Source: Deltaproteobacteria bacterium (lineage in GTDB: Bacteria > Myxococcota > Kuafuiibacteriia > Kuafuiibacteriales > Kuafuiibacteriaceae). From it: a DNA stretch of 64,000 nucleotides. Below the pieces are notes generated by a model. That model saw only the letters and a program-made list of their open reading frames with translations, was not told where the DNA came from and searched no databases. How positions within the stretch are numbered: the stretch's first letter is position 1; each line of letters starts with the position of its first letter. Positions 1 to 64,000 of this stretch are shown here, piece after piece. Where the stretch lies: positions 96,001-160,000 of the forward strand of contig JAVJQW010000022.1 in the NCBI GenBank assembly GCA_040218735.1. The letters are read 5' to 3'. Both the position numbers and the translations under genes were made by a program.

Positions 1-2558
1 CTTGGGGTCCCGCAGACGCCCCACGTCGGATCCTCTTCGACCATGAGTGGCAGGGCGTACAGAGTCGGGCGCACGGCGCCCACAGCTGTCCAGCGTCCTC
101 GCGTGTCGGACTGGATTTCCAGCATGCCTCGCTGCCTGAGCGCTTCAAGCGTCGCGGTCGTCGTCCGTTCGGATCGTTTCCCAAGGTATCGGCGCAAGAT
201 GTTCCGTGCCCTGCCGTATGCCATCCGTCCAGAGCCCTGAGATAGCGCATCCAGGAAACGCAGCTCCGGACAGTCGAGCGGCAATTGGGTCAGGTCATTG
301 CAGACTCTTCCGAGTCGATGCGCAGCCACATTGATTCGGTTCGGCACCGCAGAACCTCGATCGGAGCCCTTCACCAGCATTCCGTGAACTGCTATGCCCC
401 GTTCTAGCGAGCCGCGTGCCGGCACCAGGCCGATCGCTCCGGCGGTTTGCTCAGCGCCGCCGACCGCCAGCCGCAACTTGGCTTCGCCGAGGATTCTGCC
501 CTCTGGCGACGTCACGGACAGGGTGAACAGCCGGTCGTCGCTCTCGACCTGGAGTTCGAATGTCCTGCGAGTAGACGGTTGGAGGAAACCTGGCTGTGAA
601 GATCCACCAGCCGTGTCGGTGGTTTCGGCTATCGTGAGGCCCGGCGTTCGTATCTTGCAGCCAGGCGGAGCATCCACCTCGGCCATTGGCAGGTCGTGGG
701 CGAGATAAGCGACGCGGCCCGCTCGGCGGATGCGCAGGCCTCCAATCAGGCGGATCGCTCTTGGACGTGAAGCGCTGGGGGGTACACCGGGGAGCTGGTC
801 GCGCTGGTCAACGGTGAGTGTTGCTGCGTCCTCTAGGAAGAGCAGGCGCCAGCCGAAGGGGAGTCCTTGGCCAGGACACGTCTCGAGTTTGACGCGCTCT
901 AGGCTCACCACGTGGTCGAAGTTCCGGTTCTCGGGGCTCACCAAGAGGTAGGTCGCACCTTGGGCGGGCATCGCGTCGAGTTCGACTAGGCAGCGATGTC
1001 GGCGGCTGAACTCGAGAACGGTGAGCGGTGATGCCGCCCACGTGAGGTCCTTCCGCCGCTCCGACGGTCGGAACCCATCGTCGAAGAATACGCTGAGCTT
1101 CAACTCCGAGGTCATGAGCTCGCAGTGTGCGCTATTCGACCCATCTGGTTTTGCCACTGCATAGGCGCTGCCATCGTATGCAGCGTGCCACCGCGCAGTA
1201 CCGTACTCCAGTGTGACGCGACCATCGTCCCGGAACGAAGGCATCCGCCATCCCAGTTGCCACGGTGGGCTGTTCCCGTCCGCGAACAGCGCGATACCGA
1301 GTCGAGAGTACGCGCGATGAGTCTTCGTTGGAGCCTCTTCCTCTTCTCCGGACTGCGTGCTGCCGTCCCAGTCCAACAGGATCTGGTTGAGACGTTCGAT
1401 CAATGCGCTTCGGTAATCCTCCTGAGCCGATGCATCTCTAATGCCGCGACTCAATACGTGCTCGTCGTGGATGCGGCCAAGCACCGTCCCTACCCGATCC
1501 AGAGGCATGGGTTCCCCGGGAGTCAGCCGGAGCTTGGAGAAGAGCGTGTGCAGTTTTTCGATGTCACTCGCCCGGATGATGGACTGTGACTTGAGCATGC
1601 CAATCACGGGGCGGCCACCGAGAGTGCGCGCCTTGAAGACACCAAACTTGCCCTTCGTTTCGGCTGTCCACTTCTGAAGGTCACGCCATAGTGCGTTGAC
1701 TCTGTCTAGCTCGTTCATCCCCCAGCTGTTTGGCAGCGCCAGACGGTCTTGTGCGTGCGCGTAGAAGCCACCCTCTCCGTGTTGGTATTCGACCGAGAGC
1801 GCAACCAGCGCCGCGAGGACCGGTAGGTACGGCGGGAAGTTGTCGGAGGCGGCTCCGTAAGAAAGATGACGCGTTGGATGGATGTAGCCCTGGGGCCGGC
1901 TGGCAGCGTGCCGCCTCTGCCGCATTAACCCGAGCGCCAGGTTCGTCAGGGCTCGCCCATCCGAAAGTTTCCAAGGCGGACCGTGCTGTACGGCCTGGAG
2001 GAGACCCTCGAAGCCGCCGAGTTCGGGCGCGATATCGTCGAGCTCGGCGCGCGAGAGTGAAAACGTGACCTCCTCATCCGCCTGAGTGGGGGAGAAGAAG
2101 TCGCGGAGCAGGGCGGCGTTCCATGCGCCGAACATGTCACCTTGCTCGAAACCGTCACTTTGCGGCGAGCTTGGACTTGCGCGGTTCGTGACGATCGTTC
2201 GAACTCCAACTCCGGGAAACGGATTGCCTCCCTCCGTGATGACTTCTACGGCAATGCATTGCTCCTCTTCCTTGAGTACCAAGAGACTGGGTACGGGCGT
2301 CACGGCCTGTGAGCTGTAGGCGCGTACCAGCGCTTCGTGGTCGACGTCGCCGTCAGCGATCAGCACGATCGCAGTTGCTCCGGTGGATGTTGCCTCGGAG
2401 ATGATCTTGCCGTAGTTCTCCGGCGCCCCAAGGGCCTCGATCAGCAACCCGTTCAAGTCCAGCGCCGACTCAAGTGCGGCTATTGCCGGTTGGTATTCGT
2501 CCTTGCTCGCCGACGAATCGTCGATGCCGCCTAGTGCCTCCGACAGAAGATCGTCCAT
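1..2558 (-). CDS. Large Druantia DruH/DruF-like protein (partial, runs off left edge; alternative GTG start at 2579)
   Basis: Not in the ORF track. Manual translation shows a minus-strand frame open from 2579/2558 to base 1 (>850 aa). Motifs WNAALLRDFFSP, AVQHGPPW, PPYLPVLAALVA, LWRDLQKWT..GKFG..LGGRPVIG..SQ and IRLIGGLRI resemble my recollection of Druantia accessory subunits. It lies directly downstream of a C5 MTase. Confidence 0.6.
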   Translation of the reverse strand, partial: MDDLLSEALGGIDDSSASKDEYQPAIAALESALDLNGLLIEALGAPENYGKIISEATSTGATAIVLIADGDVDHEALVRAYSSQAVTPVPSLLVLKEEEQCIAVEVITEGGNPFPGVGVRTIVTNRASPSSPQSDGFEQGDMFGAWNAALLRDFFSPTQADEEVTFSLSRAELDDIAPELGGFEGLLQAVQHGPPWKLSDGRALTNLALGLMRQRRHAASRPQGYIHPTRHLSYGAASDNFPPYLPVLAALVALSVEYQHGEGGFYAHAQDRLALPNSWGMNELDRVNALWRDLQKWTAETKGKFGVFKARTLGGRPVIGMLKSQSIIRASDIEKLHTLFSKLRLTPGEPMPLDRVGTVLGRIHDEHVLSRGIRDASAQEDYRSALIERLNQILLDWDGSTQSGEEEEAPTKTHRAYSRLGIALFADGNSPPWQLGWRMPSFRDDGRVTLEYGTARWHAAYDGSAYAVAKPDGSNSAHCELMTSELKLSVFFDDGFRPSERRKDLTWAASPLTVLEFSRRHRCLVELDAMPAQGATYLLVSPENRNFDHVVSLERVKLETCPGQGLPFGWRLLFLEDAATLTVDQRDQLPGVPPSASRPRAIRLIGGLRIRRAGRVAYLAHDLPMAEVDAPPGCKIRTPGLTIAETTDTAGGSSQPGFLQPSTRRTFELQVESDDRLFTLSVTSPEGRILGEAKLRLAVGGAEQTAGAIGLVPARGSLERGIAVHGMLVKGSDRGSAVPNRINVAAHRLGRVCNDLTQLPLDCPELRFLDALSQGSGRMAYGRARNILRRYLGKRSERTTTATLEALRQRGMLEIQSDTRGRWTAVGAVRPTLYALPLMVEEDPTWGVCGTP

Positions 2559-3023
2559 ATCATGGTGGGTGGTGTTCACTGGCGGCGTTCGCTACGGTCA
2601 TCATTGGGGGGGGGTGTCGTTCAGTCTCCTCGATGAGGGCTCGCAGTCGATGTCGGTCTGCTTCAGGTGATCTCACTGCGCGGGGCAGCTCGGTAGACTC
2701 ATTGAGGCAGGCTTACCCCCTGTTGATTATGGGAGCAACTCGCATTGCATGCGCGCGGTGAGGCCGAATTCCGCACGCTCATTCCCATCGAGCGGCCAGG
2801 TAGATTCGCTCGCACAAGCCGGTCGGGGACATGCGCCTCTTGATGCTGGCCAGTTCTGTTTTCCGTGTTCGGTTCGTCTTGCATTGCTACACTGAGGCTT
2901 GGCCATCGGCGTCCCAAACCACTGAAAGTAGGCACCGAAGCGCCTTCTAGAGATGCCAACGCATTCTCCGTCCGGTCACGGCCTTGGCCGGTAGCTGGGC
3001 TCGTCAAGCCCGAGGTTCTCCGG

Positions 3024-4316
3024 TCAACCAGCAGCGGCTCGACGATTCTCGTTCTCACCAGACATGCGGATGATATGCTCGTCCAGTGCTGCCAAGAAGT
3101 CGTCTCTGAACCTGAGCGTGCTGCGCTTCGTGCGCTTTCGAAAGCCCTCCGTAGCTCGCAGCGAAAGGAGGCGCCCCGCACCGAGGAAGGTATGGAGGTC
3201 CTTGTAGGCATAGCACTTCGGCCACTCGGTTAGTTCGGGCGCTCGGTAGGCGCGACCTTGGCGACCCCACGCCGCAACTGGCCACCGCGCGCCAGCTGGA
3301 ATCGGCTCGTAGATCTTGGTGATCGGCGCGGCCGGTTTCCCGAGACGTTGGCCAACCCACCGCGCTACGGGGACGCTCACCGCATTCCCGGCGAGCTTCC
3401 ATCGCGGTCCGTTTCTGCGTTTGGAGTCCTCGACAGCCGGACGGGTCCAGTTGCGCGGAAAGCCTTGGAGCCGTTCAGCGTCCACCAGCTCAGGCGTGAC
3501 GATGTCACCATTTGGAAGCCAAACCGCAGGCGGGGACGGGATTCCTACCGTCGAGCCTCCCTTGAGCGTCGGAATCGCGTTGATTCCCCAGCCCAGCCCT
3601 CGGATGCCTTCGGTCCAATAGAAGCCGTAGGCGATGCGCTTGTCTTCGTCGAATGCGCGCTCACCTTCCTCGTCGGCGAACAACACGGTTCGAGGATCTT
3701 CGGTCTGCGAAGCGAGCAGGATGACACGTCGGCGGCGCTGCGGGAGACCAAAGGCACGGGTGTCGACGACGCGGTAGCACCATGTGTACCCCATGTCCGA
3801 AAGCGTGTCGGTCAGGAACCGCATCGCGCGTCCGCGCTCGAGCTGAAGCATGAAAGGGACGTTCTCGATCAGCACCCACTTCGGCCGGGGCTTCATCGTT
3901 CGCATCAAGCGAAACATGTGCGAGACGAGCCCCGACTTCTCGCCCTCGATCCCCTGCGTGCGTCCTGCCTGGCTGAGGTCCTGACACGGGAAACCGCCGG
4001 CGAGCACGTCCACAGGGGGGATCTTGGAAGCCTGCAGATCACGAACGTCGGGGTGCAGCGGAACGTCGAAATGGTGCCTAAGCACCCGGGCCGCAGACTC
4101 GTCGAACTCGCAGAGGAGCTCGGCTCGATGGCCGGCGCGGCGCATCCCGAGCTCGATTCCACCGATCCCTGCGAACAGTCCAGCGACTTTCAATGATTCC
4201 CCTCTACTAGGGAACATGCTGACCTGCGCACTTGTGGCCCCTGGCATCGGGTCACACCATATCTCGAGGTCGATGCATTTGCATTGGTGGATTCGCCGTC
4301 CCTCAAGATATGACAA
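3024..4316 (-). CDS. dcm: DNA (cytosine-5) methyltransferase, DruM-like (true start may be a downstream Met)
   Basis: C5-MTase motifs in order: FAGIGG, GGFPCQ, ENV, QRRRR, ERLQGFP, GNAV. Variable region contains GFYWTEG..GLGW..IPTLKGGS. Confidence 0.93.
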   Translation of the reverse strand: MSYLEGRRIHQCKCIDLEIWCDPMPGATSAQVSMFPSRGESLKVAGLFAGIGGIELGMRRAGHRAELLCEFDESAARVLRHHFDVPLHPDVRDLQASKIPPVDVLAGGFPCQDLSQAGRTQGIEGEKSGLVSHMFRLMRTMKPRPKWVLIENVPFMLQLERGRAMRFLTDTLSDMGYTWCYRVVDTRAFGLPQRRRRVILLASQTEDPRTVLFADEEGERAFDEDKRIAYGFYWTEGIRGLGWGINAIPTLKGGSTVGIPSPPAVWLPNGDIVTPELVDAERLQGFPRNWTRPAVEDSKRRNGPRWKLAGNAVSVPVARWVGQRLGKPAAPITKIYEPIPAGARWPVAAWGRQGRAYRAPELTEWPKCYAYKDLHTFLGAGRLLSLRATEGFRKRTKRSTLRFRDDFLAALDEHIIRMSGENENRRAAAG

Positions 4317-4788
4317 GGAGACCCGAATCGAGGTTCGAGCGCGGTGTCTTGCGACGATCGAACACGAGTGTCGACACCGTTTCCGCGGCAGAGACCGGGT
4401 CCACGTGGGCCCAGATCCGGATGACGTACCACGCCGCCCCGGCGAGCTTCTCGTTCGTGTCGCGATCGCGGCACCGGTTCGTCTCGATCTTGTCGCGCCA
4501 GAACGCCGCGTTCGCTTTCGGCCACGTCGCGTGCTCGGGGCAGCCGTGCCAGAAGCAGCCGTCCACGTAGATGGCGAGTCTCAGGCGTCGGAACACGATG
4601 TCAGCGCGACGCCGAAGACCGTCGATCACCTTCGCATCGATTCGGTAGCCGCGAACACCCAGCGCATACAGGCACCGGCGCAGCTCAAGCTCGGGGCGCG
4701 TGTCTCGTCGACGCGTCCGCTCCATTCGACGCTTTGCTTCGGGTGAAGAGGGGCGCGGCCCTCGCCGACGCGACCTCGCGTTGCTCAC
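4303..4788 (-). CDS. vsr: Very short patch repair endonuclease
   Basis: DTRPELELRR, ADIVF and VDGCFWHGCPEH motifs. GTGA overlap with the upstream gene; adjacent to the C5 MTase. Confidence 0.93.
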   Translation of the reverse strand: MSNARSRRRGPRPSSPEAKRRMERTRRRDTRPELELRRCLYALGVRGYRIDAKVIDGLRRRADIVFRRLRLAIYVDGCFWHGCPEHATWPKANAAFWRDKIETNRCRDRDTNEKLAGAAWYVIRIWAHVDPVSAAETVSTLVFDRRKTPRSNLDSGLLVIS

Positions 4789-7094
4789 ACGAACCTCCGC
4801 AGAACGTCAAGCCACCGCGTCGCGATGGCTCGTCGAGCTCCGGCTTCGAACAGAGGACCAAGGTCGAGACCGAACAGCGGACCAAGGTCGAGACCAACGA
4901 GCCACGCCGGGAGGTCGAGTGAGTCGCCGATGGGCACACCGAGAAAGAGCCCGACGCCAAGCGCGGTGTTCACCGATCCAACTCCCCCGTGCACGAAGCC
5001 CGCCTCTCCGTTCACCTGGTACCGTGCGCCGCGAACGCCGGCGCCCTCGAGCGCGAAGCTCGCTGAGGAAGCCCCGGAGACGAGGCGCGCCTCTCCCTCT
5101 ACCCTGTACGCAGCGCGGACGACGCCGGCTCCGTCGCAAACCACCAGTTCGCTGACGTCGAGCTCGCCGATCTCGAGCCCCAACCCGCCGCCCGGTCTCG
5201 AAGGCACCGGCCAGCAGCGATGCTCATGCGCCCAGTCCTCAAGACCATCGATGTCGCGAACGAAGAGTGCGCGAAGATCGGCCGGGGGCCGCGACCACCA
5301 AGGCACGACTCGCTGCGGGCCACCGAAGCCTTCCTCGGTGTAGCTGACGCTTTCCCAGTAGCGTGCTCGCTCGTGCGCCGAGGCTTGATTCGCGAGATGC
5401 ACGATCACGTCATCGAGGAACCGAACGATTGCTTCCTCGCCGATTCCCTCCCGATCCGGACCGGGCTTCAGCGGAAAAGCGCCGAGACTCGGCAAGAGCT
5501 CGCCATGCTTTCGAAGCACTTCCACATCCGCCCCGGGATAAACAGCATAGGCTCCAACCGCGCCGAGGATCGCATCGCGATATGCGTGCATTTTGGTGAT
5601 GTCCGCTGGCGGCACTCGCGTCGTTTCTTCGCCGAGTGCGTCGACCGCCCTCTCGACACGATACTTGGCGTCGAAGTGTAGACGAACAGGCGTGGTCCAT
5701 GCTCCGGCGGGCTCGAGGAGACGAACCTCTAGCGAGCAATCCGGGCGCATTGACCGCGACCAGGTGCCGTCGCCGAGCTCGTACGAGCGTTCGTACACGA
5801 GATCGAGTGCCATCCTTCGACCGAGTCGAGCGACGAGTGCCCGGACCGCGGCGCGTCGGCCCCGGCGAAGCGCAAAGTCGACGCCAGTGGTCGTCGACCG
5901 AACCAAGGACTCGACGTCGAGCTCTTGGCCCGATAGACGCGCAACGATTCCCGCAAGGCGCAGGAACACCCAATACTCGTACAGGGTCGCAACGTCCCTC
6001 TGGCCCGCGCCATAGACGTCCTCGCCGCCTTGCCATTCGAGTTGCGCGCCGACCTGCGACAGCAGGAACGCCTCGAAGAGCTCGCGATAGCCCGGGCGCC
6101 GCTCGAGGACCTGATTGCCGACCGGGAAGCGAACGAGATCCTCCACGTTCCTCAGAACCGGGTGGCGGAGTAGATCGTTGAGAACGGCGTCCACCTCTTC
6201 GGTTTCGCGAAGCCCACGATTGACAGCGGCAGGAATCCTTCTGTCCGTTCCCGTCTTCTCGGCCAGCAGCGCGTCACGAAGACGCCACGTCACCGCGCGC
6301 CACTCCTCGAGCACGAATCGCACGAACCGATTGGGGATGGAGTCGGTCGTCTCTTCGTGACGAAGACGCTCGAGATCGGCTGGCAGCATCAGTGGTTCAC
6401 GTCCTGGCCACGGCTGCTTGGGGCCGGGCTTGGCGATCAGGCGAGCGACGCGGGACGTCGCGCGCAACGGCTGTCCCGGCAGCACGGTCTCGGGGTACTC
6501 GCGCCATTCCACGTGTGGGCGAGCCAGGACTACGGCGAGCGCTCCACGGAGGCGCGTCCCCATCAGCATCGCACGTACGAGTCGGAACTGAGCGTGGAGC
6601 CCATGGGGATCGCCCAAGGTGTCGGGTCGAAGCCGTTGCTCGGTCGCGGCGAACCGACGGAGCACGAGCTCCGTCGCAACGTTCGCGATGTCTTCGAGCA
6701 TGTTCCGATAGTCGTCGAGGTAGCCGAGCTTCTTCGAACGCACCTCGACGGCGACCTCGTCCAAGCGACGTCCGCCGACCACGATGCCGATCGGGAGACG
6801 CCCGGTATGCTCACGAGGACGAAGACGACCCGTTCGGCCGGAGGCATCGTCTGCGGAGATCAGATCGTCGGGTTCGATGCGAACAGGACCCGGCAGGTCG
6901 ACCTCGTAGCGATACTCGACCCCCTCGACCAGCTGAACTGGTTCTAAGGTCGTGGGTGGGTCGGCTCGAAGATCGAGCAGAGGAGGGACTGTTGGGTTGC
7001 GATCTCGGCCGAGCACCGAGATTCGAAGGCTGCCGATTATGGCGGTGTTCGTCGGATCGACGAGCGGCAGCTCGACGTGATCGACGGGAGCCAT
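4785..7094 (-). CDS. DUF2357 / McrC-like PD-(D/E)xK nuclease
   Basis: EVRSKKLGY..DY, NRFVRF, LYEYWVF, MRPDCSL, FDAKYR and DITKMHAYRDAI motifs. Starts 3 bp after the McrB-like stop. Confidence 0.85.
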   Translation of the reverse strand: MAPVDHVELPLVDPTNTAIIGSLRISVLGRDRNPTVPPLLDLRADPPTTLEPVQLVEGVEYRYEVDLPGPVRIEPDDLISADDASGRTGRLRPREHTGRLPIGIVVGGRRLDEVAVEVRSKKLGYLDDYRNMLEDIANVATELVLRRFAATEQRLRPDTLGDPHGLHAQFRLVRAMLMGTRLRGALAVVLARPHVEWREYPETVLPGQPLRATSRVARLIAKPGPKQPWPGREPLMLPADLERLRHEETTDSIPNRFVRFVLEEWRAVTWRLRDALLAEKTGTDRRIPAAVNRGLRETEEVDAVLNDLLRHPVLRNVEDLVRFPVGNQVLERRPGYRELFEAFLLSQVGAQLEWQGGEDVYGAGQRDVATLYEYWVFLRLAGIVARLSGQELDVESLVRSTTTGVDFALRRGRRAAVRALVARLGRRMALDLVYERSYELGDGTWSRSMRPDCSLEVRLLEPAGAWTTPVRLHFDAKYRVERAVDALGEETTRVPPADITKMHAYRDAILGAVGAYAVYPGADVEVLRKHGELLPSLGAFPLKPGPDREGIGEEAIVRFLDDVIVHLANQASAHERARYWESVSYTEEGFGGPQRVVPWWSRPPADLRALFVRDIDGLEDWAHEHRCWPVPSRPGGGLGLEIGELDVSELVVCDGAGVVRAAYRVEGEARLVSGASSASFALEGAGVRGARYQVNGEAGFVHGGVGSVNTALGVGLFLGVPIGDSLDLPAWLVGLDLGPLFGLDLGPLFEAGARRAIATRWLDVLRRFV

Positions 7095-7097
7095 TCG

Positions 7098-8699
7098 TCA
7101 GTCCCAGAACGAGGCGAACTGGTTCGCGTGCAGCGCTCGAATCATGCGTCGGACCTTTCGCGCTGCGCCCGGAAGATCGGGCGCATCGATGGGGGCAGCT
7201 GGGTCGTAGACTGGAGCGTCGAGCTCGGCAACGACGTCGTTGGCGAACGCACCGACGACGCGGAGCACGGGTTCGAGAGCACGGCGAGACCCGTGGAGGC
7301 GTGGGAGGATCTTCTGGAGAACGAATAAGTCGAGTGCTTCGTGGTGGTCGCCACCAGCGATGGCCAGCAAGGCGGAGAGGCGGACTCCCTCGAAGAAGGT
7401 TCGATGCCCGAACTCGACTCCCTGCGAGGCGAGCGCGGCGTGGAGACGCCGAACGGCGGCGACGAACTCCTCCGCGAATGGCGGCGGATGATCGCGATGA
7501 TAGTCGTCGTCGCGCGCCAAGACTGCAAAGCCTCGAGCGAGCTCGCCGGGCCCAGGTTCGACGACTCCCGGTCGAGCGACGCCAGATGCGTCGGAGGGTA
7601 GAGCGTCGGTGCCGACGCGGAACTCGATAGTGTTCGCGCGGTCGAGGACTTTGGGCGACATTGCGAACGTCGTTTCGTCGACGTTCACCGTCCCGACGAT
7701 GAAGAGATTCTCCGGGAATGGAAGGGCGGCTGCCGCCCCCTCCGCACAGTACCAGTCGTCGTCGACAGCTTCGAGATTCGGGACGACTGGCGTCCTCGAC
7801 TCGATACCCGACAGCGCGTCGGCGAAGTACCGCTCGATGTGTGCGAGGTTCATCTCGTCGAGGAGGAGCAGGTACGGTCTATTGGGGTCATGGGCGGCTC
7901 TGATCACGAACTCGAGCGTCGACGGAACCACCCACGGCCGACGCCCATCATCTGCCGGAGTGCGGAGCGCATCCTCATAGCCAAAGAGGTACTCGGGGCC
8001 TGTCCAATCCGGGCGGACAGGTACGAGGAGAAGCTGGTCGTCGCCGAGCCAGCGTCCGAACTGGAGCGCCAATTGCGTCTTCCCCGACCCCGACAGGCCT
8101 GTGAGCACGACGAATCTCTTCGTCGCCAAGCTACACACGAACGCCCTCGTCAGTCGTTCATGACGAGAACCGAAATCGAGTCCGACGTCGCGGACGGCGG
8201 TCGCAAACTCTCTGGCGACGCGCGCGATGTCGACAACGGCTTCGACGTCCGCAGTCTGCTCGCGCTCCTCCTCTTGGGGCGCGACCAGTTCGACCGTCAA
8301 GCCATCGTCCAAACGCTCCTGGACGAGGCGAACCATATGGCTGCCGGGATCCGCGACTATGGTTCCGACGCGCCAACGTTGCTCGACGTCGTCATAGAAG
8401 TTGAAGATCGCGCTGGCGACTTGCCTCGACCACGTTCGGTCATGCCAGTGCTCTTTCGCCGAGCGCACGGCACGGTCATGCGTCCTCTTGTTCCGCACCG
8501 TGAGACTGAGGAGGCCGCCGCTCGCCCCCGTCGCCTGCGAAAACTTGTTCTTGAGCTGCTGGCTAGGATTCGACACAGAGGTCCCGTAGCACTTCACCAT
8601 GCCGTCATCCGCGTCCAGTAGCTCCGTCAGCCACTCTTCCAGCTCCGACGGAATTACCAGCCGATTCGCTGCGTCGACGTCCTCGGGAGACGGATGCAT
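7098..8699 (-). CDS. McrB-family AAA+ GTPase (probable start ATG 8699; ORF open to 8861)
   Basis: Walker A GLSGSGKT, VRPDW, Walker B LLLDEMNLAHIERYFAD, GTVNVDETT signature, SPKVLDRAN and QKILPRLHG. Confidence 0.9.
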   Translation of the reverse strand: MHPSPEDVDAANRLVIPSELEEWLTELLDADDGMVKCYGTSVSNPSQQLKNKFSQATGASGGLLSLTVRNKRTHDRAVRSAKEHWHDRTWSRQVASAIFNFYDDVEQRWRVGTIVADPGSHMVRLVQERLDDGLTVELVAPQEEEREQTADVEAVVDIARVAREFATAVRDVGLDFGSRHERLTRAFVCSLATKRFVVLTGLSGSGKTQLALQFGRWLGDDQLLLVPVRPDWTGPEYLFGYEDALRTPADDGRRPWVVPSTLEFVIRAAHDPNRPYLLLLDEMNLAHIERYFADALSGIESRTPVVPNLEAVDDDWYCAEGAAAALPFPENLFIVGTVNVDETTFAMSPKVLDRANTIEFRVGTDALPSDASGVARPGVVEPGPGELARGFAVLARDDDYHRDHPPPFAEEFVAAVRRLHAALASQGVEFGHRTFFEGVRLSALLAIAGGDHHEALDLFVLQKILPRLHGSRRALEPVLRVVGAFANDVVAELDAPVYDPAAPIDAPDLPGAARKVRRMIRALHANQFASFWD

Positions 8700-9164
8700 G
8701 GCGTCGAACGTACGCTGCGCCGCGGGCCGATCCACACTCGCCCCAATCGCCCAATCCTGGGGCCATGGCAATGCGGAATTGAGCAGCCGGTTGGAATGGA
8801 GCGCGGTTTCTCGTTCGGACTCGGGCTGCCACCATCCGCATCGGCTGCGTCTTCGCAACAACGCATTACGTTCGACCAGAGAGCTAGCAACAAGCGGCAG
8901 GGTCTCTGCTCGGAGAACCGCCGCGACGCGGGCGGAGGTCTGCGGTCGCCTTCGAGTCCGACTGCTTCACCGTCTGCGTCTTGCTGTCCTTCCGTCCCGC
9001 GCCGCGCAACTTCGAAACACCATCGCTCTGGCTTCAACCCGCATCCGCAGGCGATCACGGCGTCGCAGTAGGTCGCCTAGTCTGATCGCTCGCCGCGCAC
9101 CCGCGCTCGAGGGCAAGTGTAAGGGCAAGTTCAAGTTCAAGGGGCCGTTGGGCTGCGCCCTCGG

Positions 9165-11201
9165 CTAGCGCCCGTCGGTATCCGCGAGCAGCGCGTTCAA
9201 CGACGCCTCGTGCACGACCGGGACGCCGTACATCGCAGCCTGGTCGAACTCACGTGCGGCCTTCTTGCCCGCGATGAGCAAGTCCGTGCGCCGACCGACC
9301 GTCGACTGCACCAAGCCACCGCGGCGCTCGATCTCGTCGACGACGTGGACCGCGCCCAGCTCGAAGTCACCGGCGACCACGACGCGCTGTCCGAGGAAGG
9401 GCGCCGAGAACGAACGCGGGCCGTCGAGCAGCTCCACGCCCGCCTCCTTCACGCGCACGATGTCCGCGCGCGCCGTCGATGCGAGCCAACCGCGCAGCCC
9501 CTCCGCCGCCTCCGGCTCCAGGCCGGGGATGCGCGGGCAGTCGTCGGGCTCCAACGTCTCCAGCCGCTGCACCGTGCAGACGTGGTGCGCGATGAGCCGC
9601 GCCGCGTGCTCACTCACGTGCGGGATCCCGAGCAGGTACAACAGCCGCCACAACGGCATCTTCCGCGCGCGCGCCAGCTCGTCTTCGAACCGCGCGCCCT
9701 CGCCCGGCGCGATGTGATCGAGCTGCGTCGGGTCCAGCGTGAACATGTCCGCGACGTCCTTGATCGAAAACTCCGCCTGCAGTCGCTCCACCAGCCGAAG
9801 GCTCACACTCTTCAGCCGCAGCCCGCGGGGCCCGATCAGGTGAAGCAGTCGCGCACGCACGCGGCCCGGGCAGATCGCATTCGTGCACTCGGCGAACGGC
9901 GCGTCGACCGGTTGCTCCAGACCACCGCCGCACGCCGGGCACTTCGGCGGCATCGGCACCGCTTCTTCGTCGCCCTCGAGGTTCACGATCGGTGCGACGC
10001 TCCCCGGGCGCACCCGCAGCCGCGCGCCGACCTTCACGCCGACGATCGAGTGCCCCGTCTCCGTGGGGATCGGCGCACGCTCCGGCACGGGGAGCTTGTG
10101 CTCCGGCGCGCGTTGGATCTGCACCACCGGTAGCAGCGCGCCGCCGCGACCGACCGCGTGATAGACCTTCGCCGCCAACGCGGGGCGGCCCGGCGTCGGG
10201 AACACGAGCCGGACCTTCTGCGGCACTTCGCGCTCCGCCGCGCGTACGCCGAAGCCGAGTTTATTGATCTGGAGGACGGCCGCTTCCAGCGGGAACTCGA
10301 ACTTCGGCGCGATCTGCTGGAGCGCCGCCACGAAGTCGAGCACCTCCTGCAGCCCCTTGCACCGCCACGTCACCGGCAACACCGAAAAGCCCCAGCTCTT
10401 GAGCGCGCCGAGCATCTGCCAGGACGTGTCGACGCCGGGCGGCGGCTCGTCCGCGCCGAGCGCGAACAGCTTGAGCGGCCGGTTCGCCGTGACCGCCGGA
10501 TCCAGCCGACGCACCGACCCGAGCACCGCGCCCCGCGGCAATATGTAGGGGGGGTCGCCGGCGTCGACGCGGCGACGGTCGAGCGCGGTCAGGTCCGTCG
10601 CGCGCATCGCGATGACCGCGTGCACCTCCAGCGCGCCGGGGAACGGCGGCACCGGTGACAACGTCGCGGGGCCGAGGGCCTGCTTGATGAGCTTCGTCGC
10701 GCGCGACTCGGTGATGGTGCCGGGCGGGCGCAGCTTGAGGGGGACCGACGGGATGGTCCGGACGTTGTCGGTGACGTCCTCGCCCTCGGCGCCATCGCCC
10801 TTCAGCACGGCGCGTGCGAGCAGCCCGTTTTCGTAGGTCAGGACAACCTCGACCCCCGGCATCGTGGCGCTCGCGACGTACGTCGCGTCGCCGCCCTCCA
10901 CGGAGAGGACCCGCGCGTGGAAGGCCTTGAGCTCGGCGACGCTCTGGACCACGGGGAGCGACGGCCACATCCGGCGGTGCGCGTAGCGCACGAAGGCGTC
11001 CCGCGGCGTCTGGGGATCGCGCTGGGTCGGGGAGTCGACCGGGCGATCGGGGGTCTCGGCCTCGAGCCGCCGCAGCTCCTCGACCAGGTGCGCGAGGGCG
11101 CGCGGGTCGATGGCGGGGTGCTCTAGGACGAACGTCCGATGCTCGTGGTCGGCGATCTGGAGCCGCAGCTCTGCGGCGCGTTCTTCTGCCCGTGAGGCCA
11201 T
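9165..11201 (-). CDS. NAD-dependent DNA ligase (LigA)-like protein with degenerate active site
   Basis: LigA architecture is retained: DSPTQR, GDG..GEDVTDNVRTI, OB-fold VGRGG, C4 zinc finger CPAC..CTNAICP, HhH LGIPHV and C-terminal BRCT. Motif I KxDG reads TMPG. Start ATG 11201 (MASRAEERA). Confidence 0.85.
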   Translation of the reverse strand: MASRAEERAAELRLQIADHEHRTFVLEHPAIDPRALAHLVEELRRLEAETPDRPVDSPTQRDPQTPRDAFVRYAHRRMWPSLPVVQSVAELKAFHARVLSVEGGDATYVASATMPGVEVVLTYENGLLARAVLKGDGAEGEDVTDNVRTIPSVPLKLRPPGTITESRATKLIKQALGPATLSPVPPFPGALEVHAVIAMRATDLTALDRRRVDAGDPPYILPRGAVLGSVRRLDPAVTANRPLKLFALGADEPPPGVDTSWQMLGALKSWGFSVLPVTWRCKGLQEVLDFVAALQQIAPKFEFPLEAAVLQINKLGFGVRAAEREVPQKVRLVFPTPGRPALAAKVYHAVGRGGALLPVVQIQRAPEHKLPVPERAPIPTETGHSIVGVKVGARLRVRPGSVAPIVNLEGDEEAVPMPPKCPACGGGLEQPVDAPFAECTNAICPGRVRARLLHLIGPRGLRLKSVSLRLVERLQAEFSIKDVADMFTLDPTQLDHIAPGEGARFEDELARARKMPLWRLLYLLGIPHVSEHAARLIAHHVCTVQRLETLEPDDCPRIPGLEPEAAEGLRGWLASTARADIVRVKEAGVELLDGPRSFSAPFLGQRVVVAGDFELGAVHVVDEIERRGGLVQSTVGRRTDLLIAGKKAAREFDQAAMYGVPVVHEASLNALLADTDGR

Positions 11202-11364
11202 ATCCGCTTGACTAACCTCGGCGCTGGCCCCTACGTTGCCCCGCGTCACCGGGTGCGCGTGGGTCTTTCCCCTCAGGCCGCACCTGAACTTCTTACAGAA
11301 TCCGTCGAGGATGCCCCAAAGGGCCCCCTTTTCGGACCTCGAAGACCATAGGACCAACAGCGCC

Positions 11365-12828
11365 ATGGCGCAAACCAGCGGCAACCGCCGAACCAGAAAA
11401 TCCGAGGATGAGCATATGACGGGTGAGGGCACCGAAGCACCACGCCGTGGGGGCAAGAAGCGTCGTTCGACGCGTCAGAACAAGCGGCAGGACACCGGCA
11501 ACGGCAACGGCGCCGCCTACGACGAGGATGTGGACGAGATGGCCGCTTCCGCCCCGGCGGATGGGGACGGCCCCGGCCGCATGAACCTCAAGGAGCTCAA
11601 GGAGAAACGTATCTCCGAGCTCACCCGCATGGCCCGCGACATGGGCGTCGAAGGCGCGGCGGGGATGCGGAAGCAGGAGCTGATCTTCGCGGTGCTCAAG
11701 GAGCACGCGGCCCGACGCGGGACGATCTACTCCGAGGGCGTGCTCGAGTGCCTATCCGACGGATTCGGCTTCTTGCGCTCGCCCGACTACAGCTACCTCC
11801 CGGGCCCCGACGACATCTACGTCAGCCCCTCTCAGCTCCGCCGCTTCAACCTCCGCACTGGAGACACGATCAGCGGCCAGATTCGCCCCCCGAAGGACAA
11901 CGAGCGCTACTTCGCCATGCTGAAGGTGGAGAGCGTCAACTTCGAGGCGCCCGAGGTCGCGCGGGACAAGATCCTGTTCGACAACCTGACGCCCCTGTAC
12001 CCGCAGGCGCGCCTGAACCTCGAGCACAAGGGCGACAACTACTCCACGCGCATCATCGACCTGCTCACGCCGATCGGTAAGGGCCAACGCGCCCTCATCG
12101 TGTCGCCGCCGCGCGCCGGTAAGACGGTGCTCCTGCAGGACATCGCGCACGCCATCAGCGCCAACCACCCCGAGGTGTGGCTGATGGTGCTGCTGATCGA
12201 CGAGCGTCCGGAGGAAGTGACGGACATGGAGCGCTCCGTCGACGGCGAGGTCGTCAGCTCGACCTTCGACGAGCCGGCCTCCCGGCACGTCCAGGTCGCC
12301 GAGATGGTCATCGAGAAGGCCAAGCGCCTCGTGGAGCACGGACGCGACGTCGTCATCCTCCTCGACTCGATCACCCGCCTCGCGCGCGCCTACAACACGG
12401 TGATTCCGCCGTCGGGCAAGATCCTCTCCGGTGGTGTCGACGCCAACGCGCTGCACAAGCCGAAGCGTTTCTTCGGCGCCGCGCGCAACATCGAAGAGGG
12501 TGGCTCGCTCACGATCATCGCCTCGGCGCTGGTCGACACCGGCAGCCGCATGGACGAGGTCATCTTCGAGGAGTTCAAGGGCACCGGTAACTCCGAGATC
12601 CACCTCGACCGCAAGCTCATGGAGAAGCGCATCTTCCCGTGCCTCGACATCAACAAGTCGGCGACGCGTAAGGAAGAGCTCCTCCAGCCGCCGGACGTGC
12701 TCAACCGCGTCTGGATCCTCCGTCAGCTGCTGCACCCGCTGAACCCGATCGACTCGATGGAGTTCATGCTCAGCAAGCTGCGCCCGACGAAGGCCAACCA
12801 GGAGTTCCTGGACTCGATGAACAGCTGA
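11365..12828 (+). CDS. rho: Transcription termination factor Rho (start 11365 or 11416)
   Basis: [52 protein letters not shown] and FEEFKGTGN motifs. Confidence 0.98.
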
Positions 12829-13008
12829 CGGCGTCGGCCGTCGCTCCCCTCACGGCTCGCGGACATCGCCGCACGCGTCGAACGTGACGTGCGCGGCGAT
12901 CCCGCACCCACGACTTCCCGTCCAGCTTCTTGGCCACCCACACGTCGACGAGTTCGACGGGGCCGCCCTGCGCCCATTCAGACGGTCGTGGGTCGCGCTG
13001 AACGTCGC

Positions 13009-13050
13009 TGAACAATTCGATCGAAGTCGTTTGAACAATTCGTTCAAACG
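13009..13050. promoter_or_regulatory. Putative transcription-factor operator upstream of the CARDB lipoprotein gene
   Basis: Perfect inverted repeat CGTTTGAAC-N5-GTTCAAACG (13028-13050). Direct repeat TGAACAATTCG at 13009 and 13032. Confidence 0.5.
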
Positions 13051-13120
13051 GGCGCGCGTTCGTCGCTCACGCCGAGCCTCCTCCGTCGGCACGCCTCCTG
13101 CTGAGGGCGCACTCGGGAGG

Positions 13121-16100
13121 ATGCACTTGCACAAGTCGAAACCGTTCACATTCTTGCTCGGCGCCCTGTTGGTCGGCGTCGGTTGTTCCAACGAACAGGA
13201 CGCGACCGGGGTGAAGGACGACGCGATCGTCTACCAACCGAACCTCGTCGTCACGGCGCTCGAGACGCCCTACTCCGTCGCGCCCTACAACCCGATCGAC
13301 CTGACCGTCACCGTCTGTAACCAGGGCAACGACTGGGCGTCGAACAGCGACACTCTCCTCGTCGTCTCCACCGACACCACGATCACCTCGGCCGACACCT
13401 GGATCACCAGCGTCCCCACGAACAGCCTGGCCCCCGGACAGTGCGACACGCAGTCCGTCTCCTATCCGCTCCCTCCCCTGATGGACGGCGCCTATTACAT
13501 CGGCGCGATCGCGGACGAGTCGGGCTTCGTCATCGAGTCCGACGAGACCGACAACACCCTCGCGAGCGACATCATCGGCATCGGCTACGGCCCCGACCCG
13601 GTCGTCACCGCGATTTCCGCCCCGCCGAGCAGCGCGGACGGGCTCCCCGTCGTCGTCACCGTCTGCAACCGCGGGACGGATCCGGCCGGCGGCGTCGACC
13701 TCACGCTCTACCTTTCGACCGACACCACCATCGAGGACTACGCGTCGAACCCCATGTCGCCCGACTTCTTCCTCAGCGGCGACTACATCTCGAACCTCTA
13801 CCCCGGTGAGTGCACCGACCTCACGATCAACGGCTGGGTCGGCGGCCTCCCGACCGGCGCCTACTACATCGGCGCCGTCGTCGATGAGTGGAACTTCACG
13901 ACCGAGCTGATCGAGTCCAACCAGGTCACCGTCGACGGCCCCATCGGCATCGGCTGGGGACCCGACCTCGTCACCACCGCCGTCGACGCGCCCGCCGCGA
14001 CCGACGGCTACTTCGACGCCACCGTCACCATCTGCAACGTCGGCACCGACATCAGCTACGGCGCGGACGCCTCGCTCTACCTCTCCGAGGACACCGTGAT
14101 CGAGTCGCCGATGACGAACCCGATGACGACCGACATGCCGATCGGCGGCGTCACCGTCAGCTTCCTCGCCCCCGGACAGTGTGAAGACGTGACGCAGAGC
14201 TTCTGGGCCCCGACCGGCCTCGACGCGCCGTACATCGGCGTCCTCACCGACGAGTTCAACACCGTCGCCGAGCTGATCGAGAGCAACAACACGTTCGTCG
14301 GCGACCGCATCGGCGTCGGCTACGGCCCGGACATCGTCGTCGAGACCCTGACGTACCCGCCGAGCGCGGACGGGATGTTCTCGATCGTCGTGCGCGCCTG
14401 CAACCAGGGCACCGACTACACCAGCGGCTTCAACGTCGACGTCTACGCTTCGACCGACGCGACCATCGAAGGCACCTTCGCGAGCCCGTACGGCGACTAC
14501 CCGCTGGCCGGCGCCTACTTCAGCTCGCTGTACGCCGGCCAGTGCGCGCAGCAGACGGTCCAGGCCTACCCGCCGGGCCTCTTCGGACCGCACTACATCG
14601 GCGCGATCGCCGACGAGGGCGCGTCGGTCCTCGAGCTCAACGAGTACAACAACGTCTACGTCGGCGCGCCGATGGGCTTCGGCTACGGCAGTGACCTCGT
14701 CGTCTCCTCGGTCGTCGTGCCTCCGAGCGCGGACGGCCAGTTCGAGGTCGACGTCACCGTGTGCAACCAGGGCACCGCGCAGGCTTCCTACACGGACGTC
14801 GAGCTGTACCTGTCGTCGGACCTCGTCCTCTCCACGGGGCCGAGCGGATCGGACTTCCCGATCGGCGGCACCAGCTTCGCGACGCTCTACCCGATGGCCT
14901 GCGCCACGCAGTCGGTGATCGCGAACGTGTACGGCAACACCGGCCCGTACTACGTCGGCGCGATCGTCGATCCGTTCGACAGCGAGCAGGAGCTCATCGA
15001 GACCAACAACGAAGCCTTCTCGGGCATCTTCGGCGTCGGCTACGGCCCCGACCTCGTCGTCACCGCGATCGACGCGCCGCCGAGCACGGACGGTCAGTTC
15101 TCCGCCACGATCACCGTGTGTAACCAGGGCACCGCGTCCTCCTCGTCGACCGACGTCGAGCTGATCCTCACGCTCGACGACGTCATCGAGACGTACTTCG
15201 GCAACCCGTACACGCAAGACTTCCCGGCCGGCGGCGCGCCCATCCCGACGCTCAACCCCGGTCAGTGCACGAACGCCGCGATCAACGGCTACGCGCCCGC
15301 ACCGTCGCCCGCGCACTACTTGGCCGCGATCGTGGATCCCTACGACTCGATCCCCGAGCTCGTCGAATCCAACAACGATTTCCTCGGCGACCTGATCGGT
15401 ATCGGCTACGACGCCGACCTCATCGTCAGCGCGATCGCCGCCCCGCCGAGCGCGAACGGCAACGCGACCATCACCGTCACCGCCTGCAACCAGGGCACCG
15501 CCCCCTCCTCCTCCTTCGACGTCGAGCTGTACGTCTCCGAGGACCAGATCATCGAGGGGTACACGATGAGCGGCCCGCCGGTGGACACGCCGATCGGTGG
15601 CGCGTACCTGACGTCGCTCAACCCCGGCGCGTGTGCCTCGCAGGACGTGCTCGTGTGGCTCCCCGCCCCGGACGCGGCGTGGTACCTCGGCGCGATCGCG
15701 GATCCGTTCGACTCCCAGATCGAGCTGATCGAATCCAACAACACGTTCCTCGGCCCGCGCATCGGCCTCGGCTCCGGGCCCGACCTCGTCGTTCAGTCCG
15801 TCACCGGCCCGGCGAGCGCCAACGGCCCGTTCGACGTCGTCGTCACCGTCTGCAACCAGGGCACGACGTTCGCCGGCAACGCCGACGTGGAGATCTACGC
15901 GAGCGAGGACCTGAGCATCCAGACCGTGCAGCAGAACCCGTTCACCAACGACTTCCCGATCGCGTGGGCGAACTTCTCGAACCTGCAGCCCGGCGCGTGC
16001 GGGACGCAGACCACGCAGGCCGCGCCGCCGCCGTGGACGGGCGCAGGGTACCTCGCCGGCATCGTCGATCCCTACGAGGCGGTGACCGAGCTCGACGAGG

Positions 16101-17773
16101 AGAACAACGTCACGTTCGACGGCGTCGTCGGCTTCGGCAACGGCCCCGACTTCATCGTCACCGCGATCTCGGGTCCGCCGAGCTCGACGGGCACGTTCAA
16201 CCTCGCGTGGACCGTGTGTAACCAGGGCACGCAGGCCGGCGCGACCGACGTGACGCTCTACCAGTCCGACGACGCCGTGATCACCTCCGACATGCCGTAC
16301 CCCGGCGCGGGCGACACGATCATCGGCAGCATCAACGTGAGCATCAACGCCGACGACTGCGCGAGCGGCACGCTGCCCGTGAGCACGTTCGGCCAGGGCG
16401 CGTACTACCTCGGCGCGATCGCGGACGAGTACGACACGACCGTGGAGCTCATCGAGACCAACAACACGTTCGTCGGCGGCCAGATCGGCATCGGCAACGA
16501 TCCCGACCTCGTCGTCTCGAGCGTCGCGGGTCCGCCGAGCACGACCGGCTCGTTCACGATCGACTACACGGTCTGCAACCAGGGCACGACGTCGAGCCCC
16601 GGCACCGACGTGAACTTCTACCTCGTGACGGGCGAGACGCTCGTGGGTCAGGCCAACAACCCGTACGGCGATCCGCCGGTCGCGAACGACTTCGTGCCGA
16701 CGCTCCCCGCGGGTGACTGTCACATCGCGCTCACCCCGGCGTACGCGCCGCAGCCCGGTACCTATCGAATCGGCGCGATCGTCGACGAGTGGTCAGCGGT
16801 GTCGGAGCTCATCGAGACGAACAACGGGCTGCTCGGCCCGCAGATCGGCGTCGGCAACGGCCCCGACCTGATCGTCGAGAGTGTCACCGGTCCGGCCGTC
16901 ACCGGCCCGGGCGCGTACCCGGACTTCGTGGTGCGCGTGTGCAACCAAGGGACCGCGGGCAGCACCGCGACGAACGGCACGTTGTACCTGTCGAACGACG
17001 CGACGATCGAGCCGTTCGACGCGATGCTCACGCAGTACCCGGTGAACAACATCGCGACCGGCGCGTGTGAAGACGTCCTCGTGCCCGCGCCGATGCCGCC
17101 GTACACCGGTAGCTTCTTCGTCGGTGCGATCGTGGACGACTTCGACAGCGTCCCCGAGCTCATCGAGACGAACAACGCGAGCAGCGGCACGCCGATCGAG
17201 CTCGCGGCGATGTTCTGCGGGGACGGCAGCGTCGACCCCGCGACCGAGGAGTGCGACGACGGCAACGGCATCAGCGGCGACGGCTGCAGCGCGACGTGTT
17301 TCGTCGAGCACACCGTGTGGCAGGAGAACCAGTCCGGCCCCAGCCAGGGGCCGTACAACTGGAACTACGCGATGGGCTTCCACTTCACGCCGACGCGCGA
17401 CGGCGAGATCACGCAGCTGGGTGGCTACTTCTACGGTGGTCCGAAGACGGTGCGTCTGTTCGAGCGCGACACGGGTGTGCTCCTCGCCGAGACCCAGGTG
17501 GCGGGCCAGGCGAACGTCGGGCAGTTCAGCTACGGCGACATCACGACGGTGCCGGTGACGGCGGGGACACGTTATACGGTGGCGGTCTACCTCGCGGGGA
17601 CCGGCGGGACGCGCACGATCGTGAACCCGCGCTTCCCGGTGGCGTACGGCGACATCACGATCGACGCGTCGACGTACATCTATACGGGCTCGAACCCCGA
17701 CCGCCGGCCGACCAACAGCATCCCACGCGTGATGTACGGCCAGGCGGACATTCGGTACGCACCGACCGAGTGA
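13121..17773 (+). CDS. Large surface lipoprotein: 11 CARDB-like repeats, myxobacterial Cys-rich repeat, DUF4082-like C-terminal domain
   Basis: Lipobox LLVGVGC. Eleven units of PDLVV..TVCNQG..YxGAIxD..ELxExNN, then CGDG..EECDDGN..SGDGCSATC and MGFHFTP. GGAGG precedes the start. Confidence 0.85.
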   Translation: MHLHKSKPFTFLLGALLVGVGCSNEQDATGVKDDAIVYQPNLVVTALETPYSVAPYNPIDLTVTVCNQGNDWASNSDTLLVVSTDTTITSADTWITSVPTNSLAPGQCDTQSVSYPLPPLMDGAYYIGAIADESGFVIESDETDNTLASDIIGIGYGPDPVVTAISAPPSSADGLPVVVTVCNRGTDPAGGVDLTLYLSTDTTIEDYASNPMSPDFFLSGDYISNLYPGECTDLTINGWVGGLPTGAYYIGAVVDEWNFTTELIESNQVTVDGPIGIGWGPDLVTTAVDAPAATDGYFDATVTICNVGTDISYGADASLYLSEDTVIESPMTNPMTTDMPIGGVTVSFLAPGQCEDVTQSFWAPTGLDAPYIGVLTDEFNTVAELIESNNTFVGDRIGVGYGPDIVVETLTYPPSADGMFSIVVRACNQGTDYTSGFNVDVYASTDATIEGTFASPYGDYPLAGAYFSSLYAGQCAQQTVQAYPPGLFGPHYIGAIADEGASVLELNEYNNVYVGAPMGFGYGSDLVVSSVVVPPSADGQFEVDVTVCNQGTAQASYTDVELYLSSDLVLSTGPSGSDFPIGGTSFATLYPMACATQSVIANVYGNTGPYYVGAIVDPFDSEQELIETNNEAFSGIFGVGYGPDLVVTAIDAPPSTDGQFSATITVCNQGTASSSSTDVELILTLDDVIETYFGNPYTQDFPAGGAPIPTLNPGQCTNAAINGYAPAPSPAHYLAAIVDPYDSIPELVESNNDFLGDLIGIGYDADLIVSAIAAPPSANGNATITVTACNQGTAPSSSFDVELYVSEDQIIEGYTMSGPPVDTPIGGAYLTSLNPGACASQDVLVWLPAPDAAWYLGAIADPFDSQIELIESNNTFLGPRIGLGSGPDLVVQSVTGPASANGPFDVVVTVCNQGTTFAGNADVEIYASEDLSIQTVQQNPFTNDFPIAWANFSNLQPGACGTQTTQAAPPPWTGAGYLAGIVDPYEAVTELDEENNVTFDGVVGFGNGPDFIVTAISGPPSSTGTFNLAWTVCNQGTQAGATDVTLYQSDDAVITSDMPYPGAGDTIIGSINVSINADDCASGTLPVSTFGQGAYYLGAIADEYDTTVELIETNNTFVGGQIGIGNDPDLVVSSVAGPPSTTGSFTIDYTVCNQGTTSSPGTDVNFYLVTGETLVGQANNPYGDPPVANDFVPTLPAGDCHIALTPAYAPQPGTYRIGAIVDEWSAVSELIETNNGLLGPQIGVGNGPDLIVESVTGPAVTGPGAYPDFVVRVCNQGTAGSTATNGTLYLSNDATIEPFDAMLTQYPVNNIATGACEDVLVPAPMPPYTGSFFVGAIVDDFDSVPELIETNNASSGTPIELAAMFCGDGSVDPATEECDDGNGISGDGCSATCFVEHTVWQENQSGPSQGPYNWNYAMGFHFTPTRDGEITQLGGYFYGGPKTVRLFERDTGVLLAETQVAGQANVGQFSYGDITTVPVTAGTRYTVAVYLAGTGGTRTIVNPRFPVAYGDITIDASTYIYTGSNPDRRPTNSIPRVMYGQADIRYAPTE

Positions 17774-17810
17774 TTGGGGGCGCCGTGTCGGGCTCGGACG
17801 CCCTGCCCCT

Positions 17811-19613
17811 TCAGTCCGAGCCCGGCACCGGCGTCTGCTTCCGAGGCCGCGCGATCCCGTAGCGGTCCAGGCGCGACACCAGCGTCCCCCTCGAGATCCC
17901 CAGCTTCTTCGCCGCGCGCGTCTGGTTGCCGTGGCACTCCGCGAGCGCGACGACGATCGCGCGGTGCTCGTCGTTCACGAACAAGTCCGCCGGCATCGTC
18001 GGCTCCGAGAACGAAGCGGCCGGGAACGGCTGCGGCGGCGCGGGCTGCAACACCGCAGACGTCGGCACGACCGTCCGCATCACGGGGGCGCGCATGTTCT
18101 CCGCGGGGAGGTGGCTGACGTCGATCGGCTCCCCGCCCGCCAGGTACACCGCGCGCTCCACGGTGTGGACGAGCTCGCGCACGTTGCCGGGCCAGTGGTA
18201 CCCGCGGAGCATGTTCTCGGCGGCGTCCGTGAACCTCGGGCTGCCCGGGAAGCCGGCTTTGACGTGCGCGCGCGTCGCGAAGTGGCGGACCAGCGGCTCG
18301 ATCTCCGCGGGGCGCTCACGCAGCGCCGGCACGTTCAGCGTGACGCCGTTGAGGCGGTAGTAAAGATCGAGGCGGAAGCGGCGCTGTGCGATCTCCTCTT
18401 CGAGATCGCGGTTGGTCGCGGAGACGAAGCGTACGTCGACGGGGATCGGCGTCCGGCCACCGACGCGCATCACTTCGTTCGATTCGATCACCCGGAGCAG
18501 CTTGCTCTGCACGAGCGGCGGGAGCTCGCCGACTTCGTCGAGCAGCACGGTGCCGCGGTTCGCGGACTCGATGATCCCGGGCTGCGCGGACTCGGCGCCG
18601 GTGAACGCACCCTTCTCGTGCCCGAACAGCTCACTCTCCACGAGTGACTCGGAGAGCGCGGCGCAGTTGATCCGAATGAAGGGGTGATCACGGCGCAGCG
18701 ACGCGCGGTGAACGGCCTCCGCCATGATCTCCTTGCCGACGCCGGTCTCGCCGAGGATCAGCACCGCGAGATCACTCGGCGCGACGCGATCGATGATCCG
18801 GTAGAGGGCCTCCATCGCGGAGTCCTCGACGACGATGTCACTCGTGGCCTCCGCGGTGGGCGCGCCCTCCCCGAGGGCGGCCATCAGATCGTTCGGGCGA
18901 CGGCCATCGACGCCGTAGATCGCGACGTTCACGTCGACCGTGCTCGCGTGGCGCGCGACGCGCTCGAACAGCGCGTTCTTCCCGCCCTGCGGGACGTCGA
19001 TCGCGATGACGCCGTACGTCTTCGGGTCGAGCTTGGCGACGAAGTCGAAGGACTTGAACACCGACAGCGCCTTCTCGACGGTCGCGCGGTCCTCCCCCGC
19101 CTTCGCGCTGAGCCGCACGATCGCAAACGGGACGTCCGTCATCCGCGCGCGCTCGCACTCCTCGGTGAGGCGCGCGTCGAAGTCGATGCGCGACCACACG
19201 CGGCGCACCCGCGAGCCGAGCGCGGCGCGCTGCACGGTGAGCATGATCGAGCCGAGGTCGATCGCCTCGCCGAGCTTCACCGGGGTGGTGGTGTTCGCTT
19301 CCAGGCGACGGCCGGAGACCGACGTCCCGTTGGCGCTCCCAAGGTCCTCGAGCGCGAGGCGGACCTGGTCGCCGTCGGCCGTCTCGATGTGAAGGACGGC
19401 GTGTCGCCTCGAGATCGACGCGTCCGTGAGGTGCACGTCGGACTCCTGCGAGCGGCCGATCGTGACCTCGCCGTTCGGAGGTAGGACGTGGGTCGACACC
19501 GTGTTCACGCCGTCGCGGAGCACCAGCAGCTTCAGGCCGATGCCTCGGCTCTCGGCGGGAGGCGCGCGATCCGTGGTCTCGGCGCTGAGGGTGTCGACCC
19601 AGTCGTTCGGCAT
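17811..19613 (-). CDS. FHA-domain sigma54-dependent transcriptional activator
   Basis: FHA (IGRS..SISRRHA..DLGSANGT), GETGVGKE, GAFTGA, LLDEVGEL, WPGNVREL and Fis-type HTH (GNQTRAAKKLGISRGTL). Confidence 0.93.
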   Translation of the reverse strand: MPNDWVDTLSAETTDRAPPAESRGIGLKLLVLRDGVNTVSTHVLPPNGEVTIGRSQESDVHLTDASISRRHAVLHIETADGDQVRLALEDLGSANGTSVSGRRLEANTTTPVKLGEAIDLGSIMLTVQRAALGSRVRRVWSRIDFDARLTEECERARMTDVPFAIVRLSAKAGEDRATVEKALSVFKSFDFVAKLDPKTYGVIAIDVPQGGKNALFERVARHASTVDVNVAIYGVDGRRPNDLMAALGEGAPTAEATSDIVVEDSAMEALYRIIDRVAPSDLAVLILGETGVGKEIMAEAVHRASLRRDHPFIRINCAALSESLVESELFGHEKGAFTGAESAQPGIIESANRGTVLLDEVGELPPLVQSKLLRVIESNEVMRVGGRTPIPVDVRFVSATNRDLEEEIAQRRFRLDLYYRLNGVTLNVPALRERPAEIEPLVRHFATRAHVKAGFPGSPRFTDAAENMLRGYHWPGNVRELVHTVERAVYLAGGEPIDVSHLPAENMRAPVMRTVVPTSAVLQPAPPQPFPAASFSEPTMPADLFVNDEHRAIVVALAECHGNQTRAAKKLGISRGTLVSRLDRYGIARPRKQTPVPGSD

Positions 19614-19697
19614 CGTGTGGGGCGAAGCATCGCATCATCGCGCGGGGACTTGAACCGCGACGGGCATGAGACGAGACTCACATCTGTTTTGGTGTCG

Positions 19698-20723
19698 ATG
19701 GTTCAAGAGCCTCTGCTCCGCGGCGCCAACGCGCTGTACAAAGGTCAGACCCTCGCCAACGCGGCCCTCTCGAACGGGGCGCTCGCGGTGGCCTATCGGC
19801 TACTCGGGTGGGCGGGAGAACCTCCGCCGAAGGCGGCGCAACGCGCCTTGCAGCAGCGCTTCGACGCCATGATGGACACGGACTGGGAAAACGCCCGGGC
19901 CGGTTATTACCCGATGCGCTGGTTGTTCGCGTCGCCGTTCCTACGGCACGGCCGACAGCTCCCCCGCATCCTGCGCGACGCGCCGCGCGTGGTTCGTCGT
20001 CGCCGACAGGCGCGTCACGACGACCTCCCCCAGGACGTCGATCGCGCGAAGTACCCGCGCTACTACCTGCGCAACTTCCACTGGCAGACGGACGGCTGGT
20101 TCTCGTCACACTCCGCGGAGCTGTACGACGCTTCGGTCGAGGTGCTGTTCGGCGGCGCCGCGGACATGATGCGACGCATGGTCATCCCGCCGGTGGTCGA
20201 CGGGCTGGCGGGCGTCGCGGAGCCGCGCGTGCTCGACGTCGCGTGCGGCACGGGTGAGTTCCTGTCGCGGCTGAAGACCGCCCTCCCCCGCGGTCGCTTC
20301 ACGGGCCTGGATCTCTCCGAGGCGTACCTCGACCACGGTCGCCGAACGCACGGCGACGCCCACCTCGTGTGGGGCAACGCGGAGCGGATGCCGTTCGACG
20401 ACGCGAGCTTCGACGCGCTGACGTGCATCTTCCTCTTCCACGAGCTCCCGCGCGCCGTGCGCCGCACGGTGATGGCGGAGCTGCTCCGCGTCGTGCGCCC
20501 GGGCGGCCGCGTGGTGATCGAAGACTCGGCGCAGCTGGTGGAGAGCGGCGTCCTCGAGCACTTCCTGAAGCGCTTCCCGGTCGTCTACCACGAGCCCTTT
20601 TACGCCGATTACCTGAAGGACGACCTCGCCGAGGTCGCGCGTGGCGCGGGCTTCGAGGTGATCGAGAGCCGGCCGTACGTGGTGTCCAAGGTCGTGACCC
20701 TGCGCCGCCCCGCGGTGAACTGA
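19698..20723 (+). CDS. Class I SAM-dependent methyltransferase
   Basis: VLDVACGTG, GLDLS, NAERMPF..ASFD, FLFHELP and YYLRNFHWQTDGW motifs. Confidence 0.88.
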   Translation: MVQEPLLRGANALYKGQTLANAALSNGALAVAYRLLGWAGEPPPKAAQRALQQRFDAMMDTDWENARAGYYPMRWLFASPFLRHGRQLPRILRDAPRVVRRRRQARHDDLPQDVDRAKYPRYYLRNFHWQTDGWFSSHSAELYDASVEVLFGGAADMMRRMVIPPVVDGLAGVAEPRVLDVACGTGEFLSRLKTALPRGRFTGLDLSEAYLDHGRRTHGDAHLVWGNAERMPFDDASFDALTCIFLFHELPRAVRRTVMAELLRVVRPGGRVVIEDSAQLVESGVLEHFLKRFPVVYHEPFYADYLKDDLAEVARGAGFEVIESRPYVVSKVVTLRRPAVN

Positions 20724-20737
20724 AGCGGGACCGCGGG

Positions 20738-21691
20738 TCAGAACGGGAGCTTCGTTACCGCGGCCTTCGCCTTCGCGTCTCCCCACACGAGCTGGACCTC
20801 GGTGCCCTCCGCCTCGTTCTTCGTGTGGACGTAGCCGAGCGCGATGACGCCGTGGGCGTCGGAGCGGACGGCGCTCGTGACCTCGCCGGTGTCTTCTTCG
20901 CCGACGACGATCTTCGCGTCCTTCGGCGGGACGGTGTCGCCCTCGACGCGGAGCCCGACGAGGCGGTGTTTCACGCCGCCGAGGTTGTGGGCGCGCGCGA
21001 TGACCTCCTGGCCGACGTAGCAGCCCTTCGTGAAGCTGATCCAGTCCACGAGGTTGGCCTCGAGCGGGATGGTGTCGTCGTCGACGTCGACGCCGTCGCG
21101 TGCGACGCCCGACTCGACGCGCACGATGTCGAGGGAGTCTTCGTCCACCTCGATCGCGCCCGCGACGATCAGCGCCTTCACAGCGTCGTCGCCTTTACGC
21201 GGGAGCGCGAGGATCTCGTAACCCTCCACGCCGATCACGCCGTCGTCGCGCATGACGCGCACGTCGCCGACGTCGGCGTAGCTCAGGTCTTCGAGCGCCG
21301 GCACCGCCCACCCCGCTTCGGAGATCAGCTTGCGCGCCGAGGGCCCGTAGACCGCGATGACCTCGCGCGTGTCCGTCGCGTCGGACAACGTGACGTCGTC
21401 CATGATGATGAGTTTGTTGAGCTCGGTCGCGACGCGCTGGGCGGACGTCTCGAGGACGTCGATCAGATACGCGTCGTCCTCGGCGCGCACGCGCAGCATC
21501 CCCTCCACGCGTCCGCGGTTGTTCGGTTTGATCGCCCGCTGCATGCGGCCGGTCGCGAGCTTCGAGACGTCGCTCGTGATCATCCCGTTCAGGAATCGCT
21601 CGCGGTCGGGCCCCGCGATGCGCAGGGTGTAGAGGTCGTCCCGGCGGACGACGGCAGCGCCGTTGCGGATCGCTTCGACTTCTTCGTTCAC
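20738..21691 (-). CDS. ygfZ: YgfZ/GcvT-family folate-binding protein
   Basis: GPDRERFLNG and the YgfZ signature KGCYVGQE. Confidence 0.88.
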   Translation of the reverse strand: MNEEVEAIRNGAAVVRRDDLYTLRIAGPDRERFLNGMITSDVSKLATGRMQRAIKPNNRGRVEGMLRVRAEDDAYLIDVLETSAQRVATELNKLIIMDDVTLSDATDTREVIAVYGPSARKLISEAGWAVPALEDLSYADVGDVRVMRDDGVIGVEGYEILALPRKGDDAVKALIVAGAIEVDEDSLDIVRVESGVARDGVDVDDDTIPLEANLVDWISFTKGCYVGQEVIARAHNLGGVKHRLVGLRVEGDTVPPKDAKIVVGEEDTGEVTSAVRSDAHGVIALGYVHTKNEAEGTEVQLVWGDAKAKAAVTKLPF

Positions 21692-21698
21692 GGATCCC

Positions 21699-22349
21699 TC
21701 ACCAGTTCTTGCCGATGCGCTCCGCCGGCATCCCCGCCGTGACGAGCGCCTCGGTCACGCCCTCCATCATCGCCTTCATCCCGCAGATGTACGCAACCGC
21801 GTTGTCGACCGGAGGCGGGTCGGCGCGGAACTTGTCCTGCACCCACGGCTTGGAGACCGACTGCACGATGTCGATGCGGTCGCGCCGCCAGTCCTCGAAC
21901 TCCCCGCGGAACGCGAAGTCCTGGTCGGTGTGCGCGCCGACGTAGAGCGTGATGCGCCCGTACGCGGAGCGGTCCTTGCGGAGGAACTGGACGAGCGGGC
22001 GGATGGGCGCAATGGCCGAGCCGACCGCGAACAGGAGCACGTCGTTGCCCTTGGCCATCGCGACGTCGAAGCCGCGCCCCATCGGCGGGTCCATCGTGAT
22101 GGTCTTGCCCGGCTCGGGGCCGATCTTGCCCGCGGCGCCCGGTCCGAGGAGGACCTCCAGGTGGTCGTCGCCCGGCGAGGACGCGATCGCGAGGTAGACC
22201 TGGTCCTCGGGCGTGGGCCGGACCACGACGACCTGCCCGGGCGTCGCGTACTTCGCCCGCACGTCGTCGTCGCACTTCACACGGATCCTCAGGAGGCTCG
22301 GGGTCTCCTCCGTGACGGTCTCGATGGTGGCTTGGATGCTGTCGGCCAT
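21699..22349 (-). CDS. FAD/NAD(P)-binding oxidoreductase (FNR-like)
   Basis: PGQ, AIASSP, PMGRGF, AVGSAIAPIR and YICG..M motifs. Confidence 0.8.
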   Translation of the reverse strand: MADSIQATIETVTEETPSLLRIRVKCDDDVRAKYATPGQVVVVRPTPEDQVYLAIASSPGDDHLEVLLGPGAAGKIGPEPGKTITMDPPMGRGFDVAMAKGNDVLLFAVGSAIAPIRPLVQFLRKDRSAYGRITLYVGAHTDQDFAFRGEFEDWRRDRIDIVQSVSKPWVQDKFRADPPPVDNAVAYICGMKAMMEGVTEALVTAGMPAERIGKNW

Positions 22350-22390
22350 GGTCCGGCGAACCAACCACGAACCGCCTCCGCCATCCAGGC

Positions 22391-22434
22391 TTGCCAGAGC
22401 GGGGCTTTTTATTTATAACGAACGTTCGAAATAA
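22391..22434 (+). promoter_or_regulatory. Sigma70-type promoter with overlapping TetR-type operator
   Basis: TTGCCA (22391) - 17 bp - TATAAC (22414). Palindrome CGAACGTTCG (22419-22428) with AT-rich flanks sits just before the TetR start. Confidence 0.7.
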
Positions 22435-22438
22435 GAAA

Positions 22439-22990
22439 ATGCCTCGCCAAGTCGACCACGAAGCCTACCGGACGGACCTCGTCACCCGCTGCACGCCCCT
22501 CTTCGCCGAGCAGGGCTACACGTCGCTGACCATGCGGAAGATCGCCAAACACCTCGGCGTCTCGACGGGCACGCTCTACCACTACTTCCCGAACAAGGAG
22601 GCGCTGTTCAAACACGTCGCCCGGGCCGTCGCCGCCGAGGACCTCGGCCAGGCGCGCATCGCGATCCCCGAGGGCCTGTCGACCGCCGCCCGCGCCCGCG
22701 CGGTGCTCACCTACGTCGAGCTGATGGAGTCGTACTTCCTCCAGCAGAACCTCGTCCTCATCGAGTACTTCCGCACCGTCCCCGCCGAAGAGATCCGCAC
22801 CGACGTCGCGCTCCGCAGCGCCGCGGACTTCTACCAAGGCACCGTCGCCGAGCTCCTCGGCATCGACACCGACCGCGCCAAGGCGGTCCTCATGTTCCTC
22901 AAGGGGCTGATCCTCCAGCGCCTCTACGACGGCGGGCTCACTACGTTCGCCGACCAGGCCCCGTACCTCGAAGCCTTGCTCAACGATTGA
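22439..22990 (+). CDS. TetR/AcrR-family transcriptional regulator
   Basis: N-terminal HTH GYTSLTMRKIAKHLGVSTGTLYHYFPNKEALF. Confidence 0.93.
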   Translation: MPRQVDHEAYRTDLVTRCTPLFAEQGYTSLTMRKIAKHLGVSTGTLYHYFPNKEALFKHVARAVAAEDLGQARIAIPEGLSTAARARAVLTYVELMESYFLQQNLVLIEYFRTVPAEEIRTDVALRSAADFYQGTVAELLGIDTDRAKAVLMFLKGLILQRLYDGGLTTFADQAPYLEALLND

Positions 22991-23001
22991 AGGAGATGAC
23001 C

Positions 23002-24363
23002 ATGTCCGCTGCGCAAATCGCGACCCGTCTATTCAAAGGAACGCCGCGTCCGCCGGGCCCGGTCGGCCTCCCCTTCCTCGGCCCGATGTGGGCCTACCAG
23101 AAGGACCCGCTCGCCTTCATGCTCGACGCGAAGCACCGCTACGGCGACGTGGTGTTCACGCGCTTCGCCGGCTTCGGCGCGTACCTCGTGAGCAGCCCCG
23201 ACGGCATCGAGTACATCCTGCGGACGAACCGCGACAACTTCACGAAGAGCGCGCTCATCGAACGCTTCCGCGTCGTGCTGGGCGACGGGCTCCTCACCAG
23301 CAGCGGCCCGCTGTGGACGCGGCAACGGAAGCTCATCGCGCCCGCCTTCCACCACAAACGGGTGCAGTCGTACGTCGAAGCGATGACCGACGTGATCGAT
23401 CGCCACCTCTCGCAATGGCGCCCCGGCGATCGCGAGGTCACACAGGACATGATGCGGCTGACGCTCGACATCGCGGTCCGCACGCTCTTCGGCACCGCGA
23501 CCGGCGACGCCAGCGAGCGCGTCGGGCGCGCGCTCGAGACCGTCGTCGACTACTTCGCCGAGACGCTCTCCTATCCGCTCCCCATCCCGCTCTCCGTGCC
23601 GACGCCGCAGAACCGCCGCTTCCTCGGCGCGCGGGACGAGTTGTTCGACGTCGTCCAGCGCATCATCCGCGAGAAGCGCAAGAGCCCCGACGGCGACGAC
23701 CTGCTGTCGATGCTCCTCGCGCTCGAGGACGAGGACGGCCAGGGCATGAACGACCAGCAGCTGCAGGACGAGGTCCTCACGCTGCTCCTCGCCGGCCACG
23801 AGACCACCGCGCTGACGCTCACGTACACGTTCGATCTCCTCGCGCGTCACCCCGAGGAGGAGCGCGCCCTGCACGCGGAGGTCGACCGCGTGCTGGCGGA
23901 CCGCACCCCGACGCTGGAGGATCTGTCCGGCCTGGTTCGCGTGGAGCAGGTCGTGAAGGAGTCGATGCGTCTGTTCCCCCCGGCGGCCACGCTCATTCGG
24001 CAGGCGCAGGCGGACGACGTCGTGCTCGGGTGGCCGGTGCCGAAGGGCTCGCTCGTCGTGCTCCCGCAGTGGGTCACCCACCGCGACGCACGCTGGTTCG
24101 AATCCCCGGACGACTTCAAACCCGAGCGCTGGACCAAGGCGCTCGAAGAGCAGCTCCCGCGCTACGCGTACTTCCCGTTCGGGGGAGGCCCGCGCATCTG
24201 CATCGGGAGCGCGTTTGCGATGCTGGAGGCGCGGCTCGCGGTCGCGATGATCGCGCAGCGCTACACCCTCGCCCGGCTCGACGATCGCCCGTTGGATCTC
24301 CAGGCGTCGATCACCATCCGCCCCCGGAACGGCCTGACGATGCGCGCCGAACTGCGGCGGTGA
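23002..24363 (+). CDS. Cytochrome P450
   Basis: I-helix AGHETT, ExxR (ESMR), PERW and heme motif FGGGPRICIG. RBS AGGAG. Confidence 0.96.
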   Translation: MSAAQIATRLFKGTPRPPGPVGLPFLGPMWAYQKDPLAFMLDAKHRYGDVVFTRFAGFGAYLVSSPDGIEYILRTNRDNFTKSALIERFRVVLGDGLLTSSGPLWTRQRKLIAPAFHHKRVQSYVEAMTDVIDRHLSQWRPGDREVTQDMMRLTLDIAVRTLFGTATGDASERVGRALETVVDYFAETLSYPLPIPLSVPTPQNRRFLGARDELFDVVQRIIREKRKSPDGDDLLSMLLALEDEDGQGMNDQQLQDEVLTLLLAGHETTALTLTYTFDLLARHPEEERALHAEVDRVLADRTPTLEDLSGLVRVEQVVKESMRLFPPAATLIRQAQADDVVLGWPVPKGSLVVLPQWVTHRDARWFESPDDFKPERWTKALEEQLPRYAYFPFGGGPRICIGSAFAMLEARLAVAMIAQRYTLARLDDRPLDLQASITIRPRNGLTMRAELRR

Positions 24364-24364
24364 G

Positions 24365-25315
24365 TCAGGACCAGGGGAGCGCCTTGCGCGTCGACCAGTA
24401 GTCGGCGGGCGCCTCGGCGTCGTCGAACACCGCCTCGTCCACCTCGAGGTCCCGCGCGGCGAGGTTGGCGTCGAGCTGGGCCGGCGTGACGGCGCCGCTC
24501 AGGACGACGTCGACCCAAGAGCGGGACGCGATCGCCGCGAGCGCGACGGCGTCCACCGTGACGTCGTTCGCCGCCGCGATCGACCGCAACACTTCCTGCT
24601 TCGCCGAGGCCAATGTTGCGAGGCCGCGCTCGGTGAGGCGTCCATTGGCGACGCCCTCCTTCACGATCACCGCGAGCCCTTCGCCGTGCGCGGTCTCGAG
24701 CGCAGCGCCCGCGCTCGTCTCGAGCACGTTGTACGTCGCCTGCACGGCGTCGAAGAGGCGCCGTCCCTCGACCTCGATCTCGAGCGCTCGCTTCAGTGTA
24801 TCGGCCTGACCGACACCCGAGAGCGACAGCCCGATCAAAAAGCCGTGCTCCGCGCGCAGGGCGTGGAGGCGTTCGTGCACGTCGGCATCGTCGAGGACGC
24901 CGCTGTCCAGCGTCGCCGAGTGGATCTGATAGAGGCCGAGTCGATCGCCGAGCAACGCGCGCGACTCGGCCTGTTGTCGGTCGAGCACCGCGAGGCCGTG
25001 GTCCTTCACCTCGTGGACGTCGGCGTCGACCGTCCAGTCCGCGGTGTACGTGTAGCCCCACTTCGAGCTGATGGTCGGGCGGTGCCCACGGGCGTCGAGC
25101 CAAGAAGCGAGGAAACGCTCTGCGTAGCCGTAGGATCGCGCGGTGTCGACGTGGCGGACCCCGACCGACCACGCGTGGTCGAGGAGCGCGTGCGCCCGGC
25201 GTTCGAAGGTCGCGACGGATCGGTCCTCGCCGAGGTCCGCGTCACGTCCGAGGGTGATGTAGCCGGGGCGGCCGATCGCGGCGAGGCCGAGGCCGAAGCG
25301 GGAAGCGAAGCGCAC
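24365..25315 (-). CDS. Aldo/keto reductase
   Basis: DTARSYG, SKWG, YQIHSA and VLSGAVTPAQLDANL motifs. Confidence 0.88.
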   Translation of the reverse strand: MRFASRFGLGLAAIGRPGYITLGRDADLGEDRSVATFERRAHALLDHAWSVGVRHVDTARSYGYAERFLASWLDARGHRPTISSKWGYTYTADWTVDADVHEVKDHGLAVLDRQQAESRALLGDRLGLYQIHSATLDSGVLDDADVHERLHALRAEHGFLIGLSLSGVGQADTLKRALEIEVEGRRLFDAVQATYNVLETSAGAALETAHGEGLAVIVKEGVANGRLTERGLATLASAKQEVLRSIAAANDVTVDAVALAAIASRSWVDVVLSGAVTPAQLDANLAARDLEVDEAVFDDAEAPADYWSTRKALPWS

Positions 25316-25348
25316 GCGGCGAGGTTAGGCCGCGCGCGCTGGTCGACG

Positions 25349-26974
25349 CTACTGGCAGAGGTTCGTCATCGGGTTGCAGCTCTGACCCGGTGCGCAGTCC
25401 GCGTTCGTCATGCACGGCGTGCCGTTGCTCGGCGGGCCACACGTCGCGGTGCTCGGGTCGCAGACCTCACCCATCGGGCAGTCCGCGTCCGTCATGCACC
25501 CGTTACCGCTCCCCGGGCCGCAGGTCGCCGTCGCGGGGTCACAGACCTGGTTCGGCGGGCAGTCGGCGTTGGTCATGCAGCCGTTGCTGTTGCCCGGCAC
25601 GCACTGGTTCGTCATCGGGTCGCACTGCTGGCCCGGCGCGCAGTCGGCGTTCGAGGTGCAGCCGTTGCTGTTGCCCGGCACACACTGCGCCGTGTTCTGG
25701 TCGCAGATCTCGCCCATCGGGCAGTCCGCGTCCGTCATGCACGCGTTGCCGGTGTTCCCGACGCACTGCGCAGTCATGGGATCACACACCTGGTTCGGCG
25801 GGCAATCGGCGTCCGTCATGCAGCCGTTGCTGTTCCCAGGCACGCACTGGTTCGTCATCGGGTCGCACTGTTGGCCCGGCGCGCAGTCGGCGTTCGAGGT
25901 GCAGCCGTTGTTGTTCCCCGGCACACACTGCGCCGTGTTCGGATCACACACCTCGCCCATCGGGCAGTCCGCGTCCGTCATGCACGCGTTGCTGTTGCCC
26001 GGTACGCACTGGTTCGTCATCGGATCGCAGATCTGATTCGCCGGGCAGTCCGCGTCCGTCATGCAGCCGTTGTTGTTCCCCGGCACGCACTGGTTCGTCA
26101 TTGGGTCACAGACCTGGCTGGGTGCGCAGTCGGCGTTCGAAGTGCAGCCGTTGTTGTTCCCCGGCGTGCACTGCTGCGTGTTCGGGTCGCAGATCTGACC
26201 CATCGGGCAGTCGGCGTTCGAAGTGCAGCCGTTGTTGTTCCCCGGCACGCACTGGTTCGTCATCGGGTTGCACTGCTGGTTCGCCGGGCAGTCGGCGTCG
26301 GTCATGCAGCCGTTCGAAGAGCCCGGCACGCACTGCGCGGTGCTCGGGTCGCAGACCTGGTTGGCGGGGCAGTCGGCGTCGGACATGCAGACGTTGCTGT
26401 TTCCCGGCACACACTGCGCGACGCTGGGATCGCAGACCTGGCTCGGCGGGCAGTCGGCGTTGGTCATGCACGCGTTCGGCGCGGTGCCGCAGGTGCCGTT
26501 GGTGCAGAGCTGCCCCATCAGGCAGTCTGCGTCGCTCGTACACTGCGCCGCGGAGTTGAACATGCCGTAGGTCGAGAAGTGCTCGAGCGCGCCGCGCGCG
26601 ACGCCGCCTTCGATCGTCTGGTTCGCGAGCGGCACGGGTCGCTCCGGATCCGCCCACGCGAGGACGACGTCCGTGCGGCCGCCGGTGCGCAACGCCAGCG
26701 TCGCGTCGTTCGTGAACGTGAGCCCGTCCGGGCCGAAGTCGTACAGGCGCGACACGAGGTCGGCGCGCTCGACGCTGCGAACCTCGATCGTGATCTCGGT
26801 GGTGGTGTCGAGGGCGCCCGCCGGGATGACGAGCTCCGCGATGCCGTCGGCGCTCATCAGCTTGCCGCCGTCGGGGCCGATCGATGCGCCGGTGCGTTCG
26901 ATCAACACGGTTTCTTGAGTGCACGCCGAAACGAGCAGCGGGAGGAGAACAGCGAGTGTAGTTCGGACGTTCAT
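25349..26974 (-). CDS. Lipoprotein with ZU5-like N-terminal domain and 15 Cys-rich repeats
   Basis: Lipobox LLVSAC, then IGPDGG..LVIPAGAL..FGPDGLTF..HFSTY, followed by C-x5-C-x5-C-x6-C repeats. Confidence 0.85.
   Translation of the reverse strand: MNVRTTLAVLLPLLVSACTQETVLIERTGASIGPDGGKLMSADGIAELVIPAGALDTTTEITIEVRSVERADLVSRLYDFGPDGLTFTNDATLALRTGGRTDVVLAWADPERPVPLANQTIEGGVARGALEHFSTYGMFNSAAQCTSDADCLMGQLCTNGTCGTAPNACMTNADCPPSQVCDPSVAQCVPGNSNVCMSDADCPANQVCDPSTAQCVPGSSNGCMTDADCPANQQCNPMTNQCVPGNNNGCTSNADCPMGQICDPNTQQCTPGNNNGCTSNADCAPSQVCDPMTNQCVPGNNNGCMTDADCPANQICDPMTNQCVPGNSNACMTDADCPMGEVCDPNTAQCVPGNNNGCTSNADCAPGQQCDPMTNQCVPGNSNGCMTDADCPPNQVCDPMTAQCVGNTGNACMTDADCPMGEICDQNTAQCVPGNSNGCTSNADCAPGQQCDPMTNQCVPGNSNGCMTNADCPPNQVCDPATATCGPGSGNGCMTDADCPMGEVCDPSTATCGPPSNGTPCMTNADCAPGQSCNPMTNLCQ
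25352..26542 (-). repeat. Intragenic ~81-bp tandem repeat x15 with 3-unit higher-order periodicity
   Basis: Consensus CMTDADCPxxQxCDPxTxQCVPGNxNG. Variants PMG / AP / PxNQ recur in order. Confidence 0.9.
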
Positions 26975-26999
26975 CATCATTCCTTTGTCCAGAGTCCGG

Positions 27000-27031
27000 C
27001 CGTGGGTTGCCGGCACTCGCGGATGTGTTCA
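27000..27031 (-). promoter_or_regulatory. Putative ECF sigma promoter (copy 1) upstream of the Cys-rich lipoprotein gene
   Basis: Minus strand TGAACA-N9-GTGCCGGCAACCCACGG, with the same motif and spacing at 29726-29757. Confidence 0.7.
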
Positions 27032-29131
27032 TTCGTCCGCTTCGATTTTCTCCAACGCCGCGCGGAGCGCGGTCTCGTCGTCTACGTCGCGCGCCTCGTG
27101 CGCCGCACGAATCGCGACGACGTGCGCACGGATCCGAATCGATCGCGCCTGCGACGGACCGAGGAGCGGCGCCACGACGCGACGCGCGAGCGCGGCGTCC
27201 TCGTTCACGAGGCGCGCCCCGATCGTCAGCCGCGCGGAGCGCACCGCGAAGCTCGACGTCCCCGCGGCCTCCAGCGTCTGCACCGCGAACGCAAAGCGCC
27301 CCGCCTCCACCGCGAGCTGCGCCGTCAGCACGGCGCGCTCCGGACCGAGCCGTCCGGCACCGAAGCGACGCTGCGACGACGCGAGCAACGCGAGCGCCCC
27401 CTCGAGGTCCCCGGCGGCGCCGAGCATCTCCGCGCGACGCCAGAGCGCCTCCTCCGCGAGGGCCGGCGAGGTCGACGCGTTGGCGTAGGCATCGGCGGCG
27501 GCCGCGAAGTCATTCGCGCGGCGGCGCTTGTCGCCGAGCACGAGCCAGGCCTTCGGCGTGCGCGGGGGGGCGTCGGCGTGCTCAGGAGAGGCGCCATCCG
27601 CGGGGTCCGTGATGGAGTCGCCGGGTTCGTCCTTGCGTGGTCCGTTGTCCGCAGTGGCGTCGTCGCGCGGAGCGCCGTCCGCGGACCGCGTGGCGGGTTC
27701 ATCGCGCTGTTCCCCACGCGAAGCGCCGTCGGCGGAGCGCGCGGTGGGCGCGTCGCGCTGTGCCCCACGCGAAGCGCCGTCCGCGGACCGCGTGGCGGGT
27801 TCATCACGTTCGTCGTCTTGCGGAGCGCCGTCCGCCGCGCCCGCGGACGGTCCGTCACGCGCGCCCTCTGCCGACGTGCGCGCGTCGGCGGGGGAGCCGT
27901 CGGCGCGCGCGCCGGGCGCTCGTGCGGAGGGGTCGTCCGAAGGCCGCGCGGCCGCACCCTCGCGCGCGCTCCGGGCTTCGGCGGACGCGCGCGCGCTGGG
28001 CGCGTCGCGTGCGGCCGCGGCCCCGCCAACCTTGGCGTTCACCGCGGGCGTATCGCGTGCGGGGGGAGCTTCGGTGGAAGCGTCATCCGCAGCGTGCGGA
28101 CTGGAGCCATCGCGCGCGGCCCGCGCTTCGGCCGACGTGCCTGCCGAGCGCACCGCCGACGCTTCGCGCGCCGCCCGAGCTTCGTCCGAAGCGCGCACAT
28201 GGGGAGCGTCGCCTGAAGGGAGCGCGCCGTCCGTGGAGCGCGCACCCGACGCGCCGCGTGAGGCCGGCGCCCCGTCCGCGTCGCGCGTTCGTTCGTGCCG
28301 TGCGGATGCGTTCATCGCAACGTGGTCGCCCACGTCATCGGCCGCCCTCGCGCCGGCCGGGTCGGTGCCCTCGGAGCGCGCCGTCGTCGTTCCGACTTCG
28401 TCACGCGCCGCAGACGCAGCGTCGCTCGCCCCCGCGACGTCGCGCGGGATCCGGATCGACTGCCGCGCCGCCACGCGATGGAGCCGCGCGCCCTCGGTCG
28501 CCTCGACGACGCCCTCCTCCACCGACAGCTCCGTGCGTGCGGCCAACACGCGCACGGTGAAGCGCGTGCCGACGACGCGGATCGTCGTGTGCGGCGTCGA
28601 CACCCAGAACCCACCGTCCCGCGGCGCGACGTCGAAGCGCATCGTCCCGAGCAGCACCCGGACCTCGGAGCGCGCGTCCAGGTCGACGACGAACGTCGCG
28701 CCGTCCGGCGCAGCCAAGGCGGCGTCGGCGAAGACGAGCTTGGTCCCCGCCTCGGCCACGAGCTCGGCCCGCAACGGCAACGCACCCTCCACCGCCGCGC
28801 CGGCGTGGAGAACGCGCCCCTGCACCACCGGCGACGAAGGCCACAGGATCAACGCAGCGCACAGCGCCACCGCGGCCGCGGCGACGGGCCACGCGATCCA
28901 CGTCGGCCGACGCCGCGACACCTTCGCGTCCACGCCGAGCCGCAGCGCGCGCAGCTGATCGGCGTCGGGCTCGCGGGCGTTCTCGCGGAGGATCGTGCGC
29001 GCGTCGTGCAACACCTCGAAGGCGCGCTCACACTCGACACACTTCGCCGCGTGGCGCGTGAACGACGCGCGCTCCTCCTTGGCGAGGAACTCGAAACGGG
29101 CGGCCTCCACGGTGCGCGGGCAACGGCTCAC
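27029..29131 (-). CDS. Anti-sigma factor: ZAS motif, TM helix, FecR domain, low-complexity linker, TPR-like C-terminus
   Basis: HxxxCxxC (HAAKCVEC), hydrophobic segment and FecR motif VVGTRFTV..SVEEGVV. GTG start overlaps the sigma stop (GTGA). Linker has 17-aa repeats RDEPATRSADGASRG. Confidence 0.8.
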   Translation of the reverse strand: MSRCPRTVEAARFEFLAKEERASFTRHAAKCVECERAFEVLHDARTILRENAREPDADQLRALRLGVDAKVSRRRPTWIAWPVAAAAVALCAALILWPSSPVVQGRVLHAGAAVEGALPLRAELVAEAGTKLVFADAALAAPDGATFVVDLDARSEVRVLLGTMRFDVAPRDGGFWVSTPHTTIRVVGTRFTVRVLAARTELSVEEGVVEATEGARLHRVAARQSIRIPRDVAGASDAASAARDEVGTTTARSEGTDPAGARAADDVGDHVAMNASARHERTRDADGAPASRGASGARSTDGALPSGDAPHVRASDEARAAREASAVRSAGTSAEARAARDGSSPHAADDASTEAPPARDTPAVNAKVGGAAAARDAPSARASAEARSAREGAAARPSDDPSARAPGARADGSPADARTSAEGARDGPSAGAADGAPQDDERDEPATRSADGASRGAQRDAPTARSADGASRGEQRDEPATRSADGAPRDDATADNGPRKDEPGDSITDPADGASPEHADAPPRTPKAWLVLGDKRRRANDFAAAADAYANASTSPALAEEALWRRAEMLGAAGDLEGALALLASSQRRFGAGRLGPERAVLTAQLAVEAGRFAFAVQTLEAAGTSSFAVRSARLTIGARLVNEDAALARRVVAPLLGPSQARSIRIRAHVVAIRAAHEARDVDDETALRAALEKIEADE

Positions 29132-29676
29132 CGCTGGCCTCCCATCTTCTCGTAGAGCGCCATCAGCTCCTTGCGCGCGTGGTACAGGCGCGTGCGCACC
29201 GTCGCCTCGTTGATGTCGAGCGCCTCCGCGACCTCCTTGCCGCTGAGCCCTTCGACTTCGTAGAGCACGTACACCACGCGCTTCTTCGCGGGGATCTGCA
29301 TCAGGCAACGCCACACGCGCATCAGCTCGGCGCGCTCCGCGACGGTTCGCTCGACGTCCGGGCTCCGATCGACGATCGGCTCCGCCTCCACCGCCTGCTT
29401 CAGGCGACGACGGCGGCGCCAGGAGCGCAGGTGCATCAGCACCGTCCGCGTCGCGATGCCGTAGAGCCAGGTCTCGACCTTCGCGTCGCCCCTGAACCGC
29501 GGCAACGCGCGATGCGCGCCGAGGAAGACGTCCTGTGCGATGTCCTGCACGTCTGCGTCACTCGCCCCCGGGCCGAGCAGGCTCGCGACCATTCGATACA
29601 CGCGTGCACCGTGTTGCCGAACCAGCTGGTCGATCGTCAGCGTCGACCCCCCAAGTTCGGTCACCTCCTGGTGCAT
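29128..29676 (-). CDS. ECF RNA polymerase sigma factor
   Basis: DVQDIAQDVF, FRGDAKVETWLYGIA and region 4 EGLSGKEVAEALDINEATVRTRL. Confidence 0.93.
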   Translation of the reverse strand: MHQEVTELGGSTLTIDQLVRQHGARVYRMVASLLGPGASDADVQDIAQDVFLGAHRALPRFRGDAKVETWLYGIATRTVLMHLRSWRRRRRLKQAVEAEPIVDRSPDVERTVAERAELMRVWRCLMQIPAKKRVVYVLYEVEGLSGKEVAEALDINEATVRTRLYHARKELMALYEKMGGQR

Positions 29677-29725
29677 GGGGCTCGTTATCGAGCGGGTCAA
29701 ACCGGACTCGCTACCCTTCGGGTGA

Positions 29726-29757
29726 CCGTGGGTTGCCGGCACCGCCCCTCATGTTCA
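29726..29757 (-). promoter_or_regulatory. Putative ECF sigma autoregulatory promoter (copy 2)
   Basis: TGAACA-N9-GTGCCGGCAACCCACGG about 50 bp upstream of the sigma start. Confidence 0.7.
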
Positions 29758-29783
29758 CGGCCGGGGCGATTTTTTTCGACCCG

Positions 29784-30683
29784 TCAGTAGAGCGCGACCT
29801 GGACCCCGACGGTCGCGAAGGGAACGACCGGCCCGCTGACCCACCCCGCACCCGAATACCCAGGCGGGACGGCCACTTGCACGGAGGGGACCCGGAGCTG
29901 CGCGCCGGCCGCCGCGCGGAAGAAGAGGCGGTCACGCCACACCTCGAGCTCGAGCGCGCCGCCGACCCGCACCAGCGCCTCCCAAGCGACGACGCGCTGC
30001 GTCGGCGCGAGATCGGCGAACGTGAGGGGCTCCGCCTCGGCCGTGACCCGCTGCGCCCCGACCCGCACCGCGCCGCGCACCCGCACGACCGTCCACTGCG
30101 CGAACGTCCATGCGCCGTCGAGTCCGAGCGCCAGGGCCTCGGCGTCGCCGGCGATCCCGGTGCTCTCGCGTCGGCAACACACGTGGCCGACCGCGCCGCC
30201 GACGACGGCGAGCGAAGCGCGTCCGATGTCGACGCCGACGCCGAGCTCGAGGCCGAGCTGCGGTTGTCGAGGCCGCCACCACAGCGTCGTGAGCACGTCG
30301 GTCGTCAGGTGCACGCCGAACGTCCTCGGCGCGGGCGGGAGCTCGAAGGGTTCGTCGAGCGCGCGCACCGTCGCCACCGCGCGCGTGGTGAGGAGCGTGG
30401 CGACGCGGAGCGCCTGCTCAGGTTGGCCGGACGGCACGCGGCGCTCGGCGAGCGTGGCGTCGACCGTCGACACCCGGACGAGGAACGTGTCGGCGACGCG
30501 GCGGACGACGACACGCACGCGCGCGAGCCCCGCGCGGGTGAACTCGACGTCACCGATCTCCAGGCTCAACGCACGCGTGAGTGCCTCGGAACGAGAACCG
30601 GCATCGACGGCGATCGAAATTGGGGCGGCGATCGCGGGTGTCGCGAAGCAGAGCGACAGCAGTGTCCCGAAAACGAACCGCAC
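29784..30683 (-). CDS. Hypothetical secreted protein, possibly with a C-terminal beta-barrel-like region
   Basis: Signal peptide VRFVFGTLLSLCFATPAIA and amphipathic beta-strand-like C-terminal half ending in Tyr. Co-oriented upstream of the ECF module. Confidence 0.6.
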   Translation of the reverse strand: MRFVFGTLLSLCFATPAIAAPISIAVDAGSRSEALTRALSLEIGDVEFTRAGLARVRVVVRRVADTFLVRVSTVDATLAERRVPSGQPEQALRVATLLTTRAVATVRALDEPFELPPAPRTFGVHLTTDVLTTLWWRPRQPQLGLELGVGVDIGRASLAVVGGAVGHVCCRRESTGIAGDAEALALGLDGAWTFAQWTVVRVRGAVRVGAQRVTAEAEPLTFADLAPTQRVVAWEALVRVGGALELEVWRDRLFFRAAAGAQLRVPSVQVAVPPGYSGAGWVSGPVVPFATVGVQVALY

Positions 30684-30743
30684 CGTGTCGCGCCTTTTAA
30701 CACTCACTCGAAGATCGAGCGCACTCGTCCGAAGAAACGATTG

Positions 30744-31052
30744 ATGCGGATCGCTTCGTCCACTGCCGCGCTCGTCAAGCCGCCCTGCGAGGACTGCGGT
30801 CCTCACGGCGCCAAAGCCAAGGAGGAGCGGGCCCTCGAAGAGATCAAGAACGACAAGGCGATCGAGCGCGTCCGCGAGAAGCGCACCGAGCAGTCGGAGG
30901 GCGTGGCGCCCGCGACCGCGGCGGAGGCCTCGGCGGCCCTCGCCTCCCTGACGCGCGAGGACAGCGTCGAGCCGACGGTCAGCGCGGGCCAGGTCGAGTC
31001 GGCGTACCGTCCGGAGGAGACGCAGGCGGACTCGTTCTCGACCGTCGCCTGA
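30744..31052 (+). CDS. Small hypothetical protein with CxxC motif
   Basis: MRIASSTAALVKPPCEDCGPH..., 102 aa, GC-rich third positions like neighbouring genes. Confidence 0.55.
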   Translation: MRIASSTAALVKPPCEDCGPHGAKAKEERALEEIKNDKAIERVREKRTEQSEGVAPATAAEASAALASLTREDSVEPTVSAGQVESAYRPEETQADSFSTVA

Positions 31053-31058
31053 GCAGCA

Positions 31059-32032
31059 GCGTGTGTCAGGTCGCCGGGAGGGGAGTGCCCAGGAACGGCT
31101 GCGCTTTTGGCGTCGGCCGGGGACGCTCTTCCGGTCAGAAGCCGTTCGTCTCGCCGGGTGTGGCCCCTTCACTTCGCTGACTGCCCAGGCGGGCGAGCCG
31201 AACTGATTCCCTCCAGGGCGTCCCCGTCCGCCGCCATCGCTCCGCCTGTCGAGTTTGCCGCTCACCAGCGATCCAATGAATGGAGTGACCCGGGGGAGCT
31301 TCGACCCAACGCACCGCAGATGCGACGCGCTGCCCAGGCGCCCACTCCGCTTTCGACATCGGGCGCGGCGACCTCGGTTCGGCTTGCCGGGCGACCGTCC
31401 GGCGCGGAGATCGCGCTGCGACGCTCGGCAGTACCTGGGTGCGTCGGCGGGGCGGTCCGGCTGTCGGAATCGCCGCGCCCGATGTCTGCGCTCCGCTCGA
31501 CGAGTTGCCTGATTCCAACGCGTGCATCGGCGCGATCTAGCGCCAGTACGAGATCACGATCGAGAAGGCGCCGGGCTCGGGCAACGTGAATAGCGGAGCG
31601 CAGGCGGCGGGCGCGCCGATTCCGAAAGCCGAGCCGCTCCGCCGTGGGCGACAGGCCTTGCCGATCGACGGCGATGGGGTCTCCGCGTCGAACGGACGCC
31701 CACCTCGCCGAACCGAGGTCGGCGTGCCCGCCGCCGGAGCGGAGCGATCACCTGGGCAACGTGTCGAACGAGCACAATCGGTGGAACGAGGCGCCCCGGG
31801 TCACCCACCTCATCGGATGGCCGAGCGAAGGCAACTCGACACGCGGAGCGCAGGCGGCGGGCGGGGACCTCTCCGTAGGGAATCAGTTCGGCTCGCCCGC
31901 CTCGGTCATCAGCGAAGCCGAGGGGCCCCACCCGGCGAGACGAACGGCTTCTGACCGGAGGGGAGGTCCCCGGCCGTCGCCAAACGCGAAGCCGGACCTG
32001 GGCACTCCCCCCCGCGGCGATCCGACAAACGC
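31059..32032. repeat. ~970-bp imperfect palindrome (long inverted repeat centred at ~31545)
   Basis: Arms align end to end by eye. Perfect 31-bp block 31130-31160 vs 31929-31959; apex GATCT (31534) pairs with AGATC (31551). Confidence 0.9.
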
Positions 32033-32034
32033 CC

Positions 32035-33423
32035 CTAGCTGTACGTCCGGCCGCGCTTGATGAACTGGCCGCGGCCCGGCTTCGCGAGGAAGGTGTTGTT
32101 CTCGACGACCTTGTCGCCGCGCGAGAGGACGCAGCGCGGGCCGCCCTTGACGACCTTCCCGGGGAACGCCGCGTAGTCGACCTTCATGTGGAGGTTCTCG
32201 AGCGACAGCTCCATCTCGCGCTCGGGATCCCACACCACGATGTCGGCGTCGGAGCCGATACCGATGCAGCCCTTCCGCGGGTACATGCCGAAGATCTTCG
32301 CGGGCGCCGTGGACGTGATCTCCACGAAGCGGTTCCGCGAGATCTCCCCGCGCTGCACGCCCTCCCAGAGGAGGTACAGGCGCGTCTCGATGCCGGGCAT
32401 GCCGTTCGGGATCTTCGCGAAGCTGTCCTTGCCGAGCTCCTTCTGCCCCTTCATGCAGAACGGGCAGTGGTCGGTCGCCACGACCTGCAGGTCGTAGTTC
32501 CGAAGGCCACGCCACAGGTGCTCGTGGTGGTGCTTCGGGCGAAGCGGCGGCGTGCAGACGTACTTCGCGCCGTCGAACTCGTTGCCCTCCGTCCCTCGCA
32601 GCGCGTCCTCGTCGAGGAACAGGTACTGCGGGCACGTCTCGGCGTACGTCATCAGCCCGCGGTCACGCGCTTCCGCGACCTTCTCCAACGCACGCTGCGC
32701 CGACAGGTGCACGATGTACACCGGCACGTTCGCCATCTCCGCCAACGCGATCGCGCGCTCCGTGCCGGTCGCCTCTGCGACCTCGGGGCGGGTGAGGGCG
32801 TGGTAGATCGGCGCCGTCTTCCCCTCCGCGAGCGCGCGCTCGATCAACACGTCGAGCGGCGCGCCCGTCTCGGCGTGCATCGTCACCAGCGCGTCGATCT
32901 CCGACGCCCGCAGCATCGCGCGGAAGATCTTGTCGTCCTCCAGCAGGAACACGCCGGGGTACGCCATGAACATCTTGAAGCTCGTGACACCCTCGTCGCA
33001 GATCGACTTCATCGCCTCCAGCTCGCTCGGCGGTACGTCCGTCGCGATCATGTGGAAGCCGTAGTCGACGCCGGCCTTGCCCTCGGCCTTGCCGTGCCAC
33101 GTATCGAGCGCCTCCTTCAGCGTGCCGCCCTTCTTCTGGATCGCGAAGTCGACGATCGAGGTCGTCCCGCCGCACGCCGCGGCGATCGTGCCGCTCTCGA
33201 AGTCGTCCACCGAGGACGTCCCGCCGAACGGCATGTCGAGGTGCGTGTGGGCGTCGATGCCGCCCGGGAACACGTAGCACCCGGTGGCGTCGATCGTCTC
33301 CGCGTCCGCAGGCCCGGTGCCGGGCTGAATGATGCCGGTGATCTTGTCCCCGTCGATGATGACGTCGGCCGCGTACTCGTCCGACGCGGTGAGCACGGTT
33401 CCACCTACGATCTTCTTGGTCAC
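32035..33423 (-). CDS. hydA: Dihydropyrimidinase (D-hydantoinase)
   Basis: PGGIDAHTH, GVTSFKMFMAY, HAE, VHLS, ETCPQYL, ATDHCPF and IPNGMPG motifs. Confidence 0.95.
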   Translation of the reverse strand: MTKKIVGGTVLTASDEYAADVIIDGDKITGIIQPGTGPADAETIDATGCYVFPGGIDAHTHLDMPFGGTSSVDDFESGTIAAACGGTTSIVDFAIQKKGGTLKEALDTWHGKAEGKAGVDYGFHMIATDVPPSELEAMKSICDEGVTSFKMFMAYPGVFLLEDDKIFRAMLRASEIDALVTMHAETGAPLDVLIERALAEGKTAPIYHALTRPEVAEATGTERAIALAEMANVPVYIVHLSAQRALEKVAEARDRGLMTYAETCPQYLFLDEDALRGTEGNEFDGAKYVCTPPLRPKHHHEHLWRGLRNYDLQVVATDHCPFCMKGQKELGKDSFAKIPNGMPGIETRLYLLWEGVQRGEISRNRFVEITSTAPAKIFGMYPRKGCIGIGSDADIVVWDPEREMELSLENLHMKVDYAAFPGKVVKGGPRCVLSRGDKVVENNTFLAKPGRGQFIKRGRTYS

Positions 33424-33460
33424 TCGATGTCCTCCTCGGCCGACGACGTCGGCCCCCCTC

Positions 33461-34453
33461 TCAAAGCTTGCCCAGCGACTGCAGCACCCGATCGATCTCG
33501 TCGAGCGCGAGGTCCGCCGCGGACGAAGACGGCGGCGGCGTCACCCCCGGCGGGGGCGAGACGGGCGCGCCCGGCACGATCGTCGGCAGGTGGCTCTCAC
33601 CCGGATGCAGCTTGAAGTCGTGGTCGGTGATCGGCTCGTCGGTCGGCAACCCGAGGTTCGACGCGACCTGCCGCAGCAAGTCCTCGCCGATCGTCTCCTC
33701 GCGCGACAGCGCCCCCTCCAGGAGCGCGTTGTCGCAGACCGTGTTGATCAAACGCGGCACGCCACCCGACGCCTTGTGGATCAGGTTCATCGCCCCGCGG
33801 TCGAAGATCTGCCGCGGCGAGCCCGCCATCCGCAGGCGGTGCCGTGTGTACGACTCCGTGGAAGCGAGGTCGAACGGCTGCAGCCGCACCCGAAGCGCCA
33901 CGCGCTGCGCGAGCGGCGGGTCCTGCTTCAGGTTGTCCTCGATCTCCGGCAGCCCGAAGAAGACGAATGACAGCAGCTTCCGCTCCGGGACCTCCAGGTT
34001 GAGCAGCCCGCGGAACTCCTCCATGAGCTCCTGCGTGTCGAGCATCTGGGCCTCGTCGATCAGGACGACGGCCTTCTTCCCGGACTCGTAGATCTCGACC
34101 AGGCGCCGGTACAGCTGCGACAGCAGCACCAGCTTGTCCTTGTCCGGAGCCTCCACGCCGAGCTGGATGGCGATGCGCCGGAGCAGCCAGTCCGACGTGA
34201 TGTCGCGGTGGATGATGACGAGGAGCGCGGCCTCGTACTCCTTCTCGTCGAGGGCGTCGAGGAGGCGGCGGGCGAGGGTGGTCTTCCCGGCGCCGATGTC
34301 GCCGACCAGGATCGCGAGCCCCTTCATCGCGTTGAGCGAGAACATGAGCCGGACGAGCGCTTGGCTGTGCTGAGCGGAGTCGTAATAGAACCGGCTGACC
34401 GGCGCGTTCGAGAAGGGTTCTTGGTTCAGCTCGTAGAAGTCGAGGTAGTCCAT
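33461..34453 (-). CDS. ExeA-family AAA ATPase
   Basis: GDIGAGKTT, LIDEAQ and SGGVPRLINTVCDNALL motifs. Confidence 0.88.
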   Translation of the reverse strand: MDYLDFYELNQEPFSNAPVSRFYYDSAQHSQALVRLMFSLNAMKGLAILVGDIGAGKTTLARRLLDALDEKEYEAALLVIIHRDITSDWLLRRIAIQLGVEAPDKDKLVLLSQLYRRLVEIYESGKKAVVLIDEAQMLDTQELMEEFRGLLNLEVPERKLLSFVFFGLPEIEDNLKQDPPLAQRVALRVRLQPFDLASTESYTRHRLRMAGSPRQIFDRGAMNLIHKASGGVPRLINTVCDNALLEGALSREETIGEDLLRQVASNLGLPTDEPITDHDFKLHPGESHLPTIVPGAPVSPPPGVTPPPSSSAADLALDEIDRVLQSLGKL

Positions 34454-34515
34454 TCAGAGCCCGCGGAGCGCGGCCACTCTCTTATTCGTTCGGCCGAGTG
34501 TCAAACCCTGGCGCC

Positions 34516-37500
34516 CTACAAGTACGAGATCTTGTTCTTCTTCGGGGCCGGATCGTCTTCCGGGCCATCCGACGTGTAGACGCCGTTCGACGGGATGTCG
34601 GTCGAAAGACTCACACCCATTTCGCGCAGACGGTCGCCGACGCCGCGGTGGTCCGGGTCGTCGCGCGCACAGTCGTAGAACCACTGGACCGCCTCGTCGA
34701 GCGCGCCGGCCTCTGCGTGGGCGGCGCCGATCTCGTACTTGAGGTTCACCCGCGCGGGGCCCTCGGCGCCCGCGTCCATCGCCATCGTGAAGTAGTCGAT
34801 GGCGCGCTCGGGCTCGTTCTTGTCCATGAAACACAGCCCGATCATCTCGAGCGACGTGATGCGTCGACGCTCCGAGCCGAGCGCGCCCTCGAATTCGCGG
34901 ATCGCGTCGTCGGTGCGCCCGAGCTCCTTGAATGCCATGCCCTGGTCGTAGTGGTCCTCGGCGGTCGTCTCGTCGTCGGCCGACCCCGCGGAGAGCGCGC
35001 CGAAGGCGTCGTCGAGCTCGTCGCCGCCGATGTCGCCGCCTGCGGCGAAGGCGTCGGCGGGCTCGTCGTCCGACGCATCGAAGGGGCCGCCCCCGGTGAC
35101 GTCGTCGATGTCGTCGTCCGCGATGTCGATCGGGCTCGCGTCCAAGCGATCGAGGGTCTCGTCCTCGACGTCGTCGTCGTCGTCGGCGGGGATCGACGCG
35201 AGCATCTCCTCGGCGCGCGCGTACCCCGGCGACTTGTTCAGCACCGCCTGGATCGCCTCGCGCGCCTCCGAGTACAGCTCGGTCTGCAGGAGGAACTCGG
35301 CTTCGTCGAGCTCGTCCTCGAGGTCCTCGTCGACCTCGGACGCGGCTTCCTCCGCCTTGGGCGTGGCTTCCTCCGCCTCCGGAGGATCGTCGAGGTACAG
35401 CTCGTCATCGTCGTCGTCCGGGAGGAGCGATGCGTCGGTGGAGGGCTCGTCCGTGAACTCCGGCTCCACGCGCTCACGGAGGCCGACCGGGGACGCCAAC
35501 GACAGCGCCTCGAGGTCCTCGGGGAGCGCCGCCTGCGTGACGCCTTCGTCGCCCCCCTCCCACGGCGCCTCGTTGTCCGCCATCTCCTCGCTCAGGATCA
35601 GCGGGTGCCGATCGGTGACGTTCTTGACGGGCGTCTCGGTCGGCTCGTCGAGGCTCACCACCTGCGAGTTCGTGACGAGCGGAATGTCGTCCGACATCGA
35701 GCTCGGCGCAGGGATGATCAGATCCTCGCTGTGCGCCGATGGCGGGAGCTGGAGCGCCGCCGGCTCGTCGGGCGGCTCCGGCATGTCGTCGAAGCCGGAG
35801 AAGTCGGGCGCTTCGTCGATTAGCGGCACGCCGCGCTGGAACGCCGCGACGCCCTCCTCGGAGATGTCGACCTCGAACTCGGAGCTGTCCTCCATGATGT
35901 CGATGGAGTCGAGGTCCTCTTCGTGGAGCGGAGCCGGGATCGCGCCGGGTAGCCCGCCCGCGACGAGCGGGTGTCCGGGGGCGAGCGCGCGGAGATCTTC
36001 GCGCGCGGCGCTCAACGCGTCGACGTCGCCGCGCCGCGCGTGGATGTGCAGGACGTTGGCGATCGCCTCGGCGGCGCGCGCGTTGCTGCCCATCGAGACG
36101 TAGATGTCGCGCATCTTGTAGTAGGCACCGACGTTGTCCGGGTCGATGTCGAAGATCGCCCGCAGGTGGTCCAACGCTTTTTCGCGGAGGCCGTACTTGA
36201 TGTAGACGTCCGTCTCCGTGAGCACCTTGCCGATCTGGTCTCGGTCCGGCCCCGGCGAAGCCACGGCCCGCGCGGGGGGCGCCGTGGGAACCGCATCGAC
36301 GTAGAGCTCTTCGGGCTCGTCGAGGATCAGGACCTCGTCGTCGCTCGGCACCGCGACGTCCGTCGGCGGGAACCGCGCGGGCGGCTCCATCGACGGGCGC
36401 GGCGCGAGGGATGGCGCCATCGCGTCGGGCGCCATCACGTCGGGCATGGACGGCGGCGCCGGGCGCGGCGCCAGCGAGGGCGCGAACGACGGCGCGGAGG
36501 AGGGCATCAGGCTCGGTGCGTCGATGAGCTGCGCCTCGTGCAACACCTCCGGCTCCTCGATGGGTGCGGGCGTGAAGATCGGCTCCTCGAACGTGGGCGC
36601 GGGCGGCGCGGCGTCGGGGTGCGGCGTGCCGTCGAGGCCGAGCGCGTTGCGCGCTTCGGCGTCGTTCGGGTCGACCTCCAGGATCATCTGGCGCACGCCT
36701 TGCGCATCTTCCGGTCGGCCGGCTTCGTCGTAGATCCGCGCGAGCTCGCGGTACACGAAGACGGTCTTTTGCGTCTGCCCGAGATCGTTGAACGCCTGCG
36801 CGAGGAGGCGAAGGGTCTCGATGTCGCGCGGGTTCGCCTTGAAACACAGCTGCAGCTTCGCGAGGCCGCGCTTGGTGTCGCCGCGCTGCAGGTAGAGCTT
36901 CGCGAGGTCCATCACGATCGCGAGGCGGTTGGGCGCGTGGTAGACGAGGCGCTCCGCGACCTTGATGTAGTCGTCGATGCGCGCTTGCCCCTTGAGGATC
37001 TCCGCCGCGCGCTCGAACTGCTCGGCGGCCTTGTCGGTCATGCCCTCGCGCGAGTAGCTCTCCGCGAGCTTGATACGCGACGCGACGTTCTCGGTGTCGA
37101 GCTCGACCATCCGCTCGAGCACCTCGAGCGATTGTTTGGTCTCCCCCAGGTCGTCGTGGATGGAGGCCGCGACCTGGTACTGCTGCATCGCCTCGGATTG
37201 GAGGCCGAGGTGCTCGTACAGCTCCGCGAGCTTGAGGGTGACCGCGAGGTGCTTCGGCTCGTGTTTGAGGATCTGTTTGTAGACCGCGACGGCCTTCAGG
37301 AAGAAACCTTGCTCACTGTAGGACTCGGCGACCTGTTTGTAGACCTTGGTCGCGTTCTCGCGGTCGCCCTTCTTGGAGTAGACGTCGCCCAGCTTGAGCA
37401 GCGTACGCACGTCGCTCGGGTCGTCGGCGACGAGCTTCTGCAGCTCTTTGATCGCCCGATCCCATTGGCCCTTCGCGATGTACTTCTGGGCCGAGCTGAT

Positions 37501-37521
37501 GATTTTGTTCTTGTTGGCCAC
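34516..37521 (-). CDS. sgmX: SgmX-like TPR protein (type IV pilus activator in myxobacteria)
   Basis: N-terminal TPR array (NKNKII..KG.WDRAIKE..VAESYSEQGFFLKAVAVYKQIL), middle ETDVYIKYGL, acidic linker, C-terminal TPRs and KNKISYL end. Followed by an ExeA-like ATPase. Confidence 0.75.
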   Translation of the reverse strand: MANKNKIISSAQKYIAKGQWDRAIKELQKLVADDPSDVRTLLKLGDVYSKKGDRENATKVYKQVAESYSEQGFFLKAVAVYKQILKHEPKHLAVTLKLAELYEHLGLQSEAMQQYQVAASIHDDLGETKQSLEVLERMVELDTENVASRIKLAESYSREGMTDKAAEQFERAAEILKGQARIDDYIKVAERLVYHAPNRLAIVMDLAKLYLQRGDTKRGLAKLQLCFKANPRDIETLRLLAQAFNDLGQTQKTVFVYRELARIYDEAGRPEDAQGVRQMILEVDPNDAEARNALGLDGTPHPDAAPPAPTFEEPIFTPAPIEEPEVLHEAQLIDAPSLMPSSAPSFAPSLAPRPAPPSMPDVMAPDAMAPSLAPRPSMEPPARFPPTDVAVPSDDEVLILDEPEELYVDAVPTAPPARAVASPGPDRDQIGKVLTETDVYIKYGLREKALDHLRAIFDIDPDNVGAYYKMRDIYVSMGSNARAAEAIANVLHIHARRGDVDALSAAREDLRALAPGHPLVAGGLPGAIPAPLHEEDLDSIDIMEDSSEFEVDISEEGVAAFQRGVPLIDEAPDFSGFDDMPEPPDEPAALQLPPSAHSEDLIIPAPSSMSDDIPLVTNSQVVSLDEPTETPVKNVTDRHPLILSEEMADNEAPWEGGDEGVTQAALPEDLEALSLASPVGLRERVEPEFTDEPSTDASLLPDDDDDELYLDDPPEAEEATPKAEEAASEVDEDLEDELDEAEFLLQTELYSEAREAIQAVLNKSPGYARAEEMLASIPADDDDDVEDETLDRLDASPIDIADDDIDDVTGGGPFDASDDEPADAFAAGGDIGGDELDDAFGALSAGSADDETTAEDHYDQGMAFKELGRTDDAIREFEGALGSERRRITSLEMIGLCFMDKNEPERAIDYFTMAMDAGAEGPARVNLKYEIGAAHAEAGALDEAVQWFYDCARDDPDHRGVGDRLREMGVSLSTDIPSNGVYTSDGPEDDPAPKKNKISYL

Positions 37522-37611
37522 GCGCCTACCGAGTCGTTCTTCGGCGACCGCCGAGTATAGCGTCGGGCCCAGTGTGCCACAAACGCTCCGTAGTTCCGCA
37601 AATCGGCGAGA

Positions 37612-38661
37612 TCACTCGCGGCCTCTCTCTTCCGGGTGCGCCGAGGGGCCGCGCCCGAGCCTCCAGAACCCGACTAGCACGACGCCGCCAGCCACGGAAA
37701 GAACCGCGAGGATCCAAACCGCGGTCTCACGGGCGCTGATGCACACCAACAGGGCCGCTCCTCCCAGCGCGGCGGTGACGAGGTAGCTCCCGGTCGCGAT
37801 GACGCCGGCGGAGACGCCGTGGTTCCTCAGGCGCACGGCGAAGTGGTCGGGGCTCCCGCGCATCAGGGGGATGCGGCGGACGGCGCGGACCAGCATGACG
37901 AAGAAGGTGTCGAAGATCGGCACGCCGAGGATGATCAGCGGGGCCGCGGCGCCGAGCTCGTGATTGAATGTGTACCGGGGGCTCATGGCCAATGCGCCGA
38001 GCATGAACCCGAGGAACATCGAGCCGGCGTCTCCCAAGTAGATTCGGGCGGGCGGGCGGTTGTATGCGAGAAAACCCACCGTCGCGCCGACGAGGGCGAG
38101 GGTCAGCATCGCGATCGTGGTGTGACCGTTCCAGATCGAAACGATGTACAGGAAGATCCCCGCCACCGAGGCGACGCCGGCGGCGAGGCCGTCCGACACG
38201 TCGATCAGGTTGACGGCGTTCGTCATCCCCACGAGCCAGAATACGGTGAGCCCCAGCGCGAACCAGGGGGGCAGGAACGCGAGGCGGATCATGATGCCGG
38301 CCTTCACCAGCACCAGGGCGGCGACGATCTGACCGAGGAGCTTCACGCCGGGCGTGAGGACCTTGAGGTCGTCGAAGAGCCCGAGCATCACGACGATCGA
38401 CGCGGCGAGGAGGAGCCCGAGGACCTCGCCGGTGAACTCGTACGTGAACGCGAGCGCGAAGAGGAACGCGAGGTAGACCGCGATTCCGCCGAGATACGGC
38501 GTGGGCTCGGTGTGTTTCTTGAGCTTGCCGTCCGGGCGATCGACGACGCCGTAGGCGACGGCGCCCTTGCGGATCACCGGCGTGAAGTAGATCGAGAGGC
38601 CCAGCGCCGCGAGGAAGGCCGCGACGAACCGAAAGGGCCCCAGATCGAGGTTCAGCTCCAC
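37612..38661 (-). CDS. WecA/MraY-family polyprenyl-phosphate sugar-1-phosphate transferase
   Basis: PYLGGIA, GLFDD, NAVNLIDVSDGLA and YLGDAGS motifs; many TM helices. Confidence 0.88.
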   Translation of the reverse strand: MELNLDLGPFRFVAAFLAALGLSIYFTPVIRKGAVAYGVVDRPDGKLKKHTEPTPYLGGIAVYLAFLFALAFTYEFTGEVLGLLLAASIVVMLGLFDDLKVLTPGVKLLGQIVAALVLVKAGIMIRLAFLPPWFALGLTVFWLVGMTNAVNLIDVSDGLAAGVASVAGIFLYIVSIWNGHTTIAMLTLALVGATVGFLAYNRPPARIYLGDAGSMFLGFMLGALAMSPRYTFNHELGAAAPLIILGVPIFDTFFVMLVRAVRRIPLMRGSPDHFAVRLRNHGVSAGVIATGSYLVTAALGGAALLVCISARETAVWILAVLSVAGGVVLVGFWRLGRGPSAHPEERGRE

Positions 38662-38708
38662 GTCCGAGGGGTCTGTACCACCAAAGCCCGTCGCCGGCAG
38701 CTTTGTCG

Positions 38709-39740
38709 TCAGCCGAGGAGCGCCCGGTAGGCGTCGAGCGTGCGGGTCACCATGGCGTCGCGCGTCAGCCCGCGTTCGACGAGGCGTCGCCGGCCGCCCT
38801 CGCCGAGGGTTCGCCGCCGCGCGGGGTCGTCCAGGAGCGCCTCGAGGGCCGCGGCCAGCGCTGCGGGATCCTCCGGAGGGACCAGGAGCCCCGTGACGTC
38901 CGGCTCGACGACCTCGCGCAGCCCCGGCACGTCGGTCCCGACCACGGGTACACCGGCGGCCATCGCCTGCAGCGGGACTTGTGGGAACCCTTCGCTGCGC
39001 GACGGGCACACGACGATGTCGGCGGCGGCGAGGAGGCGCGCGGCGTCCTCGCGCGCCCCGAGCAGCTCGAGCGCGCCGAGGCGGTCGCGTTCGGGGCCGT
39101 CGCCGATCACCGCGACGCGTGCGTTCACCTTCGCCGCGGCGAGCACGTCGAAGCCCTTGATCGGCGCGAGGCGGCCCACGCCGAGGACGAGCTTTTCATC
39201 GTCGCCGACCCCGAGCGCGCGGCGCGCTTCGTCGCGGGCCATCGCGCCGTCGAGGTCCACGAGGCTGGGCGGCGCGACGACGACGTCGACCGGGAGCCCG
39301 GCGAGGGAGGCCTGCACCGAGTCGCTCACGGCTTCGATACGATCGAAGCGCCGCAGCGCGCGGTGCCACAGGGTTCGTTTGAATGTATCGAGCTCGATCC
39401 CGCGGTTGTGCACCGTGGCCATGATGCGCGCGCTCGGTACGAACGGTCGGGCCATCGCGGTCGCGATGTCCGCGACGGCGAGGTGAGAGTGCAGGACGTC
39501 GGGGCGAAACCGCCGCGCGACGTTTGCGATCTTCAGCGGGATCGCGAAGTCGACGCGCGAGCGGATCGACAGCACCGAGACGGGCACGCCGTGCCGGCGC
39601 AGGTTGTCGCGCACCGGACCGCCGCGGGTGGTCGCGACGACGTGGACGTCATGCGCTTCGTGCAACGCGAGCGCGAGGGCTTCGACGATGCGCTCCGCGC
39701 CGCCGTAGCCGAGCCCGTTCGTCACGAGCATCACGCGCAT
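38709..39740 (-). CDS. GT4 glycosyltransferase
   Basis: GGAE, VGRLAPIKG and PSRSEGFP..QAMAAGVPVV motifs. Confidence 0.9.
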   Translation of the reverse strand: MRVMLVTNGLGYGGAERIVEALALALHEAHDVHVVATTRGGPVRDNLRRHGVPVSVLSIRSRVDFAIPLKIANVARRFRPDVLHSHLAVADIATAMARPFVPSARIMATVHNRGIELDTFKRTLWHRALRRFDRIEAVSDSVQASLAGLPVDVVVAPPSLVDLDGAMARDEARRALGVGDDEKLVLGVGRLAPIKGFDVLAAAKVNARVAVIGDGPERDRLGALELLGAREDAARLLAAADIVVCPSRSEGFPQVPLQAMAAGVPVVGTDVPGLREVVEPDVTGLLVPPEDPAALAAALEALLDDPARRRTLGEGGRRRLVERGLTRDAMVTRTLDAYRALLG

Positions 39741-40789
39741 GATTCGAGCTGATCGGCGATGCGGTCCGCGCGCGTGCGGCCGAGCCCCTTGCGCGCGGCC
39801 TCTACGGCCCAGAACGGCAGCGGCCCGGCCTCGCGCTCCGTCGCAATCGCGCGCCGGGTCGCCTCGGCGAGCGCGTCCGCGACGGGCGGCGCGGTGAACA
39901 CCGTGTCGTGCGCCGGGTAGAGGCGAGCGACGTCCGCCGCCTCGGGCGCATCGAACATCACCTGCCGCCGACCGAGCGCCGCGAACAGGCGTGTCTCGGG
40001 GGCGTTCGGCGTGAGCGTGAGGCCGACGTCCGCAGCGCACGCCACGGCGAGCGCGACGGCCTCCGACTTGGGGCCCACGTGGATGACGGGCGCGGAGGGG
40101 CGGGTCGCGACCGTCATCGCGCCGATCTGGTTGGCGCCAGGACCGTCGCCCGCGACGAGGAGCCCCGTGCCGGCGGTCGCGCGGTGCGCGAACAGGAGCA
40201 GCTCGTAGGGGAGGTCGGACGTGAGGTCCGCGATCAGCGCGACGAAGCGCGTGCCTTCGGGGAGCCGCAGGGCGCGTCGCGCCTCGTCACGCGCGCCGAG
40301 CGGGAGGCGCGACAGGTCCAGTCCATCCTCCGCGATCGTCGCGGTCGGCACGCCGGTCTCCTGGTGCAGGTGACGCGCGATGCCGCGGTCGGGGACCACC
40401 GTCGCACGGGCGTTCTTCATCGACAGGCGTACGGCCTGACGACACAGCTCCACGGTGATCGGGAGGCGCTGCGGCACCAAGGCCGTCTCGGTGCCGTTTG
40501 CGGCGGGCGCAGCGAGGACCGCGCGGTCGACGCCGAGCACGTACGGGATCTTCGCGGCGGTGAGGGCGGCGGTGACCGCGGATGTGCGGTGCGTGCCTTC
40601 GACGTACGCGACGTCGACCTTCGAAGTGATCGCGCGGCGCGTGACGTCGGCGGCGAGCGCGAGCTCACGTCGTTTGCTCGCGTGCCGCCACGGGGCGCGC
40701 GCGAAGTCGACACGGTGACCGCGCGCTTCCAACGTGTTCGAGAGCGCGTCGTTCGTACGCGCCTCGGCCGGGACGATCAGGACGCGCAC
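39731..40789 (-). CDS. Divergent GT4-like protein lacking the EX7E motif
   Basis: GT-B fold remnants (MRVLIV, EDGLDL, LLVAGDGP, AADV). The EX7E segment is not recognisable. Confidence 0.6.
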   Translation of the reverse strand: MRVLIVPAEARTNDALSNTLEARGHRVDFARAPWRHASKRRELALAADVTRRAITSKVDVAYVEGTHRTSAVTAALTAAKIPYVLGVDRAVLAAPAANGTETALVPQRLPITVELCRQAVRLSMKNARATVVPDRGIARHLHQETGVPTATIAEDGLDLSRLPLGARDEARRALRLPEGTRFVALIADLTSDLPYELLLFAHRATAGTGLLVAGDGPGANQIGAMTVATRPSAPVIHVGPKSEAVALAVACAADVGLTLTPNAPETRLFAALGRRQVMFDAPEAADVARLYPAHDTVFTAPPVADALAEATRRAIATEREAGPLPFWAVEAARKGLGRTRADRIADQLESCA

Positions 40790-40790
40790 G

Positions 40791-41408
40791 TCAGGACGGC
40801 CCCTTCTTCGCGAGTGAGCCGATCTGCACGAGCTGCTGCCCGTCGACCTCGAACGTCCCGACCTCTTCGTCCTCTTCCAGCTCCGCGTCGCGCGCGCCGA
40901 GCACCCGGCCGTAGACGATCTCGTAGGCGCCGAGGAGGTAGGGGAGGTCGGCGTCGCCCTTCGGCGTGCCGATGACGTACAGGTCCCGCTCGATCCCCAG
41001 CGCGCGGATCGCGTCGGTGACGCCGACGTCGTCGACGATCAGCGCGTCGACCCGCTCCGCCAGGCGCTGGCATCGCTTCGGGTCTCGCATGAAGTCCTCG
41101 GCCGCGAGGGTCACGATGAGCGGTTTGTTCATCCCGGAGGCGACGGTCGGGGCCGACTTCGCGTACCCCCCGACCCCGAACGCGTGCACGAGGTGCGGGT
41201 CCGTCCCGCGCGCGGCCTTGCCGGCGGTCATCACCGCGAGCGGGCCCGCGCGATCGGCGAGGAGCGTCACGTCGTGTCGCCCGTCCAGCGCGGCGGCGAG
41301 GTGTCGCCCGTCTTCGGCCCGATCCACGTCCGCGAGCAGGAGCACCCGCAGGGTGACGTTTTCGATCGTCCCCCAGCCGGTGCCTTCGCCGACGCAGTCC
41401 TTCGCCAC
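40791..41408 (-). CDS. Short protein resembling a GT4 N-terminal domain (start uncertain)
   Basis: LRVLLLAD..HDVTLLA..PHLVHA..PLIVTL pattern. Stop lies 1 bp before the next start. Confidence 0.5.
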   Translation of the reverse strand: MAKDCVGEGTGWGTIENVTLRVLLLADVDRAEDGRHLAAALDGRHDVTLLADRAGPLAVMTAGKAARGTDPHLVHAFGVGGYAKSAPTVASGMNKPLIVTLAAEDFMRDPKRCQRLAERVDALIVDDVGVTDAIRALGIERDLYVIGTPKGDADLPYLLGAYEIVYGRVLGARDAELEEDEEVGTFEVDGQQLVQIGSLAKKGPS

Positions 41409-41483
41409 GCGGAGTCCTCTGCCGGCTGCACCCCGTCGGGTCAAGCGATCGCAGACAAGTGCGCCCCGTGGTACCGATCGACC

Positions 41484-42572
41484 ATGCGGGTGGTCTCGGT
41501 GGTCGGCACCCGTTCCGACCTCGTGAAGTGCGCCCCCATCGCGCGTGCGCTGGGTGAGGACCACACGCTCGTCCACACCGGGCTGCCCTTCGACTACGGT
41601 ACCGACGACGGCTTCTTCGCGGACCTCGAGCTCCCGCCGCCCGCGTACGACCTCGGTGTCACGGGTGGCACGAACGCGCAGAACCTCCAGGCGATCCTCG
41701 CCGGGCTGCTCGAGCGCCTGACGGATCCGGTGGCGTGGTTGCTCGTGTACGGCGGGTCGGCGGCGACCATCGCGGGGGCCATCGTCGGGGCGAAGCGATC
41801 GATCCCCGTCGCGCACATCGGCGCGGGGCTGCGGAGCTACCGGCGTCGCACGCCCGACGAAGTGAATCACATCGTCGTCGACCACCTCTCGCGTCTGCAC
41901 TTCTGCCCGACGCCGCGCGCCGTGGAGGCGCTCGCGCGCGAAGGCCTCACCGAAGGCGTACATCAGGTTGGCGACGTCCTCCTCGACAACGTGGTGCGCG
42001 GGTTGGAGATCGGCAAACGTGCGCCGCTCGCGTCCCTCGCGGATCGCATCGGCGTCGACCCGGCGCAGCCGTTCGCGGTGGCGACGATTCACCACCACGA
42101 GAACCTCGAAGACGAGTCCCGCCTCGCGGCGCTGATTCGCGCGTTCTCGGCGCTGCCGTGGCCGGTGGTGTTGCCGCTCCATCCGCGGACGCAAGAGAGC
42201 TTGACGGAGCGCTGGGACGTCGCGAGCCAGATCGGCGCGAACATCTCGATCGTCGATCCCCTCCGCCCGATCGAGACGCTCCTGGCGGTCTCCCGCGCGT
42301 GGGTCGTGCTGACGGACTCCGGCGGCCTGCAGCGCGAGTCGTTCTTCCTCGGCGTCCCGTGTGTGACGCTGCGCGACGACTCCGAGTGGGTCGACACGAT
42401 CGACGTCGCCCACAACGTCGTCGCCGGCGCAGACCCCGAGGCGATCGAGCGCGCCGCACGCAGCGCAGCGCGCGCCCCCGATCCGAAACGGACCGTCCCG
42501 CTCGACACCCCGTTCGGCGACGGCACCGCGGGGCGCCGCATCGTGGACATCCTCAGGCGGGGTGTCGGCTGA
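41484..42572 (+). CDS. UDP-GlcNAc 2-epimerase (WecB)-like protein with substituted catalytic acids
   Basis: VVGTR..K.AP, HTG, AGLRS, PLHPRT, TDSGGLQ.E and PFGDG motifs. GDT reads GGS and HVEAG reads HIGAG. Confidence 0.85.
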   Translation: MRVVSVVGTRSDLVKCAPIARALGEDHTLVHTGLPFDYGTDDGFFADLELPPPAYDLGVTGGTNAQNLQAILAGLLERLTDPVAWLLVYGGSAATIAGAIVGAKRSIPVAHIGAGLRSYRRRTPDEVNHIVVDHLSRLHFCPTPRAVEALAREGLTEGVHQVGDVLLDNVVRGLEIGKRAPLASLADRIGVDPAQPFAVATIHHHENLEDESRLAALIRAFSALPWPVVLPLHPRTQESLTERWDVASQIGANISIVDPLRPIETLLAVSRAWVVLTDSGGLQRESFFLGVPCVTLRDDSEWVDTIDVAHNVVAGADPEAIERAARSAARAPDPKRTVPLDTPFGDGTAGRRIVDILRRGVG

Positions 42573-44151
42573 ACACCCAGGCGGCGAGCCCGAGCCAACG
42601 ATCCAAGGTCGCGCGGTCGGCGCCCTCCGCAGGTGCGCCGTGCAGCGTCGTGCTCGCGGAGGTGAGCCAGTCGTCGAGCCGCAACGTGAGCGCGTCTGGC
42701 GCCGCGACGATCGGCGGCGGTTCGATCGGGACCCCGCCGTCGAGCAACCACATCGCGCGGCGGTCACGCACGAAGTAGCGCGTGGGGATGGAGAAGAGCA
42801 GCTCGATGACGTCGCGCGCGAGGAACGGCGCGACGGCGCGGCGCCCGTTGGTCTGCGCGAGTCGAATCAGCGCGGTGTGGGCGGCGGACAACGTGGCGTC
42901 CGTGGTCTCGGCGAAGCGGTGGTCGACGAAGACGTCCGTGGTCCAGCTCGGCGCGTCCGACGGCGCCTCGTCGAGGTACCCGGCGAATCGGCGCTGGACG
43001 ACGCCGGGGAGTCGCTTCGACCATCGCCGCGCGACGCCGCGTCCCACGTCGAGGACGTCGCGGTGCAGCTGCGGTGTTCCGAGTCGCCGGTCGACCGGCC
43101 ACGCGAGCCGCAGCAGATCGACGATCGCCTTGCTCCCCGGGTCGCGGTCCAGCGCGTGGGCGACCGCGCGGATCCACGCGCGCATCGCGGGCCCCGTGCC
43201 GCCGAGGGCTTCGCGGGCGCCCCAGTCGAACACGAGGTCGGTGCCGGGGTCGCGCACCAGCTTCGCGAGGGCGAGGAGGCGCGACAGCGGGACGGGGAGC
43301 TCAACGTGACGAGCGGCGCGGAGGATGGCGTCGGCGTCGGTCGTGACGAACTGTGCGTGCGCGCGTCTCTTCTTCGCGGCGAGGCGGCGGTCGAGGAAGG
43401 TCGTGAGCGCCGGCTCTCCGACCAACGCGACGTCGTTCTTGATGCGGGCGAGGGAGGTCTCGAGGAGATCGTCGAGCTCGGCGCGGGCCTCGTGCGCGGG
43501 GACCTCGCGCGGCACGCTGCGCGGCGCGAACGACCACACCGTGCGCTCGCGTTTCCGGCCGCTCTCGTAGATCACCACGGCGTGTCCGGGCGAGACGACT
43601 TCGACGTCGCGGTAGGGGCCGCGGTCGGCGGCGGGCCACCGCCCGTCCTCCGCCCAGCGGGTGAGGTCGTCGCGCGCGAGCTCGGGGTTCGGGACGTACT
43701 CGAGGCGCGTCGCGAAGACGGTGCGTTTGCCGTCGCGGACGTAGTGCAGGGCGGGGCTCCCGCCGGCGCCGCCCGAGCGCGCGAGCACGAGGCGTTTGTC
43801 GCGCCCGTCCCACACCACACATGCGTAGCGGCCGGTGAGGCGGAGGAAGGCGTCGGTGCCGAAGCGTGCATACGCGGCGGCGATCGACTGCGCGGCGTTC
43901 TTGGCGTTGGTGCCGAGGCTTCGGTCGATCGTCTCGCGGTTCGTCACGGGGCCGACGACGAACGCGATGACCTCGTCGTGCTCCCCGACGATGCGCGCGC
44001 TCGTCGAGTACCGCGCGGCGACGAACAGGGGCGCGACGTTCTTCTCGACGACGACGCCGTGGCGCCCGCCGACGCAGGCGAGCACCTCGGCGGCCCCCGG
44101 GGCGGGACCGCCATGGTGGAACACACCACCGACATCGACCGCACCCGCCAC
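42553..44151 (-). CDS. Asparagine synthetase (AsnB)-like protein, degenerate
   Basis: Ntn-fold remnants (AAYARFG..F.RL.G.YA..VWD..RLVLAR, VSPGH) and APFL near the C-terminus. No N-terminal Cys and no SGGxDS. Confidence 0.7.
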   Translation of the reverse strand: MAGAVDVGGVFHHGGPAPGAAEVLACVGGRHGVVVEKNVAPLFVAARYSTSARIVGEHDEVIAFVVGPVTNRETIDRSLGTNAKNAAQSIAAAYARFGTDAFLRLTGRYACVVWDGRDKRLVLARSGGAGGSPALHYVRDGKRTVFATRLEYVPNPELARDDLTRWAEDGRWPAADRGPYRDVEVVSPGHAVVIYESGRKRERTVWSFAPRSVPREVPAHEARAELDDLLETSLARIKNDVALVGEPALTTFLDRRLAAKKRRAHAQFVTTDADAILRAARHVELPVPLSRLLALAKLVRDPGTDLVFDWGAREALGGTGPAMRAWIRAVAHALDRDPGSKAIVDLLRLAWPVDRRLGTPQLHRDVLDVGRGVARRWSKRLPGVVQRRFAGYLDEAPSDAPSWTTDVFVDHRFAETTDATLSAAHTALIRLAQTNGRRAVAPFLARDVIELLFSIPTRYFVRDRRAMWLLDGGVPIEPPPIVAAPDALTLRLDDWLTSASTTLHGAPAEGADRATLDRWLGLAAWVFSRHPA

Positions 44152-44239
44152 CTCGAATCGTCATGGCGCGCCGCGAAGTCCGCGTCAACGCCGGCCGCTT
44201 TGACAGGCGTACGGCCCGACGCTACGCAGTCTTTCACCC

Positions 44240-45142
44240 ATGCGACGCAAAGGCATCATCTTGGCGGGGGGCTCCGGGACCCGCCTCCACCCCCTCACGC
44301 TGGCGATGAGCAAGCAGCTCATGCCGATCTACAACAAGCCGATGATCTACTACCCGCTGTCCGTCCTGATGCTGGCGGGCATCCGGGACGTGCTGATCAT
44401 CTCGACGCCGCACGACCTCCCGCACTTCAAGAACCTCCTCGGTGACGGCGCGTCGATCGGCATGCGGTTCGAGTACGCCGAGCAGCCGAAGCCCGAAGGG
44501 CTGGCGCAGGCGTTCACGATCGGCGCCGACTTCCTCGACGGCGCGCCCGCCGCGCTCGTGCTCGGCGACAACGTCTTCTACGGCCACGGTCTGCAGGAGA
44601 AGCTGTTCCGCGTGGCGTCCGGCGACGGCAACGCGACCGTGTTCGGCTACTACGTGAAGGACCCGGAGCGGTACGGCGTCGTGGAGTTCTCGCCCGACGG
44701 GCGGGCGGTCGGCCTCGAGGAGAAGCCGGCGGAGCCGAAGTCGAACTACGCGGTCGTGGGGCTGTACTTCTACCCGGAGGACGTCGTCGAGCACGCGCGT
44801 GCGCTGAAGCCGTCTAAGCGCGGTGAGCTCGAGATCACCGACCTCAACCGACGTTACCTGGAGGCCGGTCGCCTGAACGTCGAGCTGCTCGGGCGCGGCG
44901 TCGCGTGGCTCGACACGGGGACACACGCCAGCCTGTTGCAGGCGGCGACGTTCATCGAGGCGGTCGAGGAGCGGCAGTCCTTGATGATCGCGTGCATCGA
45001 AGAGGTCGCGTTCCGGATGGGCTTCATCGATCGTGAGGCGCTCGCGAAGCTGGGCGAGGCGCTCGGCAAGTCACCGTACGGTCAGTACCTGCTGCGCGTC
45101 GCGAAGGAGGAGAGCACGATGGACCTGGGGCGTCGGCCGTGA
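44240..45142 (+). CDS. rfbA: Glucose-1-phosphate thymidylyltransferase
   Basis: [39 protein letters not shown] and WLDTGT motifs. Confidence 0.97.
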
Positions 45143-46008
45143 AGCGCGTTGCGGTGATCGGGGCCGCCGGGCAGCTCGGCTCGGCGCTGGTGAAGGTGCT
45201 CGAAGAGCGCGGGTTGGAGCCGGTCCCGTTCACCCGCGGCGCGCTCGACGTCTGCGACCACGACGGGACGAAGGCGACGCTCGCCGAGGCGCGGCCGGAC
45301 GCGGTGATCAACACGGCGGCGTACCTCGCGGTCGACCTCGCCGAAGACGAGGTCACCCAGGCCTTCGCGGTCAACGCGATCGCGGTGAAGAACCTCGCGC
45401 TGGTGACGGCGGCGCTCGACGTCCCGCTGGTGCACGTCAGCACCGACTACGTGTTCGGCGCCGACGCCTCGCGGAGCACGCCGTACACGGAGACGGACGC
45501 GCCGGGGCCGCAGGGGGTGTACGGCAACTCGAAGCTCGCCGGGGAGTACTTCGTCCGCGAGTACGCGCCGAAGCACTACGTCGTGCGGAGCGCGGGGCTC
45601 TACGAGACGATCGGGAGCCGCAAGAAGGGCGGCAACTTCATCGAGACGATGTTGAAGCTCGCCGCCGCGGGGCGCTCGCTGAAGGTGGTCGAGGACCAGG
45701 TCCTCACGCCGACGTACACGCCGGATCTCGCGGCGGCGATCGTCGAGCTCCTGCGTACGGAGGCCTACGGGCTGTACCACGCGACGAACGGCGGAGACTG
45801 CTCGTGGTACGCGTTCGCCGGCGCGATCTTCGAGCTCGCGGGCGTCGAGGCCGACCTGTCGCCCACGACGACGGCCGAATACGGTGCGAAGGCGCCACGT
45901 CCGGCGTACTCGGTCCTCGACAACACCAAGCTGCATGCGGCCGGTGTCACGCCGCTACGGAGCTGGCGAGACGCGTTAGCTGCATATCTTTCGCGGCGAA
46001 ATGCGTGA
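45139..46008 (+). CDS. rfbD: dTDP-4-dehydrorhamnose reductase
   Basis: [28 protein letters not shown] and RPAYSVL motifs. Confidence 0.95.
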
Positions 46009-46035
46009 TCGGTGCGTGCTGCGTAGGCACGCTTC

Positions 46036-46051
46036 TGGCAAAACAACTTGC
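46036..46051 (+). promoter_or_regulatory. Putative sigma54 (-24/-12) promoter
   Basis: TGGCA-N7-TTGC in an AT-rich intergenic region. Confidence 0.55.
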
Positions 46052-46291
46052 GGTATTGAGTGGATTATGCTAAGTTGTATCCATTGAATAGACGGCAGGA
46101 TCAACCCATTCGATACCTCGAAAACATTTCGAAATCCTCCCAGCTCCTGCCCGGACCAACCTAGGCCCACGAGGCGCGTCCCTTCGACTTTCCCACCTCG
46201 GACGCGACCTCACGCAACACCACTCTCGAACAGACTGAACGCACTACGTGGCGCACCGCACGCGTGCGCCCTGGCCCAAGGAGGACCTATT

Positions 46292-47251
46292 TTGAGCACC
46301 GCCATCGATACCCACACCATGACCCCGCGCCTCTTCACCCACACGCTCCGTCCCGAGTGGGGCATGGGCCTCGTCGTCGCGGACGAGCCCGAGCGCCTGC
46401 GCCTGCAGTGGGAGGACGGCGAAAACCGCACCTTCGCGCGTGACTACCTGGGCCTGCTCGAGAACGTCGAGCCGGAGGCCGACGACACGGAGACCGAGCG
46501 CGTGCTCGAGAAGCTGATGCGCGCCGTCGGCGTCTCGCGGGTCCGCGCTCGCATCATGAAGCGCGGCGCGACCGACCGCCCGATGCAGCTCGACGAGCAG
46601 ATCGCCGCGTTCAAGGAGCAGTACCCGAAGGGGTTCTCGGACCCGGCGTGGCTGTCGGCCTCGCGCGGCGTCGGCGCCAAGCGTCAGCTGAAGCGTCATC
46701 GTGACCCGTCGATCGCCGACGCGCGTCGCATCTTTGCCCGCGACCGCATGAAGAGCCTCCGCGACGAAGGCAAGAGCGGCGTGCTCTGGAACGGCTTCAT
46801 CGAGGTGCTGAAGAAGACGGACCTCGCGACGATGAAGACCGACGTGAAGCCGCTGTCGGACGTCGGCGCCGCGGAGCAGGCGGTCGCCATGCGTCGCCTC
46901 TACGACTTGCTGTACGTGGACGGCTCGATGACGTCGCAGTTCAACCACTGGCTCGCGTCGATCACGTTCGGCGACAACACGCCGAGCTGGGCGCTCGCGA
47001 CGACGGTGCCGGCGCTCGTGCAGCCGGACCGCCACTTCTCGGTCCGCCCGACGAAGGTGCGTCAGCAGGCGAAGTGGATGGCGCCGAAGCTCAAGGTGGG
47101 GCGCTCTCCGATCGGCCAGACCTACCAGGAGATCGTGACGATGGCGCTCGCCGTGAAGACCTCGCTCGAGCTCGAAGAGGTCGAGCCCGCCGACCTGGTG
47201 GACGTCGCCGACTTCATGGCCGACACGCTCACCAACAAGCGCAAGAAGTGA
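46292..47251 (+). CDS. Hypothetical protein with SH3-like N-terminal module
   Basis: GGAGG RBS and TTG start. N-terminal H..RPEWGMGLV motif; third-position GC typical of real genes here. Confidence 0.7.
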   Translation: MSTAIDTHTMTPRLFTHTLRPEWGMGLVVADEPERLRLQWEDGENRTFARDYLGLLENVEPEADDTETERVLEKLMRAVGVSRVRARIMKRGATDRPMQLDEQIAAFKEQYPKGFSDPAWLSASRGVGAKRQLKRHRDPSIADARRIFARDRMKSLRDEGKSGVLWNGFIEVLKKTDLATMKTDVKPLSDVGAAEQAVAMRRLYDLLYVDGSMTSQFNHWLASITFGDNTPSWALATTVPALVQPDRHFSVRPTKVRQQAKWMAPKLKVGRSPIGQTYQEIVTMALAVKTSLELEEVEPADLVDVADFMADTLTNKRKK

Positions 47252-47259
47252 ATCACGCT

Positions 47260-47283
47260 CGCGCGGGGCGTCCGCCCCGCGCG
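47260..47283. terminator. GC-rich hairpin between convergent genes
   Basis: CGCGCGGGGC-GTCC-GCCCCGCGCG perfect stem between two stop codons. No clear U-tract. Confidence 0.5.
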
Positions 47284-47598
47284 TTACTTGCTGGCGAACT
47301 TGGCCGGGTCGGCCTTGAAGTCCTCGTCGCACCCCGCACAACAGAACGCGTAGTGGCGGGCTTCGTGCTCGATCACGACGGTGTCTTCCTCGACCTCGAA
47401 CACCTCGCCGCTGACCGGGCACTTGGCCTGCGTGCCGGCCTTCGGCTTCTCGGCGAACGACGTCGGGACCGGCTGGCTCGCGGCCTTCTCCGGCTGCGCG
47501 GCCTTCTTCGCCGAGTCCGTGGTCGGCGCCGCGGCCTCCTTGCAGGCGAAGCTCATCGCGAAGACGAGGGTGAACAGCGTGGCGATCAGGATGCGCAC
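47284..47598 (-). CDS. YHS/TRASH-domain lipoprotein
   Basis: Lipobox SFAC and CPVSGE...YAFCCAGC..F..DP. Confidence 0.8.
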   Translation of the reverse strand: MRILIATLFTLVFAMSFACKEAAAPTTDSAKKAAQPEKAASQPVPTSFAEKPKAGTQAKCPVSGEVFEVEEDTVVIEHEARHYAFCCAGCDEDFKADPAKFASK

Positions 47599-47638
47599 GC
47601 CCCTTAACTAGCGACAACGACCCGGCGAGACAACGAAA

Positions 47639-48223
47639 TCAGGGCACGAGGGCGACGCAGGCGAGCGCGGTCATGACACCGCCGATCGCGGAGCCCAGGA
47701 GCGTCTCGAGCGGGGTGTGATTCTCGGTCCGAACGCGCGCCCACGCGACGATGGGGACGAGCACGAAGAGGGGCGCGGCGGTGAGGCCGTAGACCCACGT
47801 CGCGGAGGTCGCGACGCCCATCAGGCCGGCGCAGTGAATCGAGGGCTTCACGGTGCGGTTGAAGGCGAACAACGCGAGCGTGACCCCGAGCGCCGCCCAG
47901 CACATCGCGGTCGCGAGGGGAAAGGGGTACACCCAGGTGAAGATCGCGGCGGCGACGGCGAGCGAAATCGCCGCGACCGGGTAGAGGAAGCGCCGGTTCT
48001 CACGGCGCACCAGGTAGAGGTCGTCGCCGAGCCAGCCCAGCCGAAACGCGAGGCCCGTCGTGGCGAGCGGGAGCACCACGCAGACGCCGGTCACGAGCGC
48101 GGCGATGGACCAGAGCCGGGCCGTGAGGCCGCCTTCGTGCTCGATCGCCGCGTACAGCGCGACGAAGAACCCCGGCACGACCGGGTGGAAAACCAGCGCG
48201 AGGACGCGCGCGAAGGACCTCAC
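47639..48223 (-). CDS. PAP2-like integral membrane protein
   Basis: Several TM segments; KPSIH and WARV...HT motifs. Confidence 0.65.
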   Translation of the reverse strand: MRSFARVLALVFHPVVPGFFVALYAAIEHEGGLTARLWSIAALVTGVCVVLPLATTGLAFRLGWLGDDLYLVRRENRRFLYPVAAISLAVAAAIFTWVYPFPLATAMCWAALGVTLALFAFNRTVKPSIHCAGLMGVATSATWVYGLTAAPLFVLVPIVAWARVRTENHTPLETLLGSAIGGVMTALACVALVP

Positions 48224-49206
48224 CGCGCCACCGCGGCGTAGACCTCACGGTGCCGCTCCGCGACGGACGCCCACGACATCGTCTCGGCGCGCGCGCGTGC
48301 GATCGCGGGGGCGATGGGGTCGGCGAGTGCGGCGTCGAGCGCGTCGAGGTGGGCGTCGAGCGCGCCCGCCGGGGCGAAGCGTGCGACGTCTTCGTCCAGG
48401 TAGGTCGAGGCGCCCGCGTACGCGGAGGTCACGACGCCCAGCCCGCAGGCGAGCGCCTGCAGGACGGTGTTGCTCGCGCTGCCGCCGCGCAGCGGGAGGA
48501 AGAGGACGCCGGCGGACTGGAAGAGCTCGAGGAGCGACGCGTCGGAGATGTCGTGGTGGCACCGCACGTGGTCGTAGCCGGCGAAGCGACGACCGACCGC
48601 TTCGGGGATCACGAGGTCGAACTCGAGGTCGGGGCGGCGCGCGACGGCGGCGAGCAGGAGGTCGAAGTCGCGCAGGTGGTTGCCCACGGTGAGCACGTGG
48701 CGGCCGCGCGCTCCGCCGGGGCGCCAGTAGTCGACGTCCACACCGAGGGTCAGCCGGAACACCCGCGGGACGCGCGACGACCAGACCGCCTCGTTGTGTT
48801 CGTCGAGGACGATCACGGCGTCGAGCTGCGACCACACGCGGGGGGAGCGCACCAGCGCGTCGAAGCGCTCGGGGGGTTGGTGGAACGTCGCGACGACCTT
48901 GTGGCGCGGATCGATTCGCCCGGTCGCGAGCAACAGATCCTCGCCGTACATCACGTGCACCACGCCGGGCGCACCCCGCGCGCGCAACGCGAGCTCGAGC
49001 TCCGCGACGAGCGAAGGCGCGCCGTACCACGCCGTCCGCGTGAACGGCTTCCACAGCCGACGCGTCGCGGCGCCGGCCACCCGCCACAGGCGCCCGGACG
49101 GCGCGGTGACGACGGCGTCGGCGTCGAGGTGCCGCACGAGCTGGTTGTACCCCGCGCGGGTCTTGTGGTGCGGCATCCGCTTCGTGACGAGGTACAGCGG
49201 CGGCAC
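48220..49206 (-). CDS. GT4 glycosyltransferase
   Basis: LGVDVDYW.P, VGNHLRD and SNTVLQALACG motifs. Confidence 0.8.
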   Translation of the reverse strand: MPPLYLVTKRMPHHKTRAGYNQLVRHLDADAVVTAPSGRLWRVAGAATRRLWKPFTRTAWYGAPSLVAELELALRARGAPGVVHVMYGEDLLLATGRIDPRHKVVATFHQPPERFDALVRSPRVWSQLDAVIVLDEHNEAVWSSRVPRVFRLTLGVDVDYWRPGGARGRHVLTVGNHLRDFDLLLAAVARRPDLEFDLVIPEAVGRRFAGYDHVRCHHDISDASLLELFQSAGVLFLPLRGGSASNTVLQALACGLGVVTSAYAGASTYLDEDVARFAPAGALDAHLDALDAALADPIAPAIARARAETMSWASVAERHREVYAAVAR

Positions 49207-49207
49207 G

Positions 49208-50335
49208 TCACGCTCCCAGCGCGCGGCGGACGGCGTCGATGATCGTGGTGCGCTCCTCCAGCGTCAGCGAAGGGCGAATCGGAAGCGCGAGCGTCTCGTG
49301 CGCGGCGCGTTCGGCGTGGACGAGATCCCCCTCGCGGTAACCGAGCGAGGCGAACACCGGCTGCAGGTGAAGCGGCGTCGGGTAGTAGATCTTCGTCTCG
49401 ATGCCCTCGGCGGTGAGCGCTTCGCGGACGCGGTCGCGCGCGGCGCCGAGGCGAACGACGTACTGGTGGTGCGCGTGACGCGCCGGCGGTGAGGGGCGCG
49501 TCGGGACGACGATCGACAGCTGAGCGAAGGCGTCGTCGTACGCGGCGGCGTTGAGCTCGCGTCGGCGTCGCTTCGAGTCGAGGTGCTCGAGCTTGACGAG
49601 GAGCGCGGCCGCCTGGAGCGCGTCGAGGCGGTGGTTGCCGCCGAGCCGTTCGTGGACGAGCCGATCCGACATCCCGTAGCTCCGGAGGCTCCGGATGCGT
49701 TCGGCGACTTCGTCGTCGTTCGTGACCACCGCGCCGCCGTCGCCCAGCGCGCCGAGGTTCTTGGTCGGGAAGAAGGAGAAGCAACCCAGCTTGCCGTGGG
49801 TGCCGACGTGGCGGCCGTCGTTGGCGATCGCGTCCACCCCCTGCGCGGCGTCCTCGACGATCCAGATCCCGCGCGGGCGCGTGAGCGCGCGGAGCCCCTC
49901 GAGGTCGGCGGCGAGGCCGAACAGGTGCACGGGGAGCACGACCTTGGTCCGCGCGGCGCGCGGGTCGTTCGCGAGGAAGTGGGCGAGGGCGTCGGGATCC
50001 AGGTTGAACGTGACGGGGTCGATGTCGACGAACGCGACCTCGGCGCCGAGCCGCGCGGCGACGCCGGCCGGGGAGTAGAACGTGTACGGCGTGGTGACGA
50101 CGACGTCGCCGGGGCCGACTTCGCGTTCGTGGAGCGCGAGGGTGAGGGCGTCGGTCCCGCTGGAGACGCCGATTGCGTGCGCGGCGCCGACGTAGCGGGC
50201 GAACGCGCCCTCGAAGGCCGACAGCGTCTCCCCCATGATGTAGCTGCCGCTGTCGATCGCGTCCTTCACCGCGGCGTGCAGCGCCTCGGCGAAGGGGGCG
50301 TGTTCGCGCGCCAGATCGACGAACGGGATCTTCAC
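49208..50335 (-). CDS. DegT/DnrJ/EryC1/StrS aminotransferase
   Basis: SSGTDAL, PVHLFG, EDAAQ and SFFPTKNLG..GDGG motifs. Confidence 0.95.
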   Translation of the reverse strand: MKIPFVDLAREHAPFAEALHAAVKDAIDSGSYIMGETLSAFEGAFARYVGAAHAIGVSSGTDALTLALHEREVGPGDVVVTTPYTFYSPAGVAARLGAEVAFVDIDPVTFNLDPDALAHFLANDPRAARTKVVLPVHLFGLAADLEGLRALTRPRGIWIVEDAAQGVDAIANDGRHVGTHGKLGCFSFFPTKNLGALGDGGAVVTNDDEVAERIRSLRSYGMSDRLVHERLGGNHRLDALQAAALLVKLEHLDSKRRRRELNAAAYDDAFAQLSIVVPTRPSPPARHAHHQYVVRLGAARDRVREALTAEGIETKIYYPTPLHLQPVFASLGYREGDLVHAERAAHETLALPIRPSLTLEERTTIIDAVRRALGA

Positions 50336-51096
50336 GTCTTCTTCTTCGCTCGGGTGAGCTCGGCGTACGCCTTCACGACGTCGGGGATGTCGCCCTGCGT
50401 GACGACCTCACCGCGCTCCAGGAGGATCATCCGCGTGCAGAGGCGCTTCAGCTCCTCCATGTTGTGCGAGACGATCACCACGGTGGCGTCCTCGTCCTTC
50501 ACCATCTCCTCGATGCGGTTCACGGAGCGCTGCCGGAACGCGGCGTCGCCCACGGCGAGGGCTTCGTCGATCAGCAGGATCTCCGGCTTCACGGCGGCGG
50601 CCACCGAGAACCCGAGGCGCGCGCGCATGCCGGAGGAGTAGGTGCGCAGCGGCTGGTGGATGAACTCGTCGAGGTCGGCGAACTCCACGATCTTGTCGGC
50701 GAGCTGCTCCATCTCCTCGGGGGCGTAGCCGCTGATCGCGCCGGAGAGTTTGATGTTCTCGTAGCCGGTGAGCTCGTCGCGGAAGCCCGCGCCCAGCTCG
50801 AGGAGCGAGGAGATGCGGCCCTTCGTCTCGACGTGCCCCTTGTCGGGCTCGTAGATGCCGCACACCACGCGCAACAGCGTGCTCTTCCCCGAGCCGTTGC
50901 GACCGACGAGGCCGATCACCTCGCCGCGCTGCACTTCGAACGACACGCCGTTGAGCGCCCAGAAGTCGCGCTTGCGGTCGGGGTGGCGGCGCCCGGTGAC
51001 GAGCTCGAGGAACGCCTCCTTCACGCCGCGCGCGCGGTAGCGGACGATCGGGAAGGAGAGGTGCACGTCCTCGACGGTGATGACCGCGGTGCTCAC
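50332..51096 (-). CDS. wzt: Polysaccharide ABC exporter ATP-binding subunit
   Basis: GRNGSGKST, YSSGM.ARLGF and IDEALAVGDA.F motifs. GTG start overlaps the wzm stop. Confidence 0.92.
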   Translation of the reverse strand: MSTAVITVEDVHLSFPIVRYRARGVKEAFLELVTGRRHPDRKRDFWALNGVSFEVQRGEVIGLVGRNGSGKSTLLRVVCGIYEPDKGHVETKGRISSLLELGAGFRDELTGYENIKLSGAISGYAPEEMEQLADKIVEFADLDEFIHQPLRTYSSGMRARLGFSVAAAVKPEILLIDEALAVGDAAFRQRSVNRIEEMVKDEDATVVIVSHNMEELKRLCTRMILLERGEVVTQGDIPDVVKAYAELTRAKKKT

Positions 51097-51863
51097 AGGA
51101 ACTTCACCGCCTTCTTCTCGTACTTCTTGAAGTACAGCGCGCCACCGACGAACGTGAGGATCGCGATGCCCACGCCGTACGCCATGTAGAGGTCGCTGAA
51201 CGCGTACGGCTCGTTCATGACGGCGCTGCGTCCGAGCGAGATGTAGATCGACAGCGGGTTCAGCAGGTACACGCCGAGGATCTCCTCGGGCACGCGCGTG
51301 ATCGGGTAGATGAGCGGCGACCCGTAGAACAGCAGGCGCAGCGTCACGCGAATGACGTAGCCGACGTCCCGGTACAGCGCGTTCACGCAGGCCACGAAGA
51401 ACGCGATGCCCGTCGCGAACAGCGTGATGAGGAGCGCCGCGATCGGGAAGAAGATGATCCGCCACCCCGGTACCGCCTCGTAGACGAAGAGGAACGGCAC
51501 CACCGCGAACATCGACAGGCCGAACACGACGAGGTTGCTGCCGACGTGTGCGTACACGAACACTTCGCGCGGGATGTAGACGCGGCGGATGAGCGAGGCG
51601 TTCGACGTGAGCGACACCGCGCCGGCCTGCACGATGGCGCCGAAGAGGTTGTAGGGCAGGACGCCGAGGATGACGATCAGCGCGTAGCCGGGCTCGTCGA
51701 CGCGCGCGATGACGTCGAACAGGAAGTAGTAGATGCCGACGAGCGACAGCGGCTCGAGCAGCGACCACAGGTAACCGAGCAGGGTGCCGCGGTATTTGAC
51801 CTTGAGATCGCGCTTGATGAAGTTCTCGAGAACGTACTGGTTCTCTTGGATGACGCGAAGCAC
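51093..51863 (-). CDS. wzm: Polysaccharide ABC exporter permease
   Basis: RDLKVKYRGT.LGYLWSLLEP, YRD, P.IYP and NP motifs; hydrophobic segments. Confidence 0.92.
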   Translation of the reverse strand: MLRVIQENQYVLENFIKRDLKVKYRGTLLGYLWSLLEPLSLVGIYYFLFDVIARVDEPGYALIVILGVLPYNLFGAIVQAGAVSLTSNASLIRRVYIPREVFVYAHVGSNLVVFGLSMFAVVPFLFVYEAVPGWRIIFFPIAALLITLFATGIAFFVACVNALYRDVGYVIRVTLRLLFYGSPLIYPITRVPEEILGVYLLNPLSIYISLGRSAVMNEPYAFSDLYMAYGVGIAILTFVGGALYFKKYEKKAVKFL

Positions 51864-51903
51864 CCCGGACGGCCTTTCGCGCCCCTCATGTCACGAATCT
51901 CGT

Positions 51904-52257
51904 TCAGTCGGCAAACGTTCGACGCTGCAATAGACCTCGCGCCACGAACAGCAGCGCTGCCAGCACCCCGAACACCAGCGCGAGGCCGATGTTGTGCAGG
52001 GACTCACCGACGCCGAGGAGCGTGATCGGGTACTGGTCGGGCTGCGGCAGGCGCTGGATCGCCGAGAAGGTGCGGATGACCCCGGCCGTGAATCCGAGCA
52101 GCCCCGAGATCCCGGTCGCGACGAGCGCCGCCGGGATCGCCGAGCCCACGGGGCGAGACGGGCGGACGAGCGCGCGCACGAGGAGCGCCACGGCCAAGGT
52201 TCCGAAGACGGTGGTCGGGTACATCCCCCAGCCACCGAGTTGATAGGCATCGAGCAT
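51904..52257 (-). CDS. Small membrane protein, MotA/TolQ/ExbB-like
   Basis: GGWGMYP, GLLGF..G.I..F and G..ESL..I..AL pattern with three hydrophobic segments. Confidence 0.65.
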   Translation of the reverse strand: MLDAYQLGGWGMYPTTVFGTLAVALLVRALVRPSRPVGSAIPAALVATGISGLLGFTAGVIRTFSAIQRLPQPDQYPITLLGVGESLHNIGLALVFGVLAALLFVARGLLQRRTFAD

Positions 52258-52359
52258 CGATAGGTTCCCTCCTAGCGGGAGGGACAGCGGGCGAGGCGTG
52301 GCGGTTCCCCGCGCGCGACGTTTCCCGAGGCGTATGTCATACTCTTCCACCGATCCCTC

Positions 52360-54297
52360 ATGGGCAGCGGAGACAACTCCGGCCGGGACGCCGGCCGTCG
52401 TCAGGGTCGGAACACGACCTTCGAGGCGGAGGCGTACAAGTCCGACGATCTGCCCCCGATCCAGCCGTCCGATCTGATCGACCCCGAGGTGACCGGCCAC
52501 GCGATGGTCGACGAGCAGATCGACGGGTACCACCAGCCCACCGCGATGTTCGACAAGGGCGAGTTCCTGGGGGAGCTCGCGCAGATCGTGGACGGGGCGC
52601 CCGAGACCCGGGCGCGGGTGGAGGCCGAGGAGGCCCCCCCGATGGGGTGCCGGCTGATCATCGTGGCGGGGCCGGACCTCGGGATGGAGTGGGCGTTCAA
52701 GACGCCCGAGATCGTCCTGGGGCGCGACGAGGACTGCGACCTGATGATGTCGGACATCGCGGTCTCCCGGCGCCACGCGAAGCTGGCGCTGGAGGGCGAT
52801 CACTTCGTCCTGCACGACCTCGGCAGCGGGAACGGCACCTACCTGAACGGGGCGCGCATCGAGCGCGAGGAGCTGTCCCCCGGCGACGAGATCACGGTCG
52901 GCGAGCGGACCCTGCGGTTCGTGGAGCTGAACGAGGCCCCGCCCACGGCGGCGGCGCACCCGGTGCCCAAGGACCTCCCGCAGGAGCCGTCCGTCGGGGA
53001 GCCGGCGGTCGACGACGAGGGGTTCGCGCCGCTGACGGGGCGGTCGGCGGTCGCGGTCGACGCGGCGGAGCCGGCGGTGGAGGTGGCGCCGGATCTCGAC
53101 GGGGCGCCGCCGTCCGACGTCCCGGCGCCGGGCGCTGCGCTGAAGCGGTTCGTGCGGATCGGCGGCGTGGTCGTGTTGCTGCTGGCGCTCGGCCTCGGCG
53201 GCTGGCTCGCGTACGACATGTACCAAGCCGGTGAGACGGAGGCGATGGCGCTCGCGCGTGCGAAGCGCGAGTTCCTGCAGGGCATCGAGCTGGTGAAGGC
53301 GAAGCGCTGCGGTGACGCCAACGTCCTGTTCCGTCGGGTGCTCGAGGTGCGCCAAGGGTACGCGCCAGCCGAGCGCTACCTCGTGCACTGCACGAAGGAG
53401 CTGTCGCAGTGGAACGAGCTGGAGGCGGCGCGGCTGCTCGCGCAGGACGGGCAGTACGCGGAGGCGATCGAGGCGCTCGAGAAGGTCGACCCGGACAGCG
53501 TCTACTCGTCGGACGCGCAGGACCGAAAGAAGAAGTACCAGCGCGTGCTCGCGGAGCGCACCGTGATGCGGGGGCGCGACGCGCTCGATCGCGGTGACTT
53601 CGACGCGGCGGACGAGCTCGCGGACCGCGCGCTGGATCAGTTCCCGGGGCTTCGGAGCGCGCTGCTGTTGAAGCAGGAGATCGAGGAGGCGCGCGCGGGC
53701 GCGAAGCCGAAGCCGCGTCCGAAGAAGAAGTTCACGATTCCGCCGATCCTCCTGCGCGCGGTCGCCCTCTACAAAAACGCGCAGATCAGCGCGGCGATCG
53801 ACGCGGCCGAAGCGGCGGGCGGCGACGAGGCGCGCGAGTACGCGCAGCGCATGAAGGAGCTGAAGACCTTGATGACGCGGGCGCGCGAGGCGCACCGCAA
53901 CAAGGCGGCCGCGGAGCTGCTGCGCATCGCGCCGCAGGCGCTGGACCTCGACAAACGGGTGGCCGGCGGCGAGGGCAAGGTGCGGCAGCGCCTGAAGAGC
54001 TACTACGCCGACGGGCTCTACCTGAAGGGGATCGAGGCGTACCAGGGCGGCGACGACGTGAAGGCGTTTCAGCTCCTGACGGAGGCCGTTCGCGCGAAGC
54101 CCGGGCACCGACTCGCGGAGACGCGGCTCGCCGAGCTCAACGGGAAGGCGCGGCAGATCTTCTGGGACGGGTACGTGCTGAAGGACTCCGATCCCGCGAA
54201 GACGCGACGGATCTTCTTGCGCCTCACGAGGATGACGCGCGCGTCGAACGAGTGGCACAAACGCGCGAAGCGCTGGTTGGCCGCGAATCCCGGATAG
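52360..54297 (+). CDS. Membrane-anchored FHA-domain / TPR protein
   Basis: FHA (LGR..AVSRRHA..DLGSGNGT), one TM helix and a helical TPR-like C-terminal part. Confidence 0.85.
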   Translation: MGSGDNSGRDAGRRQGRNTTFEAEAYKSDDLPPIQPSDLIDPEVTGHAMVDEQIDGYHQPTAMFDKGEFLGELAQIVDGAPETRARVEAEEAPPMGCRLIIVAGPDLGMEWAFKTPEIVLGRDEDCDLMMSDIAVSRRHAKLALEGDHFVLHDLGSGNGTYLNGARIEREELSPGDEITVGERTLRFVELNEAPPTAAAHPVPKDLPQEPSVGEPAVDDEGFAPLTGRSAVAVDAAEPAVEVAPDLDGAPPSDVPAPGAALKRFVRIGGVVVLLLALGLGGWLAYDMYQAGETEAMALARAKREFLQGIELVKAKRCGDANVLFRRVLEVRQGYAPAERYLVHCTKELSQWNELEAARLLAQDGQYAEAIEALEKVDPDSVYSSDAQDRKKKYQRVLAERTVMRGRDALDRGDFDAADELADRALDQFPGLRSALLLKQEIEEARAGAKPKPRPKKKFTIPPILLRAVALYKNAQISAAIDAAEAAGGDEAREYAQRMKELKTLMTRAREAHRNKAAAELLRIAPQALDLDKRVAGGEGKVRQRLKSYYADGLYLKGIEAYQGGDDVKAFQLLTEAVRAKPGHRLAETRLAELNGKARQIFWDGYVLKDSDPAKTRRIFLRLTRMTRASNEWHKRAKRWLAANPG

Positions 54298-54347
54298 CGT
54301 CGGTTCGCTTTGCCGCGGTCGAGCGCATGGGTTAGGACTCCGCGTCC

Positions 54348-57065
54348 ATGCAGCGCATCGCGGCCACGCTCGAGCGCGCACGTGCGCTGAACACGGACGT
54401 CGAGCAAGGGCTCGACGACCAGGCGGTACGGGCGAGCCGGGCGGCACACGGGGCGAATCGCGTCCCCGAGGTGCCGCCGAAGCCGGTCTGGAAGATGTTC
54501 CAGGAGGCCCTCGCCGACAAGACGCTGCTCATTCTGATCGGCGCGGCGGTCTTGTCGCTGGGCGTTGAGCTGCTGCAGGCGCGCCTCGACCCGGCCTACG
54601 CGCCGCACTACATCGACGGGATCGCGATCCTCCTCGCGGTGCTGATCGCGTCGCTCGTCACCACGGTGAACGAGGCCGGCGCGGCGAAGCAGTTCTCGGA
54701 GCTCAACAAGATCCGTGACGACATCGAGGTGAAGGTCCTGCGGGCCGGGCACGTGAAGAAGGTGTCGATCCACGACCTCGTCGTCGGGGACGTCGTGTAC
54801 TTCGACGCGGGCGACAAACTCCCGGCGGACGGGTTGCTCCTGTCGGGGGCGGACGTCGCGATCGACCAGTCGACGCTCACGGGTGAGTCCGTCCCGGTCG
54901 ACAAGGACGCCGAGGACCCGCAGCTCAAGGGCGGGACGACGGTGACCGGTGGCTCCGGGTGCATGTTGATCGAGGCGGTCGGTGAGCAGTCGGAGATCGG
55001 CAAGCTCCAGCGTGCGCTCACCGACGACGAGGACGCCCCGACGCCTCTGCAGGAGCGCCTCGCGGTGCTGGCGGATCGCATCGGGTACTTCGGGTTGGGC
55101 GCGGCGATCCTCACGTTCGCGGCGCTGTCGATCTCGGCCGGAGTGCGGGGCGAGATGCCGGTCGCGATGACGCTCGAGACCGCGCGGCACCTGCTGACGT
55201 TCCTGATCGTCGCGGTGACGATCATCGTGGTCGCCGTGCCGGAGGGGCTGCCGCTCGCGGTGACGATCTCACTCGCCTACAGCGTCAAGAAGATGGCGCG
55301 CGACAACAACCTCGTCCGCAAGCTCGCGAGCTGCGAGACGATGGGCGCCGCGACGGTGGTGTGCTCCGACAAGACGGGCACGCTCACGAAGAACCGCATG
55401 AGCGTGGTGGCCGGGCACGTCGCCGGTCATTCGTTCGAGGAGGCCCCCACGAAGGACGCGCTGGGCGACGCGGCGCAGGCGTTCGCGGACGTCGCGGCGA
55501 TCGACGCGACGGCGTTCCTCGAGCGGGACGACGCGGGCCACGTCACGTACGTCGGTAACCCGACGGAGTGCGCTTTGCTCGCGCTGATCGAGACGTGGGG
55601 CTTCGACTATCGTGCGCTGCGCGACGCCGCGGATGTCGTTCATCAGCTCGGCTTCACGTCGGATCGGAAGCGCATGTCGACGTTGGTGAAGAGCGGGGAG
55701 GGGCATCGGCTCCTCGTGAAGGGCGCGCCCGAGGTCGTGCTGGAGCGGTCCACGCGGTTCGTCGCGGCGTCGGGCACGGAGCGGCTCGACGACGACCAGC
55801 GCGCGGCCCGCCTCGCGGACGTGGAGCGGTTTTCGTCGCAGGGGCACCGCACACTCGCGCTCGCGTACCGCGACTTCGGCGGGGCGGCGCCCGACGGCGC
55901 AGACGCGCTGGAGTCGGACCTCGTACTGCTCGGCGTCGTCGCGATCGCGGATCCGGTGCGGCCGGAGGTGAAAGAGGCGGTCGCGGAGTGCCGGCGCGCG
56001 GGCGTGGAGGTGAAGATCGTCACCGGCGACAACCCGCTGACCGCGCAGAGCATCGGCACGCAGATCGGTTTGATCGAGGACGGGGACCTGGTGATGGAGG
56101 GCGCCGAGTTCCGCGCGCTCTCGGACGAGGAGGTCGTCGCAAGGCTCCCGAAGCTCCGGGTGCTCGCGCGCTCCGTGCCGACCGACAAACACCGCTTGGT
56201 GTCGCTCCTGAAGGCCAACGGTGAGGTCGTCGCGGTCACCGGGGACGGCACGAACGATGCGCCCGCGCTGAAGGTCGCGGACGTCGGGTTCTCGATGGGG
56301 ATCACCGGGACCGAAGTCGCGAAGGAGGCGAGCGACATCGTGCTGCTCGACGACAACTTCGCGTCGATCGTCGGGGGCATTCAGTGGGGGCGCTCGATCT
56401 TCGAGAACATCCGCAAGTTCCTCCAGTTCCAGCTCACGGTGAACGTCGTCGCGCTCGGGACGGCGTTCCTTGCGGCGGTGCTCGGGTTCGGCATTCCACT
56501 GAATACCGTGCAGCTGCTGTGGGTGAACCTGATCATGGACACCCTCGCGGCGCTCGCGCTCGCGACGGAGCCGCCGACCGAGGAGCTCTTCGAGCAGCCC
56601 CCGCACGGGCGCCACGCGCCGCTCATCACGCGGGCGATGTGGACGTCCATCCTGACGATGGGGCTCGTGATGATCGGCGTGCTCGTCGCGACGATGTGGA
56701 CGGACTGGATCGTCCCGGGCACGACGGCGCACGCGGAGAAGCTCACGTTTGTCTTCAACGCCTTCGTGATGATGCAGCTCTTCAACGAGGTGAACGCACG
56801 CTCCACCCGCTTCGACCGCGGTGTGTTGCGCGGCTTCGCGGACAGCCCGCTGTTCGTCGCGGTGCTCGTGGTGACGTTCGGGCTGCAGATCGTGATCGTG
56901 CAGCTCGGCGGCGACTTCTTCCGCACCGTCCCGCTGTCGATGGACCTGTGGATTCGCAGCGTGGTGGTGGGCGCGTCGACGCTCGTCCTCGGGTTCGTGC
57001 TGCGCGCGGTGCTGCGCAACGCGCCGAAGGCCTGGTACGGAGAGGCAAGCCCGGACGCGACGTGA
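54348..57065 (+). CDS. Calcium-translocating P-type ATPase (PMCA-like)
   Basis: TGES, VAVPEGLPLAVT, DKTGTLT, KGAPE, TGDGTNDAPAL and LWVNLIMDT motifs. Confidence 0.95.
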   Translation: MQRIAATLERARALNTDVEQGLDDQAVRASRAAHGANRVPEVPPKPVWKMFQEALADKTLLILIGAAVLSLGVELLQARLDPAYAPHYIDGIAILLAVLIASLVTTVNEAGAAKQFSELNKIRDDIEVKVLRAGHVKKVSIHDLVVGDVVYFDAGDKLPADGLLLSGADVAIDQSTLTGESVPVDKDAEDPQLKGGTTVTGGSGCMLIEAVGEQSEIGKLQRALTDDEDAPTPLQERLAVLADRIGYFGLGAAILTFAALSISAGVRGEMPVAMTLETARHLLTFLIVAVTIIVVAVPEGLPLAVTISLAYSVKKMARDNNLVRKLASCETMGAATVVCSDKTGTLTKNRMSVVAGHVAGHSFEEAPTKDALGDAAQAFADVAAIDATAFLERDDAGHVTYVGNPTECALLALIETWGFDYRALRDAADVVHQLGFTSDRKRMSTLVKSGEGHRLLVKGAPEVVLERSTRFVAASGTERLDDDQRAARLADVERFSSQGHRTLALAYRDFGGAAPDGADALESDLVLLGVVAIADPVRPEVKEAVAECRRAGVEVKIVTGDNPLTAQSIGTQIGLIEDGDLVMEGAEFRALSDEEVVARLPKLRVLARSVPTDKHRLVSLLKANGEVVAVTGDGTNDAPALKVADVGFSMGITGTEVAKEASDIVLLDDNFASIVGGIQWGRSIFENIRKFLQFQLTVNVVALGTAFLAAVLGFGIPLNTVQLLWVNLIMDTLAALALATEPPTEELFEQPPHGRHAPLITRAMWTSILTMGLVMIGVLVATMWTDWIVPGTTAHAEKLTFVFNAFVMMQLFNEVNARSTRFDRGVLRGFADSPLFVAVLVVTFGLQIVIVQLGGDFFRTVPLSMDLWIRSVVVGASTLVLGFVLRAVLRNAPKAWYGEASPDAT

Positions 57066-57153
57066 TCGCCGTCGTGTCGCAACGAATCCACACGCGTGAA
57101 TCCGGGGCTCGGTCGTTCACCCGATTCGGGCGTCGCCGGGTGCGGTACGGAAC

Positions 57154-58023
57154 GTGCTCTCGTCGAGGCCCGTGCGGACCCGGGCGCTACTCCTCCTGAC
57201 CCTGCTCACGGCCTGCGGCTCCTCCGCGGTGGAGCAGGACGTCACCCTCCGGGTCGTCCGCGGCGGCGAGGTCGTGCACGCCGCCGGCACCATCACCGAA
57301 AACGCGGACTCCGGCGAGCCGATGCTCGCTGCGCGGTTCACGGTGGACGCCGGGCGGACCGCGACGCTCCTCATCGTCGGCGACCCGCCGACGGTCGCGA
57401 TGTACGAGGAGTGGCGCGGCGAGAAGAAGCTCTTCGCGGGCCAGATCCGCGACGAGGAGATCGCCGGCCGCCTCACGCGTGCGGAGATCGGCGCGCGCAT
57501 CCAGTTTGCCTTCATGGCGGTGGATGGCAGCCAGGCGATCAAGATCGAGGGCGCCGCCACCGTCATCGAGGTGCGCGGAGCGCCGCAGCCCGAGGCGAGT
57601 GGGCAGGTCGTCGTGACGTACGACGATGACCCGACCTACGAGGACCCCTACTACGACGACACGACGTACGACGAACCGTCGGGTTGTGAGTCGTACGAGC
57701 CGGAGCCGGAGCCTGAGCCGGAGCCCGAGTACGAAGACGAGACCTGGGAGGACAGCAGCGGCGGCGGCTGCGGCGGCGTCGAGGGCGACACCGTCGAAGA
57801 CGACTGGGACGAGGAAGAGGAGTGGGAGGGCGACGACTGGGAGACGGACGAGTCCTACGAAGGGGACGACTCCGCGGCCGGCTGCGAGGGAGACACCTAC
57901 GAGGCCTCCGTCTCCTACGACCGGCGTCGCACGCGCCGCATCGTCCGCGGTGCGTGGCTGTGGCTCTGGCCGCTCGGCGTCGTCGCGTTCTTCAACCGCC
58001 GCGCGCGCCGCGCTCGTTCCTGA
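57154..58023 (+). CDS. Lipoprotein with acidic low-complexity region and C-terminal TM/Arg tail
   Basis: Lipobox LLTAC, D/E-rich tract and WLWLWPLGVVAFFNRRARR tail. Confidence 0.65.
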   Translation: MLSSRPVRTRALLLLTLLTACGSSAVEQDVTLRVVRGGEVVHAAGTITENADSGEPMLAARFTVDAGRTATLLIVGDPPTVAMYEEWRGEKKLFAGQIRDEEIAGRLTRAEIGARIQFAFMAVDGSQAIKIEGAATVIEVRGAPQPEASGQVVVTYDDDPTYEDPYYDDTTYDEPSGCESYEPEPEPEPEPEYEDETWEDSSGGGCGGVEGDTVEDDWDEEEEWEGDDWETDESYEGDDSAAGCEGDTYEASVSYDRRRTRRIVRGAWLWLWPLGVVAFFNRRARRARS

Positions 58024-58083
58024 AACCCCTCGGCGCGACGAGTCCGTCGACGACGCTCCGCGTATCGCGCATCATGCGCCGCG

Positions 58084-58863
58084 ATGCGCCTCGACCGAAC
58101 GCTCCGCGACCGCTGGTCTCGAGAAGACGACGCCTGGACGTTCACCATGCCCGAGGGGTGGGGGCAGGGCCGCTCCGTGTTTGGTGGCTTCACGGCGGCC
58201 GCCGCCGTGGCCCTCGCGCACCGCGACGCGGGTGACGACCGCCGCCTCCGCACCGTCTCGATGCAGCTCATCCGCCCGACGAAGCCCGGCCCGACGAAGG
58301 GGCGGTGCACCGTCGTACGCGAAGGCGCGAACGTTCGCTTCGTCGAGGTGCGCCTCGCGCAGGATGACGCCGACGTCGCCGCGGTGAGCGCCGTGTTCGT
58401 CGCCCCGCGCGCGGGCTCGACCGACGCGCCCCCGCTCCCCGCGTGGGACGGGCCCGACGTCGAGTCGCTCGTCGACCTCCCGTACATCGAAGGCGTCATC
58501 CCCGAGTTCACGCAGCACGTTCAGATGCGCTGGGCCGACGGCCTCCCGCCGTTCTCCAACGGAAAGGAGGCCCGCTTCCGGGGGTACTGCCGCGGACCGT
58601 TCGGCGACGCGGAGGGCCTCGTCGCGCTCCTCGACGTGTGGCCGTCCCCGTCCCTCGCGCTGCTCTCGGGCCCCGCGCCCGCGAGCACGGTGAGCTGGAC
58701 CGCGCACCTGTTGGAGGTGCCTGCGGACTTCGAACGGTGGTTCCGGTTCTCGTACGAGACCGTCGCGGGGCGCGACGGGTTCCACACCAGCGTCGGCGCG
58801 CTGCACGACGCCGACGGTCGACTCGTCGGCTGGACGGAGCAGCTCGTCGCGGTGTTCGGCTGA
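58084..58863 (+). CDS. TesB-like double-hotdog thioesterase
   Basis: WGQGRSVFGG, REG, LLDVWP and STVSW motifs. Confidence 0.85.
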   Translation: MRLDRTLRDRWSREDDAWTFTMPEGWGQGRSVFGGFTAAAAVALAHRDAGDDRRLRTVSMQLIRPTKPGPTKGRCTVVREGANVRFVEVRLAQDDADVAAVSAVFVAPRAGSTDAPPLPAWDGPDVESLVDLPYIEGVIPEFTQHVQMRWADGLPPFSNGKEARFRGYCRGPFGDAEGLVALLDVWPSPSLALLSGPAPASTVSWTAHLLEVPADFERWFRFSYETVAGRDGFHTSVGALHDADGRLVGWTEQLVAVFG

Positions 58864-58866
58864 GCG

Positions 58867-59649
58867 CTACATCGCCGGCTGCGTCGGCTGCGCCTCGTCC
58901 GGCGGGGTCACGGTGAAGATAACCAGCGAGTGCGCGTCGAGCGAGGTCCACGCGCCGGGGAAGAGCGGCTCGCTCGCGACGACGCGCCCGGAGACCGGGA
59001 CCACGGAGCCCTCCTCCGCGACGATCGTGTACAGCGGCGGCGGCGTCCCGCGCGTGGCGGTGCGGAGCGTCAGGAGCGACGACCCGTCCGTCGCGACGAT
59101 CGCAAACGACGCCGCGGCGCCCGCGCGCGTCGCGAGCTGGGTGACCTTGCCGACGAGCGTCTCCAGCGCGCCCGCCATCGCGTCGGCGTCGGTGCGCCCC
59201 TGCAGGGCGTCGAGCCACGTCGCGAACAACAGCTGCGACGGGCTGCCTCCCGAGGCCGCGGCGAACGCGCCGTCCGAGAGGCCCTCGGTGAGCGGGCGAC
59301 GGAAGACGTCGTCGAAGCGCTCGAGCTCTCCGTCGTGCGCGAACAAAAACGGCGTCGCGGCGAACGGCTGCAGGCCCGACAGCTCCGCGGGGTGCGCGTC
59401 GGCGCGTCGGATCTCGGCGATCGCACACTCGGCGGGGTAACGGCGCGCCGCCTCCAGCGCGTGCCCCTCGCTCCACAGCGGCATCCGCGAGCGCACCCGG
59501 ACCGGGTCGGGGTGGCCGTCCAGGGGGAACCATCCGAGCCCGAACCCGTCCGCGAACTCCGCCGCCTGCCGCACGAGCGCGTACGATCCGCCCTCCAGCA
59601 ACGTGGCGGGGCTCATCTGAGGTCCGAGGTAGGCAGCGATTCGACCCAT
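58867..59649 (-). CDS. Class II glutamine amidotransferase (EgtC/YafJ-like) homolog lacking the catalytic Cys
   Basis: MGRIAAYLG (canonical MCR..Y.G), ADGFGLGW, QPF, FAHDG and VASEPL motifs. Confidence 0.75.
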   Translation of the reverse strand: MGRIAAYLGPQMSPATLLEGGSYALVRQAAEFADGFGLGWFPLDGHPDPVRVRSRMPLWSEGHALEAARRYPAECAIAEIRRADAHPAELSGLQPFAATPFLFAHDGELERFDDVFRRPLTEGLSDGAFAAASGGSPSQLLFATWLDALQGRTDADAMAGALETLVGKVTQLATRAGAAASFAIVATDGSSLLTLRTATRGTPPPLYTIVAEEGSVVPVSGRVVASEPLFPGAWTSLDAHSLVIFTVTPPDEAQPTQPAM

Positions 59650-59697
59650 GGCGCAGCTTCCATACCGGATGCTCCGCCCGCAGTCACTGCGCGAGCG

Positions 59698-61158
59698 TCA
59701 ATCGGGTTCGGCGATGACACTCACCGCGCCGTCGTCGGCGTGCAGAACGTAAGCCCGCCGCATGTCACTGATCGCGATGGCGCCGAGTCGCAACGACGGC
59801 AGCCGCACCGTCGACTGCACGCGAGGTCGCATCACCGGTCCACGGTCGATGAACGCCACCCGCCCCGCCGAGCTCGACAGCACGACGCGATCCGTTGCGA
59901 GGTCGTAGGCGAGGTCCGAGAGCTGCTCGACCTCCGGCACACCGACACGCCGCACCGCGGTCTCGTTCGTCGCCGCCGCGTCGTACTCGAAGTAGCAGTG
60001 CCGCTCGCGCGCCGCGCCCATGTAACACGCGCCGAGGAAACCGAGGGTCTGCCGCTCGATCTGCACGAGGCGCGTCGGCACGATGCTGCCCAGCGACAAC
60101 CCATCCGCGCGCGACAGGTCGGTCAGCAGCGCCATCGTCATCGTCGCGGTCACCGAGAACAGCGACGATGAACCTTCGGCGGTCGCGGCCGCGATCGCGG
60201 TCGTCGTGTCCAACGCCGCGAGGCTCGTGATGCGCTCCGCCTGCGTGCGCGGCGCGTCGCGCGGCGTGAGCGTCGCGGCCTCGTAGACGATCAGCGCGCT
60301 CGTCGCGCCCTCCGTCACCGCGACGAGCACACCTTCGCTCGTCACCGCCATCGCGTCGGGGGCGCTCGGGAGCGTCGCGCGGTACTGCACGGCGTTGTCG
60401 TTGGTCTCGACGCGGACGAGCTCGTTGCCGGCCACGAACACCGCCGCGCCGCCCGGGGCCGCCGCGATGAACCGCGCCCCCGGGACGCTCACCATCGTGT
60501 CGACCGCCGTGTTCCCGTTCGGGTCGATGCGGTAGACGGAGCTCTCCACGAGGACCCAGACCGACCCCGCCGCGAACACGGCGTCCGACGCGCTGGCGCC
60601 CTGGCGCAGCGTGACCTCGGCTTCCTTCTTCGTGTTGGGGTCGACGCCGTCGACGAGCTCCAGGTACAGGCCGGTGTGCTCGGTGTCGAAGCGCTCCTCG
60701 CACGAGCTGCTGTGACAGGCGAGCATTGCGTAGGTCGGTGAGAAGTCGACGGCGCGCGGGTAGAGCCCGCCGCGACAGCACACGGGCTCCCGAGAGAGGC
60801 GACCGCCGCCGCTGCGCTTCACGACGAGCGTGATGCTCGGCTCGTAGTCGTTCTCGACCGCGGGGTCCGCGCCGACGAAGCCCTGCCACTCGCGGGGGTT
60901 CGCCGATGCGTCCGTTGCGTCGTGGTAGATGCCGATGGCGCACTCGTCCTGCTCGACGAACACGTTGCGCGCGACGCCCTGGTCGAGGTCCGCGAAGACG
61001 AACCAGTCCTGCGCGAAGTTCATCGGGAAGGGCGGGTCGCAGTTGTCACCCACCGCCGGCGGCGGGCCGATCAGGTTCGGATCCGCGTACTCGGGATCAC
61101 CGGGGCCGGCACAGCCCGCGAGCATCGCGAGCGTCGCGGCCCCGATCGTCCAGCGCAT
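59698..61158 (-). CDS. Lipoprotein with probable beta-propeller
   Basis: Lipobox MLAGC and repeated short beta-strand units. Confidence 0.65.
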   Translation of the reverse strand: MRWTIGAATLAMLAGCAGPGDPEYADPNLIGPPPAVGDNCDPPFPMNFAQDWFVFADLDQGVARNVFVEQDECAIGIYHDATDASANPREWQGFVGADPAVENDYEPSITLVVKRSGGGRLSREPVCCRGGLYPRAVDFSPTYAMLACHSSSCEERFDTEHTGLYLELVDGVDPNTKKEAEVTLRQGASASDAVFAAGSVWVLVESSVYRIDPNGNTAVDTMVSVPGARFIAAAPGGAAVFVAGNELVRVETNDNAVQYRATLPSAPDAMAVTSEGVLVAVTEGATSALIVYEAATLTPRDAPRTQAERITSLAALDTTTAIAAATAEGSSSLFSVTATMTMALLTDLSRADGLSLGSIVPTRLVQIERQTLGFLGACYMGAARERHCYFEYDAAATNETAVRRVGVPEVEQLSDLAYDLATDRVVLSSSAGRVAFIDRGPVMRPRVQSTVRLPSLRLGAIAISDMRRAYVLHADDGAVSVIAEPD

Positions 61159-61161
61159 GGC

Positions 61162-62031
61162 TCAATCGTCTTGCACGAGTGAGATCGAATCGCCAGCCGC
61201 AGCCGACGCACGGGCGGGCTCGCGGCGGGGTTTCTCGGAGGGGATGTCCTCGTCGTCTTCCTCGATCTCGGCGTCCACCGCGTCCTCGACGTCGTCGAGC
61301 GCGTCCATCTCGCCGCTCGTGAGCGCGGCGCGTTCGCCGGCTTCGAGCATGCCCATGTCGTTCATCTTCGCCTTCAGCGCGGCGAGGTCGTCCGACAGCG
61401 GACCGGCCTCGAGCATGTCGATCTCGGACGCGAGGTCGCGGTCTTCGTGCCCGCTCGCGTACGCCGCGAGCTCCCACGTCGCCTCCGCCTCTGCCTCCGC
61501 GCGCTCCACGCGTGCCTCGAGTCGTTCGAGTCGTTCGCTCGCGCTGTTCTCCGACACCGCCGAAAGGGTGGAGGCGATGTGGCGCTGCGCCTCGGCACGC
61601 TTCGCGCGCGCGAGGAGGAGCGAGCGCTTGCGCTTGGTCTCTTGGAGCTTCGCCGTCAGCTCGGACAGTGCAGTGTTCAGCTCCTGCACGGCCTTCTTCT
61701 GGCCTTCGAGTTGATCTTCGAACTGCGCCGCCGCAGCGATGTTCTCCTTCTTGCGCGCGAGCGCTTCGACCGCGAGATCGTCGCGCCCCGCCCGCACCGC
61801 GGACATCGCCTTCTTCTCCCAGTCCTCGGCCTTCGCCTGGTGCCGCTCGTACTGCTTCGAAAGACGCTTCTCGTCGGCGATCGACATCGCGACGCGACTC
61901 TTCGCCTCGATGATCTGCTTCTGCATCTCCTGGATGGCGGCGTTCAGCATCTTCTCCGGGTCTTCGGCCTTCGAAATCAGGTCGTTGATGTTCGACCGGA
62001 GGAGGTCGCTGATTCGCTGAAAGAGCCCCAT
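61162..62031 (-). CDS. pspA: PspA/IM30 family protein
   Basis: MGLFQRISDLLRSNINDLISKAEDPEKML, GRDDLAVEAL and a coiled-coil body. Confidence 0.92.
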   Translation of the reverse strand: MGLFQRISDLLRSNINDLISKAEDPEKMLNAAIQEMQKQIIEAKSRVAMSIADEKRLSKQYERHQAKAEDWEKKAMSAVRAGRDDLAVEALARKKENIAAAAQFEDQLEGQKKAVQELNTALSELTAKLQETKRKRSLLLARAKRAEAQRHIASTLSAVSENSASERLERLEARVERAEAEAEATWELAAYASGHEDRDLASEIDMLEAGPLSDDLAALKAKMNDMGMLEAGERAALTSGEMDALDDVEDAVDAEIEEDDEDIPSEKPRREPARASAAAGDSISLVQDD

Positions 62032-62142
62032 GTTCGCTCGACCCATTGTAGCACCGCGGCGAGGGCTTCGCGCCCCTCCCCATACCCTTCTACGAACTTG
62101 CAACGGCCGAGGGCGCGTCGGTGTTCCGATACGTGCTCGCCG

Positions 62143-64000
62143 TCAAAGGTACTTGTCCAACCATCGGAACATCTCGCCGTACCAGAAGACGTAGTTGTGT
62201 GATTTCAGCACCCAGTGCCCTTCGTCCGGGAAGTAGACGAAGCGGGCCGGGACGCCCTGGGTCCTCAGGGCCGTGAACATCTGCTGGCCCTGCGAGAGGT
62301 GCACCCGGTAGTCCAGCTGGCCGTGGATCACGAGCGTCGGGGTCTTGGCGTGCTGGATGAACCGGTGCGGCGACCACTTGTCGTAGAGGTCCCGCGACCG
62401 ATGGGGCGGCCCGCCGAACTCCCACTCGGGGAACCACAGCTCCTCGGTGTCCCCCCAGAACGACTCCAGGTTGTAGACCCCGGCGTGTGAGATCAGACAC
62501 GCGAAGCGGTCCGTGTGCCCCGCGATCCAGTTCACCAGGTACCCGCCGTACGACGCTCCCCCGGCGCAGGTCGCCTTGGGCTTGATGAACTTGTTGGCCT
62601 CGACGGCGTCCGTGTACGCGAGGACGTCCGCGTACGGTCCCCCGCCCCAGTTCTTCGTCACCGCGTCGACGTAGGCCTGCCCGTAGCCGACCGACCCCCG
62701 CGGGTTCGGCATCGCCACCACGTACCCCTGAGCCGCGAACAGCTGCGGGTTCCAGCGCGGGTGCCACTGGCTGATCCAGGCCCCCTGCGGGCCCCCGTGG
62801 ATCAGCATGAAGAGCGGGTAACGACGCTTCGGGTTGAATCCGGGCGGCGTGAGGACGAACCCGTGGACCTTCGTCCCGTCGTTCGCCGTCGCGACCTTCT
62901 CCTGCGCGCGGCCGAGGAAGTAGTGCTCGACGAAGCTGCGGTTGAGCGAGGTGATCGGCGTGGCCTTCTTCGTCCGCGGGTCCCAGCGCCAGACTTCGGG
63001 GGGCGCCTCGAACGTCGTCGCGACGAACACCACCTCGCCGTTCGGCCCCGCCGACGGGTACTTCACGGAGCGGTCGCCCACGATGCGCTCCGCCGCGCCC
63101 GACGCGCGGGGCAGGCGGAAGAGCGCCTTGAAGCCGCGGTCGTACGCCGTCACGAACAGGGTGTCCTCCCCCGACCACACGATGTCGCGCACGCCGCGGT
63201 CCCAGTCCTTCGTCCGCGCGACGGTCTTCTTGGTCTCGCGGTCGTAGATGTGCAGCACCGGCCGGTCCGCCTCGAACCCGGGCCGCGCGAAGGCGGTGTA
63301 CGCGACGTAGCGTCCCGACGGCGACGCCACCGGGTTCGCGTCCCACGCTGGGTTGTCGGTGAGCTTCGCGGGGCGCCCGGAGAAGAGGCGTTTTTCGTAC
63401 AGGTCGTTGTTGGTCGACCGCGCGCGGTCCTCGCCCTGGTGCCGGGCGAACACCACGCTGTCCTTCGTGAGCGTCCAGCCGGCGCCCGCGTTCAGGACGT
63501 CCGTCGGGACCGCGAGAGGCCCCGGGGTCAGGTCCTTGGGGGCCGCGCTCTTGTCGACGGGCACCACGAACAGGTGCGATCGCGTGCCTTCGTCCCATCC
63601 GGACCAGTGACGGTACAGGAGGTCGTCGTAGACCCGCGCCTTCACCGGGTCGTCCGCCTTCTTCTTCTCGGCGGCCGCGTGGCACTCGGCGTCGCGGCAG
63701 GCCGGGTCGATCTGGCCGACGAACACGATGAACCGCCCGTCGGCCGTGAAGCGGGGCTCCGCGATGCCCGGCCCGAAGGTGAACAGCACCGTCGGCTCGC
63801 CGACCTGACCGACCTCGAACACCATCAGCGCCGCTTCGCCGTCCGACTTCCCGACGAACGCGAGGCGGCGCCCGTCCGGCGACCACGTCGGGCTGTGACC
63901 GCCCGAGCGGGTGATTGCCCGCGGCGCGCCGTCGTTGGCCGGCATCAGGTAGAGCTGGGTGTCGGAGGCCTTCGTGGGGTGTTTGTCGGTGATCGCGAGC
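62143..64000 (-). CDS. S9 family peptidase (partial, N-terminus beyond right edge)
   Basis: IHGGPQ, GASYGG (Ser), GQLDYRV (Asp), DEGH (His) and WSPDG repeats. Frame is open to 64000. Confidence 0.93.
   Translation of the reverse strand, partial: LAITDKHPTKASDTQLYLMPANDGAPRAITRSGGHSPTWSPDGRRLAFVGKSDGEAALMVFEVGQVGEPTVLFTFGPGIAEPRFTADGRFIVFVGQIDPACRDAECHAAAEKKKADDPVKARVYDDLLYRHWSGWDEGTRSHLFVVPVDKSAAPKDLTPGPLAVPTDVLNAGAGWTLTKDSVVFARHQGEDRARSTNNDLYEKRLFSGRPAKLTDNPAWDANPVASPSGRYVAYTAFARPGFEADRPVLHIYDRETKKTVARTKDWDRGVRDIVWSGEDTLFVTAYDRGFKALFRLPRASGAAERIVGDRSVKYPSAGPNGEVVFVATTFEAPPEVWRWDPRTKKATPITSLNRSFVEHYFLGRAQEKVATANDGTKVHGFVLTPPGFNPKRRYPLFMLIHGGPQGAWISQWHPRWNPQLFAAQGYVVAMPNPRGSVGYGQAYVDAVTKNWGGGPYADVLAYTDAVEANKFIKPKATCAGGASYGGYLVNWIAGHTDRFACLISHAGVYNLESFWGDTEELWFPEWEFGGPPHRSRDLYDKWSPHRFIQHAKTPTLVIHGQLDYRVHLSQGQQMFTALRTQGVPARFVYFPDEGHWVLKSHNYVFWYGEMFRWLDKYL

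Follow-up and report, generated by a model that had tools for sequence, protein, structure and literature searches.

The window, a 64,000-nt stretch of Myxococcota DNA, carries at 9165..11201 (minus strand) a gene for a full-length relative of bacterial DNA ligase (LigA) in which the catalytic residues have been replaced, here called pseudo-LigA. Pseudo-LigA belongs to a conserved family that is under purifying selection and is confined to a single uncultured lineage of Myxococcota at class rank. Taken as a whole, the explanation that we favor, and consider reasonably probable, is that pseudo-LigA is a LigA-derived pseudoenzyme kept by selection, that is, a displaced ancestral ligA with a new non-catalytic DNA-binding role.

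Pseudo-LigA retains the full-length LigA scaffold

The ORF starts with ATG at 11201 and ends with a stop codon at 9165-9167 on the minus strand. It is uninterrupted, as the sequence-only reading of this DNA had stated, and encodes 678 amino acids. TTG at 11456 is a possible longer start; the N-termini of relatives match the ATG instead. The gene and the domains of its product are listed below, where counts out of 61 refer, as in the rest of the text, to the 61 aligned members of the family.

9165..11201, minus strand: pseudo-LigA CDS, protein P0001, 678 aa plus stop (uninterrupted ORF, homology, AF2 model)
10992..11201, minus strand: domain Ia remnant, residues 1-70; NMN-binding Tyr, His and Asp replaced, family-specific motif EHRxxVLExP
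10242..10991, minus strand: dead nucleotidyltransferase (NTase) domain, residues 71-320; holds the remnants of motifs I, III and IV
10854..10871, minus strand: motif I remnant, SATMPG for ExKxDG, residues 111-116, by alignment to E. coli LigA
9957..10241, minus strand: OB-fold domain, residues 321-415; motif V Lys lost (V333), fold predicted confidently
9852..9956, minus strand: Cys4 zinc finger, residues 416-450 (C421, C424, C439, C444); all four Cys in 61/61
9417..9851, minus strand: HhH domain, residues 451-595; HHH_2 match at 7.9e-7, fold kept, canonical hairpin glycines mostly replaced
9168..9416, minus strand: BRCT domain, residues 596-678; fold kept, canonical T610, R617, S650 and K651 (phosphate pocket) lost

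The protein matched E. coli LigA (2owo) in phmmer with an E-value of 1.8e-63. Pfam models for DNA_ligase_aden (1.7e-38), HHH_2 (7.9e-7) and, weakly, BRCT (0.0034) were found, and the OB and zinc-finger models gave no match in the Pfam search. Scores against the LigA family models were 297.1 bits for TIGR00575 (cut-off 444.45) and 306.8 bits for NF005932 (cut-off 369), under the cut-off in both cases. An AlphaFold (AF2) model, which the sequence-only reading had proposed to compare with LigA, showed a confident LigA fold (pLDDT 92.7, pTM 0.92), and its structural matches were LigA structures with E-values of 1e-41 to 1e-54. Residues 1-337 of the model superposed on LigA adenylation domains with Z of 28-29 and rmsd of 1.8-2.2 Å over 306-312 residues. 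Alignments to full-length LigA structures spanned residues 1-597 (Foldseek, VIA), 541 residues were alignable to 1v9p, and residues 598-677 aligned to the RFC1 BRCT domain of 7u1a (Z 11.4). The AF2 model, the structure alignments and the Cys4 site together give the six-domain LigA order Ia-NTase-OB-Zn(Cys4)-HhH-BRCT. The net charge of the protein is -0.2, compared with -14.9 in canonical LigAs.

The catalytic residues are lost throughout the family

The sequence-only reading described a full-length LigA scaffold with erased catalytic motifs, and this description was confirmed, with the motif positions aligning to E. coli LigA. All of its motif strings were recovered, namely SATMPG (residues 111-116), EVHAV (192-196), EAAVLQ (306-311), VRLVF (330-334) and RPGSVAP (398-404), together with the domain Ia string TFVLEHPAIDPRALA (residues 23-37). 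In the phmmer alignment with E. coli LigA, T113 corresponds to K115, S111 to E113, P115 to D117, V196 to E173, E306 to D285, Q311 to K290 and V333 to K314; in domain Ia, T23 corresponds to Y22, F24 to H23, P33 to D32, L36 to Y35 and A37 to D36.

In motif I, the Lys (K115) is present in 0/61 family members, the Asp (D117) in 1/61 and the Glu in 1/61, and the position of the nucleophile is variable (T in 45 members, R in 5, W in 5, A in 3, and others). The motif III Glu (E173) is found in 0/61, the motif IV Asp in 8/61 (Glu in 48) and Lys (K290) in 1/61, and the motif V Lys (K314) in 1/61. The adenine-site Tyr column is kept in 2/61. In domain Ia, the canonical residues at the scorable columns, which are those conserved enough in canonical LigAs, occur in 4/61, 9/61, 6/61 and 1/61 members, with D36 in 1/61. 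When the columns conserved in 53 canonical LigAs were compared, the family retained 7 of the 21 in domain Ia. Passages of two papers name residues that are lost in pseudo-LigA as essential or as NAD+ or metal ligands of LigA (PMC8123306, PMC10504179). The NTase domain retains the RGDGxxGEDVTxN segment and carries a conserved insert of ~24 aa (residues 160-186).

Pseudo-LigA thus scores under the LigA family cut-offs and lacks the KxDG lysine, the motif III-V ligands and the NMN residues of domain Ia. Because the adenylated Lys, the AMP/NAD+ and metal ligands (motifs I, III, IV and V) and the NMN residues of domain Ia have been lost, we predict from the sequences that pseudo-LigA cannot perform classical three-step ligation. 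It might still be an enzyme, such as a nucleotidyltransferase or ligase with non-canonical chemistry or one that relies on another nucleophile or cofactor. Constraint is strongest in the NTase domain, which has the lowest dN/dS (0.068, from one genome pair), and new polar residues are invariant (H21, E27, R209, R211, D213, K268, E286 and D289). However, the nucleophile position is not conserved, the ligands of motifs III, IV and V, the adenine-site Tyr and the NMN residues of domain Ia have been lost jointly, and a full-text literature search found no precedent. We therefore regard residual enzymatic activity as very unlikely.

Folds are kept, with many canonical DNA contacts lost

The DNA-binding domains had been read as kept. 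This is correct for the folds and for the Cys4 site, but not for the HhH glycines, the Thr, Arg and Ser-Lys residues of BRCT and most of the conserved HhH and OB columns. Of the columns conserved in the 53 canonical LigAs, the family retains 9 of 30 in OB and 5 of 30 in HhH. The HhH hairpin glycines remain in 3/61 (q465), 6/61 (q467) and 1/61 (q562) members, and the HhH domain opens with an Arg-rich segment, GRARARLLHLxGPRG. In the OB domain, Arg352 of the GRxGA loop is invariant (61/61), and motif VI reads RVRPGxVAP. R231, the equivalent of R208, is retained in 48/61, the R200 equivalent in 31/61 and the R277 equivalent in only 6/61.

The retained RGDGxxGEDxTxN segment, R352, R231 and Cys4 site and the less acidic charge point to DNA binding, whereas the loss of the HhH glycines, most OB columns, R277, half of the R200 equivalents and the BRCT pocket weakens this inference. 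We tentatively suggest that the role of pseudo-LigA may well be non-catalytic DNA binding, probably of a structure-specific kind. The jobs put forward in the sequence-only reading, namely nick binding, decoy or regulation, are likewise hypotheses.

Alternatively, nucleic-acid binding may have been lost, and pseudo-LigA may be a protein-protein adaptor or regulator with partners such as the working LigA, BER enzymes, the replisome or RNA polymerase/Rho. The erosion of canonical DNA contacts in HhH, OB and BRCT is consistent with this possibility, as are the many family-specific invariant surface residues (including W261, W518, W572 and the insert 160-186) and the pTM of 0.92, which suggests a rigid, defined domain arrangement in the predicted model. 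A LigA-XthA complex is reported in mycobacteria (PMC7530888), and an exonuclease-III-family gene at 0-5 kb in related loci fits the same idea. On the other hand, there is no conserved operon partner; the sole conserved neighbor is rho, and that adjacency is older than the catalytic loss. The cNMP-binding and exonuclease-III-family (EEP) neighbors stay in genomes that lack pseudo-LigA, and the Cys4 site, R352, RGDG/GEDVTxN and the less acidic charge fit nucleic-acid binding. An adaptor role is therefore somewhat unlikely.

Purifying selection maintains the pseudo-LigA family

Clustering of the family at 90% identity gave 67 clusters, every one of them from Myxococcota MAGs, and in the genome collection 9/9 family loci came from MAG records. 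The clusters score 390-1504 bits, separated by a gap from the next match at 308 bits. At the 50%-identity level, 12 representatives scored 586 bits or more, and the next match dropped to 391 bits. The catalytic Lys was absent in 5/5 new representatives at this level, whereas KxDG was present in 6/6 full-length matches beneath the gap. Among 20 genomes, one per species, of one GTDB class, the gene was present in 12/20 species and absent in 8/20; the order-level and class-level searches gave the identical set.

No stop codon was found in the pseudo-LigA frame across the 12 genomes, and the frame is open across the 67 clusters at identities down to 36-40%. The family has 56 invariant columns and clade-specific conserved motifs. 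In one genome pair, dN/dS against the congener was 0.133 over 678 codons for pseudo-LigA and 0.162 over 487 codons for the working LigA. Orthologs share the substitutions, and dN/dS is 0.13, so that the pattern that the sequence-only reading had associated with a decaying copy, no such orthologs and a dN/dS near 1, does not apply. The very long stem of the family in the LigA tree (2.17) and the deletion of the gene in 8/20 species speak for a decaying or neutral relic. Such a relic is hardly credible given the open frame in 12/12 genomes and in 67 clusters, a dN/dS as low as that of the working LigA, the 56 invariant columns with their clade-specific motifs and the confident AF2 model.

The same genome carries an intact second LigA, and pseudo-LigA occupies the rho-linked locus

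An intact ligA elsewhere in the genome, for which the sequence-only reading had advised a search, was found on contig C59 (G000:C59:79431-81665, P0122). It scores 448.8 bits, above the TIGR00575 cut-off (444.45), and its motifs KLDG, RGDG, VRGE and AFKF are all intact. We use "type 1" for the rho-linked ancestral Myxococcota ligA and "type 2" for the working LigA of this class; both labels were coined in this analysis. Type-2 LigA was found in 19/20 genomes of the class, with 54-100% identity. It shares the overall LigA architecture with pseudo-LigA of the same genome, but the two are only 23% identical. In type-2 LigA the catalytic motifs are all intact, and the motif IV Lys position holds Arg, as in other sole type-2 LigAs. 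The protein carries a ~100-aa insert after domain Ia, belongs to a different clade from pseudo-LigA and is not adjacent to rho.

The conserved neighbor of pseudo-LigA is the following gene.

11236..12828, plus strand: rho, divergently transcribed conserved neighbor (Pfam Rho_N, Rho_RNA_bind, ATP-synt_ab)

The sequence-only reading had proposed to compare synteny with rho and with the defense genes. Divergent rho was beside pseudo-LigA in 11/11 loci with enough flank, whereas the island ORFs were in none of 10 related loci. Intact LigA is divergent to rho in 11/17 genomes of one Myxococcota family (f3) and also in two others (f9 and f14); many type-1 LigA loci are without rho adjacency, and rho was found at 0/30 type-2 LigA loci. 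In five species without pseudo-LigA, the flanking genes directly adjoin rho, with no remnant. Since the dead copy lies divergent to rho, where intact LigA lies in three other Myxococcota families, pseudo-LigA is most likely the positional ortholog of the ancestral rho-linked ligA and not a spare duplicate.

In a LigA tree (50 rows, PMSF), the pseudo-LigA clade had a support of 100 and a very long stem (2.17), and it grouped with type-1 LigAs with an SH-aLRT of only 82. LigA of the class fell inside the separate type-2 clade (support 98/99). A single clade of pseudo-LigA and class LigA was rejected in an AU test (delta lnL 61.5, p 0.00024) that used LG+G4 and 26 of the 50 rows, the tested group having been named after the first tree was known. 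We consider it likely that pseudo-LigA descends from the ancestral type-1 Myxococcota ligA, which was displaced by type-2 LigA, released from catalysis and fixed in a new role.

Proposed role and relation to known systems

In the history that we propose, type-2 LigA would have taken over nick sealing, and the ancestral copy, freed from catalysis, would have evolved fast and then become fixed in its new role, with clean deletion in the 8/20 species. The new role would be non-catalytic binding of DNA, probably of one specific structure (a nick, a gap or an end, for example), through the RGDG/GEDVTxN segment of the NTase domain, the OB loop Arg, the zinc finger and the new Arg-rich segments. Pseudo-LigA may thus serve as a sensor, a shield or a scaffold rather than as an enzyme. 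Because 8/20 species live without the gene, its role is dispensable. A bolder version, which we think unlikely, would make pseudo-LigA the first "pseudo-ligase" of bacteria, devoted to reading DNA discontinuities such as nicks, gaps or adenylated ends without catalysis and to marking or shielding them or recruiting other factors. It would also be a living intermediate stage in which a paralog takes the place of an essential enzyme of replication.

Few bacterial enzymes are as conserved and essential as LigA, which is also a drug target. Pseudo-LigA shares with LigA (TIGR00575/NF005932; 2owo, 1dgs, 1ta8) the six-domain order, the fold and the Cys4 site, as well as the RGDGxxGEDVTxN segment and the OB GRxGA arginine, and it has the same position beside rho as LigA of other Myxococcota. 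Unlike LigA, it has no KxDG Lys, motif III Glu or motif IV/V Lys, and residues of Ia, HhH and BRCT are replaced. E. coli-type LigB (NF005987) is, like pseudo-LigA, a divergent second LigA-like paralog alongside a working LigA. LigB is shorter and has no BRCT domain and only two of the four Cys; its catalytic lysine is retained, as is a weak activity. Pseudo-LigA is full-length, with Cys4 and BRCT kept and the lysine absent; it scores 52 bits against the LigB model NF005987 (cut-off 498) and has the BRCT fold, and accordingly it is not a LigB.

The trypanosome AdoMetDC prozyme (PMC5201418) is likewise a full-length paralog that selection has kept despite the loss of its catalytic residues, and it activates its active paralog as a heterodimer. 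Such heterodimer pairing is a feature of the prozyme, and there is no sign of it for pseudo-LigA. Our full-text literature search (dead/pseudo LigA; Myxococcota LigA) gave no description of a conserved, selected and catalytically dead LigA. If our explanation is correct, a second LigA lineage can take over from an essential replicative ligase, and the displaced gene can then be retained for another purpose. The family offers 61 or more natural sequences that combine the LigA fold with a loss of catalysis, a set that would be useful for studying the role of the non-catalytic LigA surfaces. Family members are annotated as "DNA ligase (NAD+)" by JGI and as hypothetical by NCBI; if pseudo-LigAs were counted among the ligases, conclusions on metabolism or essential genes would go astray.

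The neighboring defense island is a foreign insertion

As had been read from the sequence alone, pseudo-LigA is co-oriented with, and just upstream of, a McrBC/Druantia-like run of defense genes, 303 bp from the AAA gene. The island encodes an AAA protein matching PDC-M26A, DUF2357+PDDEXK_7, Vsr, Dcm and a DruF-like protein. From this arrangement and from the defense-like nature of the genes, pseudo-LigA could be taken for a component of the McrBC/DruF-like system. This is extremely improbable. The ORFs of window positions 1-9164 had no counterpart in 10 related pseudo-LigA loci, where neighbor ORFs were picked by conservation. GC3 is 0.70-0.77 in the island, 0.92 in pseudo-LigA and 0.90-0.94 in native neighbors, in line with the earlier remark that the codon usage of pseudo-LigA looks native. 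The sole PADLOC match of pseudo-LigA was a weak one to BRCT, and pseudo-LigA is not co-located with a McrBC/Druantia-like system at the related loci. We conclude that the McrBC/DruF island was inserted from a foreign source and occurs only at the locus of this genome, so that the adjacency, which the sequence-only reading had suspected to be coincidental, is indeed so.

A cNMP-binding gene on the 3' side of pseudo-LigA was considered as a partner and rejected: the two genes point the same way in one genus and converge in two others, and the cNMP-binding gene persists in genomes without pseudo-LigA. Separately, an exonuclease-III-family (EEP) gene lies 0-5 kb from pseudo-LigA in related loci and remains in genomes without pseudo-LigA.

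A full-length LigA homologue without catalytic residues

The sequence-only reading had described a full-length LigA homologue with its catalytic motifs erased, and analysis of its product (P0001) confirmed this.

9165-11201, minus strand: pseudo-LigA P0001, open reading frame of 678 aa

P0001 matched the Pfam models for the LigA adenylation domain (1.7e-38), HHH_2 (7.9e-7) and, weakly, BRCT, but not the OB and zinc-finger models. It matched two general NCBIfam LigA models end to end at 297 and 307 bits, below their respective cut-offs of 444 and 369 bits. In a phmmer alignment with E. coli LigA (2owo; E 1.8e-63), which contained every motif string quoted earlier, the adenylated K115 was faced by T113, and S111, P115, V196, E306, Q311 and V333 stood opposite E113, D117, E173, D285, K290 and K314, respectively. 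In domain Ia, Y22, H23, D32, Y35 and D36 were replaced by T, F, P, L and A. According to passages of PMC8123306 and PMC10504179, K115, D117/G118, E173, R200, K290 and D36 are essential or NAD+/metal ligands in LigA, as are the D. radiodurans equivalents of E113, R136, K314, D283 and D285.

An AlphaFold2 model built from A1, our alignment of 61 full-length family members, had a mean pLDDT of 92.7 and a pTM of 0.92, and its top Foldseek matches were LigA structures (E 4.6e-54 to 1e-35). Residues 1-337 superposed on the LigA adenylation domains 1b04, 4lh7, 1ta8 and 3uq8 (Z 28-29, rmsd 1.8-2.2 Å, 306-312 residues), residues 598-677 matched a BRCT domain (Z 11.4), and 541 residues aligned with full-length T. 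filiformis LigA; a LigA fold is thus predicted. We conclude that pseudo-LigA is a full-length, well-folded LigA homologue without catalytic or cofactor residues.

Conservation and selection

The class of the window genome comprises 20 species, all in one order and one family, and 12 of them carry close homologues (36-90% identity) in which no stop codons were found. A large protein collection yielded 67 family clusters (90% identity) at 390-1504 bits, the next match being a canonical LigA at 308 bits; named members bear the JGI label "DNA ligase (NAD+)" and are hypothetical proteins at NCBI. Searched with a profile, 1.84 billion representatives yielded 12 members at 586 bits or more, followed by a gap to 391 bits. 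The motif I lysine was missing in all five newly found members, and KxDG was present in all six full-length matches examined below the gap. Orthologues thus share the substitutions. All family-bearing genome records are MAGs.

Signature residues in the 61 family members (A1)
Motif I Lys: 0/61 (T45, R5, W5, A3, V1, G1, Q1 instead)
Motif I Asp: 1/61
Motif III Glu: 0/61
Motif IV Asp: 8/61 (Glu in 48)
Motif IV Lys: 1/61
Motif V Lys: 1/61
Four zinc Cys: 61/61 each

Residual non-canonical enzymology is poorly supported beside these counts, and we regard it as improbable. The family has 56 invariant columns, motifs of its own (EHRxxVLExP in domain Ia, DLTALDRRRVDAG, PLEGG, FPxPGR and RVRPGxVAP) and a conserved insert of ~24 aa (residues 160-186). 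No description of it was found in the full-text literature searched, and as far as that search reaches, this dead LigA family has not been described previously.

Between the window genome (G000) and its congener G001 (90% amino-acid identity, dS 0.52), the only pair used because more distant pairs were saturated, the Nei-Gojobori dN/dS of pseudo-LigA was 0.133 over 678 codons, with a minimum of 0.068 in the dead NTase domain. For the working LigA, this pair gave 0.162 over 487 codons. A decaying copy, for which a ratio near 1 had been named as the sign, is therefore poorly supported, and neutral decay is very unlikely: pseudo-LigA is conserved and under purifying selection in this uncultured Myxococcota class.

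The working LigA

An intact ligA was found elsewhere in G000 (11.6 Mb, 70 contigs), at C59:79431-81665, and is the only other LigA there. It scored 448.8 bits, above the LigA cut-off, and has the motifs KLDG, RGDG, VRGE, DGLVVR and AFKF, with a ~100-aa insert after domain Ia. Its motif IV has Arg in place of the Lys, which is common among related LigAs found as the sole LigA of small genomes. Of the 20 class genomes, 19 carry an orthologue (54-100% identity), and G012 has a different intact LigA instead. In its class, pseudo-LigA is accompanied by an intact LigA of another lineage.

Downstream of the working LigA (loci L001/L044) is an aspartokinase-like gene, and the class LigA match of G014 has a single in-frame TAG. 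Duplication and turnover of LigA seem to be frequent in Myxococcota: two LigA-like matches were seen in several genomes (G038, G042, G078, G090, G124, G126, G130, G132, G138, G069, G089, G112), some in open frames of 1070-1160 aa. P0148, an otherwise canonical representative (KFDG, RGDG, VRGE, AYKF), reads DGAVVIVD at motif IV, Ile replacing Lys.

Origin of pseudo-LigA

Pseudo-LigA shared 29-33% identity (E down to 1e-77) with LigAs of other Myxococcota families and only 23% (E 1e-11) with its own genome's working LigA. A 50-row tree (IQ-TREE quick, LG+C20 PMSF) contained two Myxococcota LigA lineages (types 1 and 2 in our labelling). The working LigA of the class fell inside type 2 (SH-aLRT 98 and 99), and the pseudo clade, with a support of 100 and a stem of 2.17 changes per site, grouped with type 1 at an SH-aLRT of only 82. 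Run on 26 of the 50 rows under LG+G4, with the tested group named after the first tree was seen, an AU test rejected pseudo-LigA and class LigA as one clade (delta lnL 61.45, p 0.00024); long-branch attraction would, if anything, favour that clade, as both branches are long.

Gene order was consistent with the tree. In 11 of 11 loci with enough flank (the G001 contig was too short to count), rho lay next to pseudo-LigA and was transcribed divergently. Intact type-1 LigA likewise had a divergent rho beside it in 11 of the 17 family-f3 genomes examined, in G149 (family f9) and in G071 (family f14, 2.4 kb away). No rho was found next to LigA in the remaining families that were examined, and 30 type-2 loci likewise contained none. 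In five members of the class that lack pseudo-LigA, its usual flanking genes adjoin rho directly and no remnant was detected there (tblastn, best E 1 or worse); two non-carrier species branch among carriers in the class-LigA part of the tree. This combination points to secondary deletion. Pseudo-LigA is probably the ancestral ligA beside rho, which took on another role after the type-2 enzyme had displaced it.

DNA-binding features and possible function

The 61 family members were set against 53 canonical LigAs (P0069-P0121) over the 162 columns with conservation of 90% or more among the latter; a column counted as kept when at least 80% of the family had the same residue.

Canonical columns kept in the pseudo-LigA family
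Domain Ia: 7/21
NTase: 23/52
OB: 9/30
Zn: 5/9
HhH: 5/30
BRCT: 9/20

RGDGxxGEDxTxN, motif VI G..P and Cys4 were retained, as were the OB GRxGA arginine (61/61) and the R208 equivalent (48/61). The R200 (31/61) and R487 (30/61) equivalents were half kept. Lost were the R277 equivalent (6/61), the adenine-site Tyr column (2/61), BRCT T610, R617, S650 and K651 (0-2/61) and most HhH hairpin glycines (3/61, 6/61, 1/61; third hairpin 24/61). Canonical LigA was also far more acidic than the family (mean net charge -14.9 vs -0.2; mean pI 5.8 vs 7.5). The folds are therefore kept and the surfaces remodelled. The earlier claim that the DNA-binding domains are kept thus holds for folds and Cys4 (61/61), but not for the hairpin glycines and BRCT residues.

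DNA binding is accordingly plausible but cannot be assumed. Tentatively, and somewhat short of calling it likely, we propose that pseudo-LigA may act through non-catalytic, probably structure-specific, DNA binding. The main alternative, an adaptor between proteins that has lost DNA binding, would suit the lost residues; we consider it rather unlikely.

Genomic surroundings

Five defence-type genes, which make up a foreign defence island (3-8861), lie downstream of pseudo-LigA on the same strand.

3-2579, minus strand: DruF-like protein
3024-4316, minus strand: C5 cytosine methylase
4303-4788, minus strand: Vsr
4785-7094, minus strand: DUF2357+PDDEXK_7 McrC-like nuclease
7098-8861, minus strand: AAA protein (PADLOC PDC-M26A match)

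Their GC3 was 0.70-0.77, vs 0.92 for pseudo-LigA and 0.90-0.94 for rho and other native genes, and none had a counterpart in 10 related pseudo-LigA loci; the adjacency thus stems from an insertion particular to the locus in this genome. The suspicion that a gene of native codon usage had met the island by coincidence was borne out, and a role for pseudo-LigA in the defence island is poorly supported and most improbable.

The gene for a ~150-aa cNMP-binding protein is frequently the 3' neighbour of pseudo-LigA in relatives. Its orientation varies: in genus g7 the two genes run in the same direction and overlap by 4 bp, and in g4 and g6 they converge. Stand-alone examples abut the pseudo-LigA 3' end in four loci.

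L034:8537-8977, cNMP-binding protein
L035:11042-11479, cNMP-binding protein
L036:11018-11485, cNMP-binding protein
L037:8513-8986, cNMP-binding protein

An exonuclease-III-family gene lies within 0-5 kb in relatives. Both genes remain where pseudo-LigA is absent, the cNMP-binding gene then adjoining rho.

On the plus strand, 12884-17773 encodes a 1629-aa protein with 11 CARDB repeats, DUF4215 and DUF4082, without counterpart in related pseudo-LigA loci. Rho (11236-12828, plus strand) has an Arg/Lys-rich N-terminal extension of ~115 aa before the Rho_N domain; ATG at ~11365 or ~11416 are candidate start codons.

Follow-up and report, generated by a model that had tools for sequence, protein, structure and literature searches.

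What is a palindrome of almost 1 kb that fills the whole space between two convergent genes: one long folded molecule, a mobile element, or an assembly of smaller parts? The locus lies in a 64-kb stretch of DNA from Deltaproteobacteria bacterium (GenBank assembly GCA_040218735.1, contig JAVJQW010000022.1, positions 96,001–160,000 of the forward strand), referred to here as the window. All coordinates are those of the window, and the features are collected in Table 1.

The first matter is whether the palindrome is real and where it ends. Aligned with the reverse complement of the right arm, the left arm is identical in 370 of 494 columns (75%); gaps account for 14 columns. This global alignment scores 220, compared with −52 ± 7.6 for 50 shuffles, and self-BLAST reports the palindrome as a single 986-column match at 75.05% identity. 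The sequence-only reading of this locus, which gave the borders, a centre near 31545, an arm identity of 70–75% by eye and perfect blocks of up to 31 bp, is confirmed on each of these points. The palindrome does not extend into either flanking gene, as flanks of 30–200 nt score at shuffle level. Nothing comparable was found in 80 other loci (1.27 Mb), where the best true palindrome scores 182 versus 639 here. Because the arms have diverged by 25%, an assembly artefact is an unlikely origin. TRF found no tandem repeats, and we found no account of such palindromes in the literature on myxobacteria.

The position of the palindrome relative to the genes is equally well defined. It begins 6 nt past the TGA stop (31050–31052) of the small upstream ORF, and its other edge is 2 nt from the stop codon of hydA (32035–32037), which agrees with the earlier description of an element occupying an entire intergenic region. 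The two genes are convergent and the palindrome takes up the whole gap between them; the remaining convergent pairs in the window have gaps of merely ~4–38 nt. The small ORF has a third-position G+C of 0.88–0.93 across 30720–31079 and no match in Pfam or NCBIfam, while hydA also has a match to Pfam Amidohydro_1.

Table 1. Features of the palindrome and its flanking genes (window coordinates; N, any nucleotide)
Feature	Coordinates	Strand	Description and basis
Upstream small ORF	30744..31052	+	102 aa; no known family; start codon chosen by the analyst
Whole imperfect palindrome	31059..32032	.	974 nt; symmetry centre 31545/31546
Left arm, L-type module	31059..31545	+	Unit A, then B, towards the centre; arm and unit alignments
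Unit A	31086..31259	+	TGCCCAGG, local hairpin 31108–31236, CGCTCCGC-N8-GTTTGCC; inverted pair I7, 22 nt, 86%
31-nt block	31130..31160, partner 31929–31959	.	Identical across arms, inside the A/A′ hairpins; arm alignment
26-nt block	31187..31212, partner 31877–31902	.	Identical across arms, pairs imperfectly with the 31-nt block; arm alignment
Unit B	31331..31509	+	TGCCCAGG, local hairpin 31355–31486, GCGCTCCGC-N7-GTTGCC; inverted pair I10, 17 nt, 100%
Central linker	31510..31579	.	70 nt; least conserved part; length matches between-unit linkers (31260–31330)
Right arm, R-type module	31546..32032	−	Unit A′, then B′, towards the centre; arm and unit alignments
Unit B′	31580..31758	−	Hairpin 31598–31740, basal stem 16/17 bp; inverted pair I8
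Motif GCGGAGCGCAGGCGGCGGGCG	31593..31613	+	One of 4 copies; GGCAAC-N7 precedes the motif
Unit A′	31830..32004	−	Hairpin 31853–31981; inverted pair I9
hydA (dihydropyrimidinase), full length	32035..33423	−	TIGR02033, 581 bits (cut-off 393), profile 3–454 of 454

A coding gene or a pair of pseudogenes was rejected. The codon-phase G+C spread within the palindrome is 0.04–0.24, compared with ~0.55 in hydA, and the arm mismatches are distributed 42/39/29 over the three positions modulo 3; there is no codon-phase signal, and the earlier statement that the region holds no credible ORF stands. The arm ORFs share 41–48% amino acid identity despite 75% DNA identity. Six internal ORFs lack a significant Pfam match (the single match, to SIP at E = 0.006, is below its cut-off), and no homologue was found for the 160-aa internal ORF.

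Known RNA families and signals do not account for the region either. Rfam gave no match at gathering score in the whole window; at E up to 10 over 30900–32200, the sole match was the snoRNA sR58 (13.8 bits versus a gathering score of 55), so that this check, proposed earlier for a large structured RNA, returned no family. The window contains no tRNA or tmRNA, and blastn against phage and plasmid collections found no match. A consensus scan of 31059–32032 found no sigma-70-like promoter and no intrinsic terminator, i.e., no G+C-rich stem-loop followed by a U-run, and no U-runs follow the hairpins on either strand. The single terminator-like match lies inside the upstream gene, with 1.1 expected by chance.

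Each arm divides into two units, A and B, of ~245 nt; they are homologous, and each carries a ~130-nt local hairpin and shared motifs. Units A, B, B′ and A′ (the last two reverse-complemented) are colinear, with a mean column identity of 67–73%; the alignment of A′ with B′ scores 27 versus 12.8 ± 2.0, and none of 200 shuffles scores as high. Unit A is self-complementary over 133 nt (E = 2e-7), and its score of 163.8 bits with covariance model R1 is that of a training sequence of the model. The basal stem of unit B pairs at 17/17 bp. The motif GCGGAGCGCAGGCGGCGGGCG occurs at 31225–31245(−), 31476–31496(−), 31593–31613(+) and 31843–31863(+), with a within-arm spacing of 250–251 nt. Searching the 64 kb for this 21-mer with up to 3 mismatches returned exactly four matches (31225, 31476, 31593, 31843) versus 0.05 expected, the pattern GGCAAC-N5-9-GCGGAGCG gave 3 matches versus 0.01 expected, and the 80 other loci gave 0 matches to the motif. 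The internal sub-repeat that had been noticed by eye is therefore genuine, with four copies in total, two per arm, and none elsewhere in the 64 kb.

Two further resemblances were considered. Integron attC sites carry inverted core sites (5′ RYYYAAC … GTTRRRY 3′) at the hairpin base and stand in one orientation. Here, GGCAAC/GTTGCC are direct, not inverted, repeats at the unit ends (GGGCAACGTG at 31579 and 31754); an attC array is also contradicted by the presence of units in both orientations and of no integrase in the window. A resemblance to retrons was compared by eye with retron features and set aside.

Do the arms fold as one structure, or do the units fold separately? The full-length sequence folds into an unbranched rod on both strands (−765 and −773 kcal/mol, z = −25 and −32), as the sequence-only reading had predicted for a transcript, and the four unit folds sum to only ~−468 kcal/mol. 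Every inverted repeat folds in this way; the general lesson of the case is that such a rod fold, however striking, does not count as evidence for a rod-shaped RNA. The 110 arm mismatches (50 transitions, 60 transversions) include 21 that are G-U-compatible on the plus strand and 29 on the minus strand, in line with the lack of strand bias noted before. The quarter-unit folding energies are no better than those of shuffles (z from +0.5 to −1.9), so that, for a sequence of 70% G+C, there is nothing unusual about hairpin stability per se. In all four units, the strand that reads inward has a slight folding advantage over the outward-reading strand (1.6–6.5 kcal/mol), a weak preference (two-sided p ~0.13).

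Compensatory change acts on local stems, at the cost of global pairing. Between the B and B′ stems there are four two-sided compensatory changes and one one-sided change. The A′ stem has the variant GACCTC/GAGGTC, altered on both sides, where A and the right arm of a related palindrome (P0006, below) have GACGC/GCGTC; local pairing is kept by this change and global arm pairing is broken. When the observed number of changes was placed at random and the self-complementarity of the resulting copies was scored, the observed level was retained in 1/1000 (A→A′), 14/1000 (A′→A), 4/1000 (B→B′) and 67/1000 (B′→B) simulated copies. Between genomes, two-sided differences at predicted local pairs show no excess (1 versus 1.05 expected, and 0 versus 0.2).

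Evidence on the history of the arms comes from related copies. A profile built from the spurious ORFs of the palindrome was searched against 1.84 billion predicted proteins (representatives) and matched three of them, P0004, P0005 and P0006, in three clusters. It should be noted that these are translated spurious ORFs, in which only some two-thirds of substitutions can be detected, and that the relative's genome is known here from proteins alone. P0004 and P0006 are each on a contig of 11,524,684 nt, taken here as one contig. P0006 reads through an orthologous palindrome, and the final “R-P-stop” that it has in common with the present locus, the sole basis for its placement, suggests that this palindrome also lies next to hydA. 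P0004 reads through a solitary arm at a second locus. The two are not the same DNA, since no offset is fully codon-compatible; they are ~97% codon-compatible over the B unit, and compatibility drops to background at the centre. Homology of P0004 to the window sequence likewise stops at ~31541–31555, i.e., at the symmetry centre. A solitary arm at a second locus, with homology ending at the centre, identifies the arm as a discrete, low-copy module, and these translations indicate that it exists as a separate unit elsewhere.

The left arm has ~92% estimated identity to both the P0006 left arm (5.6% codon-incompatible positions) and the P0004 solitary arm (5.3%), and the right arm has 10.6% codon-incompatible positions relative to the P0006 right arm. 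The solitary arm and the P0006 left arm are ~95% identical by the same kind of estimate. An attempt to date the solitary copy, with the right arm of the present palindrome as outgroup, divides the 5 shared differences into 2 specific to the present copy, 1 shared-derived and 2 ambiguous ones. P0005 contains only a B-like unit of ~175 nt with other flanks, in a more distant sequence (61% amino acid identity in a non-coding frame). A search of the atlas with the arm part of P0004 gave an uninformative best score of 0.80. The earlier suggestion of an inverted duplication, or of two copies of a known dispersed repeat placed head to head, which had been offered as an argument against a structured RNA, largely describes what was found, namely two copies ~75% alike and a solitary arm in a relative; the repeat is, however, not a known one, and few loci carrying it were detected.

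Comparison with P0006 indicates that conservation between genomes is concentrated in the stems and in the two invariant blocks. In the B′ basal stem together with the 31- and 26-nt blocks, 0/101 positions are detectably different, whereas 37/215 differ in the linkers and the B′ interior (Fisher p = 2.7e-7). The B′ basal stem by itself contributes 0/44, and the basal stem of unit B has no detectable difference from either P0004 or P0006. The 31-nt block is without detectable difference in P0006 (right arm) and in the 23 nt covered by P0004; the 26-nt block is unchanged in P0006 and has two differences in the solitary P0004 arm (31187, 31190). Both blocks are invariant even where third codon positions would fall. 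In the central linker, 6/27 and 6/29 positions detectably differ from P0006.

We tentatively prefer, at somewhat less than even confidence, the reading in which a conserved, non-coding ~487-nt module is present as two diverged copies, L-type and R-type (~75% alike), set tail to tail and working as a shared 3′-end hairpin array. Each module would be an old tandem pair of the ~245-nt units, and each unit a ~130-nt imperfect hairpin with short conserved motifs on its flanks. Because the pair is placed between convergent genes, both genes receive hairpin A, a linker and hairpin B right after the stop; the distance from the upstream stop to the start of the A hairpin is 56 nt, and 54 nt separate the end of the A′ hairpin from the hydA stop. 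The working parts would then be the four local hairpins rather than a 970-nt rod, presumably located in the 3′-terminal parts of the two convergent transcripts, where they could act as a cluster terminator or insulator and as a structure protecting the 3′ end, and possibly as a binding site of one sequence-specific factor. The overall palindromy would be a by-product of equipping both genes with the same module. We infer from the arrangement that the four-hairpin array serves the 3′ ends of both genes; the apparent coding neighbour at the inner end of the solitary arm, judged solely by the shadow-ORF appearance of P0004 residues 1–116, is not an obvious fit to such a role.

The strongest competitor, which we nevertheless regard as unlikely, is a non-autonomous mobile or duplicative repeat of the MITE, REPIN or fold-back kind, in which a selfish ~175-nt unit or ~487-nt arm was copied inverted beside a resident copy and to a second locus, with no host role. 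A solitary arm on what is presumably the same 11.5-Mb contig as the close left-arm copy, bounded at the symmetry centre, is what such a repeat would leave behind, as is the lone B-like unit of P0005; the palindrome also fills a convergent gap of a kind otherwise tiny in this genome. GCGGAGCG stands on both sides of B′ as 6–8-nt direct repeats readable as an old target duplication; similar direct repeats flank each hairpin, although these belong to the unit that was duplicated and could be due to chance. No direct repeat surrounds the 974-nt palindrome, which was the outcome of the target-duplication check advised earlier, and the terminal 60 nt of a single arm show no inverted repeats (scores 7 and 6 versus 7.0 and 7.3 for shuffles), a negative that holds for the arm, as the basal stem of a ~135-nt hairpin could itself count as terminal repeats. 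None of the 25 neighbouring ORFs of the window encodes a transposase, integrase or RAYT-type protein by Pfam.

The copies found also weigh against a mobile repeat. BLAST, the copy-number check that had been proposed for the arms, together with nhmmer and covariance model R1, found no further copy in the 64-kb window (next best 15.6 bits), which leaves four units at this locus; the related 11.5-Mb contig has at least two loci. Among 80 loci retrieved with hydA as query (best amino acid identity 75%; neither the source genome nor its close relative is among them), none has a homologue of the palindrome, and no match was found in the plasmid and phage collections either; synteny in the 80 loci is limited to a weak ECF-sigma match in 2. 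Four R1 matches of 20.7–27.5 bits in non-myxobacterial loci were taken as noise, since the E-values are approximate and the matches lack large sections of the model. A genome scan with the alignment of two palindrome ORFs gave 219 pattern matches, 0 of them confirmed, a weak negative because the patterns were not drawn from the most conserved blocks. Three clusters in 1.84 billion representative proteins, with no relative of 135–436 aa for either P0004 or P0006, are few for a mobile repeat, and a selfish copy would not be expected to stay in place in a second genome under position-specific constraint.

Less likely still, each ~175–245-nt unit might be an autonomous small structured RNA gene or protein-binding DNA site, two per strand, pointing towards or away from the centre, independent of the flanking genes. 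This reading is favoured by the nucleotide-level invariance seen, from copy to copy and from genome to genome, in the 31- and 26-nt blocks and in the B basal stems, and it also agrees with the GGCAAC-N7-GCGGAGCG element at a fixed distance ahead of each hairpin on the outward-reading strand, the retention of the unit in the more distant P0005 sequence, and a copy number better suited to a gene family than to a MITE. The promoter, terminator and Rfam results given above oppose it. Compared by eye with sigma-54 and ECF consensus sequences, the motif also departs from the promoter spacing of either type.

A more ambitious proposal carries a slightly lower probability and is, in our opinion, speculative: the unit may represent a family of functional structured elements that is new and confined to a lineage of Myxococcota, and whose invariant 31- and 26-nt blocks would form a bulged helix for a dedicated factor. 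The array could switch between four local hairpins and a long duplex as convergent or read-through transcripts meet, thereby coupling both genes or giving processed small RNAs.

Bacterial genomes have a deletion bias, and 1 kb of useless DNA is normally lost. This weighs against a neutral relic, i.e., a repeat-rich spacer that was duplicated in inverted orientation long ago and persists by chance, its hairpins kept and reshaped only by replication template switching and gene conversion, a reading that we consider quite improbable. The substitution spectrum, free of strand bias, and the unit folding energies at shuffle level are what a relic would show, and the clustering of arm mismatches (35 adjacent pairs versus 25 ± 3.8 expected, p = 0.005) fits multi-base mutational events. 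According to PMC8794818, template switching during replication of quasi-palindromes creates and repairs stems, so that compensatory multi-base changes can arise without selection; the two-sided multi-base changes that restore complementarity in A′ and B resemble these. Template switching is a mutational mechanism and not an element type, and it explains stem pairing but not positions that are invariant between genomes. Differences that avoid stems and blocks (0/101 versus 37/215) are likewise not explained by conversion within a genome, and a relic sits poorly with only 14 gap columns in 494 after ~25% divergence and with a palindrome retained in two genomes.

Finally, a single ~970-nt rod RNA from one strand, acting as long double-stranded RNA, is very improbable, its energetically superior unbranched fold notwithstanding: the arms pair at 75% overall and at just 57–82% per 40 columns in the inner halves, G-U bias is absent and 60 of 110 mismatches are transversions, the A′ and B changes keep local pairing and lose global pairing, the arm is found alone as well, and orthologous arms diverge unequally (5.6% left versus 10.6% right), with no sign of maintained complementarity between left and right arm.

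How does the array compare with known systems? Kilobase-scale palindromes are rare in bacteria and usually unstable; at least two genomes of a myxobacterial lineage have kept the present one, with specific stems and blocks constrained. The REP/BIME/REPIN and ERIC families consist of non-coding, G+C-rich, imperfect hairpins of ~100–130 nt that are extragenic and often located at 3′ ends or between convergent genes. They form clusters with alternating orientation, and REP-type elements have been proposed as stabilizers of mRNA 3′ ends or as terminators. The present hairpins share these traits: they are non-coding, G+C-rich and imperfect, lie between convergent genes, and are clustered in alternating orientation. 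The known families are, however, high-copy, with tens to hundreds of members per genome, whereas here four units occupy one locus, none is found elsewhere in the 64 kb, and 2–3 loci were detected in other genomes. The present units are also longer (175–245 nt with flanks) and make up a 974-nt array of strict two-fold symmetry, kept in place in a second genome, and no RAYT-type gene was found in the window. Like MITEs and fold-back elements, the whole element folds back and is non-coding, and a further copy occurs at a different locus in a relative. In contrast to them, no direct repeat was found around the palindrome, its arm lacks terminal inverted repeats, no sign of many copies was seen, and its internal blocks are constrained. 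Should the unit turn out to be mobile, Myxococcota would have a palindromic repeat family that is both new and low in copy number.

A functional parallel is with hairpin clusters near stop codons, which have been proposed to act as terminators without U-tracts; as characterized in PMC8355165, these are short hairpins, mostly ≤80 nt from the stop and <15 nt apart. The present array resembles them in having several hairpins close to a stop codon, the first of them starting within ~80 nt of it, with no U-tract needed, and hairpin-cluster termination of this type is plausible in a G+C-rich genome. It differs from the clusters described there in that its hairpins have a length of ~130 nt, a spacing of 250 nt and a conserved sequence (PMC8355165). 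If the hairpins serve both 3′ ends, the locus would clearly exemplify a 3′ module that two genes share and whose sequence is conserved, in a high-G+C genome without classical terminators.

The region at 31059-32032 is an imperfect palindrome of about 1 kb that fills an entire intergenic interval, as the sequence-only reading had proposed. Its left arm and the reverse complement of its right arm are identical in 370 of 494 alignment columns, with 14 gap columns, and the alignment scores 220 versus -52 ± 7.6 for 50 shuffles. The borders fall where that reading placed them: 6 nt separate the left end from the stop of the upstream + strand gene, and 2 nt separate the right end from the stop of minus-strand hydA; the symmetry stops short of both flanking genes. 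Taken per 40 columns, arm identity is 80-90% over the outermost 200 columns; toward the centre it is 57-82%. The longest perfect blocks measure 31 nt, the length first claimed, and 26 nt. Arm mismatches are unevenly spread: runs at least as long as these blocks have a chance probability of 0.0014, and there are 35 adjacent mismatches versus 25 ± 3.8 expected. Both strands fold into the unbranched rods that had been anticipated (-765 and -773 kcal/mol, z = -25 and -32), which would be expected of any inverted repeat of this size. The best true palindrome in 80 hydA loci from other genomes (1.27 Mb) scores 182, versus 639 here.

A coding origin is ruled out by the flat codon phase (G+C spread of 0.04-0.24, versus about 0.55 in hydA), by the lack of a protein family for any ORF inside the palindrome, and by the low protein identity of the arms, whose ORFs are 41-48% identical although the DNA is 75% identical. 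The initial judgment that no credible ORF is present thus stands, as does that of no G-U strand bias (of 110 mismatches, 21 are compatible for the + strand versus 29 for the - strand). Transversions account for 60 of the 110 arm mismatches, which are distributed 42/39/29 by position modulo 3. Known RNAs and known mobile elements are likewise rejected as its identity: the proposed Rfam search returned nothing, and blastn against 72,556 plasmids and 50,697 phages gave no match. The palindrome contains no tRNAs, tandem repeats, or promoter-like or terminator-like sites.

Two homologous units, each about 245 nt long, make up every arm. The arm is therefore an old tandem duplication, and the palindrome formed later, when two such arms were paired in inverted orientation. 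The four units align colinearly, with mean column identities of 67-73%; reverse-complemented A' and B' score 27, a value reached by 0 of 200 shuffles (12.8 ± 2.0). Each unit reads, in order, TGCCCAGG, a GCTCCGC-like word, an imperfect hairpin of about 130 nt, GCGCTCCGC, 7-8 nt, and GTTGCC. Linkers between units are 70 nt long, and the palindrome centre is a 70-nt linker too. The sub-repeat reported twice per arm is recovered as four occurrences of a 21-nt motif core at ≤3 mismatches, found in the palindrome only (0.05 expected) and absent from the 80 other loci. Unit B' has one copy of the 10-nt word GGGCAACGTG at either end, in direct repeat (31579-31588 and 31754-31763), and GCGGAGCG-like words flank every hairpin in direct orientation and mirrored order; these repeats may represent an old target duplication or chance.

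Units of the palindrome and their local hairpins (window coordinates)
Unit	Coordinates	Strand	Hairpin
A	31086-31259		31108-31236
B	31331-31509		31355-31486
B'	31580-31758	minus	31598-31740
A'	31830-32004	minus	31853-31981

The palindrome lies in ordinary chromosomal surroundings (ligA, rho, a sigma-54 activator, an ECF sigma factor, sugar-nucleotide genes), and hydA encodes a full-length dihydropyrimidinase (TIGR02033, 581 bits). The + strand ORF at 29535-31052 (505 aa) is a composite by codon phase, which backs a minus-strand gene at 29784-30683 and limits + strand coding to a short gene at about 30744-31052. The minus-strand gene, which matches no family, begins with a signal-peptide-like stretch and adjoins the ECF sigma factor (29128-29748). 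Other convergent pairs in the window (17773/17811, 20723/20738, 58863/58867) leave about 4-38 nt between their stops; at 982 nt, the gap that contains the palindrome is exceptional for this genome and, since other apparent gaps are coding, is the window's one long non-coding stretch. Adjoining hydA is an AAA ATPase of the XrtA/PEP-CTERM-associated type (33461-34453; 203 bits, under the 324.5-bit cut-off), and nearby lies a TPR protein of 1001 aa (34516-37521); neither was found beside hydA in the 80 loci. The gene at 12821-17773, encoding a large secreted-type protein (11 CARDB repeats, DUF4082, DUF4215), gives the unit model's best non-self match (15.6 bits), taken as noise.

Neither the source genome nor a close relative of it is represented among the 80 loci; hydA identity peaks at 75%, in a Myxococcota MAG, other matches come from Haliangiales and Kofleriaceae, and neither palindrome nor gene synteny is present in these loci. 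Weak matches to a four-unit covariance model (20.7-27.5 bits; L035 5779-5899, L060 5326-5408, L054 417-486, L023 9104-9280), in MAGs of Acidimicrobiales, Actinomycetota and Acidobacteriota, are taken as chance resemblance of G+C-rich hairpins. One locus from an Acidobacteriota MAG (L027) carries three mutually unrelated imperfect palindromes of about 230-250 nt and 70-77% identity (1180-1409, 6059-6297, 9747-9996), one of which stops 4 nt short of its hydA match.

A profile of two spurious palindrome ORFs (A1) matched 3 of 1.84 billion representative proteins, P0004, P0005 and P0006; all comparisons with the related genome are made through translations of such ORFs rather than DNA, and copy numbers are minimum values, as the search could reach ORFs of a single frame class only. 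P0006 (246 aa) spans a left-arm B unit, a centre and a right arm to its outer end, and appears to be an orthologous palindrome: in a non-coding frame, 48 of 52 residues of its left part match our left arm; the right part has 57-89% identity to our right arm; and the protein terminates in R-P-stop, as does our sequence at the hydA stop. In P0004 (249 aa), 116 residues unmatched in our window precede a B-A arm with 88% identity to our left B; P0005 has nothing in common beyond a B-like unit of about 175 nt. For P0004 and for P0006, a single occurrence is on record, in each case on a contig of 11,524,684 nt, and we infer that the contig is the same. Codon compatibility, used as a test of whether their ORFs share one DNA stretch, gave no fully compatible offset; at the best antisense offset, compatibility is about 97% across some 215 nt within the B unit and at background level at the centre. 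Because of this, and because P0004 homology to our DNA stops at about 31541-31555, the related genome probably holds the palindrome plus, elsewhere, a solitary arm ending at our symmetry centre. Codon-incompatible fractions are 5.6% (P0006-left) and 5.3% (P0004) for our left arm, 10.6% for our right arm versus P0006-right, and 12-19% between left and right arm types; by our approximation, in which about two-thirds of substitutions are detectable, identities are about 92%, 92%, 84% and 72-82%, respectively. That the palindrome is a selfish mobile repeat is rather unlikely; no transposase, integrase or reverse transcriptase occurs among the 25 neighbouring ORFs.

Between genomes, the B' basal stem and the two perfect blocks show 0 of 101 detectable differences (our right arm versus P0006), whereas linkers and B' interior show 37 of 215 (Fisher p=2.7e-7); block choice and between-genome comparison are independent, since only our genome served to define the blocks. 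The B basal stem has 0 detectable differences from either P0004 or P0006, and the solitary copy (P0004) has 2 within the 26-nt block. Such conserved segments might belong to independent small RNA genes or binding sites, which we consider unlikely.

Within our genome, the basal stems pair at 17 of 17 (B) and 16 of 17 (B') bp; four of the differences between them are two-sided and compensatory, and a fifth is one-sided. When the observed number of differences was placed randomly on one copy, the partner's self-complementarity was retained in 1, 14, 4 and 67 of 1000 simulated trials. Counting against retention of the local hairpins, unit folding energies are no better than those of shuffles (z +0.5 to -1.9), and replication template switching can yield multi-base two-sided changes without selection (PMC8794818). 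Inside the hairpins, two-sided changes between genomes are not in excess. A neutral relic shaped by template switching is, to our mind, quite an improbable account. A single rod RNA is very improbable: the A' stem reads GACCTC/GAGGTC, changed in both halves from GACGC/GCGTC in A, which keeps the local stem and breaks arm-to-arm pairing, so the suggested structured RNA of about 970 nt is not upheld. The local hairpins, not the rod, seem to be what is kept.

The arm is a discrete, conserved, low-copy non-coding module, and the palindrome is two diverged arm copies joined tail to tail, an arrangement that puts first hairpin A and next hairpin B behind each convergent gene. We tentatively suggest that the local hairpins might act at the 3' ends of the convergent transcripts, in termination or insulation and in protection. 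For this possible role, they can be likened to REP-type elements. A second analogue is offered by hairpin-cluster terminators (PMC8355165).
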